Source of the DNA: Squalus acanthias | Lineage: Eukaryota | Length of the DNA stretch: 64,000 nucleotides | Direction: 5' to 3' | Assembly (NCBI GenBank): GCA_030390025.1 | Contig: CM059431.1 | Coordinates: 145,516,001-145,580,000 of the forward strand | Shown: in pieces, positions 1 to 64,000 of the stretch | Layout of the letters: each line of letters begins with the position of its first letter | Numbering within the stretch: the stretch's first letter is position 1 | Position numbers and translations under genes: made by a program | Notes under the pieces: model-generated | Seen by the model: the letters and a program-made list of their open reading frames with translations, nothing else | Told to the model about the DNA's origin: nothing | The model's database searches: none

Positions 1-3000
1 CTGACCCAGCCCCGCACTCCACTGACACAGCCCCGCACCCCACTGGCCCAGCCCCACACCCAACTGACACAGCCCCGCACCCCACTGACACAGCTCCGCA
101 CCCCACTGACCCAGCCCCACACCCCACTGACCCAGCCCCACACCCCACTGACACAGCCCCACACCCCACTGACCAAGCCCAACCCACCCTTGACCCAGCA
201 CCGCACCCCTCTGACCCAGCCCCGCAACACAACACTTCGCTCACCCAGCCCCACACCCCACTGACAGAGCTCCGCACCCCACTGACCCAGACCAAACCAG
301 CACTGACCCAGACCAAACCACCACTGACCCAGCCCCGCACCCAACTGACACAGCTCCGCAGCCCACTGACACAGCCCCACACCCCACTGACCGAGACCAA
401 CCCATCACTGACCCAGCCCAACACCCCACTGACCCAGCCCAACACACCACTGACCCAGCCCCGCACCCCCTGACCCAGCTCCATAAACCACTGACCCAGC
501 CCCGCACCTCACTTACCTAGCCGCACACCCCACTGGAACTGGCCCGCATCACACTGCTCCAGATCCGCACCCCACTGCCACTGCCCCGCACCCCAATACT
601 TCACTGACCCAGCCTGACACAAAAACAACCCTGCACCACACCGACACCGCACTTACATGCATCACACCGAAACTCCACTGACTCTGATGCACACCAAAAC
701 CCTACTGAACCATCCCCACAACAATACCATACTGACCCAGCCCCGCACCCCACTGACCCAGCTCCACAACCCTCTGACCCAGCCCCACACCCCACTGACC
801 AAGCCCCACACCCCACTGACCCAGCTCCGCAACCCTCTGGCCCAGCCCCACACCCCACTGACCCAGCCTCACACCCCACTGACCCAGCCACACACCCCAC
901 TGACCCAGCCCCATACCCCACTGACCCAGCCCAACACCCCACTGACCCAGCCTCACACCTCACTGACCCAGCCCAACACCCCACTGACCCAGCCCCAAAC
1001 CCCACTGACCCAGCCCTACACCCCACTTACCCAGCCACAAACCGAACTGACCAAGCCCCAAACCCAAATGTCCCAGCCCCGCAATCCACTGACCAAGCCC
1101 CACACCCCACTGACCTTGCCCCACACCCCATTGCGAAAGCCCCACACCCCACTGACGCAGCCCCTCACCCCATTGATCCAGCCCCACACCCTGCTAACCC
1201 AGCCCCCACACAACATTAACCCAGCCCCACACACCACTGACCCAGCCCCACACACCACTGACACAGACCCACACACCTCTGACACAGCCCGAAAAGCCAT
1301 TGACCCAGCCAAACAATGACATCCCACTGGACCAACCCAACACCGACACTTCACTGACCCAGCCTGACACAGACACGCCACTAATCCAGCCCCACACCGA
1401 CACATCACTGATATAGCAGCACACCGACACATCTCTGACCTAGCAACACAACGACACGACACTGACATAGCCACACACCTACACTTCACTGACCAAGCCC
1501 CACACCCCACTGACCCAGCTCCACAACCCTCTGACCCAGCCCCACACCCCACTGACCCAGCACTACAGCCCACTGACCCAGCCCCACACACCACTGAACC
1601 AGCCCCACTCCCCACTGACCCAGCCCCACACCCCACTGACCCAGCCCCACACCCCACTGAACCAGCCCCAGACCCACACCCCACTGACCCATACCCACAG
1701 ACACACCTCACTGACCCAGCCCCGCACCCCACTGATCCAGCCCCACACCACACTGACCCAGCCCCACACCCCACTGACCCAGCCCCACACCACACTGACC
1801 CAGCCCCACACCACACTGACCCAGCCCCACACCACATTGTTTCAGCTCAACAGTCAACACTCTATCTCAGATCAACACCACACAGACCCAATCCCAAACT
1901 CCAATGACACAGCCCCACATCACAGTGACCAGTCTCACACCCCACTGATTTAGCACCACTTCCCACTGACCCAGCGCCACACACCACTCACCCAGCATCG
2001 TACCCTAATTGTCCAGCCCCGCAACCGAAACCACAATGATCGAGCCCCTCTCTGACACACAACTGACGCAGCTCCACAACCCACTGTCACTTCCCCAAAC
2101 CGCACTGACGCAGCTCCACTCCCCATTGTTTCAGCTCAACACAGTCAACAATCTATCTCAGATCAACACCTCACTGACCCAGTCCCAAACTCCAATGACA
2201 CAGCCCCACATCCCAGTGACCAGCCTCACACCCCACTGATTCAGCACCACACCCCACTGACCCAGCCCCACAACCCTCTGGCCAAGCCCCACACCCCACT
2301 GACCAAGCCCCACACCTCACTGACACAATCCCAAACTCCACTGACCCAGCCCCACATCCCAGTGACCAGCCTCACACCACATTGACCCAGCCACACAACC
2401 CACTGACACAGCACCACACCACACTGACCCAGCACCCTCAACCCACTGACCCAGCCCCACACCCAACTGGCCCAGCCCCACGCCCCACTGACCCAGCCGC
2501 ACATCCCACTGGCCAAGCCCCAAACCCCACTGACACAGCCCCACAACGCACTGACCCAGCCCCACACCCCACTGACACAAACCCACACCCTACTGACCCA
2601 GCCCCACACCCCACTGACTCAAACCCACACCCCACTGACCAAGCCCCACACCCCACTGACCCAGTCCCGCACCGCACTGACACAAACCCACACACCACTG
2701 ACCCAGCCCCAAAACCAAGTGGTTCAGCCAAACAATGACATCCCACTGACCCAGCCCGACACCGACACTTCACGGACCCAGCCTGACATAGACACCTCAC
2801 TGACCCAGCCCCACACCGACACTTCACTGACATAGCAGCACACTGGCACACCTCTGACCTATCCCCAAAACGAGACCCCACTGACATAGCCCCACAGCGA
2901 CACACGACTGACTCAGCCTTACACCGAAACACTACTGACCCATACCCACATCGATAATCTCCTGACTAGCACTTCACACCACTAAATGAGGCCCGCACCC

Positions 3001-5120
3001 CTCTGACACAGCCCCACACCCCACTGACCCAGCCCCGCACCCCATTGACCCAGCCCCACAACCCACTGACACAGTCCCACACCCAACTGACGAAACCCTA
3101 GAGCCCACTGAACTAGCCCGCACCCCTCTGACCCAGCCCCACACCCTACTGAAGCAGTCCCGCATCCAACTGATCCAGCCCCACACCCCACTGACCCAGC
3201 CCCGCAACCCACTGACCCAGCCCTGGCCCCCACACAGACCCAGCCCCGCACCCCACTTTCTCAGCCCCCGCTCCCCACTGGCCCAGCCCCGCACCCCACT
3301 GACCCAACATCACAACCCACTGACCCAGCCCCATACCCTACTGAACCTGCCCTCACTCCACTGACCCAGCCCCACACCCCACTGACCCAGCCTCACACCT
3401 CACTGACCCAGCCCTACACCCCACTTACCCAGCCACAAACCGAACTGACCAAGCCCCAAACCCAAATGTCCCAGCCCCGCAATCCACTGACCAAGCCGCA
3501 CACCCCACTGACCTTGCCCCACACCCCATTGCGAAAGCCCCACACCCCACTGACGCAGCCCCTCACCCCATTGACCCAGCCCCACACCCTGCTAACCCAG
3601 CCCCCACACAACATTAACCCAGCCCCACACACCACTGACCCAGCCCCACACACCACTGACACAGACCCACACACCTCTGACACAGCCCGAAAAGCCATTG
3701 ACCCAGCCAAACAATGACATCCCACTGGACCAACCCAACACCGACACTTCACTGACCCAGCCTGACACAGACACGCCACTAATCCAGCCCCACACCGACA
3801 CATCACTGATATAGCAGCACACCGACACATCTCTGACCTAGCAACACAACGACACCACACTGACATAGCCACACACCTACACTACACTGACCAAGCCCCA
3901 CACCCCACTGACCCAGCTCCACAACCCTCTGACCCAGCCCCACACCCCACTGACCCAGCACTACAGCCCACTGACCCAGCCCCACACACCACTGAACCAG
4001 CCCCACTCCCCACTGACCCAGCCCCACACCCCACTGACCCAGCCCCACACCCCACTGACACAGCCCCAGACCCACACCCCACTGACCCATACCCACAGAC
4101 ACACCCCACTGACCCAGCCCCGCACCCCACTGATCCAGCCCCACACCACACTGACACAGCCCCACACCCCACTGACCCAGCCCCACACCACACTGACCCA
4201 GCCCCACACCACACTGACCCAGCCCCACACCACATTGTTTCAGCTCAACAGTCAACACTCTATCTCAGATCAACACCACACAGACCCAATCCCAAACTCC
4301 AATGACACAGCCCCACATCCCAGTGACCAGTCTCACACCCCACTGATTTAGCACCACTTCCCACTGACCCAGCGCCACACACCACTCACCCAGCATCGTA
4401 CCCTAATTGTCCAGCCCCGCAACCGAAACCACAATGATCGAGCCCCTCTCTGACACACAACTGACGCAGCTCCACAACCCACTGTCACTTCCCCAAACCG
4501 CACTGACGCAGCTCCACTCCCCATTGTTTCAGCTCAACACAGTCAACAATCTATCTCAGATCAACACCTCACTGACCCAGTCCCAAACTCCAATGACACA
4601 GCCCCACATCCCAGTGACCAGCCTCACACCCCACTGATTCAGCACCACACCCCACTGACCCAGCCCCACAACCCTCTGGCCAAGCCCCACACCCCACTGA
4701 CCAAGCCCCACACCTCACTGACCCAATCCCAAACTCCACTGACCCAGCCCCACATCCCAGTGACCAGCCTCACACCACATTGACCCAGCCACACAACCCA
4801 CTGACACAGCACCACACCACACTGACCCAGCACCCTCAACCCACTGACCCAGGCCCACACCCAACTGGCCCAGCCCCACGCCCCACTGACCCAGCCGCAC
4901 ATCCCACTGGCCAAGCCCCACACCCCACTGACACAGCCCCACAACGCACTGACCCAGCCCCACACCCCACTGACACAAACCCACACCCTACTGACCCAGC
5001 CCCACACCCCACTGACTCAAACCCACACCCCACTGACCAAGCCCCACACCCCACTGACCCAGTCCCACACCGCACTGACAGAAACCCACACACCACTGAC
5101 CCAGCCCCAAAACCAAGTGG
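1..5120. repeat. 21-bp C-rich minisatellite, consensus CCCCACTGACCCAGCCCCACA
   Basis: CACTGACCCAGCCCC recurs every ~21 nt; the ORFs here are 7-residue periodic artefacts (TQPHTPL, GSVGCGA, GLGQWGV). Confidence 0.97.
1003..5120. repeat. Near-identical duplicated block inside the minisatellite (about 1003-2722 repeated at 3401-5120, offset 2398)
   Basis: Matching ORFs at constant offset (2009/4407, 2241/4639, 1194/3592); unique variants such as CACTTACCCAGCCACAAACCGAAC and AAAACCAAGTGG occur in both copies. Confidence 0.93.
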
Positions 5121-5664
5121 TTTACACACTGTCTGGTCTCACTGGGCACATTCTCCCCGGATTACACACTGTGGGAACTCCCTGGGCCCGTCTTCCCCGG
5201 GATAAACACTTTTGATCTCATTGGGCCAATCCTCCCCGGGTTACACACTGTCTGATCTCTCTATGCCTCTACTCCCTGTGTTAAACATTGTTAGATCTCA
5301 TTGGGCCTATCTTCCGCGTGTTACACAAGTTCTGATCACACTGGGCCCATTCTCCGCGGATTACACACTGTCTGATCTGACTGGGCCAATCCTTCCCGGG
5401 TTACAACCTGTCTGATCTCACTGGGAACATCCTCCCCGTGTTACACACTCTCTGATCCCACTGGGCCCATCCTCCTCGGGATATAGTCTGCCTGATCTCA
5501 CTGCTCCCATCCTCCCAGGGTTACACACTGTCTGATCACACTATGCCCATCCTCCCCGGGTTACACACTGTCTGATCTCACGGGGCCCATCCTCCCCGGG
5601 TTACACACTGCCTGATCTCACTGGTCCCATGTTCCTCGGTTTACACCTTGTCTTATCTCACTAG

Positions 5665-7192
5665 CCATAAAAAATATATTTAACTCCTTCGTGAATATAT
5701 TTAATGAATTGGCCTCAACTGCCTTCTGTGGTAGATAAGTCCACAGTTTCACCACTCTCTGGGTGAAGAAATTCCTCCTCATCTCTGTGGTGAATGGCTT
5801 ACCCCTTATCCTTAGATTATGACCCCTGGTTCTGGACTCCCCCGCCATCGGGAACAACCTTCCTGCATCTAGCCTGTCTAGTCCTGTTAGAATTTTATAA
5901 GTTTCAATGAGATCCCTCTCATTCTTCTAAACTCTAGCGAATACAAGCCCAATCGACCCAATCTCTCCTCATACGTCATTCCTGCCATCCCAGGTATCAG
6001 CCTGGTGAATCTTCGCTGCACTCCCTCCATGGCAAGAACATCGTTCCTCAGATAAGGCGATCAAAACTGCACACAATACTCAAGGTGTGATCTCACCAAG
6101 GCCCTGTACAACTGCAGGAAGACATCCTTGCTCCTGTACTCGAATCCTCTCGCTATGAAGGCCAACATACCATTTGCCTTCTTAAACGCCTGCTGCCCCT
6201 GCACGCTTAGCTTCAGCGACTGGTGCACAAGCACACCCAGAGCTCATTGCACTTCCACTTCTCCCACACTATTGCCGTTCAGATAATCATCTGCCTTCCT
6301 GTTTTTGCCACCAAAGTGGATAATCTCGCATTTATCCACTTTATACGGCATCTGCCATGCATCTGCCCAATCACCCAAATTGTCCAAATCATACTGGAGT
6401 TTCTCTGCATCCTCCTCACAGCACACACCCCCACCCAGCTTTGTGTCACCTGCAAACTTGGAGATATTACATATAGTTCCCTCGTCTAGATCATTAATAT
6501 ATAGTGAATAGCTGGTGTCCTAGCACCGATCCCTGCGGTACCCCACTAGTCACTGCCTGCCACTTCGAAAAAGACCCGTTTATTCCAACTCTTTGCTTCC
6601 TGTCTGCCAACCAGTTCTCTATCCAAGTCAGTACCTTACCCCCAACCCCATGTGCTTCAAATTTGCACGCTAACCTCTTATGCGGGACCTTATCGTAAGC
6701 CTTCTGAAAGTCCAAATACACCACATCCACTGTTTCTTCCTTATTCAGTCTACCAGTTACATCCTCAAACAATTACAGTAGATTAGTCAAGTACGATTTA
6801 CCTTTTGTAAATCTATGTTGAGTTTGTCCGATCCTGTCACTGTTTTCAAAGTGCTCTGCTATTACATCTGTTATAATGGAGTCTAGCATTTTCCCCACTA
6901 CCAATGCCAGGCTTACCGGTCTATTGTTCCCCGTTTTCTCTCCACCACCTTTTTTAAATAGTGGGGTTACATTAGCTACCCTCCAATCTATGGGAACTGT
7001 GCCAGAGTCTATAGAATTTTGGAAGATGACCAGCAATGCATCTACTATTTCTGGGACCACTTCCTTAAGTACCCTAGGATGTAGATTGTCAAACCCTAGG
7101 GATTTATCGGGCTTCATACCGTCAAATTGCCTAACACCATTTCCCTACAAATACTGATTTCATTCAGCTCTTCCATCTCATTAGACCTTATG
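5665..7192 (-). mobile_element. CR1 LINE ORF2 (RT) internal fragment, satellite copy 1 (type A)
   Basis: Translations [38 protein letters not shown]; frameshift at FTIY and an extra stop. Confidence 0.95.
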
Positions 7193-9613
7193 CTCCCCGG
7201 GTTAAACACTGTCTGATTTCACTGGGTCCTTACTCCCCGGGTTACACACTGTCTGATTTCACTGGGACCTTACTCCCCGGCTTAAACAATTACTGATCTC
7301 ACTTGGCCCATCCTCACCGGGATACAAACTGTCTGTTCCCACTGGGCCCACCTCCCCATCCCCCCGCCCCCCCGCCCCCCGCTGATTACACACTGTCTGT
7401 TCTCACTGTGCCCATCATCCTCGATTTACACACTTTCTGATCTCAATGGGCCCATTCTCCCCGGGTTACACGCTGTCTGATCTCACTGGGCCCATCCGCC
7501 CCGGGTTACACACTGTCTGATCTCACTGGGCCCATCCAGCCCGGGTTCACACTATCTGGTCTTACTCGGCCGATCCTCTCCGTGTTAAACACGGTGTGTT
7601 CTTACCGGGCCCATCCTCCCCGTGTTACACACTGTCTGTTCTCACTCGGTCCAACCTCCCCGGGCGAGGCACTGTTGATCTCACTTGGCACATCCTCCCC
7701 GGGTTACACACTGTCTGATCTCAATGGGCCTATCCCCCCCCCCCCGCTTGATTACACACTTCTGATCTCACTGGTCCCATCCTCCCCGGGTTACACACTG
7801 TCTGACCTCACTGGGCCAATCCTCCCGGGGTTACACACTGTCTGATCTCACTGTGCCCATGCTCCCCGGATAACACACTGTCTGATCTCACTGGGCTCAT
7901 CCTCCCCGGGTTACACACTGTCTGGGCTCCCTCGGCCGATCCTCTCCGTGTTACACACGGTGTGTTCTCCCTGGGCCCATCCTCCCCGTGTTACACACTG
8001 TCTGGTCTCACTCGGTCCATCCTCCCCGGGCGAGGCACTGTTGATCTCACTGGTCCCATCCTCCCCGGGTTACACACTGTCTGACCTCACTGGACCAATC
8101 CTCCCAGAGTTACACACTGTCTGATCTCCCTGTGCCCATCCTCTCCGGGTTACTCACTGTCTGATCTCACTGTGCCCATCCTCCCAGTGTTACACACTGT
8201 GTGATCTCACTGTGCCCATCCTCCCCAGGTTACACACTGTCTGATCTCACTGTGCCAATCCTCCCCGGGTTACACAATGTCTGATCTCACTGTGCCACTG
8301 CTCCCCGGGTTACACACTGTCTGATCTCACTGGGCTCATCCTCCCCGGATTACACACTGTCTGATCTCACTGTGCCCATCCTCCCCGGGTTACACACTGT
8401 CTGATCTCACTGTGCCCATCCTCCCCGGTATACACACTGTCTGACCTCACTGTGTCCAACCTCCACGTGTTACACAAAATCTGATCTAACTGGGCCCATC
8501 CTCCCCGGGTTACACACTGCCTGATCTCACTGGGCCCATTCTCCCCGGGTTATACACTATCTGATCTCACTGTGCCCATCCTCCCACAGTTACTCACTGT
8601 CTGATCTCACTGGGCCTATCCTCCCCGGGTTACACACTGTCTGATTTCACTGGGCCCATCCTCCCCGGGTTACACACTGACTGACCTCACTGGGGCCATC
8701 CTCCCCAGGTTACGCACCGTCTGATCTCACTGGGCCCATCCACCCCGGGTTACACACTGCCTGACCTCACTAGGTCCATCCTCCACGGGTTACACACTAC
8801 CTGATCTCACTGGGCGTATCCTCAGCGGGTTACACACTGTCTGTTCTCATTGAGCCTATCCTCCTTGCGTTACTCATTGTCTGATATCACTGGGCCCATC
8901 ATCCTCGGGTTCCACACTGTCTAATCTCAATGGGCCCATCCTCACCGGGTTACACACTGTCTCACCTCACTGTGCCCTTCCTCACCGGGTTACACACTGT
9001 CACATCTCACTTGGCCCATCCACCTCGGTTTAAAAACGGTCTGATCTGACTGGACCTATCCTCCTCGGGTTACACACTGTTGATCTCATTGGGCCAATCC
9101 TCCCCGGGTTACACACTGTCTGAACCCTCTTTGCCTCCACTCCCTGTGTTACACATTGTTAGATCTCACTGGGCCTATCTTCCGCGTGTTACACAAGTTC
9201 TGATCACACTTGGCCCATTCTCCGCGGATTACACACTGTCTGATCTCACTGGGCCAATCCTTCCCGGGGTACAACCTGTCTGATCTCACTGGGAACATCC
9301 TCCCTGTGTAACACACTCTCTGATCCCACTGGGCCCATCCTCCTCGGGATATAGTCTGCCTGATCTCACTGGGCCCATCCTCCCCATGTTGTGCATTGCC
9401 TCATCTCACTGGGCCCATCCTCCCCGGGTTACACACTATCTGATCACACTGTGCCCATCCTCCCCGGGTTACACACTGTCTGATCCCACGGGGCCCATCC
9501 TCCCCGGGTTACCCACTGTCTGATCCCACGGGGCCCATCTTCCCCGGGTTAATCACTGCCTGATCTCACTGGGCCCATGTTCCTCGGTTTACACCTTGTC
9601 TGATCTCACTAGC

Positions 9614-11117
9614 CTTAAGAAATATATTTGACTCCTTCTTGAATATATTTAATGAATTGGCCTCAACTGCCTTCTGTGGTAGAGAAGTCCACAGTTTCAC
9701 CACTCTCTGGGTGAAGAAATTCCTCCTCATCTCTGCCCTAAACGGCTTACTCCTTAACCTTAGATTATGACCCCTGGTTCTGGACTCCCCCGCCACCGGG
9801 AACAACCTTCCTGCATCTAGCCTGTCTAGTCCTGTTAGAATTTTATAAGTTTCAATGAGATCCCTCTCATTCTTCTCAACTCTAGCGAATACAAGCCCAA
9901 TCGACCCAATCTCTCCTCATACGTCATTCCTGCAATCCCAGGTATCAGCCTGGTGAATCTTCGCTGCACTCCCTCCAAGACAAGAACATCGTTCCTCAGA
10001 TAAGGCGATCAAAACTGCACACAATAATCAAGGTGTGATCTCACCAAGGCCCTGTACAACTGCAGGAAGACATCCTTGCTCCTGTACTCGAATCCTCTCG
10101 CTATGAAGGCCAACATACCATTTGCCTTCTTAAACGCCTGCTGCACCTGCACGCTTAGCTTCAGCGACTGGTGCACAAGGACACCCAGAGCTCATTGCAC
10201 TTCCACTTCTCCCACTCTATTGCCGTTCAGATAATCATCTGCCTTCCTGTTTTTGCCACCAAAGTGGATAATCTCGCATTTATCCACATTATACGGCATC
10301 TGCCATGCATCTGCCCAATCACCCAACTTGTCCAAATCATACTGGAGTTTCTCTGCATCCTCATCACAGCACACACGCCCACCCAGCTTTGTGTCACCTG
10401 CAAACCTAGAGATATTACATATAGTTCCCCCGTCTAGATCATTAATATATAGTGAATAGCTGGTGTCCTAGCACCGATCCCTGCGGTACCCCACTAGTCA
10501 CTGCCTGCCACTTCGAAAAAGACCCGTTTATTCCAACTCTTTGCTTCCTGTCTGCCAACCAGTTCTCTATCCTAGTCAGTACCTTACCCCCAACCCCATG
10601 TGCTTCAAATTTGCACGCTAACCTCTTATGCGGGACCTTATCGTAAGCCTTCTGAAAGTCCAAATACACCACATCCACTGTTTCTTCCTTATTCAGTCTA
10701 CCAGTTACATCCTCAAAAAATTCCAGTAGATTAGTCAAGTACGATTTACCTTTTGTAAATCTATGTTGAGTTTGTCCGATCCTGTCACTGTTTTCAAAGT
10801 GCTCTGCTATTACATCTGTTATAATGGAGTCTAGCATTTTCCCCACTATCGATGCCGTTTTCTCTCCACCGCCTTTTTTAAATAGTGGGGTTACATTAGC
10901 TACCCTCCAATCCATGGGAACTGTGCAAGAGTCTATAGAATTTTGGAAGATGACCAGCAATGCATCTACTATTTCTGGGGCCACTTCCTTTAGTACCCTA
11001 GTATGTAGATTGTCAGACCCGGGGGATTTATCGGCCTTCAATCCCGTCAAATTGCCGCACACCATTTCCCTACAAATACTGATTCCATTCAGCTCCTCCC
11101 TCTCATTAGACCGTATC
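9614..11117 (-). mobile_element. CR1 LINE RT fragment, satellite copy 2 (type B, 24-bp in-frame deletion)
   Basis: ORF 10442-11134 RT motifs; KTASIVGK lacks GNYRPVSL. Confidence 0.95.
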
Positions 11118-12659
11118 CTCCCCGGGTTAAACACTGTCTGATTTCACTGGTTCCTTACTCCCCGGGTTACACACTGTCTTATCACACTGGGCCCATCCGC
11201 CCCGGGTTACACACTGTCTGATCTCACTGGGCCCATCCTCCCCGGGTTACACACTGCCCGATCACACTGGGTCCATCCTCCCCGGGTTACACACTGTCTG
11301 ATCTCACTGGGCCCATCCTCCCCGGGTTACACACTGTCTGATCTCACTGGGCCCATCCTCCCCGGGTGACGCACTGTCTGACATCATTGGGCCCATCCTC
11401 CCCGGCTTAAACAATTTCTGATCTCACTTGGCCCATCCTCACCGGGATACAAACTGTCTGCTCCCACTGGGCCCACCTCCCCGGGTTACACATTGTCTGA
11501 TCTCAATGGGCCCATCCCCTCGCACCCCCCCCCCCCCCCCCACCCTCCGCTGATTACACACTGTTTGATGTCACTGGGCCCGTCCTCCCCGGGTTACACA
11601 GTGTCGGATGTCACTGTACCCATCCTCCCCGCATTACACACTGTCTGACATCATTGGGGCCCATCCTCACCGGGTTACACACTTTCTGATATCACTGGGC
11701 CCATCCTCCTGGGTTACACACTGTCTGTCCACACTGGGCCAATCCTCCCCGCGTTACAGACTGTATGATCTCACTGTGCCCATGCTCCCCGGGTTACACA
11801 CTGCCTGATCTCACTGGGCTCATCCTCCCCGGGTTACACACTGTCTGATCTCACTGGGCCCATCCACCCCGGGCTCACACTGTCTGGTCTCACTCGGCCG
11901 ATCCTTTCCGTGTTAAACACGGTGTGTTCTTACTGGGCCCATCCTCCCCGTGTTGCACACTGTCTGGTCTCACTCGGTCCATCCTTCCTGCGCGAGGCAC
12001 TGTTGATCTCACTTGGCCCATCCTCCCCGGGTGACACACTGTCTGATCTCAATGGGCCTATCCCCCACCCCTGATTACACACTGTCTGATCTCACTGGTC
12101 CCATCCTCCCCGGGTTACACACTGTCTGACCACACTGGGCCATTCCTCCCAGGGTTACACACTGTCTGATCTCATTGTGCCTATCCTCCACAGGTTACAC
12201 TCTGTCGGATCTCTCTGTGCCTCCACTCCCTGTGTTACACATCGTTAGATCTCACTGGGCCTATCATCCACGTGTTACACAAGTTCTGATCACACTGGGC
12301 CCATTCTCCGCGGATTACACACTGTCTGATCTCACTGGACCAATCCTTCCCGGGTTACAACCTGTCTGATCTCACTGGGAACATCCTCCCCGTGTTACAC
12401 ACTCTCTGATCCCACTGGGCCCATCCTCCTCGGGATATAGTCTGCCTGATCTCACTGGGCCCATCCTCCCCGGGTTGTGCATTGCCTCATCTCACTGGGC
12501 CCATCCTCGCCGGACTACACACTATCTGATCACACTGTGCCCATCCTCCCCGGGTTACACACTGTCTGATCTCACGGTGCCCATCCTCCCCGGGTTACAC
12601 ACTGCCTGATCTCACTGGGCCCATGTTCCTTGGTTTACACGTTGTCTGATCTCACTAGC

Positions 12660-14186
12660 CTTAAGAAATATATTTAACTCCTTCGTGAATATATTTAATG
12701 AATTGGCCTCAACTGCCTTCTGTGGTAGATAAGTCCACAGTTTCACCACTCTCTGGGTGAAGAAATTCCTCCTCATCTCTGTGGTGAATGGCTTACCCCT
12801 TATCCTTAGATTATGACCCCTGGTTCTGGACTCCCCCGCCATCGGGAACAACTTTCCTGCATCTAGCCTGTCTAGTCCTGTTAGAATTTTATAAGTTTCA
12901 ATGAGATCCCTCTCATTCTTCTAAACTCTAGCGAATACAAGCCCAATCGACCCAATCTCTCCTCATACGTCATTCCTGCCATCCCAGGTATCAGCCTGGT
13001 GAATCTTCGCTGCACTCCCTCCATGGCAAGAACATCGTTCCTCAGATAAGGCGATCAAAACTGCACACAATACTCAAGGTGTGATCTCACCAAGGCCCTG
13101 TACAACTGCAGGAAGACATCCTTGCTCCTGTACTCGAATCCTCTCGCTATGAAGGCCAACATACCATTTGCCTTCTTAAACGCCTGCTGCCCCTGCACGC
13201 TTAGCTTCAGCGACTGGTGCACAAGCACACCCAGAGCTCATTGCACTTCCACTTCTCCCACACTATTGCCGTTCAGATAATCATCTGCCTTCCTGTTTTT
13301 GCCACCAAAGTGGATAATCTCGCATTTATCCACTTTATACGGCATCTGCCATGCATCTGCCCAATCACCCAACTTGTCCAAATCATACTGGAGTTTCTCT
13401 GCATCCTCCTCACAGCACACACCCCCACCCAGCTTTGTGTCACCTGCAAACTTGGAGATATTACATATAGTTCCCTCGTCTAGATCATTAATATATAGTG
13501 AATAGCTGGTGTCCTAGCACCGATCCCTGCGGTACCCCACTAGTCACTGCCTGCCACTTCGAAAAAGACCCGTTTATTCCAACTCTTTGCTTCCTGTCTG
13601 CCAACCAGTTCTCTATCCAAGTCAGTACCTTACCCCCAACCCCATGTGCTTCAAATTTGCACGCTAACCTCTTATGCGGGACCTTATCGTAAGCCTTCTG
13701 AAAGTCCAAATACACCACATCCACTGTTTCTTCCTTATTCAGTCTACCAGTTACATCCTCAAACAATTACAGTAGATTAGTCAAGTACGATTTACCTTTT
13801 GTAAATCTATGTTGAGTTTGTCCGATCCTGTCACTGTTTTCAAAGTGCTCTGCTATTACATCTTTTATAATGGAGTCTAGCATTTTCCCCACTACCAATG
13901 CCAGGCTTACCGGTCTATAGTTCCCCGTTTTCTCTCCACCACCTTTTTTAAATAGTGGGGTTACATTAGCTACCCTCCAATCTATGGGAACTGTGCCAGA
14001 GTCTATAGAATTTTGGAAGATGACCAGCAATGCATCTACTATTTCTGGGACCACTTCCTTAAGTACCCTAGGATGTAGATTGTCAAACCCTAGGGATTTA
14101 TCGGGCTTCATACCGTCAAATTGCCTAACACCATTTCCCTACAAATACTGATTTCATTCAGCTCTTCCATCTCATTAGACCTTATG
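12660..14186 (-). mobile_element. CR1 LINE RT fragment, satellite copy 3 (type A)
   Basis: Near-identical to copy 1, offset 6994. Confidence 0.95.
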
Positions 14187-16645
14187 CTCCCCGGGTTAAA
14201 CACTGTCTGATTTCACTGGGTCCTTACTCCCCGGGTTACACACTGTCTGATTTCACTGGGACCTTACTCCACGGCTTAAACAATTTCTGATCTCACTTGG
14301 CCCATCCTCACCGGGATACAAACTGTCTGTTCCCACTGGGCCCACCTCCCCATCCCCCCGCCCCCCCGCCCCCCGCTGATTACACACTGTCTGATCTCAC
14401 TGTGCCCATCATCCTCGATTTACACACTTTCTGATCTCACTGGGCCCATTCTCCCCGGGTTACACACTGTCTGATCTCACTGGGCCCATCCGCCCCGGGT
14501 TACACACTGTCTGATCTCACTGGGCCCATCCAGCCCGGGTTCACACTATCTGGTCTTACTCGGCCGATCCTCTCCGTGTTAAACACGGTGTGTTCTTACC
14601 GGGCCCATCCTCCCCGTGTTACACACTGTCTGTTCTCACTCGGTCCAACCTCCCCGGGCGAGGCACTGTTGATCTCATTTGGCACATCCTCCCCGGGTTA
14701 CAAACTGTCTGATCTCAATGGGCCTATCCCCCCCCCCGCTTGATTACACACTTCTGATCTCACTGGTCCCATCCTCCCCGGGTTACACACTGTCTGACCT
14801 CACTGGGCCAATCCTCCCGGGGTTACACACTGTCTGATCTCACTGTGCCCATGCTCCCCGGATAACACACTGTCTGATCTCACTGGGCTCATCCTCCCCG
14901 GGTTACACACTGTCTGGGCTCCCTCGGCCGATCCTCTCCGTGTTACACACGGTGTGTTCTCCCTGGGCCCATCCTCCCCGTGTTACACACTGTCTGGTCT
15001 CACTCGGTCCATCCTCCCCGGGCGAGGCACTGTTGATCTCACTGGTCCCATCCTCCCCGGGTTACACACTGTCTGACCTCACTGGACCAATCCTCCCAGA
15101 GTTACACACTGTCTGATCTCCCTGTGCCCATCCTCTCCGGGTTACTCACTGTCTGATCTCACTGTGCCCATCCTCCCAGTGTTACACACTGTGTGATCTC
15201 ACTGTGCCCATCCTCCCCAGGTTACACACTGTCTGATCTCACTGTGCCAATCCTCCCCGGGTTACACAATGTCTGATCTCACTGTGCCACTGCTCCCCGG
15301 GTTACACACTGTCTGATCTCACTGGGCTCATCCTCCCCGGATTACACACTGTCTGATCTCACTGTGCCCATCCTCCCCGGGTTACACACTGTCTGATCTC
15401 ACTGTGCCCATCCTCCCCGGTATACACACTGTCTGACCTCACTGTGTCCAACCTCCCCGTGTTACACAAAATCTGATCTAACTGGGCCCATCCTCCCCGG
15501 GTTACACACTGCCTGATCTCACTGGGCCCATTCTCCCCGGGTTATACACTATCTGATCTCACTGTGCCCATCCTCCCACAGTTACTCACTGTCTGATCTC
15601 ACTGTGCCCATCCTTCCCCGGTTAATCACTGTCTGATCTCACTGGGCCTATCCTCCCCGGGTTACACACTGTCTGATTTCACTGGGCCCATCCTCCCCGG
15701 GTTACACACTGACTGACCTCACTGGGGCCATCCTCCCCAGGTTACGCACCGTCTGATCTCACTGGGCCCATCCACCCCGGGTTACACACTGCCTGACCTC
15801 ACTAGGTCCATCCTCCACGGGTTACACACTACCTGATCTCACTGGGCGTATCCTCAGCGGGTTACACACTGTCTGTTCTCATTGAGCCTATCCTCCTTGC
15901 GTTACTCATTGTCTGATATCACTGGGCCCATCATCCTCGGGTTCCACACTGTCTAATCTCAATGGGCCCATCCTCACCGGGTTACACACTGTCTCACCTC
16001 ACTGTGCCCTTCCACACCGGGTTACACACTGTCACATCTCACTTGGCCCATCCACCTCGGTTTAAAAACGGTCTGATCTGACTGGACCTATCCTCCTCGG
16101 GTTACACACTGTTGATCTCATTGGGCCAATCCTCCCCGGGTTACACACTGTCTGAACCCTCTTTGCCTCCACTCCCTGTGTTACACATTGTTAGATCTCA
16201 CTGGGCCTATCTTCCGCGTGTTACACAAGTTCTGATCACACTTGGCCCATTCTCCGCGGATTACACACTGTCTGCTCTCACTGGGCCAATCCTTCCCGGG
16301 GTACAACCTGTCTGATCTCACTGGGAACATCCTCCCTGTGTAACACACTCTCTGATCCCACTGGGCCCATCGTCCTCGGGATATAGTCTGCCTGATCTCA
16401 CTGGGCCCATCCTCCCCGTGTTGTGCATTGCCTCATCTCACTGGGCCCATCCTCCCCGGGTTACACACTATCTGATCACACTGTGCCCATCCTCCCCGGG
16501 TTACACACTGTCTGATCCCACGGGGCCCATCCTCCCCGGGTTACCCACTGTCTGATCCCACGGGGCCCATCTTCCCCGGGTTAATCACTGCCTGATCTCA
16601 CTGGGCCCATGCTCCTCGGTTTACACCTTGTCTGATCTCACTAGC

Positions 16646-18149
16646 CTTAAGAAATATATTTGACTCCTTCTTGAATATATTTAATGAATTGGCCTCAACT
16701 GCCTTCTGTGGTAGAGAAGTCCACAGTTTCACCACTCTCTGGGTGAAGAAATTCCTCCTCATCTCTGCCCTAAACGGCTTACTCCTTAACCTTAGATTAT
16801 GACCCCTGGTTGTGGACTCCCCCGCCATCGGGAACAACCTTCCTGCATCTAGCCTGTCTAGTCCTGTTAGAATTTTATAAGTTTCAATGAGATCCCTCTC
16901 ATTCTTCTCAACTCTAGCGAATACAAGCCCAATCGACCCAATCTCTCCTCATACGTCATTCCTGCAATCCCAGGTATCAGCCTGGTGAATCTTCGCTGCA
17001 CTCCCTCCAAGGCAAGAACATCGTTCCTCAGATAAGGCGATCAAAACTGCACACAATACTCAAGGTGTGATCTCACCAAGGCCCTGTACAACTGCAGGAA
17101 GACATCCTTGCTCCTGTACTCGAATCCTCTCGCTATGAAGGCCAACATACCATTTGCCTTCTTAAACGCCTGCTGCACCTGCACGCTTAGCTTCAGCGAC
17201 TGGTGCACAAGGACACCCAGAGCTCATTGCACTTCCACTTCTCCCACTCTATTGCCGTTCAGATAATCATCTGCCTTCCTGTTTTTGCCACCAAAGTGGA
17301 TAATCTCGCATTTATCCACATTATACGGCATCTGCCATGCATCTGCCCAATCACCCAACTTGTCCAAATCATACTGGAGTTTCTCTGCATCCTCCTCACA
17401 GCACACACGCCCACCCAGCTTTGTGTCACCTGCAAACCTAGAGATATTACATATAGTTCCCCCGTCTAGATCATTAATATATAGTGAATAGCTGGTGTCC
17501 TAGCACCGATCCCTGCGGTACCCCACTAGTCACTGCCTGCCACTTCGAAAAAGACCCGTTTATTCCAACTCTTTGCTTCCTGTCTGCCAACCAGTTCTCT
17601 ATCCAAGTCAGTACCTTACCCCCAACCCCATGTGCTTCAAATTTGCACGCTAACCTCTTATGCGGGACCTTATCGTAAGCCTTCTGAAAGTCCAAATACA
17701 CCACATCCACTGTTTCTTCCTTATTCAGTCTACCAGTTACATCCTCAAAAAATTCCAGTAGATTAGTCAAGTACGATTTACCTTTTGTAAATCTATGTTG
17801 AGTTTGTCCGATCCTGTCACTGTTTTCAAAGTGCTCTGCTATTACATCTGTTATAATGGAGTCTAGCATTTTCCCCACTATCGATGCCGTTTTCTCTCCA
17901 CCGCCTTTTTTAAATAGTGGGGTTACATTAGCTACCCTCCAATCCATGGGAACTGTGCCAGAGTCTATAGAATTTTGGAAGATGACCAGCAATGCATCTA
18001 CTATTTCTGGGGCCACTTCCTTTAGTACCCTAGTATGTAGATTGTCAGACCCGGGGGATTTATCGGCCTTCAATCCCGTCAAATTGCCGAACACCATTTC
18101 CCTACAAATACTGATTCCATTCAGCTCCTCCCTCTCATTAGACCGTATC
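16646..18149 (-). mobile_element. CR1 LINE RT fragment, satellite copy 4 (type B)
   Basis: Near-identical to copy 2, offset 7032, same 24-bp deletion. Confidence 0.95.
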
Positions 18150-19689
18150 CTCCCCGGGTTAAACACTGTCTGATTTCACTGGTTCCTTACTCCCCGGGTT
18201 ACACACTGTCTTATCACACTGGGCCCATCCGCCCCGGGTTACACACTGTCTGATCTCACTGGGCCCATCCTCCCCGGGTTACACACTGCCCGATCACACT
18301 GGGTCCATCCTCCCCGGGTTACACACTGTCTGATCTCACTGGGCCCATCCTCCCCGAGTTACACACTGTCTGATCTCACTGGGCCCATCCTCCCCGGGTG
18401 ACGCACTGTCTGACATCATTGGGCCCATCCTCCCCGGCTTAAACAATTTCTGATCTCACTTGGCCCATCCTCACCGGGATACAAACTGTCTGCTCCCACT
18501 GGGCCCACCTCCCCGGGTTACACATTGTCTGATCTCAATGGGCCCATCCCCTCGCACCCCCCCCCCCCCCCACCCTCCGCTGATTACACACTGTTTGATG
18601 TCACTGGGCCCGTCCTCCCCGGGTTACACAGTGTCGGATGTCACTGTACCCATCCTCCCCGCATTACACACTGTCTGACATCATTGGGGCCCATCCTCAC
18701 CGGGTTACACACTTTCTGATATCACTGGGCCCATCCTCCTGGGTTACACACTGTCTGTCCACACTGGGCCAATCCTCCCCGCGTTACAGACTGTATGATC
18801 TCACTGTGCCCATGCTCCCCGGGTTACACACTGCCTGATCTCACTGGGCTCATCCTCCCCGGGTTACACACTGTCTGATCTCACTGGGCCCATCCACCCC
18901 GGGCTCACACTGTCTGGTCTCACTCGGCCGATCCTCTCCGTGTTAAACACGGTGTGTTCTTACTGGGCCCATCCTCCCCGTGTTGCACACTGTCTGGTCT
19001 CACTCGGTCCATCCTTCCTGGGCGAGGCACTGTTGATCTCACTTGGCCCATCCTCCCCGGGTGACACACTGTCTGATCTCAATGGGTCTATCCCCCACCC
19101 CTGATTACACACTGTCTGATCTCACTGGTCCCATCCTCCCCGGGTTACACACTGTCTGACCACACTGGGCCATTCCTCCCAGGGTTACACACTGTCTGAT
19201 CTCATTGTGCCTATCCTCCACAGGTTACACTCTGTCTGATCTCTCTGTGCCTCCACTCCCTGTGTTACACATCGTTAGATCTCACTGGGCCTATCTTCCG
19301 CGTGTTACACAAGTTCTGATCACACTGGGCCCATTCTCCGCGGATTACACACTGTCTGATCTCACTGGACCAATCCTTCCCGGGTTACAACCTGTCTGAT
19401 CTCACTGGGAACATCCTCCCCGTGTTACACACTCTCTGATCCCACTGGGCCCATCCTCCTCGGGATATAGTCTGCCTGATCTCACTGGGCCCATCCTCCC
19501 CGGGTTGTGCATTGCCTCATCTCACTGGGCCCATCCTCGCCGGACTACACACTATCTGATCACACTGTGCCCATCCTCCCCGGGTTACACACTGTCTGAT
19601 CTCACGGGGCCCATCCTCCCCGGGTTACACACTGCCTGATCTCACTGGGCCCATGTTCCTTGGTTTACACGTTGTCTGATCTCACTAGC

Positions 19690-21216
19690 CTTAAGAAATA
19701 TATTTAACTCCTTCTTGAATATATTTAATGAATTGGCCTCAACTGCCTTCTGTGCTAGAGAAGTCCACAGTTTTACAACTCTCTGGGTGAAGAAATTCCT
19801 ACTCATCTCTGTCCTAAATGGATTACCCCTTATCCTTAGATTATGACCCCTGGTTCTGGACTCCCCCGCGTTCGGGAACAACCTTCCTGCATGTAGCCTG
19901 TCCAGTCTTGTTAGAATTTTATAAGTTTCAATGAGATCCCTCTCATTCTTCTAAACTCTAGCGAATACAAGCCCAATCGACCCGATCTCTCCTCATACGT
20001 CATTCCTGCCATCCCAGGTATCAGCCTGGTGAATCTTCGCTGCACTCCCTCCATGGCAAGAACATCCATCCTCGGATAAGGCGATCAAAACTGCACACAA
20101 TACTCAAGGTGTGGCCTCACCAAGACCCTGTACAACTGCAGGAAGACATCCTTGCTCCTATACTCGAATCCTCTCGCTATGAAGGCCAACATACCATTTG
20201 CCTTCTTAAACGCCTGCTGCACCTGCACGCTTAGCTTCAGCGACTGGTGCACAAGGACACACAGAGCTCATTGCACTTCCACTACTCCCACTCTATTGCC
20301 GTTCAGATAATCATCTGCCTTCCTGTTTTTGCCACCAAAGTGGATAATCTCGCATTTATCCACATTATACGGCATCTGCCATGCATCTGCCCAATCACCC
20401 AACTTGTCCAAATCGTACTGGAGTTTCTCTGCATCCTCCTCACAGCACACACGCCCACCCAGCTTTGTGTCACCTGCAAACTTTGAGATATTACATATAG
20501 TTCCTTCGTCTAGATCATTAATATATAGTGAATAGCTGGTGTCCTAGCACCGATCCCTGCAGTACCCCACTAGTCACTGCCTGCCACTTCGAAAAAGACC
20601 CGTTTATTCCAACTCTTTGCTTCCTGTCTGCCAACCAGTTCTCTATCCAAGTCAGTACCTTACCCCCAACCCCATCTGCTTCAAATGTGCACGCTATCCT
20701 CTTATGCGGGTCCTTATCGTAAGCCTTCTGAAAGTCCAAATACACCACATCCACTGTTTCTTCCTTATTCAGTCTACCAGTCACATCCTCAAAAAATTCC
20801 AGTAGATTAGTCAAGTACGATTTACCTTTTGTAAATCTACGTTGAGCTGTCCCATCCTGTCACTGTTTTCAAATTGCTCTGCTATTACATCTTTTATAAT
20901 GGAGTCTAGCATTTTCCCCACTACCGATGCCAGGCTTACCGGTCTATAGTTCCCCGTTTTCTCTCCACCACCTTTTTTAAATAGTGGGGTTACATTAGCT
21001 ACCCTCCAATCCATGGGAACTGTGCCAGAGTCTATAGAATTTTGGAAGATGACCAGCAATGCATCTATTATTTCTGTGGTCACTTCCTGAAGTATCCTAG
21101 GATGAAGATTGTCAGAACCTGGGGATTTATCGGCCTTCAATCCCGACAAATTGCCTAACACCATTTCCCTACAAATACTGATTTCATTCAGCTCCTCCCT
21201 CTCATTAGACCCTATC
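19690..21216 (-). mobile_element. CR1 LINE RT fragment, satellite copy 5 (type C, more divergent)
   Basis: Same boundaries and FTIY frameshift; lacks the A- and B-specific lesions and has private ones. Confidence 0.95.
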
Positions 21217-23040
21217 CTCCCCGGGTTAAACACTGTCTGATTTCACTGGGTCCTTACTCCCCGGGTTACACACTGTCTGATCTCACTGGGCCCATCCTGC
21301 CCGGTTTACACACTGTCTGTTCACACTGGGTCCATCCTCCCCGGGTTACCCACTGTCTGATCTCACTGGGCCCATCCTCCCCGGGTTGCACACTGTCTGA
21401 TCTCGCTGGGCCCATCCTCCCCGGGTTACTCACTGTCTGATATCAGTGGGCCCATCTACCCCGGCTTAAACAATTTCTGATCGCACTTGGCCCATCCTCC
21501 CCGGGATACAAACTGTCTGTTCCCACTGGGCCCACCTCCCCGGGTTACACATTGTCAGATCTCAATGGGCCCATTCCCCCGCACCCCCCCCCCCCGCTAC
21601 TTACACACTGTCTGATCTCACTGGCCCCATCCTCCCCGGGTAACACAGTGTCGCATGTCACTGTACCCATCCTCCCCGTATTACACACTGCCTGACATCA
21701 TTGGGGCCCATCCTCACCGTGTTACACACTTTCTGATATCACTGGGCCCATCCTCCCGGGTTACACACTGTCTGTCCTCACTGGGCCAATCCTCCCCGCG
21801 TTACAGACTGTATGATCTCACTGTGCCCATCATCCTCGGTTTACACACTGTCTGATCTCACTGGAACCATTCTCCCCGGGTTACAAACTGTCTAATCTCA
21901 CTGGGCCCATCCACCCCGGGTACACACTGTCTGGTCTCACTCGGCCGATCCTCTCCGTGTTACACACGGTGTGTTCTCACTGGGCCCATCCACCCCGTGT
22001 TACACAGTGTCTGGTCTCACTCGGTCCATCCTCCCCGGGCGAGGCACTGTTGATCTCACTTGGCCTATCCCCCGCCCCCTGATAACACACTTCTGATCTC
22101 ACTGGTCCCATCCTCCCCGGGTTACACACTGTCTGATCTCACTTAGCCCATCCTCTCCGGGTTACTCACTGTCTGATCTCACTGTGCCCATCCTCCCAGT
22201 GTTACACACTGTCTGATCTCACTGTGCCAATCCTCCCCGGGTTACACACTGTCTGATCTCACTGGGCCCATTCTCCCCGGGTTACACACTCTCTGATCTC
22301 ACTGGGCCCATCCTCCCCGGGTTCACTCTGTCAGGTCTCACTCGGACGATCCTCTCCGTGTTACACACGGTGTGTTCTCACTGGGCCCATCCTCCCCGTG
22401 TTACACACTGTCTGGTCTCACTCGGTCCATCCTCCCCGGGCGAGGCACTGTTGATCTCACTTGGCCCATCCTCCCCGGGTTACACACTGTCTGATCTCAA
22501 TGGGCCTATCCCCCCCCCTCCTTATTACACACTTCTGATCTCACTGGTCCCATCCTCCCCGGGTTACACACTGTCTGACCTCACTGGGCCAATCCTCCCA
22601 GGTTTAGACACTGTCTGATCTCACTGTGCCCATCCTACCCGGGTTACACACTGTCTGATCTCACTGTGCCAATCCTCCCCGGTTTACACACTTTCTGATC
22701 TCACTGTGCCCATGCTCCCCGGGTTACACACTGTCTGATCTCACTGGGCTCATCCTTTCCTGGTCACTCACTGTCTGATCACACTGGGCCCATCCTCCCC
22801 GGGTTACACACTGTCTGATCTCACTGTGCCCATCCTCCCCCGGTTAATCACTGTCTGATCTCACTGGGCCTATCCTCCCCGGTTTACACACTGTCTGATC
22901 TCACTGGGCCCATCCTCCCCGGGTTACACACTGTCTGATCTCACTGGGCCCATCCTCCCCGGGTTACTCACTGTCTGATCTCACTGTGCCCATCCTCCCC
23001 ATTGAATACACTGATCTCACTGGCAATCGCATTCTATCTT

Positions 23041-23450
23041 GCACAACTCTGCAAACCCTCAGCTCCGAGGCTGTGAGGTTAATTTTTATTTTTCCACATA
23101 GTGAAAGTCCGGCTGACTTAGAGTTCCGCATTTTCCCTCACCCAGCCGGAAAAGCGCCTTTTTTCTCCATGTTGCAGAAACTGTCCCATCTCACTGGGCC
23201 CATCCGCCATTCCTGAACCAATCCCCGTATCATGACCTGTTCAGTACCTCCCTTGGGGCTTACGTCCCGGAGCATCTCGTATATTATTGTGACCCTGTTT
23301 AATCCATTCCCTGGGGTTTATATCCCGGACCATCACTTGTATTATGCCTGGGTTCAGTGCATTCACTGAGGTTTATATCCCGGAGCAGCCCCTGTATTCT
23401 GACCTGTTGAAATACATTTCCGTGGAATGTATATCCCGAAACAAACCTGC
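23041..23450. repeat. Block ending in degenerate ~48-bp repeats (GGGGTTTATATCCCGG core), paralogous to 43727-44100
   Basis: CAACTCTGCAAACCCTCAGCTCCGAGGCTGTG aligns with CAACTCTCAAAGCCCTCAGCCCCGGGGCTGTG; both are followed by the same short tandem repeat. Confidence 0.75.
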
Positions 23451-23589
23451 TACACTCTAAAGTCCCTCGCTGTGATCTAAACTCTGGACTGAGCAGCCGC
23501 GCTGTCAGGTATTCTGCTGAATGGAGCCGAGTTCCCTCAGTCACAGAACGTGGCCCCTGTAACCCGAAGAACGATGCTGTTTCTTACCG

Positions 23590-23860
23590 TCACTCTAATA
23601 CCGGCCCGCGCCGCCCGACAAACACCAAACCCCGCCCACTGGATAGCGCCACTTTAACGGCTGCGACTCCCCTGTATCCCGGAAAATGATCCTGCTCCTC
23701 ACCGTCTCTCACCGATTGCCGTGCGCCTCCCGGCACAAGAGGCAAACTGACCGGTGCCTGGGAAACCCCGGAAAAACGGCAGGGAGCAAGACTGCGCCTG
23801 CGTGGGAGCAAGGGACCAAGACTGCGCCTGCGCAACATAGCCAGGCTACATTGTCGGTAA
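23590..23860. promoter_or_regulatory. Small CpG-rich promoter-like segment
   Basis: GC box CCCCGCCC near 23630, CCGGAA ETS-like sites, and a direct repeat AGGGA(G/C)CAAGACTGCGCCTGCG at 23781 and 23811 (NRF1-like TGCGCCTGCGCA). Confidence 0.35.
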
Positions 23861-24149
23861 TTTTTTGGTGTAACTGGATAGATGGCCTCAATGGACTCCA
23901 CTTGTTCCTCTATGTCTATGGTCTTGTATTGTACGATAATAATAGCATGTGTTAATTATCTGGAAACATTATCAATAGTCTATCACATAAAGGCTCTCTC
24001 TAAACAGTTGCAATAAACGTGTCTCATTTAATTAGAACCAGCAGATCGACTGACATTTGGAACGAGTGAAAGGTTTCACTAGAAGTGTGATGTCTGAGGT
24101 GTAACAGGGAATTAATGTGACAGGAGATTAATTGGGCCAAAAGTAAAGC

Positions 24150-24840
24150 GAACCCCGTATTCTGTAACTATGCCCCCTATTTCTAAATACCCTCACTGGG
24201 GGAAACATCCTCTCATCATTCACCCTGTCAATCCCCCTCAGAATCTTATATGTATCAATAAGATCACCTTTAATTCTTCTAAACTCCAATGGGTATGGGC
24301 CCAACCTGCTCAGCCTTTCGTCATATGTCAACACCTTCATCCCAGTAATCAACCTAGTGAACCTTCTCTGCACTACCTCCAATGCAAGTATGTCCTTCCT
24401 TAAATATGGTGACTAAAATTGTATGCAGTGCTCCAGGTGCGGTGTCACCAGCGCCCTGTAAAGTTGCATCAAAATTTCCCTACTTTTATACTCCATACCC
24501 CTTGCAATAAATGCCAACATTCCATTCGCCTTTCTAATTACTTGCTGTAACTGCATGCTAACTTTTTGTGTTTCATGTACTAGGACCCCCAGATCCCTTT
24601 GTACCAAGCATTCTGTAGTCCCACTCCATTTAAATAATAATTTGCTTTTTCAGTCTTCCTTCCAAATTGGATAGCCTCACATTTTCCCACATTATACCTC
24701 ATCTGCCAAATTTTTGCCCACTCACTTAACCAATCTATATCCGTTTGCACACTATTTGTGTCTTCCTCACAATTTCCTAACCCACCTATCATTGTACCAT
24801 CAGCAAATTTGGCTACAGTACACTCGATCTCTTCATTCAA
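24150..24840 (-). mobile_element. CR1 RT fragment inserted in copy 1 of the triplicated unit
   Basis: ORFs [30 protein letters not shown]; absent from copy 2. Confidence 0.9.
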
Positions 24841-26457
24841 CTTTACAAAAAAGAATTAATTCATTTCTGTTGAATCTCGATGGCATTGCTCAAACTCCAA
24901 CTGATGAACTGGAATGTCTTTTCACTGCGTCTGTAGGAGGAGGCCAGAACGGCAGGCGGACATGTGCAAATGTTGCAACATATGCGATCATCTGGAGCAA
25001 CGTTCTCTTTACAAAAAGTGTTGAAGCAGGCTTTATCAATATAAGAAGCGTTATTAAACCATGGCAAGAGGAAGTATTACGCATTATGTGTATCCATATA
25101 AACTACTGCTCCTACACATCAGCTTTATAATCTTATTTTAATGTTGTGGCTATTGTATTAAAATTATACAGAAGATGTCCCTACTCCTGGACTGCCGACT
25201 GCACAGACAGGAATTCACATTGAATATTTCACGGTCTTTCGGATATAAATTGGAGACAAGGCCTGTTGTACTGAGATCTGACAGATTGTTACCCTGAAAA
25301 TAGAGGAAATCACTCACTGAAAATAACTGAACAAGGAAGTAACAAAACCAGCATCACATGTTCGGAGTTTAGTGAAGAACATTAACCCTGAACATTCAAA
25401 CAGTGTTTCTAACCATGAAGCTGCGATTCCAATAACGGATTTTTACAACACCAGACCTGACACTGCGGGTTTACTGAATCCACCGTCCGTTCCAGCTGTA
25501 CAGAACATTAAGCAGCGCCGCATCAACAGAAATACATCAATAAATAGTCGCATTGTTAGAAATAGACCCCGTCAGCTCTGAAAATCTAATTATCATAAAC
25601 CATCTAAATCTATTACTGGCAGCAGTAACCATTTAAATTGCTGCTAAAATACTGAATTCGATGGCAAAACCTTTGACAGTCACCTTCTTTACACATCGGA
25701 ATGTTATAACATTGGAATTTAAACGTCATTTTATGAAACTCCAGTCCTGTTTAGAGAACTGAAACAACTTGTTTTTATTTCCTGTTAAAATCTGATCCCC
25801 ACAACAATAGCGTGACTGTGTTGAAAGAGCCGGGAAGTAAATCTAGAAAGTATGGGGACAAACACCGCTCTCAGTTTAATAACATGTCGCCCTGGGAGCT
25901 ACTAGGCGTGCGGGATCCTCAATACCCAGGACCGACACTGAGGCATCGGTGGCATCGATGCTATCTGAATTTGGGTCTCAGAATCCCAACAAGATCAACC
26001 CCAGCCCCAGCAGCACCAGACACACCAGCAGCACCAACAACACAAAACTTCTCCGCAATCAACTGATGCTTCCCAGGACACAGGACATCAGCACCCGACC
26101 ACACTGCCGACCGGGACGCCAGGGAAGGCCTCACCATGGCCAGATTTACTTCACTTGGTGCTGTACACCCTGCCTGCCACATGATGCACCAGGATGACAC
26201 AACACCTCACCAACAACATAAAGCATCCCTACAATGCATAATCAATTCCTTTCACACTCATCAGCATTGTGGGGTTACCGTTATGTCCCACCATTCAATG
26301 CCACTCACGAAGCCACTTCCAAAGGTGCACACAAATCTGTTCATGAACGGAAAGTGTTGAAAATAAATATTTCAATGTTTGACAGCACTTTAACAGAAAG
26401 TTCATATGAACTTTGTCTAAAACACAAAAGTGCCTAACCTTGCGTGTTGTTGTAAGA

Positions 26458-27593
26458 GCATAAGAAAATAAGAAATAGGAGCAGGAGTAGGCCATTTGGA
26501 CATTCGAGACTGCTCCGATAGCCGAAAAGATCATGGCTGATCTTCTACCTCATCTCCAATTTCCTGCACTATCCCCATATCCCTTGTTTCCCTTAATATT
26601 CAAATATCTATCGATCTCTCTCTTGAATATACTGAACGTCGAGTCTTCACGGCCCTCTGTGGTAGAGAATTCCAAGGATTCATGACCTTCTGAGTGAAGA
26701 AATATCTCCTCATCTCAGTCCTAAAGGGCCGGCTCCTTATTCTGAGATTGTGACCCCTGATTCTAGACTCCCCAGCCAGGGGAAACATCAACCCTGCCTC
26801 TACCCTGTCAAGTCCTGTAATAATTTTGTATGTTTCAATGAGATCACCTATCATTCTTCTAAACTCTAAAGAATATAATCCTAATCGATTCAATCTGTCC
26901 TCATACGACAATCCCCCCATCCCAGGAATCAGTCTGGTGAAATTCGTTGGACTACCTCTGTGGCAAGTATATCTTTCCTTAGGTAAGGAGACGAAAACAG
27001 TACACAATACTCCGGTGTGGTCTCACCAGGGCCCTATATAATTGCAGTAAGACGTATTTACTCTTATATTCAAATCCTCTTGTAATAAAGGCCAAATTAC
27101 CATTTGTTTTCCTAATTGCTTGCTGTACCTGCATGTTAACTTTCAGTGATTTCCCATTCTCTCAACATTTAAAAAATACACTGCTTTTCTATTTTTCCTA
27201 CCAAAGTGGATAACTTCACATTTCTCCACGTTATATTCCATTTTCCATGTTCTTGCCCACTCACTTAGCCTGTCTATATCTCCTTGGAGCCTTTTTGCAT
27301 CCTGCTCACAACTTACATGCCCACCCAGCTTTATATCATCACAAATCTGGATATATTACATTTGGTCCCTTCATCCAAATCATTGATGTAGATTGTGAAT
27401 AGCTGCGGCCCAAGCACTAATCCTTGCGATCCCCCATTTGATGCAGCCTGCCAACCTGAAAATGGCCCGTTTATTACTACTTTCTTTTTTCTGGCCGTTA
27501 AACAATCTTCAATACATGTTAGTTTATTACCCACAATCCCAAGTCCCCTAATTTTGTTCAATAAACTCTTGTGTGGCACTTTATCGAATGCCA
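26458..27593 (-). mobile_element. 5'-truncated CR1 with 3' tail, part of the duplicated unit
   Basis: CATAAGAAAATAAGAAATAGGAGCAGGAGTAGGCC 3' end; [21 protein letters not shown]. Confidence 0.92.
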
Positions 27594-28999
27594 GTTCTCA
27601 ACTAAATTAATAGTGGCACAGGATTGAGGGACTGAATGGGCTCCACTTGTTGCTATCTGTCTATGGTCTTGCATTGTGCGATATTTCTATCATGTGTTAA
27701 TTATCTGGAACCAATATTAACAATCTATCACATAAAGGCTCTCTCCAAACAGTTGTAAGATGAATACACGTTTCTCACGTAATTAGATCTAACAGATCAA
27801 CTGCCAGTTGGAACGAGTGAAAGGATTCACTAGAACTTTGATGTCTGAGGTGTAACAGGAAATGACTGTGACAGGTGATTAGTTGGGCCAACAGTAAATG
27901 TGAATCTTACAGGAAGTGTGCTTTACAAACAAGAATTAATTGATTACTGGTGAATCTCTATGGCAGTGTTCAAACTCTAACTGATGAACTGGAATGTTTT
28001 CTCACTGCGTCTGTAGGAAGTGGCCAGAACGGCAGGCGGATATGTGCAAATGTTGCAACATGTACGAACACATGGAGAAATATTCACTTTTGAAAAAGTG
28101 GTTGAAACAGGCTTTATCAATATAAGAAGTATTATTAAACCAAGGCAAGAGGAAGCATTACGAATTATGTGTATCTTTATCAACTACTGCTCCAACACAA
28201 CAGCTTTATAATCTTATTTAAATGTTGTGGCTATTGTATTAAAATTATTCAGAAGATTTCCCTACTACTGGACAGCCGACTAACACAGACAGAAGTTTAC
28301 ACTGAATGTTTCTCGGTTCTTCGGATATAAATTGGAGCCAAGGCCTGTTGTACTGAGATCTGACAGATTGTTACCCTGGTAACAGAGGCAATCACTCACC
28401 GAAAATAATTGAACATGGACGTAACAAAACCAACATCACATGATCGGAGTTTAGTTCAGAACATTAACCCTGAACATTCAGCCAGTTTTTCTAACCATGA
28501 AGCTGCGATTCCAATAACGGATTTTTACAGCACCAGACCAGACACTGCGGGTTTACTGAATCCAGTTACAGCTGTACAGAGCATTAAGCAGTGCGGCATC
28601 AACAGAAATACATCAATAAAATAGTCACATTGTTAGAAATAGACCCCGTCACCTCTGAAAATCTAATTGACTAAACCATCGAAATCTGTTACAGTTAATA
28701 GTGACCATTTAAATTGCTGCTAAAATACTGAATTCGATGGCAAAACATTTGACAATCACCTTGTTTGCACATCGGAATGTTGTAACATTTGAATTTGCAA
28801 GTCATTTCATGAAACTCCAGTTCCTGTTTAAAGAACTGTAACATCTTGTGTTACTTCCTGTTTAAATACGATCCCCACAATAATCGCGTGACTGTGTTGA
28901 AAGAGCACGGATATAAATCGAGAAAGTATGGGGACAAACACTGCTCTCAGTTTAATAACAAGAACCCTCGGCCGAGGCAGGGAGCTGGATCAGGAGAAC

Positions 29000-29082
29000 A
29001 CCGAGACCGCGTGTCTCCGGATCATTATTCCAGGCCGCTGGATTACTAGGACAGTAACATAACCACTGTGCTACCGGACCGC
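29000..29082 (-). mobile_element. tRNA-derived SINE head fragment
   Basis: Minus strand reads GGTAGCACAGTGGTTATGTTACTGTCCTAGTAATCCAG (A-box-like). Confidence 0.55.
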
Positions 29083-30660
29083 TAATATTGTCATTCTCGG
29101 CGGGAGATTGGATTCTGTGGTCCTGGCTGTGCCCCACCCGAAACCCCGCACATCTGGAGCTGGCGCTAATCGTCAGGTGTAATCTGAGATCAGTGAATTT
29201 CAATCAATTCCCTGTGCTCCAAGGACCAGTACATGTCGACCTGGGAGCTACTCGGCGGTCGGGATCCTCAATACCCGGGCCAGACACTGAGGGGTAATAT
29301 TTCGGGGGGTCTGCGGGCGCGTTTGTTGACGGGTCGGTGACATTTTTTTTGTCAATCCGCCGCCACGCGACTTTCCCGCATGTCGGGTCTATCAACTCTG
29401 AACAGACCCGACACGCGGCGGCGGGGAAGCAATTTACGTTATTATGACCTAGTTACGAGCCACTTAAAAAGAATTTTGAGCTCAACTTCAGAGTTTACCA
29501 GGAGGCCCACGGGCTCCACGCTGCTCGGAGATCACGTCAGGTAAGCAGGGCGGGAGCTGAATGGCCATGGAATCATCTCATTACTTGAGAGCTGGAAATG
29601 TTCTATAAAAGATCCCATCTCTTAGCTGTTCACTTTCAACGCTCAGAAGCTGTTCGTTACTTAATTTGGAAGTCAGATTGAGCTTTATGCAGTTTGCAAG
29701 TTTTTGAGTAAACGCTGTATCCAGTGTCACTTCACTGGAACAACCTCTCTCACCATTGACAGATCGCTTCTGTCATCTCAACTTCACCTACCAACAATTA
29801 CATTATATCGGTGGCATCGAAACTATCTGAATTTGGTCCTCAGAATCCCAACAAGATCAGCCCCAGCTCTAGCAGCACCAGGCGCACCAGCAGCACCAAC
29901 AACAACACAAAACAGCTGCGCAATCAATAGATGCTGCACAGCACAGAGGGCACAGAACCCGACCAAACTGCTGCCCGAGACGCCAGGCAAGGCCTCACCA
30001 TGGCCAGATTTACTTCACTTGACGCTGCACATCCTGGCTAACACATTTTGCGCTAGGTTTGCAACAGGCCACATCAATTCCACAAAGCATCCCTACAATG
30101 CCCAAGCCATTCCTTCACATTCATCAACATTGCCGTTATGTCTCACCATTCAATGCTACTCACTAATCCACTTCCAAAGGTGCACACGAATTTGTCGATG
30201 AACGGAAAGTGTCGAAAATAAAGAATTCAATGTTTGACAGCACATTAACTGAAACTTCATATGAACATTAGCTAAAACACACAAATGCCTATGGATGCGT
30301 GTTGCAGTAGAGAACATAAGAAAATAAGAGATAGGAACAGGAGTAGGCTTATTGGCCCTTCGAGCCTGCTCCGCCATTCAATATGATCATGGCTGATCTT
30401 CTACCTCATCTCCAATTTCCCGCACTATATCCATATCCATTGATTCCCTGAATATTCAACTATCTATTGATCTATCTCTTGAATATACTCAACGACGAGT
30501 CTCCACGGTCCTCTGTGGTAGAGAATTCCAAAGATTCACTAGCTTCTGAGTGAAGACATTTCTCCTAATCTCAGTCCTAAATGGCCGACCCCTTATTCTG
30601 AGACTGTGATCCCTGGTTCTGGACACCCCTCCTTGCATCTATCCTATTAAGTTCTGTAAG

Positions 30661-31380
30661 GCCAGCGTAGATAGTACATGGGTGACCAAAAGGCAGAGCA
30701 AGGGCAGGAAGGTGGTGCAGAAATCCCCTGGGGTTGTCTCCCTTAGCAACAGGTTCACCGCCTTAGGTGCTGTTGTCGGGGGGGATGACTCATCGGGGGA
30801 AGGCACCAGCAGCCAGGCTCATGGCACCATGACTGGCTCTGTTGCAAAGAAGGGAGGGAAAAAGAGTGGCAGGGCTATAGTAATAGGGGATTCGATTGTA
30901 AGGGGAATAGATAGGGGTTTCTGTGGTCGCGACCGAGACTCCAGGATGGTATGTTGTCTCCCTGGTGCAAGGGTCAAGGATGGCTCGGCGCGGGTGCAGA
31001 ACATTCTGGAGGGGGAGGGGGAACAGCCAGTTGTCGTGATACATGTTGGTACCAACGACGTAGCTAAAAAAAGGGAAGAGGTCCTACAAGTAGAATTTAG
31101 GGAGTTAGGAGCCAAGCTAAAAAGTAGGACCTCGAAGGTAGTAATCTCTGGATTACTACCAGTGCCACGTGCTAGTAAGAGTACAGAGAACAGGATAGTT
31201 AGGCTAAATACGTGGCTTGAGCAGTGGTGTAAGAGGGAGGGTTTTAAATTTTTGAGGCATTGGAACCAGTTTTGTGGTAGGTGTGACTTATACAAAAGGG
31301 ACGGTCTACACCTGTGCAAAGATGGAACTGATGTTCTCGGGGTAATTTTTGATAAAGCAGTTCGGGAGCATTTAAACTAG
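30661..31380 (+). CDS. CR1 ORF1, SGNH/GDSL esterase-like domain (N-terminus missing)
   Basis: Motifs [27 protein letters not shown]; frame open from the insertion junction to TAG at 31378-31380. Confidence 0.9.
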
Positions 31381-34323
31381 TATGGCAGGGGGCTAGAAAC
31401 CTATGTAGTGAAATAGAGGAAAGTGAAAGGCAGTCAGAAATAAATGGTAAAAGGGTGAGGAACAAAAAACAAAGGGCCAAACTAATTCATAAAAAATGTG
31501 AGCATAGAAAAAGCCTGAGGGTTTTATACCTTAATGCGAGAAGCATCAGGAACAAGGTAGATGAATTAGCTGTGGAAATAGAGGTTAATAATTATGATCT
31601 AATTGGGATTACGGAAACATGGTTGCAGGGTGAGCAGGGCTGGGAGCTTAACATACAGGGGTATTCAGTATTTAGGAAGGATCGACAAAAAAGAAAGGGA
31701 GGAGGGGTAGCATTGCTGGTAAAAGAGGGGATAAATGCAATTGAAAGGAAGGATATTAACTCAGTTAATACAGAATCTATATGGGTGGAGCTAAGAAATA
31801 GCGAGGGGCGAAAAACATTAATAGGAGTGGTATATAGGCCTCCAAATAGTAAAATAGAGGTTGGGGAGGGCATCACGAGGGAAATTAGAGAAGCGTGCAA
31901 TAAGAGCACAGCTGTCATCATAGGTGACTTTAACTTACATATAGATTGGAATAGCCTAATCAGTAAAAATAATGAGGAGGAGAAATTCCTTGAGTGTTTA
32001 AGGGATGGTTATCTGGATCAATATGTCGAGGAACCAACTCGGGAACAGGCTATATTGGACTGGGTACTGTGCAATGAGAAGGGACTAATTAGTAATCTTG
32101 TTGTACGGGGACCCTTGGGTAAGAGCGATCATAACATGATCGATTTCTCACTCGAAATGGAGAGCGAAGAAATTGACTCAGAGACTAAGGTCCTGAATTT
32201 AAACAAGGGGAATTATGATGCCATTAGACGGGAACTGAGTAGGTCTGATTGGACAACGTTCCTGGGAGGACTGGAGGTAGATAAACAATGGCAAGCATTT
32301 AAAGACAGAATGACAAAATTGCAAAAATTGTTTATACCAATCTGGCATAAAAGGAAATCTAAAAAGGTGACTCAACCGTGGATAACAGGGGAAATTAGAG
32401 ACAGCATAAAATCCAAAGATAGGGCATATAAAATAGCCAAAAAAAGCGCCAGAGCGGAAGATTGGGAACAGTTTAAGATAGAGCAAAGGAGGACAAAGGG
32501 CTTAATCAAGAGGGGCAAAATAGCTTACGAAAGCAAGCTGGCGGAAAATATAAAAACTAACTCCAAAAGCTTTTATAAGTATATCAAGAGGAAAAGACTG
32601 GTGAAAACCAAAGTTGGCCCATTGCAGTCAGATACGGGGGAATATATAACGGGAAATAAGGAAATGGCAGACCAACTAAATGCATACTTTGGGTCCGTCT
32701 TTACGAAGGAAGACACAAAAAACCTCCCTGGGATATCGGGAAAAATAGGGACATTAGCAAAGGAGGAACTGACGCAAATCAATATCTCTAAGGATATGGT
32801 GTTAAGGAAGCTAAAGGGATTGAAGGCGGACAAATCCCCAGGGCCTGATAACATGCATCCTAGGGTACTGAAGGAGGTGGCCCTAGAGATAGCGGATGCA
32901 CTAAGTATGATTTTTCAGAATTCATTAGACTCGGGAACAGTGCCCATGGATTGGAGGGTAGCTAACGTTACCGCACTATTCAAAAAGGGGGGTAGGGAAA
33001 AAGCAGGTAATTACAGACCTGTAAGCCTTACATCAGTTGTGGGCAAAATGCTGGAGTCCATCATTAAGGATGAAATAGCGGAGCACTTAGCAAATGGGGA
33101 CAGGATAGGACAGAGTCAACATGGATTTACAAAGGGTAAATCGTGCTTGACTAATCTATTGGAATTTTTTGAGGGAGTAACTGGTAAAATAGATGGGGGA
33201 GAGCCAGTAGATGTGGTGTACCTGGACTTCCAAAAGGCCTTCGATAAGGTCCCACATAAAAGATTAGCAGGGAAAATTGAAGCTCATGGGATAAAGGGGA
33301 AAGTATTGACGTGGATAGAGAACTGGCTGTCAGATAGAAAACAGAGAGTTGGAATAAACGGCTCATTTTCTGAATGGCAGGCAGTAACAAGTGGGGTACC
33401 ACAGGGATCTGTCCTGGGTCCCCAGTTGTTCACAATTTACATTAATGACCTGGATCAGGGAGTCGGATGCAGCATTTCCAAATTTGCAGACGACACTAAA
33501 CTAGGAGGGGGGGGTGGGCTCAGAGGAGGAGACCAGGAAGCTCCAGAGCGATTTGGACAGACTGGGTGATTGGGCGGATAAATGGCAGATGCACTATAAT
33601 GTGGACAAGTGCGAAGTTATCCACCTTGGGTGCAGGAACGGGAGGGCAAATTATTATTTAAATGGCAATAAATTGGGAGAGGGGGAAGTACAGAGAGACC
33701 TGGGTGTTTTTGTACACCAGTCACTGAAGGCGAGCATGCAGGTGCAACAGGCGGTCAAGAAGGCAAACGGTATGCTGGCCTTCATAGCAAAAGGGTTGGA
33801 ATACAGGAACAGGGATACCTTGCTGCAGCTGTACAGGGCACTGGTGAGACCACACCTCGAGTACTGTGTACAGTTTTGGTCGCCTCATCTGAGGAAAGAT
33901 GTTCTTGCCATGGAGGGGGTGCAGCGGCGATTCACCAGGCTGATACCAGGAATGGCGGGATTGACCTATGAGGAGAGACTATGTAGTTTAGCGATGTACA
34001 CACTGGAGTTTAGAAGATTGAGAGGGGACCTCATAGAAGTGTATAAAATTCTGACAGGTCTAGACAGACTAGATGCAGAAGGAATGTTTCCCTTGGCGGG
34101 TGAGAACAGAACTAGAGGACATAATTTAAGGATAAGGGCTAAACCATTTAGGACAGAAATGAGGGGGAATTTCTTCACTCAGAGGGTGGTGAACCTGTGG
34201 AACTCATTGCCACAGAGGGCAGTGTACGCCAGCTCATTAAATATATTTAAGAGGGAATTAGATATATTTCTACAGGCAAAAGGGGTTAAGGGTTACGGAG
34301 AGAAGGCGGGGACGGGATACTGA
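31356..34323 (+). CDS. CR1 ORF2 (APE endonuclease + reverse transcriptase) with one +1 frameshift in a G8 run at 33507-33514
   Basis: YLNARS, ITETWL, YRPP, GDFN, SDHN (APE); [20 protein letters not shown] (RT). The frame opens after TAA 31353-31355; first in-frame ATG is at 32136. Confidence 0.92.
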
Positions 34324-34911
34324 ATTGGAGGATCAGCCATGATCTCATTAAATGGCGGAGCAGGCTCGAAGGGCCGGATGGCCTACTCCTGCTCCTATCT
34401 TCTATGTATCTATGTATCTATGTAAATTTCTATATTTCAATAAGATCACGTCTCATTCTTCTAAACTCGAGAGAATATAGGCCGAGTCTACTCAGCCTGT
34501 CCTCATAGGACAATCTCGCATCTCACTAATCAGTCTGGTGAACCTTCGTTACACTCCCTCTGTGGCAAGTACATCCTTCCTTAGTTAATGAGACCAAAAC
34601 TGTAACAATATTTGAGGTGTGGTCACGCCAGGGCCCTACATAATTGCCGTAAAACTTATTTACTTATAACCAAATCCTCGTGTAATAAAGGCCAACATAT
34701 CATTTGCTTTCCTAATTGCTTGCTGTACCTGCATGTTAACTTTCAGTGATTCGTGTACAGGGACACCCAGGTCCCTCTGAACACCAACATTTCCCAATCT
34801 CTCACCATTTAAAAAATACACTGCTTTTCTATTTTCCTACCAAAGTGGATAACTTCACATTTCTCCGCATTATATTCCATTTGCCTTTTTCGTTCCCATT
34901 CACTTAGTCTG

Positions 34912-35105
34912 TGTGGTAACACAATACAGCTTCCTGTGACTCGAACTTTATTGCATCACTTCCTGTGATTAGTCCAGGATAAATACTGGACTGATCAGTT
35001 GGATCCTGGAGAGGCATAGAGTAAGACCTCTTCTGTATGTAGCACCTTTTTAGTTGATTAAAGCTTACTTTAAGTTCACCACGTGTAAGGCTCATTCTTA
35101 CGACA
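34912..35105 (+). repeat. 5' LTR (194 bp)
   Basis: TGTGGTAAC...CTTACGACA; 4 differences from the 3' LTR by my count. Confidence 0.97.
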
Positions 35106-35183
35106 ATTTAATCAACTTTGAAAAAATTCGCACTCAAACTTTTTGGACGAACTCGGAACTAAGGATCCAGGGAATCACCCATC

Positions 35184-38100
35184 ATGGAAAACATCCTTAA
35201 ACCATCGCGTCTTGAATTGGACCCAAACACCCCAGCAGCCGGTAAGGTGTGGAAACACTGATATCGCACGTTTGACAATTTTCTTGAATATTGCAAGGCT
35301 GATGATGACTCAAAGTTGCGGATACTCATCAACTGTGTCACCCCGAATGTATTTCAGTATGTGCAGGAATGGGGCAGTTACGAGGAGGCAATTCGGACGC
35401 TTAAGAGACTATATACTAAGACACCGAATGAGGTCTATGCCAGACATCTACTAGCTACAGCCCAACAAGGGCCGGAGGAATCCATTGATAAATTCCTCCA
35501 AGAGCTTCGCAGACTTAGTATGGACTGTAACTTTCAGGCGGCCTCAGCTGAGCTGTACCGTGAAGAAATGATCCGTGATGCTTTCATCTGCGGGCTTGCC
35601 TCCCCATTTATACGCCAGCGTCTACTGGAAAGTAAGACACTTGAGCTTCAGAGAGCTTATGACATGGCTTGCTCTCTAGATCTGGCAAAAAGAAATCCAG
35701 ACCTTTATACAGTGCCCAGACCTCGGTCTACTGCCTTAACTACAGTCAGGCAATTTAAGAGGCCACAGGTGAACTCTATTAGGGAGGTCTTTATCCCTGA
35801 CGATCAATCTGATGACTTCACTGATGAAGAGGATGATGACCCCACTGTGGCAGCCTCTTGGCAATCTAAGAAATGCTTCTTTTGTGGTGATGAGTTTCAC
35901 CCTCGGAAATTCTGCCCTGCTCGCAATGCGTTTTGCAGTCATTGCAACAAAAAGGGTCATTTTGCAAAGGTTTGCCTATCAAAAGCCTCTACGAGGGCAT
36001 ATCAAGCTAAGTCCTACCGAACTGCCCCTGTAAGGGCATATCAAGATGTTCCAGCTAAAATCTATCGTGCTTCCTCTTGGGTTTCCTCTCGAAGAAACAC
36101 ACCAAGAGTTTCAGCCACTCTTTGTGCAACGACACCAATTACAGCTGCTTGTCCTCAGAACCTATTCCATGCAGCTACAAAAGCATCAATTAATGGACAT
36201 ACTTTAGATGCCTTAATTGACTCAGGTAGCACTGATAGTTTCATTAGGGAACAGATTGTTGCAGAGTTAAAGCTACATGTTTTCCCATCGGACCAGGCAG
36301 TTGCGATGGCTCAGTCATCACTTAATACCAGAATTTCTGGCTTTTGTATGGTTGAAATAACACTTAATAGTCACAGGTATCCCTCCACCCGGCTTTCGGT
36401 GCTCAAGGACTAATGTAGTGATCTTATCTTAGGGCTGGATTTTCAAAAGCAGCATAAGAAGCTCACCATTGAGTTCGGCAGATCCAAACCTGAACTCACT
36501 ATTTCTAATATACGACCTCGATTACCGTTCTGTGCATTGTCAGCAGCTTTACTGGATGAACCCACACTGTTTACCAGTATCCCTCCTCGATGCAAACCGA
36601 TTATAACAAAGTCACGACGTTTCAGTCTGGAAGACCAGCCTTTTATTGCGGCTGAGATTTCTCGGCTTTTAGCAGAGGATATCATCGAGCCTTGTTCGTC
36701 GCCATGGCGCACCCAGGTCGTTATTGTTAAGAACCATCTACAACCTCACAAGAAACGGCTGTGCATTGACTATTCACAGACCATCAATCAATATACGGAC
36801 TTGGACGCATACCCATTGCTGCGCATCGATGATATGGTTAATAAACTGGCTGAGTACACGGTGTTCTCAACATATGATCTGAAAAGTGCCTATCATCAGG
36901 TACCCTTGAAGGTCTCAGACAAGCAGTATACGGCCTTTGAAGCCAATGGACGGCTGTATAAATTTCGTCGCCTCCCCTTTGGGGTCACTAATGGAGTGGC
37001 TGTCTTCCAGCGAGCAATGGATGACCTGGTCAAACAGGAAGACTTGAAGGATACGTTTCCTTATCTGGACAATATTACTGTCGCAGGTCGCAATCAGCGG
37101 GAACATGACGCCAATCTCCAACGATTTTGGGATGCACTCCAGCACCGCAATTTGACATTAAATGCGGCTAAATCCATTGAGTCACAGTCAACCATCAACA
37201 TCCTTGGCTATTGTGTGGGCAATGGCATCATTAAACCTGACCCTGAAAGGCTTCGCCCACTCCAAGAACTCCCGCCACCTAAGAATCCGGCCTCCTTGCG
37301 CCGGGCCCTCGGCCTGTTTGCATACTATGCTAAATGGATTCCTAACTTCTCGGACCGAATCCAACCTCTACTGAAGGCCAGCACATTCCCACTAGACACA
37401 GCGGCTGTTGCAGCCTTTAACCTCCTGAAAAAACAGTTGGAGAAAGCGGCTCTTCACTCCATCGATGAGAGTCTTCCTTTTGTTGTTGAGTGTGATGCCT
37501 CGGAGGTGGCGATCTCGGCCACTCTGAATCAGGAAGGTCGTCCGGTGGCATTTTTGTCCAGGACTTTTCAAGGGGCTGAGCTACATTATCCTCCAGTCGA
37601 GAAAGAAGCTACAGCCATCATAGAGGCAGTACGGAAGTGGAGTCATCTCCTAGCTCGCCAGCACTTTACCTTAATCACGGACCAGCGATCGGTCGCCTTC
37701 ATGCTCGATAATCGAAAACGGACCAAAATTAAAAATAATAAAATCCAGCTTTGGCGGCTGGAATTGGCCTCTTTTGGTTACACCATCCACTATCGACCTG
37801 GCAAGGAGAATGTGGCTCCGGATAACCTCACACGAGCATTCTGCTCCGCCATGGCACCCTCTACGCTCGTAGACATCCATGATGGGTTGTGTCATCCGGG
37901 CGTTACTCGCATGCTACATTTCGTGCGGTCCCGAAATCTCCCAATCTCTACCGGTGATGTAAAGAAGATGTGCTCGGACTGCAGAGTCTGTGCGGAATTG
38001 AAACCTCAGTTTTTCGGCCCCTCGGGTGGTATACCCAAAGATGCGACCCAGCCAACGCAACGGCTTAGCATCGATTTTAAGGGGCCGTTGCCCTCTTCAA

Positions 38101-39140
38101 CTCGCAACACTTATCTATTGACCATGGTCGATGAGTATTCCCGTTTTCCGTTTGCCTTTCCCTGCCCCAATATGCTGACGACCACGGTTATCAGCTGCCT
38201 TGAGCAGGTATTTGCTTTCTGTGGCATGGCATCCTATGTTCATTCGGATCGTGGCCCTTCTTTTATGTTAGGAGAACTCAAGGCCTATCTCTCGGAACGG
38301 GGTATTGCTGCCAGCAAAACGACGCCTTATCATCCGGTCGGGAATGGGCAAGTCGAGCGTTATAACGCTATCATCTGGAATGCGGTACGTCTGGCTTTGA
38401 GATCTCGGGGCCTACCCAACCAGCAATGGGAAGCAGTACTTCCAGACGCATTACACTCCACACGGTCCCTCCTTTCGACCGCCACAAATACGACGCCTCA
38501 TGAACGGTTCTTCCGATTTCAGCGTCGCTCATCCTATGGGATATCTCTCCCGTCGTGGCTGACTACACCGGGACCAGTGCTACTCCGAAGATATGTCTGG
38601 GCGTCTAAGAATGACCCCCTGGTAGATGAGGTTGAGCTCACTCACGTCAACCCTACCTACGCCTATATTCGGTATCCTGACTTTCGGGAATCTAACGTGT
38701 CATTGAGGGATCTGGCTCCCTGCCCGCCGAAACATAGAGGGACATCCGGGGATGATATTGTACCAGGCACATCTCTGGGCTCGCCAGGTGCCTCTCATCA
38801 CGATCTGGATCTGACGCTGGCTGTTACCTCACTCCAGCGTGCCGACCTGGGGCAGACTGACTATGAGCCCGTCGGGGCTCGCACGTGCAGCCACGATCCA
38901 CCCCGTACCGTACGCTCGGAAACGGATCTGCCACAGCCCTGCCCGACACCCGTTCGGGCACCAGTACACAGTCAGGATCGTCCTGACCCCTCACAGAGGG
39001 GGCTGGATCACTCGGACTCTGGTCCACGGCCCGCGGCGGGTAAACGGGCTCGGGGCCCTCTACCGCTACGAGAACTCAAACGGGTGCGGCTCTCCCTCGT
39101 CCAGCGGCTACAAAATGGAGGGAGCATCCCGGCCTCCTAA
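35184..39140 (+). pseudogene. Single-frame gag-pol polyprotein with two nonsense mutations (TGA 35259-35261, TAA 36411-36413)
   Basis: ATG 35184 (MENILKPSRLELDP) is in frame with ORFs 35316 and 36537; CFFCGDEFHPRKFC and CSHCNKKGHFAKVC knuckles, LIDSGS protease, LPFG and YLDN RT, ECDAS RNase H, HPG/CxxC, DFKG, HSDRG, GQVER integrase. Confidence 0.93.
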
Positions 39141-39160
39141 TCTTTTGGGGGGGTGGAGAA

Positions 39161-39354
39161 TGTGGTAACACAATACAGCTTCCTGTGACTCGAACTTTAT
39201 TGCATCACTTCCTGTGATTAGTCCAGGATAAATACTGGACTGATCAGTTGGATCCTGGAGAGGCATAGAGTAAGACCTCTTTTGTATGTAGCACCTTTTT
39301 AGTTGATTAAATCTTACTTTATGTTCACCACGCGTAAGGCTCATTCTTACGACA
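39161..39354 (+). repeat. 3' LTR (194 bp)
   Basis: Direct repeat of 34912-35105, preceded by the PPT. Confidence 0.97.
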
Positions 39355-39682
39355 GCCTGTCTATCTCCCATTGAAGCCTCCTTGCATCCTCCTCACAACT
39401 TACATTCCCAGTCAGGTTTATATCATCAGCAAACTTGAATATATTACATCTGGTCCCCTCATCCAAATCATTGATGGAGATTGTGAATAGCTGAGAACCA
39501 AGCACTGATCCTTGCAGTACCCCACTAGTTCGAGAATGCCAACCCGAAAATGACACGTTTATTCCTACTCTCTCTTTTCTGTCCATTAACCAATCCTCAA
39601 TCCATGCTAATATATTACCCCCAATCCAATGAGCCCGAATTATGTTTAATAAACTCTTGTGTGGCACCTTATCGAATGCCAG

Positions 39683-42450
39683 TTCTCACCTAAGTTATTG
39701 GTGGAATAGGATCGAGGGACTGAATGGCCTCAAATTGATCCTATTAGTCTATGGTTTTGTATTACCGATATTTCTATCGTGTGTTCATTATCTGGAAACA
39801 ATATTAACAATCTATCACATACACGCTCTTTCTAAACTGTTATAAGATGAATAAACCTTTCTCAAGTAATTAGAACTAGCAGAACCACTGCCATTTGGAA
39901 CGAGTGAAAGGCTTCACTAGAACTTTGATGTCTGAGGTGTAACAGGAAATGAATGTGACAGGTAATTTGTTGGGCCAACAGTAAATGTGAATCTTACAGG
40001 AAGTCATGGAGTCATAGAGTTATACAGCACAGGAAGAGGCCCTTCAGCACATCGTGTCCACGCCCGCCACCAAGCCCTGTCTATTCTAATCCCATTTTCA
40101 AGCACTTGGTCCGTAGCCTTGTATGCTATGGCGTTTCAAGTGCTCATCTAAATGCTTCTTGAATCTTTTGAGGGTTCCTGCCTGTGCCACTGTTTCAGGC
40201 AGTGAGCTCCAGATTACAACCACCTTTGGGTGAAAACGTTTTTCCTCAAATCCACTCTAAACCTCCTGCCCCCTACCTTAAAGCTATGCCCCCTTGTTAT
40301 TGACCTTGTAATAAGTGGAAAAGTTCCTTTCTATCTACCCTATCTATGCCCCTCATAATTTTGTACACCTCAATCAGGTCCACCCTCAGCCTACGCTGCT
40401 CTAAGGAAAACAATCCCAACCTGTCCAGTCTCTCTTCATAGCTGAAGCGCTCCAGCCCAGGTAATATCCTGGTGAATATCTCTCTGCAGAATCCTCTGCA
40501 GCCTCTCCAATGCAATCACATCCTTCATATAGTGTGGCGAACAGAACTGCACACAATATTCCAGCTGTGGCCTAACTAACGTTTTGTACAGCTCCATCAG
40601 AACCTCCCTGCTCTTATATTCTATGCCTCGGCTAATGAAAGCATGTATCCCATATGCCTTTTTAAACATCTTGTCTACCTGTCCTGCTGCCTTCAGGGAT
40701 CTATGTACATGCACACCAAGGTGCCTCTGATCCTGTATCCTTTCTAGGGTTCTACCATTCATTGTGCATTCCCCTGCCTTGTTAGTCCTTCCAAAATGCA
40801 TCACCTCACACTTTTCAGGGATCAATTCCATTTGCCACTGTTCAGCCCATCTAACCAAACCGTCTTTATCGTCCTGTAGCCTAAGGCTTCCCTCCTCGTT
40901 ATTTACCACTCCACCAATGTTCGTGTCATCTGCGAACTTACTGTTCATACCTTCTACATTCATATCTAAATCATTAATGTAAACTACAAACAGCAAAGGA
41001 CCCAGCACCGATCCCTGCGGTACAACACTGGACACAGGCTTCCAGTGTGCTTTACAAACAAGAATTAATTCATTACTAGTGAATCTTGATGGCATTGCTC
41101 AAATTCAGACTGATGAACTGGAATGTCTTTTCACTGCGTCTGTAGGAAGAGGCCAGAACGGCAGGCAGACATGTGCAAATGTTGAAACATATGCGAACAC
41201 CTGGAGCAATATTCACTTTTCAAAAAGTGGATGAAACAGGATTTATTAATATAAGAAGCATTATTAAACCATGGCAAGAGGACGTATTACGAATTATGTG
41301 TATCCATATAACCTACTGCTCCTAAACAACAGCTTTATAATCTTATTTTAATATTGTGGACATTGTATTAAAACTGTTCAGAAGATCTCCCTACTGCTGG
41401 ACTGCCGAATACACAGACAGGAGTTTACACTGAATGTTTCACGGTCTTTCGGATATAAATTGTAGCCAAGGCCTCTTGTACTGAGATCTGACAGATTGTT
41501 ACCCTGGCAGCAGAGGAAGTCACTCGGCGAAAATAACTGAACACGGAAGTAACAAAACCAACATCACCTGTTCAAATTTAGTTAAGAACATTAACCCTGA
41601 ACATTCAGACAGTTTTTCTAACCATGAAGCTGCGATTCCAATAATGGAATTTTTACACCACCAGAGCTGACACTGCGGGTTTACAGAATCCACCGTCAGT
41701 TCCAGCTGTACAGAACATTAAGCAGCGCGGCATCTACAGAAATACATCAATAAATAGTCACATTTTTAGAAATAGACCCCGTCACCTCTGAAAATCTAAT
41801 TGTCATAAACTATCTAAATCTATTACTGTTAACAGTGACCAATTAAATTGCTGCCAAAATACTGAATTCGATGGCAAAACATTTGGCAGTCACCTTCTTT
41901 ACACATCGGAATGTTATAACATTTGAATTTACAGGTCATTTCATGAAACTCCAGTTCCTGTTTAAAGGACTGAAACATCTTGTTTTTATTTCCTGTTAAA
42001 ATAAGATCCCCACAATAATCGCGTGACTGTATTGCAAGAGCAGGGAAATAAATCTAAAAAGTATGAGACAAACACCGCTCTCAGTTTAACAACAAGAATC
42101 CTCGGCCGACGCAGGGAGCTGGATCAGGAGACCACAGGGCATCAGCTCCCGATCACATTGCTGCACGGGAAGCCAGAGATGGCCACACCATGGACTGATT
42201 TACTTCACTTGACGCTGTACCACGTGATTCGCCAGTTTGTCACCACCCCACACCAACACCATAAAGCATCCGTACAACGAGCAAGCCATTCCTTTCGAAG
42301 TCATCACCATTGCGGGGGTTGGGGACGGGGCGGTGCTACCGTAATGTCACACCATTCAGTGCAACTCAGTAAGACACATCAAAAGTTCCACACAAAACTG
42401 TCCAAGAAGGCAAAGTTTTAAAAATAAAGATTTCAGTGTTTGGCGGCACA
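39683..42450. repeat. Triplicated segment, copy 3
   Basis: Same landmarks as copies 1 and 2; lacks the terminal CR1. Confidence 0.88.
40005..41043 (-). mobile_element. 5'-truncated CR1 (different subfamily) inserted in copy 3
   Basis: ORF 40436-41095 [19 protein letters not shown]...KFADDT; tail GTCATAGAG; flanks GGAAGT| and |AGTGTGCTTT versus the empty site GGAAGTGTGCTTT at about 27911. Confidence 0.92.
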
Positions 42451-42723
42451 TCATTCGAAAGACGACACATTCGACAATGCAGCAGTCACTCAGTCATTTC
42501 TGATTATGTGCTCAAAACCTTGGTGTGGATCTTGAAACTACGACCGTTAGACTCGAGAGTGATTCTGGGCTTGTCCGGGACAAGGAATCATGGTAAGGTA
42601 AGACGACCAAACAGCGCAATGTATCAGAACGTTTCGAGCTATTCCCCAGGCTCGCTCACACACGAAAATCCCTCAAATAAACACAGTTCGTCTGTTGCCT
42701 TTCATTCAGGCCCTTGCTAGCAG

Positions 42724-43130
42724 GTGATCAATAATACATTGGATGTAGCTGTAGTTTTAATATATTTCAATTCCCCATGCCTGTAGTGATCAATATTACA
42801 ATTGTGTATACCTGTAGTTTTAACATATTGCAATTCCCCATGTCTGTGTGATCAATATTACAATTGGATATACCTGTAGTTTTAACATATTGCAATTCCC
42901 TATGTCTGTGTGATCAATATTACAATTGGATATACCTGTAGTTTTAACATATTACAATTCCCTATGTCTGTGGTGATCAACGTATCACAATAGGATATTT
43001 CTGTAATTTTTATTTAATTATCATCCCTGATGCCTGCAGTCATCACGGTATCACAATCCACTTCCTGCAGTTATTAAACTATTACAATTCCTCATGCTTG
43101 CAGCTACAGTTATATTACAATTCTACAAAT
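42724..43130. repeat. 62-bp AT-rich tandem repeat, about 5-6 copies
   Basis: GTGATCAA starts at 42724, 42786, 42848, 42910, 42973. Confidence 0.9.
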
Positions 43131-43726
43131 TATTTTGTTATCAATGTTACAATATTTAAAGACTTACACATGTTCCATTTGAATGGGAGGAAGGGGCAAA
43201 TTGAATCTTGTCTTCGGTGTGAACAAGAGACAGTTTGGAATCTCAAAGAGAGAGAATGATAAACACCCAGGTCAAGAGTTTGTCCATACCTGGATATGGG
43301 ACGTGCAGCTCAGACACCAGATACCACAGTAAAATAAAAAGATTGTCCCATGCTTTAGAGTACAATAAACAATGCTTATGGGGAGAGTTAGAGACCTAAA
43401 GGATTAGAAGGTAATGTAAATATGTCAAGTGAGGCATCAGCTTGGTGGAATAATGTTATAGTTTTGCAGCCCAAGGTAGCCGAATAGTATAAGTGTAGAA
43501 TCTGTACCCTCCAAAAGTTAGTGCGCTCTCGTGGATAGCCGGAATTCCTTTCACTGTAACGATATCCCATGAAACATAACAAGATTGATCAGCTTGAATG
43601 GGAATTCGCGCAGGAAAAAGGTTGTGCTACTTGCTCGCCATTAATTACAATACACTTGTAATTCATTATTTAAAAATAATATAATTAATTAATTTATTGT
43701 AATTCCTGTCGTTTTATTCTAACTCC

Positions 43727-44100
43727 CACAACTCTCAAAGCCCTCAGCCCCGGGGCTGTGGTTTAGTTTGGTGTTTTTCCTCACAGTTAATGTCCGGGCA
43801 CCTGAAAATTCTGCATTTTCACTCATTTTGGCAGAAGTACGCCATTGTCTCTTCAAACTGCAGAATAACCCACACAAACCTCCAAGCCTGGAACATCCCG
43901 TGGATTATGACTCGGTTCAATACATTCACTGGGGTTTATATCCCGGACACTTCCCTGTATTATGACACTGTTCAGTACCTTGCCTGGGGTTTATATCCCA
44001 GTCCATCCCGTCTATGATGACCCTGTTCAGTAACTTCCCTGGGGTTTATATCCCTGGCCATCCCTTGTATTATGACCCGTTTCAGTACATTCCCCGGGAG
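43727..44100. repeat. Paralog of 23041-23450 with ~48-bp GGGGTTTATATCCC repeats
   Basis: GGGGTTTATATCCC at 43931, 43986 and 44041; upstream similarity to 23041. Confidence 0.75.
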
Positions 44101-46019
44101 CTGATGCTGACAGCAATCTGCCCTCCTTGTTCCTGCCGGTTGCAGTTTAAAAAACCAAACGCCCGCCTGTGAAACTGAAGGTAAATGATTTTGCAGCCTG
44201 GTACAGGATTACAGGTGGTAAATTACGGCTGGTGAGTGAACATTAAACGGACAGTCGGTTCCAATCTCCGACCTGCAGAGCTCGGCCTGCTTAACTTTTC
44301 ATCGGCATTTAGACCGAGAACAGTGGGTATTTAGTTTAAGTTCACACTTGAACACTGATTTTTGTGTTAATTCCATCGTCGAAGACTGCAACAGCGCTCC
44401 CTGTGGTGGAGCCGAGTATCTCTGACAGCAGCTTCTGGATTTGCGCATTTAACTACGCATGTGTGGACGCCAGAATAAGCCTTCAGTTTAAGCCAGTAAC
44501 AATGGCCCGGGCTGACAGCATCGCCGTCCTTACTACCGCAAATTCTGGGCCTATGTGTGTAACTGGACTTGGTCGAACACAATAAACAGATTTGTAGTTG
44601 CAAATCATATTTTGGTGTCAGAATCGAACTGTTTAAAACTCATAAACCTGTTAATTGATATCGCGCTATTTTTACTCTGCACCTGCTGTGATCTGTGGGG
44701 AATGTCCATGTTCTGAGATGAATATAGCTTCAGTGTCAGGTAACAGAATGTCCAGGTAGCAATTCCCGCAGTGAATTCCCCTGGTAGAGCCGGACTGTGT
44801 AAATCAGTGAGGACAGGACGTTGCCTGGAGTGGAACGGAGAGGCTCCGCAGGACGTTGACATCATTCTGGGGAGTGCCTCTCTTTGGGTTGAATTATAAT
44901 GAGGCGGCCAAAGCTGCAGCTCGTGGTCTAACTGTGGCCGAACCAAAGCCTCGCCCAAATGAATTATTACTTGTTACTGTTGCGTTCAAAGTCCCTCTCT
45001 GTCAAACTCGAATTCCTGCTGCTTTTATTATGGGTTTATTCTCTGTACCCGTACTATCAGGGAATGAAGTCTTTGAATCCAGAGATCTCGCTGTTCATCC
45101 TCGCCTTTCTTTCCATTAGGACCTTGTTCCCACTGCTTGTTATTCAAACCGGAATGTCAGGGTAGATCAACTGTGAACAACTAGGAACTGATTCAAACTG
45201 GTGACATTTTCTCAATGAGTTGGGACAATATCTGTCCAGGAGATCAAACAATACTCAACAAATATACTTTATAAGGACCTTTCAAGGTTCAGCTAAACTC
45301 CGACTGCTTAGCATCAATTTGATAGAGGAATTTTCACAGTATGTTTTTGCAAAACCGTTGCCTCAAGTGTTATCACTATTAATTTAATTCATTCTAATTT
45401 TACATATTTTACCACTTTTATTGCCCAGGATTCCTTTAATCGCTAGCGACAGCGCCAATCACGTGCAGCCTTCATTTTCCAATGAAACAATTTCATTTTA
45501 AGTAAGTATCTGTAAACAGAGATGATTGATGTCACATTGACGGGTTAAGTCCCTACTCTCTTCATTATTTGACATTGATCAGGAGACAGGCTCCGTTCAA
45601 TTGAGACAGGAGACAATGGGATCTGATGGGGAGACCGAAGTCTGCATCATTCTCACCAAACTTCCAGAACAGTTACAAATAATTACGATGAAAGACCCCT
45701 GGCTGTTTCTGCACTAATGAAAGTTGTAGTCATCAATGAATCTGCCGGGTCTTATTCCAGTACCTGCGGTGTGAGGCAGAGGAGGCTGATGCCCACATGT
45801 TCTACTGCACTGCTGAAGCTCAATCACGCCTGTTCTCTTTGAATGTTCAGGTTAAAAGGTGCTGACTTACAAGAAAAAATATGTTCACTCGACGACAGAA
45901 GCGAGAAAACGCTAGGAAAGCTAATATGAAAGGGCTCCTACAAAACAGAAGAAATTACATATAAATACATAGATATTAAAGCACAGGATAAGCCAGTCCG
46001 CCTAACTTAACTATTCCGA

Positions 46020-46300
46020 TTTTGTGCTCCAGAAAAGCCTACTTCCACGCTACATCATCTACCCCTATCAGCACATCCCTCTGTTCCTTTCTCCCTCAAG
46101 GACTTATCTAGCTACCCCTTTAATGCATCTATGCTATTCGGCTCGAGGACTCCATGTGGTAGCAAGTTCCACATTCTATTCACTCTGGGTAAAGAAGCTT
46201 TTCCTAAATTCCTTATTGGATTTATTAATGACTATCTTATATTTAAAACCTCTTTTGTTGAACTCCTCTAAAGTTGGAAACATCTTCTCTAGATCTACCA
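46020..46300 (-). mobile_element. Degenerate CR1 3' fragment
   Basis: CACTCTGGGTAAAGAAG and TTCCACATTCT correspond to the FFTQRVV/WN region. Confidence 0.65.
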
Positions 46301-46571
46301 CTTCACTTTTGGAAATAATCGTTTAATTATATGTTTTTAAGCTGTCTGATAACCATTTCAACTATTTGTCTGAAGTCGATGTATCAGATGAAAACTAAAC
46401 ATTAACCTCAGTTTACTTGTTAAATGACTGTAACTAATACTATAATGATGCAGCCTGATTGCCTCCCTGGAGGATTGATGTGAGGATAAATACAGATTCC
46501 CTTCCATTGCGTCAGCCGTGCGCCAGTCAGAGTCTTTCAGCTACGACAGAATTCTTCCATTCTCACAGAAA

Positions 46572-47935
46572 ATGGGGCGACCAGCTATTCTGCTGATAAA
46601 AAGAGATTTTCTACCCGATTATTGCAGCCGTCGATGTCACCGGTGAGCCATTGTAACCTGTTTATTGTTAATCAGTGTTTAATGCCTTCCTATTCTTAGA
46701 GCCTGTTGGATAAGGTAAAGTGTTTCCCTGATGTCAGCACAGTCGGTAGTTACCGGGACAAACTCGTGAACCGAGTGTCCACACTTTCCGTGACCTCCTC
46801 AATCCTTACTCACGTTCCGATGTTCCTTGAAGGTCCACAACAAGGATTTTAGCGGAGTGAGCAGCAGCTCATTAAAATGTGTGGGTGAGTTTCCCAGGTA
46901 ATGGCTCCAATACTAATCCTGTTCTCACATTTCTCCTTGTTGATAATCACACTGAATGGAGCAAAATGCTCTCCACAGGGATCTCCATATTTATTTCAAT
47001 CAGACACTGGAACATTATTTCTCTCCTCTCTCTTTCTTACAGAGAACTTGGTGACAATGGTGATTCTCTCCCGAGGAAACTGCGGCCTTTCTACATGGTG
47101 GCCATGGCAACAGCATAAGTACTGGTCATGATCTGAAATGTAATGGTGTATTATATTATATTTTCATTTATCACTTTCCACTTTCATTCCTGTCCCACAT
47201 TCCCGTGTGTAAGTTTATTCTATACAAGTCTGCTGTCACCCTCGATTTGTCTGTTTGGTTCACCGTCTCCTTCACATTTGACCGATTTGTAGTTATCTGC
47301 AGGCAGAAGTTTAAAATAAAGTATTGCACGGAGAGAACTGCAGCCGCGGTTATAACAACGTTCTCGATCCTGATCGTATTAAAATACAGCCCCGTACTGT
47401 TTGCCTATGAACATCAGCTAATAATGAACAAGGTGCAGTGGGTATGCCGGCAAGTGTGGCTTTTTTTCCCTCATCTCTAGGTGTAGCCGACATCTGGTTT
47501 CACAGCGCCTGGGTCGTTTGATTTCCTCTTACTTTGATTGTCTTGTTAAATTAGTTGACAGTCAGATGGATTATAGTGGTCAGTAAAGCCAGAACGGGAT
47601 TCCGGGGTCACAGGAGTGAGAATCAGTGTGATCCAGAGACGGAGAACCGAAGGAAATCCATCATTTTACTCTTCACTATGTCAAGTAGTTTTATACTGTT
47701 GTGGAAGACAAATGCCGTGAGTTTGGTAACTACCAGACTGACAAACACGACCTATTACAGAGGTGACCGCACAGACCCTGGATATATCGCCACTGAAACC
47801 GGAGCAATGTTGAAGTATTTGAGTTCCTGTCTAAACACGTGTATTGATGCAGCGACCCAGTGGAAATTCAGAGAAGAGCTGAAGAATGTGGTGAAATCTC
47901 CCTGGACACTGATTCTAAGATTAGCTGGAAAATGA
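46572..47935 (+). pseudogene. Two-exon class A GPCR pseudogene, GPR139/GPR142-like (exon 1 46572-46642, exon 2 47043-47935)
   Basis: Exon 1 MGRPAILLIK/EIFYPIIAAV followed by GTGAGC donor; polypyrimidine-ACAG acceptor; NLVTMVILSRGNCGLS, YMVAMATA, SVWFTVSFTFDRFVVIC, KYCTERTA, RRKSIILLF, LSSCLNTCI, KFREELK; several stops and frameshifts. Confidence 0.88.
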
Positions 47936-49069
47936 GAGGAAAAATAATCAAGTCAAACGAAAGTTTCTTCGTAATTAAAGCTCATTTTCAACACCATTTC
48001 CACCGTAGAGTGTCCTTCTTTCTGGTAATGTGAAAAATGGGAGAGTTCTTGTGTGAATCTTTCTTCCATTTTGTGGCATGCGTTTGATGACTGCTTTACT
48101 TCAGTTTTCTTCTTTTGCTGAGTATACATAACCTATTCCTGCAAATTTAGCACATTTCAAGTTCAGGGATCAAAGATAACAATGATGAGGATCAGCATAG
48201 GAGTCGGACATGTGGGCAACAGAGGAATCCATCTTACACTGCAGGTACTTGGATCTGGCGCGCCACCTTAAAATCATCAATTTCATTTGATGCCCAAACA
48301 ATCAGAGGTCTTGCGATCGCCGATATTGATAACTTCCCTTTAAGTTTGCTGTGAATATTGCAGGCGCGGGTCTCTCTATCGGACTCCATTCCTCATTGAC
48401 AAATAGAGCGTGCTCTTGTCACGTGATCAGTGCTCGAATGGAGGAAGCTGTCGGAACTCGGCTCATCGATGTGACCTTTCACCTCTTTTGTCCCAGACAC
48501 TGACTTAAATCTCGATTGTACAGTGTCTAGTGTCTCTCACTCAGTACAAAGCACATTAGTCTGCTCTTGTTTTGTGCTGTCGATAAAAGTATCATGAGTA
48601 ATATTATTGATATTGATTCTCAATCAATCTCCCAAACAAAATGGTAAAATATATGTAAAAATTAATGTCCATTCATATAGTTATTAACTATTACAATTGA
48701 TGTAAGTTATCGTTAAAAAAAACACTGCCAGAAATGTAGATAAAATCAAACTGATATTAAGTATTCTGTGTTTGGATGAACATTTGCAGACGGTCAGAAA
48801 AAATCTCTGGTCATTACCTGTCTTATTATGCGGTTCCACGCTGTTCCAAAAAGTAATTGAAAAATACCAAAAACTTTGAATCTGTTATAAATTGTTCATT
48901 GGTGATCTCGCTTGATTGAGTGAGAAACGCCAAGGAACGGAAGCAGAATCTCAATGGGAAGCAACTGAAGGGTGTGGCTGGACAGCGAGCGATCGGGATC
49001 CAAATACTCAATTCATAGAAAGTGCGTTTCCAGGTGGATAAATCCATGAGAAATCTAACAGAAATTTGT

Positions 49070-49660
49070 GTTATAGGGACAGGGACATAGATCACAAGAA
49101 TAATCAAGTGATGTTGAATCTTTACACAATACTGGTGAGGCCACCGTTAGAACACCAGGTACAGCTTCGGCCCCTCATTGTGGAAAGGCCATTAAATCCA
49201 CTGAGAGCGATTAGTGTAGATACACCAGGATGGTGCCATGGATCAGAACTCTACTGGTGATGAGGGAGAAGATATTGGGTCTACTTACACCGGAGCAGCG
49301 AAAGCTAAGTGTAGATTTAATAGAGCTTTTAAAAATTATGAATAGTTTTGACAGAGTGAAGAGGGAGGGATCATTCCATCTAGTTGGTGAGTCAGCGATA
49401 AAGGGCGATCGACTTTAAATGGTCACAAGGGGAATGAGCAGAGAGCTTAGCAGAAAAATATTTATGCAAAGGGTTGCTGGAGCATGGAATGTTGTGCCTC
49501 ATGGAATAGTTTAGGGAAAATTAGATGAATATTTGAAAAAGAGAAAATAAATGACTGTGGTGAGGCAGGAGGACAGTGCGGATAGTTTTCGATTGCTATA
49601 TCAAAGAACCCAGTAAAGATAGAATGGGTCAAATGACCTACTGCTGCCCAGTATCTATGG
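49070..49660 (+). mobile_element. Old CR1 3' fragment
   Basis: MLNLYTILVRPPLEH, DLIELLKIMNSFDRV; degenerate tail. Confidence 0.8.
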
Positions 49661-49896
49661 TTTTATCGTGTTACCTATGTTGGTATTATTTTTCTTGTTT
49701 TTCTTTCTAAGATACTCTCTGATTTCATTCGAAGCGGAATAGAACCATAGAATCAGAAAGCATCTAAGGAGACCATGCCGCCTAGTTAGATGGATATTGG
49801 AACATTTAAAGGACTAGCCTCTCCCAGCTCTTTGAAATAGGAATGCAAATCCCCTGCTCTTTCCCCACAGCCCAGCAACCGATTCTGTTACAAGTA

Positions 49897-50345
49897 TAGC
49901 TGTGGCTCAGTTGGTAGCACTCTCATCTCTGAGTCAGAAGGTTGTGGATTCATAGACCCAATCTAAAGAATTCATAACAAACATCTTGGTTTACAATCCA
50001 GTGCAGTACAGAGGGAGTGCTGCACTGTTGGACGTGCCGTATTTCGCATGAGATGTTAAACCGAGGCTCCGTATGCTCTCTTAGGTGGATGCAAAAGATA
50101 CTACGGCACTATTTCGAAGAAGAGCAGGGGAGATATTCCCGTTTCCTGTCCAATATTACTCCCTCCATCACCATCACGAAAACTGATTACCTGGCCATTA
50201 TCACATTGCTGTTTGTGGGAGCTTGCTGTCGCGTTTCCTACATTACAACGGTGACTACGCTCAAAAACTACTTCCTTGGCTGTAAAGCACTCTGGGAGGT
50301 CCGGTGGTCGGGACAGTTGCAATGTAAATGCAAGTCTTTATTTTT
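49897..50345 (+). mobile_element. tRNA-headed DeuSINE (SacSINE1/AmnSINE1-like)
   Basis: GTGGCTCAGTTGGTAGCACTCT head; CATTGCTGTTTGTGGGA...TTTCCTACATTACAAC...TTGGCTGTAAAGC body; AATGCAAGTCTT tail. Confidence 0.8.
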
Positions 50346-50384
50346 ATATATCTAAGTCCCTTTTAAAGTTAATATTTTCATAAA

Positions 50385-50820
50385 GGCGTCAGCAGTGGCT
50401 CTGTGGTAGCAATCTCGCCTCTGAATCAGATGGCAATGGGTTAAAGCCTCGCTCCAGATGCTTGAACACGAAATCAATGCTGACACCTCAATGCAGTACT
50501 CATTGTGTACTGCACTGTCGAAGGTGCCGTCTTACAGATGGCACTTTAAACCGAAGCCCTGTCTGCCGTCTAAGGAAGACATAAAATACCCCACAGCACT
50601 ATTTCTAAGAAGAGCAGCGAAGTTCTCCACAGTGTCCTGGACAATATCTATCCCTCAATAGCATCACTGAAACAGATTTTCTGCTCATTAACTCAGCGCT
50701 GTGTGTGAGACCTGCCTGTGTGCGATGGATGTCTCGCTTCCTACATTAAAACAGTTTCTACTTTTCAAAGTATTTCATTGGCAGTAAAACGCATTGAGAC
50801 GTCATGATGTCGTGAAACGT
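50385..50820 (+). mobile_element. Second, more degenerate DeuSINE copy in tandem
   Basis: GTGGCTCTGTGGTAGCAATCTCGCCTCTGAATCAGA head; TTCCTACATTAAAAC...TTCATTGGCAGTAAAACGC. Confidence 0.75.
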
Positions 50821-50946
50821 CAATCTGGATTTGTGATAGAAACGCGCTGTACAGGCTGGATTATAGGACAAGCAAATGTAATTTGTAGAGGGGGTAATGA
50901 TTCATGGCAGGAAGTGCCGATCCAATCGTGCCTTTTACCCACCTGA

Positions 50947-51020
50947 GGCCGGAAAGCTCAGTCGGTAGACCATATAACTTTGAATCCTGAGGATTCAGGA
51001 TTCAAGTCACTGTTAAGGCA
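50947..51020 (+). pseudogene. tRNA-Lys(TTT) pseudogene
   Basis: GGCCGGAAAGCTCAGTCGGTAGA...ACTTTGAATC...GGATTCAAGTCACTGTT aligns to vertebrate GCCCGGATAGCTCAGTCGGTAGAGCATCAGACTTTTAATCTGAGGGTCCAGGGTTCAAGTCCCTGTT; stems disrupted. Confidence 0.85.
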
Positions 51021-51220
51021 TCTCTTTTAAAACGTGATTCTCTTCTCCACATTCGTGCAGTAGCGACACCGCCGACAGCCGCCTCTCTGCAAAAAGTGAC
51101 AATGACGCAAAGTGGAAACATGCCTGGCTCGATCTGTCGGTCGAGCTTTCCATTCTTAATCTCAGAGCTGTGTATACGAGCGCTAAATTAGGCGAATATT
51201 GAAAGCTAAACTTTCCCTGA

Positions 51221-51289
51221 GTCTGGGTGGCCGAGCGGGCTAAGGTCGCAGTCTTTCTAGAGCCGTGGGTTCGAATCCCACATCTGATA
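51221..51289 (+). pseudogene. tRNA-Leu(CAG) pseudogene with the anticodon region deleted
   Basis: GTCTGGGTGGCCGAGCGGGCTAAGG joined to TCGCAGTCT...CGTGGGTTCGAATCCCACATCTGATA; B box intact. Confidence 0.85.
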
Positions 51290-51384
51290 TACTGACCTTT
51301 TCGCTTCTCCGTGGAGTTGTACTTTGTGAAATACGTCTGCAACTGCTTCTTCGGCCAGGTTTATTTGCTCCTTTCCGAAAACTA

Positions 51385-51800
51385 ACACTGGGATTCTTCT
51401 CCTTAGAGCAGAGAATATTGCGGAGAGACTGAATAGAGTTATTCAAAATAATGAGGGTTTTGATTTGGCAAGCAGGTGAGAAATGATTCCTCGGTGAGTG
51501 GATCGACAACCAGAGATCATAGATTTAAAATGATTGGCAAAAGAACTAGAGGGGACATTAGGAGAATTTTTTCACAGAGAGGGGTTTTTAAGATCTGGAA
51601 CGCATTACCAGAAAGGATGGTGGAATCAGATTCCATCGGAACTTTCAAAGGGCAATTGGACAAGTATTTGAAGATAACTAATTAGCAGGGTTATGGGGAA
51701 AAAGCTGGTGTGTGGGACTAAAGTGGAGAGTTCTTTCAAAGAACCGGCACAGGCAGGACGGGCCGAATGGCCTCATTCTGTGCTGTAAGATGCTATGATC
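51385..51800 (+). mobile_element. CR1 3' fragment
   Basis: TRDHRFKMIGKR...FSQRGVFKIWNALP; 3' end GGGCCGAATGGCCTC. Confidence 0.85.

Positions 51801-64000: not shown

Follow-up and report, generated by a model that had tools for sequence, protein, structure and literature searches.

A conserved heptamer, stop codon and G-run at the ORF1/ORF2 junction of a putative CR1-group LINE in Squalus acanthias: a candidate −1 frameshift signal

How LINEs translate the second open reading frame of a bicistronic RNA is a long-standing question, and in passages of two papers the mechanism used by human L1 is described as unknown (PMC5009743, PMC3708506). The same question is raised by a LINE copy in the 64-kb stretch of the Squalus acanthias genome analysed here (the window), where an ORF2 with no AUG near its start overlaps the end of ORF1. 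The original prediction, made from the letters of the window, was that a −1 programmed ribosomal frameshift joins the two frames. We have re-read the junction, compared it across related elements and weighed this reading against other routes to ORF2.

The junction and the element that carries it

The features of the window copy are as follows.

30657..34420, + strand: LINE copy of lineage A, 5'-truncated and lacking the ORF1 start (blastn against the intact copy L170)
30610..31380, + strand: ORF1 open frame (frame 1), GDSL/SGNH esterase, ending ...REHLN and stop (ORF listing, Pfam)
31353..31355, + strand: TAA closing the −1 frame, five codons 5' of the heptamer (sequence, ORF listing)
31356..33569, + strand: ORF2 open frame, −1 relative to ORF1, APE and RT (ORF listing; Pfam Exo_endo_phos, RVT_1)
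31371..31377, + strand: slippery heptamer T_TTA_AAC, X_XXY_YYZ in the ORF1 phase (sequence, lineage comparison)
31378..31380, + strand: ORF1 stop TAG, abutting the heptamer (sequence; adjacent in 16/16 lineages)
31381..31387, + strand: variable 7-nt spacer TATGGCA, with an out-of-frame ATG giving only MAGG* (sequence, lineage comparison)
31388..31392, + strand: conserved G-run GGGGG, ten bases 3' of the heptamer (lineage comparison)
32136..32138, + strand: first ORF2-frame ATG, 255 codons past the heptamer and 3' of the SDH codons (sequence)
33505..34323, + strand: remainder of ORF2 (C-terminal part of RT and tail), in another frame after a 1-nt insertion (ORF listing, L170 alignment)

ORF1 ends CAT TTA AAC TAG, and the sequence and the ORF listing agree that the heptamer is in phase and directly precedes the stop. 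The −1 frame opens past the TAA at 31353–31355, overlaps ORF1 by 25 nt and runs without stops into APE and RT until 33569; because this TAA closes the frame, entry into ORF2 from farther upstream is impossible. The ATGs at 31382, 31403, 31444 and 31496 all lie outside the ORF2 frame, and the first one within it, at 32136, falls just past the SDH codons, a position (codon 255) shared by 29 of 37 lineage-A copies. Every coordinate of the original prediction thus proved correct on re-reading.

The window copy itself is dead, being 5'-truncated and carrying one extra G within RT, near 33507, where its alignment with L170 has its only gap. Over 3764 nt, starting from L170 position 722, the two copies are 99.26% identical (blastn). 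The truncated ORF1 has 256 codons, against 315–316 in intact copies, in which 983 codons separate the heptamer from the ORF2 stop. The source family is very young and abundant, with an esterase ORF1 and an APE-RT ORF2. A search of the same genome with ORF1 gave 77,051 candidates at first look, and the best 150 of these were 99–100% identical, mostly with a 316-codon open frame, the 100% match being the window's own copy. Among eight lineage-A copies that were fetched, four have a 315-aa ORF1 and an open ORF2 of 983 codons counted from the heptamer; this family has therefore been active recently without any ORF2 ATG.

ORF1 matches Lipase_GDSL_2 (3.1e-11) and OSK (1.2e-8) in Pfam, as expected of an SGNH/GDSL esterase, and its match in the PDB is the ORF1 esterase of ZfL2-1 (4c1b, 7.7e-29). 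The chain of that structure aligns only up to residue 162 of 171, so that the C-terminus cannot be read there. The protein of the −1 frame matches Exo_endo_phos, Exo_endo_phos_2 and RVT_1, that is, APE followed by RT. An esterase is given as the sole ORF1 type in the recovered CR1 and L2 lineages in one study (PMC13343379). We provisionally call the element a CR1-group LINE (CR1/L2), a name taken from its ORF1 type and its cartilaginous-fish homologues. A tblastn search of the 64-kb window found no second ORF1/ORF2 junction, only 5'-truncated CR1 fragments.

The heptamer, the stop codon and the G-run are kept at the nucleotide level

The comparison covers 16 lineage representatives, namely six lineages (A–F) of the S. 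acanthias genome and ten unrelated metagenome contigs, with pairwise ORF1 identities of 20% at the minimum, 33% at the median and 85% at the maximum. Lineages of the own genome were sampled through protein queries, a DNA search with the junction having given 8 candidates (common words skipped). Two of these queries (P0030, P0036) mostly recovered lineage B again, single copies of D (L085) and E (L086) coming from one of them, and neither gave a lineage closer than those known. Metagenome searches gave 56 loci, 34 of them with a match that reaches the ORF1 C-terminal region. Eleven of the 34 end with the motif, 5 run off the contig end, 4 are decayed and 14 have a frame that stops inside the esterase region, which makes the last group uninformative rather than negative. 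One motif-bearing locus (L101) has only 5 nt downstream and was excluded from the 16. A displaced or mutated motif is still recognisable in the decayed copies L090, L099, L128 and L133.

In all 16 lineages the final Leu of ORF1 is encoded by TTA and the final Asn by AAC. Over the whole set of ORF1s, TTA supplies 13% of the Leu codons and AAC 46% of the Asn codons. The 17 further ORF1 columns that are conserved in 14 or more of the 16 lineages are each written with two to six codons, the commonest at 31–87%. T closes the codon before Leu in 15 of 16 lineages, even though this codon specifies eight different residues; against a third-position T background of 0.279 the binomial P is 5.8e-8 with lineages taken as independent, a value that overstates their independence since they are related. 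This T has no coding reason, yet it is the X of X_XXY_YYZ. The exception, L089, has G at heptamer position 1 (G_TTA_AAC), so that the pattern is complete in 15 of 16.

The stop codon abuts the heptamer in every lineage, as TAG in 11 and TAA in 5, never TGA. Motif positions 1–9, and likewise the heptamer alone (positions 1–7), agree in 15–16 of 16 lineages, and position 10 is a purine in all. The spacer that follows (positions 11–17) is variable, with agreement in only 6–13 of 16, as are the flanks. G then occupies positions 18–22 in 16, 16, 14, 16 and 13 lineages, respectively. A G-rich tract had been pointed out in the original prediction; its conservation across lineages was not seen there.

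The frame of ORF2 is −1 throughout. APE is encoded in this frame, contiguous with the heptamer, in lineages A–F and in the metagenome loci with an APE match at the junction (L089, L090, L091, L092, L096, L098, L104 and L105); it is also in this frame in the decayed L095 and L128, while L093 begins in it and then breaks. The −1 frame is closed 1–5 codons 5' of the heptamer in 11 of 16 lineages, and 1–37 codons overall. Both expectations of the original prediction, a heptamer conserved synonymously and an ORF2 that stays in the −1 phase relative to it, are borne out in every readable lineage. The arrangement exceeds chance: it recurs in all 16 representatives, whereas the rest of ORF1 has scrambled synonymous sites. 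The nucleotide conservation of the three-part motif of heptamer, adjacent UAG/UAA and G-run greatly exceeds what coding for ORF1 would demand.

Protein homologues of ORF1 extend this pattern to sharks, rays, turtles, frogs and monitor lizards, in addition to metagenome and sequencing-run records: 62 of 73 end in LN, and in only two of the 62 (both Glu) is the residue before LN incompatible with a T-ending codon. The 11 others include one chimaera ending in LNY and one bichir without an LN end. In two gene models from rays, the esterase continues into the APE domain through ...G-FKL-x-x-QGAG....

The persistence of LN in proteins, together with a G-run that has no assigned role, could suggest that the motif serves something other than translation, such as binding or packaging of the RNA or an LN signal at the C-terminus of ORF1p, with ORF2 reached by an unrelated route. 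We regard this as very improbable. A protein signal would fix neither the choice of codons nor the third position of the preceding one, and the motif is placed exactly where a change of frame is required, invariably in the ORF1 phase and with an open −1 ORF2 downstream in every case.

Routes from ORF1 to ORF2

The most likely reading, to which we assign a probability of about 0.6, is that the motif causes some ribosomes to move back by one base and so to translate ORF2. The comparative test supports the original proposal of a −1 frameshift. In the mechanism we envisage, the Leu and Asn tRNAs would re-pair from UUA_AAC to UUU_AAA and decoding would resume at CUA, in the ORF2 frame, to give a predicted ORF1-ORF2 (esterase-APE-RT) fusion, made in a low and constant proportion relative to ORF1p. 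The pause would come from the adjacent stop codon and an unstructured G-run, not from a pseudoknot; a ribosome holding the stop in its A site would have the G-run roughly at its mRNA entry.

A strong 3' structure had not been visible by eye, and folding of 31371–31500 agrees (MFE −12.2 kcal/mol, z = +1.15). Across the 16 lineages, z-scores for the 120 nt past the heptamer range from −2.2 to +1.6, with no conserved stimulatory structure, and duplex z-scores for the G-run range from −1.8 to +1.5, with no conserved pairing partner. A three-tier G-quadruplex pattern is found in none of the 16 and a two-tier one in 7. Given such inconsistent signals across lineages, neither pairing of the G-run, in a hairpin or a duplex, nor a G-quadruplex role was retained. 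In this search, which consisted of folding z-scores, G-run duplexes and G-quadruplex patterns, there is no excess folding energy to indicate the stable structure that canonical −1 signals carry 5–9 nt downstream.

Changes in the RNA itself were also considered. RNA-seq reads cover the junction, and among them no indel or joint reaches a share of 5%, which argues against polymerase slippage, editing and splicing, and these were set aside. The reads fall on both strands and may derive from host introns or DNA.

The invariable presence of a stop at the motif is also what would be expected if ribosomes terminated on ORF1 and restarted without slippage near the UAG/UAA, at an AUG or a non-AUG codon in the ORF2 frame, the heptamer being kept for another reason. 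By hand count, nine of the 16 lineages have an ATG within or beside the 7-nt spacer, an over-representation given that roughly 2 would be expected by chance. In five of the 16 a restart AUG at the stop is in the ORF2 frame: lineage E reads UAAUG, and in L096, L098, L104 and L121 the ATG begins 3 nt past the stop. These five lineages keep reinitiation in contention, and it has precedents in the stop-start coupling of SART1 (described in part of PMC3708506) and the AUG-independent ORF2 of L1 (likewise PMC5009743). However, A, B, L092 and L095 have their spacer ATG outside the ORF2 frame, 7 of 16 lineages have none in the spacer, and no restart AUG in the ORF2 frame stands at the stop of lineage A, that of the window.

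In-frame ATGs farther downstream give a similarly divided picture. The original prediction had taken an in-frame AUG before the APE domain in the family consensus as a point against frameshifting; such an AUG is absent from the window's lineage, in accordance with the prediction, but present in the sister lineages B, C and E and in five metagenome lineages, against it. In B, C, L089 and L105 it lies 16–28 codons downstream. Conversely, the first in-frame ATG falls inside or past APE not only in lineage A but also in F (codon 166, in 7 of 10 copies) and in L091 and L092 (codon 58), and an ORF2 ATG is thus dispensable. Reinitiation has to account for A and F, both very abundant and without an in-frame ATG before APE, and it leaves unexplained why T is fixed before Leu, why Leu is TTA when five other codons exist, and why Asn is AAC and not AAT, with other synonymous sites scrambled. 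We consider it unlikely, although it could serve some lineages.

A slippery heptamer for two tRNAs and a stop that is always next to it would both be covered if ORF1p were released and the ribosome, with its tRNAs, then slid back one base on UUUAAAC and resumed at CUA to make a separate, Met-less ORF2 protein. Such post-termination repositioning is not known to occur outside in vitro work, a point against it. It would also cover the dispensable ATG and agrees with the general view of LINE ORF1p and ORF2p as separate proteins. Such sequence data cannot separate repositioning from ordinary −1 frameshifting, and we hold it to be improbable, less likely than reinitiation.

If −1 frameshifting is the correct reading, it may be extended, tentatively and with more doubt than confidence, to a broader proposal. 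The heptamer, stop and G-run would then constitute an ancient, structure-independent −1 signal common to the esterase-bearing CR1 LINEs of jawed vertebrates, with slippage occurring while the stop occupies the A site and governed by whatever binds the G-run, be it ORF1p or a protein of the host. In this way the signal would determine how much ORF2p is made relative to ORF1p in the most widespread vertebrate LINE group. Our literature search found no paper on such a frameshift site in CR1; older CR1 papers may mention the ORF overlap.

Related systems and implications

One close likeness is to the ORF1a/1b site of coronaviruses, which, like those of some retroviruses, has the same U_UUA_AAC in the X_XXY_YYZ phase. 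As at the CR1 junction, the coronavirus heptamer is synonymously conserved and a short overlap leads into a −1 polymerase ORF (PMC8499926 concerns the coronavirus overlap). However, the coronavirus and retrovirus sites need a pseudoknot or stem-loop 5–9 nt downstream, whereas the junction studied here is without conserved structure, always carries its stop right beside the heptamer, is followed by a linear G-run at 10 nt, and belongs to a LINE rather than a virus. Plant viruses have −1 sites with the stop straight after the heptamer, a precedent for the adjacent stop, and arterivirus frameshifting is stimulated by a protein on a linear motif about 10 nt downstream, a precedent for an unstructured 3' stimulator. 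These sites use other heptamers, and the arterivirus motif is C-rich while that of CR1 is G-rich.

Among LINEs, ORF2 of the APE-type Dictyostelium elements TRE5-A and TRE3-A is said, in part of one paper (PMC5911963), to require a −1 frameshift; they belong to another LINE clade and host, and the likeness drawn here is one of description. SART1 of Bombyx resembles the CR1 element in having a bicistronic RNA with ORF2 expression tied to ORF1 termination (part of PMC3708506), and the junction of lineage E is exactly its UAAUG. SART1 relies on this AUG and on downstream RNA structure, in contrast to the window's lineage, which has no in-frame AUG at the junction and no conserved structure. Human L1 likewise has a bicistronic RNA and makes ORF2 without its AUG (parts of PMC5009743 and PMC3708506), but a spacer lies between its ORFs in place of an overlap, and no slippery heptamer has been described for it.

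What emerges is a 22-nt motif, simple in form, sharply delimited and deeply conserved, which lends itself to direct reporter tests. It also provides a practical marker for ORF2 starts in CR1 annotation, where these ORF2s are cut short by ORF finders that insist on an ATG. If the motif is a frameshift site, a eukaryotic −1 signal that functions without a pseudoknot would be gained, an unexpected esterase-APE-RT fusion protein would be predicted, and CR1-group LINEs would employ a retrovirus-like Gag/Gag-Pol strategy.

The LINE junction in the window and the family it belongs to

The LINE in the window is a CR1-type element of lineage A, in which ORF1 encodes GDSL-type esterases and the protein of the -1 frame carries an APE endonuclease followed by a reverse transcriptase (Pfam). 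The junction between these frames, checked against the sequence and the ORF list, is base for base as the original prediction described it.

From 30610, plus strand: ORF1 open frame, ending CAT TTA AAC TAG at 31369-31380 (sequence, ORF list)
31371-31377, plus strand: heptamer T_TTA_AAC, in X_XXY_YYZ phase
After TAA 31353-31355 to 33569, plus strand: -1 frame, ORF2 (ORF list)
32136, plus strand: first ATG in the ORF2 frame, codon 255 from the heptamer and beyond the codons for SDH

All four ATGs found shortly 3' of the ORF1 stop are out of the ORF2 frame, and the one in the 7-nt spacer between stop and G-run (31381-31387) encodes only MAGG*. The window copy is dead: it shares 99.26% identity with L170, an intact lineage-A copy, over 30657..34420, its 5' end falls about 75 codons into ORF1, and the reverse transcriptase is broken by a one-G insertion near 33507.

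The lineage-A family is young, abundant and intact. With the ORF1 esterase as query, the 3.7-Gb genome returned 77,051 first-look candidates, of which the best 150 scored showed 99-100% identity, the 100% match being the window copy itself. A 315-aa ORF1 and an unbroken ORF2 of 983 codons (heptamer to stop) were present in four of the eight copies fetched in full, and the first ORF2-frame Met was codon 255 in 29/37 lineage-A copies. Given this recent amplification, with an intact ORF2 whose first Met is codon 255, ORF2 is made without a usable AUG. Near-identical junction sequence (0.60-0.68 of sampled words) was also present in sequencing runs X1-X21, spanning six organism codes (A, B, F, G, H, I), from which lineage A or close kin would be common to several labelled organisms.

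Other repeats share the window:

35262-39140, plus strand: Ty3/gypsy-type LTR retrotransposon, just downstream of the LINE
6371-7135, 13365-14129, 20395-21221, also 10445-11122 and 17477-18154, minus strand: recurring CR1 RT fragments

In the Ty3/gypsy-type element, the gag-protease part (CCHC knuckle, DSGS) shares one frame with the pol part (RT, RNase H, integrase-like), and only one TAA, at 36411-36413, separates them. This stop falls between the DSGS and ILGLDF motifs of the protease and appears to be a nonsense mutation in a decayed element, not programmed readthrough. Large 40-bp tandem repeat arrays lie at about 5100-9000 and further within 1-30000, with about 175 positions in register, 40 bp apart; the CR1 RT fragments, which are 5'-truncated, are interleaved with them at a period of about 7 kb. 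Together, arrays and recurring fragments suggest a higher-order tandem duplication.

Junction nucleotides in diverged lineages

As the top matches were always the youngest copies, we used ORF1 homologues from other species as queries, and found lineages B, C, D, E and F by searching the S. acanthias genome with them. Scanning metagenome contigs with the ORF1 alignment gave 56 loci of eukaryotic DNA, in 34 of which the match extended to the ORF1 C-terminal region: five ran off the contig end, 11 terminated in the motif (heptamer, adjacent stop and G-run), four were decayed, with the motif displaced or mutated, and the remaining 14, which halt within the esterase region, were left out. The comparison set comprised one representative for each of the six own-genome lineages and 10 metagenome loci (n=16), with pairwise ORF1 identities of 20% (minimum), 33% (median) and 85% (maximum).

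The terminal two ORF1 codons were TTA AAC in all 16 representatives, whereas the 17 further degenerate columns of ORF1 that are conserved in 14 or more of the 16 used 2-6 codons each, the commonest codon accounting for 31-87%. Three conserved Leu columns among these controls used 5, 4 and 6 codons and a conserved Asn column had AAT in 11 and AAC in 5; over the 16 ORF1s, TTA makes up 13% of Leu codons and AAC 46% of Asn codons. The codon preceding Leu ended in T in 15/16 despite encoding eight different residues (background 0.279; binomial P 5.8e-8, which overstates independence given the kinship of the lineages). A stop closes the -1 frame 1-5 codons 5' of the heptamer in 11/16, so this T is non-coding in either frame; it is, however, position 1 of a two-tRNA slippery heptamer.

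Along the motif, positions 1-9 (TTTAAAC TA) agreed in 15-16 of 16, position 10 was a purine (G, 11; A, 5), positions 11-17 varied (agreement 6-13 of 16) and positions 18-22 were G in 16, 16, 14, 16 and 13; the 21 positions upstream of the heptamer were variable. The ORF1 stop always adjoined the heptamer and was never TGA. The Gly codon within the G-run was GGG throughout; conserved ORF1 Gly columns use 3-4 codons. Furthermore, wherever an APE domain could be found, it was read in the -1 frame without interruption from the heptamer. Both comparative expectations of the original prediction, a heptamer kept at synonymous positions and an ORF2 phase fixed at -1, thus hold. These comparative data show selection on an in-phase two-tRNA slippery heptamer exactly at the site of frame change, in lineages whose ORF1 identity goes down to 20%.

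At the protein level, 62 of 73 ORF1 homologues end in LN, from sharks, rays, turtles, frogs and monitor lizards as well as metagenome and sequencing-run records, and in only two of the 62 does the preceding residue lack a possible T-ending codon. The 11 without this ending are predictions that are truncated, chimeric or extended; the only chimaera homologue (ending LNY) and the only bichir homologue belong here. In two ray gene models (P0017 and P0019) the esterase reads straight into ...FKL-x-x-QGAG... and then the APE domain, so the same -1 frame sequence follows ORF1 there. One of these public models is labelled as a host enzyme (hydroxyacid oxidase 2); both are probably artefacts that LINE ORFs introduced into the annotation.

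The route to ORF2

The position of the first ORF2-frame ATG is inconsistent among lineages. None precedes the APE domain in lineages A and F or in the metagenome loci L091/L092 (first ATG at codon 166 in 7/10 lineage-F copies and codon 58 in L091/L092), B, C, L089 and L105 have one 16-28 codons downstream, and one lies in the spacer or overlaps the stop in E (UAAUG), L096, L098, L104 and L121. ATGs in or overlapping the spacer, counted in any frame, occur in 9/16, more than expected by chance (ORF2 frame 5, ORF1 frame 2, third frame 2). The five lineages with ORF2-frame ATGs at the stop make termination-reinitiation a real rival route to ORF2, albeit one we consider unlikely; it leaves the synonymous conservation of the heptamer without explanation.

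No strong 3' structure had been visible by eye, and folding bore this out: the 130 nt from the heptamer in the window folded no better than shuffles (z = +1.15), z-scores across the 16 lineages ranged from -2.2 to +1.6 with the G-run not consistently paired, and the best downstream duplex of the G-run was no better than with shuffled partners. A three-tier G-quadruplex pattern occurred in 0/16 and a two-tier pattern in 7/16. A classical stimulator is therefore missing, and the conserved elements 3' of the heptamer are the stop and a linear G-run.

In two RNA-seq runs with the species label, with a read depth over the junction of roughly 75-100 or more, no indel or joint reached 5% of reads and the motif showed no base change. 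This argues against a frame change at the transcript level; the reads lie on both strands and so may originate in host transcripts or DNA, and do not imply expression of the LINE itself.

A full-text literature search found no paper that describes frameshifting or a slippery site where CR1 ORF1 meets ORF2, although older CR1 papers (Kajikawa 1997, Haas 1997, Kapitonov and Jurka 2003, Poulter 1999) may mention the overlap. In the accessible part of a 2016 recoding review (PMC5009743) the non-LTR elements are only HeT-A, TART and mammalian LINEs, and 'CR1' is absent; frameshift, overlap, slippery and stop codon do not occur in a 2026 CR1-group survey (PMC13343379). For TRE5-A and TRE3-A, two Dictyostelium LINEs, ORF2 is stated to need a -1 frameshift (PMC5911963).

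The most likely route to ORF2 is -1 repositioning of ribosomes at U_UUA_AAC, to which we assign a probability of about 0.6. With the stop codon in the A site, the G-run would, from the geometry, be positioned at the mRNA entry of the ribosome, which points to the Leu and Asn tRNAs slipping while termination is pending. The sequence is compatible both with a fusion product and with a separate ORF2p synthesized once ORF1p is released. The frameshift reading of the junction is thus supported by comparative evidence, with a putative mechanism, and the signal would be an unusual variant of -1 signals, having an adjacent stop, a G-run and no structure.

Follow-up and report, generated by a model that had tools for sequence, protein, structure and literature searches.

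A 64,000-nt stretch of the Squalus acanthias genome (the window) carries a Gypsy element that raises the question of what primes its reverse transcription, for no TGG follows the 5′ LTR, as the first-pass annotation of the locus had stated and as we confirmed. The element occupies positions 34912–39354 on the forward strand and is a broken copy. Its two LTRs (34912–35105 and 39161–39354), delimited by comparison with each other, are 194 nt each, 98% identical, and bounded by TG...CA. A polypurine tract (39147–39160) precedes the 3′ LTR, and the 5-bp target-site duplication at 34907–34911 and 39355–39359 matches at four of five positions (GTCTG/GCCTG); together with the LTR termini, these are Ty3/Gypsy hallmarks. 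A single gag-pol frame (35184–39140, forward strand), which in-frame stops at 35259–35261 and 36411–36413 interrupt in this copy, encodes a double CCHC knuckle, protease, reverse transcriptase (RT), RNase H, and integrase, and has no chromodomain. The domain order from protease to integrase is that of Ty3/Gypsy elements, and the best solved-structure match of the protein was Ty3 Gag-Pol (E 1.6e-94). The RT catalytic motif, at 37064–37075, reads YLDN; its second aspartate is replaced by N in approximately one-third of the lineage described below, although the family is young and mobile. An older LINE copy encloses the element, leaving CR1-type fragments on both sides (31356–34323 and 39347–41234). 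Elsewhere the window holds minisatellites at 42723–42971 (62-nt units) and 43894–44098 (55-nt units), a region of higher G+C and strong strand skew at 1–24000, probably simple or tandem repeats, and a tRNA-Asn-like ARAGORN call with anticodon ATT on the minus strand at 57944–58018, probably a SINE or pseudogene.

The LTR itself offers a candidate primer. One spacer base past the LTR end (35106, placed by LTR-end alignment), a candidate primer-binding site (PBS) at 35107–35117 is the exact reverse complement of an 11-nt LTR arm at 35052–35062, exactly as had been claimed. None of 1000 dinucleotide shuffles of the window LTR reached this match, the shuffle maximum being 9. The first-pass annotation had extended the duplex to 12 nt on the basis of the 3′ LTR. 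That LTR, whose arm copy lies at 39301–39311, does read AGTTGATTAAAT at 39301–39312, but the 12th pair is private to the 3′ LTR of this copy, and its position is G in the first 100 listed of the 3978 LTRs of the family. Similarly, the proposed T5/A5 helix past a 3-nt bulge can be drawn in the window copy but is not general among relatives. An Rfam search returned no match at the leader, and whole-leader folding of the window element was weak by itself (z −1.1 to −2.3), as would be the case if the complementarity had arisen by chance in A/T-rich sequence.

We therefore turned to relatives, among which the first-pass annotation had called for a covariation check. Homology searches provided 75 loci, 29 of them with a supported gag start; L051 has no LTR, and the other loci are fragments. 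An inverted repeat of 9–18 nt with the geometry seen in the window was present in 27 of the 29, and the remaining two (L035 and L046) lack it in the leader, the matching arm being located at the 3′ ends of their contigs. Nineteen elements have two LTRs, so that the LTR end could be defined independently; they represent about nine lineages, three of which come from the S. acanthias genome. None of the 19 has TGG, and all retain the self-complement as an exact match of 11–19 nt to at least one LTR, within 3 nt of the LTR end and, in most, beginning one base past it. At a control position 22 nt downstream the self-match was only 3–7 nt, and in no element did any of 1000 shuffles reach the observed self-complement (for L033, the shuffle used a mis-picked 3′ LTR).

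Pairing was then compared position by position in 24 representatives. These carry 18 distinct 11-mers, and 306 of the 312 pairs at positions 1–13 are Watson-Crick pairs, vs 251 in the best of 10,000 permutations. Pairing was found in 21 of the 24 at position 13, 13 at position 14, 12 at position 15, 17 at position 16, and at most 6 beyond. Only 11 of the representatives have two LTRs; the LTR ends of the other 13 were located by a CA-N-TTT pattern, so the evidence from this set is partly circular. The permutation test (0/10,000) refutes chance complementarity, against which the shuffles and the compensatory changes described below also speak, and we give that explanation practically no credence. 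The same 11-mers bear on the idea that a host RNA, either a tRNA fragment or another small RNA, is the primer, the match to the LTR being incidental. For copia lineages, priming by half-tRNAs has been described (PMC6317226), but here such an RNA would need to end in AAA instead of CCA, each of the 18 distinct 11-mers matches its own LTR, and compensatory changes occurred within one genome, where a TGG-type element (L158) self-matches over just 3–4 nt. Host-RNA priming is thus largely refuted by the covariation, and we consider it very improbable.

Next, the family was examined in the S. acanthias genome. The 3.7-Gb genome contains 2138 LTR-PBS junctions of the window family, corresponding to about 2,000 copies. 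Both LTRs could be read in 27 of 40 copies fetched, and the LTRs of a single copy differ by only 0–3 bases, which points to a very young family. A pattern search that left the spacer and PBS open but favored some downstream alleles gave 376 matches; of the first 100, 99 share an identical 12-base spacer-PBS sequence and one has a 1-base insertion. A subfamily, B, is 95% identical to the window family, and a second family (family 2), with at least 678 junctions, is 69% identical to it. Both LTR subfamilies were present in four sequencing runs, as judged from assembled contigs only, among which no transcript start, transcript end, or poly(A) junction was found. Two structural variants were also observed: a second copy, 39 nt long, of the LTR start within the terminal part of pol in 9 of 34 readable copies (L209–L248; equivalent to window 39118–39130), which marks a sub-lineage, and a tandem array of the window family (G000:C1:562311-575086) with shared LTRs at 4247-nt spacing, which recalls Tf1 tandem insertions.

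Covariation was also evident inside this genome. In subfamily B, an extra A at the 5′ edge of the arm is accompanied by an extra T in the PBS in all 11 copies, giving an arm of 12 nt as compared with 11 in the window copy and about 13 in most relatives. In family 2, five of the first 100 junctions listed carry a variant PBS base, for which a compensating LTR base was predicted beforehand. Of 46 variant copies found, 44 were fetched, and the predicted base was present in at least one LTR of 37; six had only the common base in the LTR or LTRs that were read, and one was an aberrant insertion. By contrast, the compensating base occurred in 0 of 36 main-family copies. The 37 compensated copies are one evolutionary event, not 37. 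Since the compensating change creates a CpG, most discordant LTRs of the variant copies would fit CpG decay. L040 shows a further double change in PBS and arm, and one lone PBS mutation and three lone arm mutations were uncompensated, as expected for such lone changes. One copy (L175) combines main-subfamily flanks and two arms of the common type with the variant PBS, consistent with either point mutation or priming in trans.

We also compared the sequence around the 3′ end of the arm. Across the 24 representatives, the arm ends in AAA followed by (G/A)C, and a hairpin opens right after it in 17 (null mean 9.6, maximum 15 in 200 shuffles). In the window, the AAA^G junction falls at 35062–35063, and the hairpin directly after it (35063–35075) is weak (−0.5 kcal/mol). 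The ATTAAA that had been annotated at 35057–35062 is confirmed and lies within the arm. Among the representatives, AATAAA or ATTAAA stands at the arm 3′ end in 16 and is missing in eight, and a poly(A) hexamer was found downstream of the arm in just three. This arrangement is what a regulatory duplex would produce, that is, one that masks only the poly(A) signal of the 5′ LTR, while another RNA serves as the primer. Covariation would be expected equally under that scheme, and TATA-like boxes upstream (see below) would set the arm well inside R. However, the eight arms without a hexamer are paired all the same (two of them in mutated copies), and in two of the eight a hexamer lies in the unpaired loop. 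Furthermore, all 19 two-LTR elements lack an alternative primer site, and the fixed register one base past the LTR, the mutable base, and the breakpoints at the arm 3′ end described below would be left unexplained. We therefore regard a purely regulatory duplex as improbable. Masking of the poly(A) signal, as the first-pass annotation had suggested, may be a side benefit of the duplex but not the whole explanation, because eight of the 24 arms have no canonical hexamer.

Aberrant insertions provided traces of the pairing and of the junction. In six places in the genome, representing five insertion events (L249, L250, L251/L252, L253, and L254), each flanked by a 5-bp duplication, the LTR end, spacer, and PBS run straight into inverted LTR sequence from upstream of the arm. 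These fold-back cDNA insertions show that, during replication, the PBS end had paired with the arm. The minus-strand segment of L250 terminates at the arm 3′ boundary, where a cut is predicted. In addition, window-family LTRs shortened to 48–140 nt were found in five insertions, four of which break at a 5-nt microhomology spanning the predicted cut, although eight such microhomologies are possible; the fifth, a solo LTR, is broken elsewhere. The four cut-site deletions come from at least two lineages and may not all be independent. Four mini-elements (L258, L259, L262, and L266; 292–1742 nt) have LTRs of 60 nt, the deletion in each reaching the predicted cut, and internal rearrangements that all differ. 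In two of the four cut-site deletions, the inverted segment includes the arm while both LTRs lack it, indicating that the segment was copied from another molecule. No fold-back insertions were found for subfamily B, and a search of family 2 with a single pattern returned no short-LTR insertions.

The inverted segments of L249, L251/L252, and L259 extend into U3 or the internal region. Such sequence is found only at the RNA 3′ end, and this would be explained if the arm copy of the 3′ LTR, which has the same cut junction, were the normal primer through end-to-end RNA pairing. However, identical junctions would result if plus-strand strong-stop DNA mis-transferred to the 3′ arm as a decoy. The fold-back insertions fit a long primer as well as such mis-transfer and do not separate the two. 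Other observations argue against routine use of the 3′ copy: strong-stop ends at the cut, in L250 and in the short LTRs, require cutting of the 5′ copy; a stop at 13 nt would not result from a long primer; and the mutable base shows no preference for the T that the LTR would template (3/38). Priming by the 3′ copy therefore seems to us a poor candidate for the normal route.

If plus-strand strong-stop DNA ends at the primer 5′ end and gains untemplated bases there, new mutations would be expected to recur at the base immediately beyond the duplex. In both subfamilies of family 2, homoplasy is highest at this base among all variable alignment columns, and its alleles are near random on the tree. 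In the first subfamily, this hot base was A in 23, C in 7, G in 5, and T in 3 (38 copies of 44) and required 13 steps vs a shuffled mean of 14.2, ranking at the top of 1553 variable columns. In the second (33 copies), it was A in 24, G in 6, and C in 3 and required 7 steps vs a shuffled mean of 8.6, ranking at the top of 251. The same base varies among copies in two metagenome families too. The window family, by contrast, has no hot base, with T in 100 of 100 listed copies, and the variation seen 3 nt beyond that base largely tracks lineage (7 steps vs 16.5 shuffled; 39 copies). A search for a source of a 14-nt primer in this family gave 20 genomic matches vs 19 for the control, none of them LTR-like, and that candidate was rejected.

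The lack of TGG, the covariation, the compensatory change, the hot base in the sister family, and the breakpoints at the predicted cut, all of them features of genomic sequence, make it likely that the element self-primes, with the arm cut at its 3′ end and priming minus-strand synthesis. In the proposed pathway, the LTR arm of the transcript (putative primer, 35052–35062) would pair with the PBS one base past the LTR end, a step for which both pairing potential and covariation were demonstrated. The RNA would then be cut at the arm 3′ end, probably by the RNase H of the element as in Tf1, freeing a 3′-OH on the paired arm; this cut is suggested by the conservation of AAA^GC, by the hairpin beside it, and by where the aberrant insertions break. 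Strong-stop DNA would presumably extend as far as the cut and then transfer to the short repeat left at the 3′ end. Finally, plus-strand strong-stop DNA would copy the primer, regenerate the PBS from the arm, and end ~11–13 nt in with addition of untemplated bases, as the hot base in the sister family suggests.

The primer 5′ end may coincide with the capped transcription start, as it does in Tf1, or may arise when a longer leader is trimmed. A capped transcript 5′ end is compatible with the step in pairing at position 13 and with the hot base. TTAGTT is conserved at the arm 5′ end and resembles the initiator consensus. TATA-like boxes and L258 argue against a capped primer end and fit a longer leader. 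The boxes lie 84–85 and 103 nt upstream of the arm end in two families of the genome, with no fixed distance elsewhere. In the window, the TATA-like box GATAAATA was confirmed at 34978–34985, from which a start near 35007–35010 would follow. In L258, the inverted segment stops at the equivalent of 35007, ~30 nt past the GATAAATA box, and is followed by two bases found in neither template, a single case that hints at a transcription start near 35007. A primer built by splicing was considered and rejected; a conserved T-rich...AG stretch resembles a 3′ splice site, but in many families the pairing continues past the AG and on into the T run, and inspection by eye gave just one donor-like site, 33 nt upstream. 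We tentatively entertain a more specific version of self-priming, which we consider possible but rather unlikely in its entirety: transcription would start 40–60 nt upstream (near 35007), and the primer would be an internal piece of 11–13 nt, cut or trimmed at the duplex-hairpin junction, that overlaps the poly(A) signal. A single duplex would then serve both to prime DNA synthesis and to mask this signal at the 5′ end, in a self-priming system evolved independently in a widespread animal Gypsy lineage.

To place the element, we analyzed its homologs. The best 120 are 54–88% identical, and the named ones come from shrimp, copepod, cnidarians, mussel, tunicate, nematode, and shark. Neither a Chromo nor an SH3_Tf2-1 domain was detected in the window protein or in any of 28 full-length relatives, and no chromodomain was detected in the 14 outgroup proteins scanned. 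A tree was built from RT-RNase H sequences, 126 of which were long enough among the window and the 150 retrieved. The relatives cluster in it as 66 tips with a long stem (support 0.98), separate from 60 unnamed Gypsy sequences. Judged by its protein, the element belongs to a Gypsy lineage of animals that is deep and has no chromodomain. The lack of this domain and the length of the stem lead us to infer that self-priming in this lineage would be of independent origin. The lineage carries two CCHC arrays in gag, and Mag elements likewise have two zinc knuckles there. The label "Mag-like" given earlier is tentative and is based on this double knuckle. Mag elements use tRNA primers, whereas the window lineage has no tRNA PBS, and a Mag-type PBS motif gave 0 matches. 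Motif searches in part of the supplementary files of three papers returned no named relatives, and viral contigs contained no relatives. The best BFVD match was Aedes aegypti To virus 1 (35% identical), and ESM Atlas matches were unnamed gag clusters. Nine contigs of prokaryote metagenome-assembled genomes (L097–L105) contain these animal retrotransposons, most likely through contamination.

Self-priming has been proven only in Tf1 of fission yeast; it is regarded as a trait of Tf1/sushi chromoviruses and predicted for a plant copia lineage. If the present reading is correct, a deep chromodomain-less lineage found in cnidarians, molluscs, crustaceans, tunicates, a nematode, and a shark self-primes, and tRNA-independent priming would have been invented repeatedly in animals. 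Self-primed elements would escape the 3′ tRNA fragments described as targeting the PBS (PMC7472051), and this may bear on the thousands of young copies. The combination of hot base and aberrant insertions also offers a purely genomic way of mapping primer ends in any high-copy family. We found no literature on self-priming in this lineage, but an earlier description is possible, as most subscription papers and Repbase reports lie outside the coverage of the search. In the sources consulted, self-priming is ascribed to Tf1/sushi and Tcn1 and is predicted for copia TAR (PMC6317226, PMC3601003, PMC4600332, PMC10085805, PMC5006619, PMC11042837, PMC5341516, PMC6934838, PMC6238403, PMC2774666, PMC3185545).

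Among known systems, the lineage resembles Mag (A, B, and C clades; MolGy3 and MolGy11, in the accessible part of PMC6238403) in being metazoan and without a chromodomain, and differs from it in an RT motif that is often YLDN or YVDN. For plant Tcn1 (Gypsy) and TAR (copia; Houba, Osr-1), self-priming is likewise predicted lineage-wide from PBS-LTR complementarity, and TAR shows the signature outside chromoviruses, according to the accessible text of PMC6317226. These elements differ from ours in host and lineage, Tcn1 being related to Tf1/sushi and TAR a copia lineage. In Tf1/sushi elements, there is no tRNA PBS, a short LTR segment is complementary to a site beside the LTR end, and a cut frees the primer (accessible parts of PMC4600332, PMC10085805, and PMC5341516); Tf1 RT adds untemplated bases at cDNA ends (accessible parts of PMC11042837 and PMC3185545). 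The present elements share with Tf1/Tf2 of Schizosaccharomyces pombe, Tj1, Tosmo1-3, and Tf1/sushi the lack of a tRNA PBS and the complement to their own LTR, and they would likewise need a cut. Unlike Tf1/sushi chromoviruses, however, the lineage has no chromodomain (0/28) and has a double CCHC knuckle. In a crude longest-helix test of nine elements, a counterpart of the Tf1 pretzel duplex 3′ of the PBS exceeded the null in none, and a U5-end duplex exceeded it in three. Unlike in Tf1, the primer overlaps a poly(A) hexamer in most families and is only putatively the transcript start, the duplex comprises about 13 nt plus one spacer base, and a hairpin after the cut takes the place of the 3′ duplex of the pretzel.
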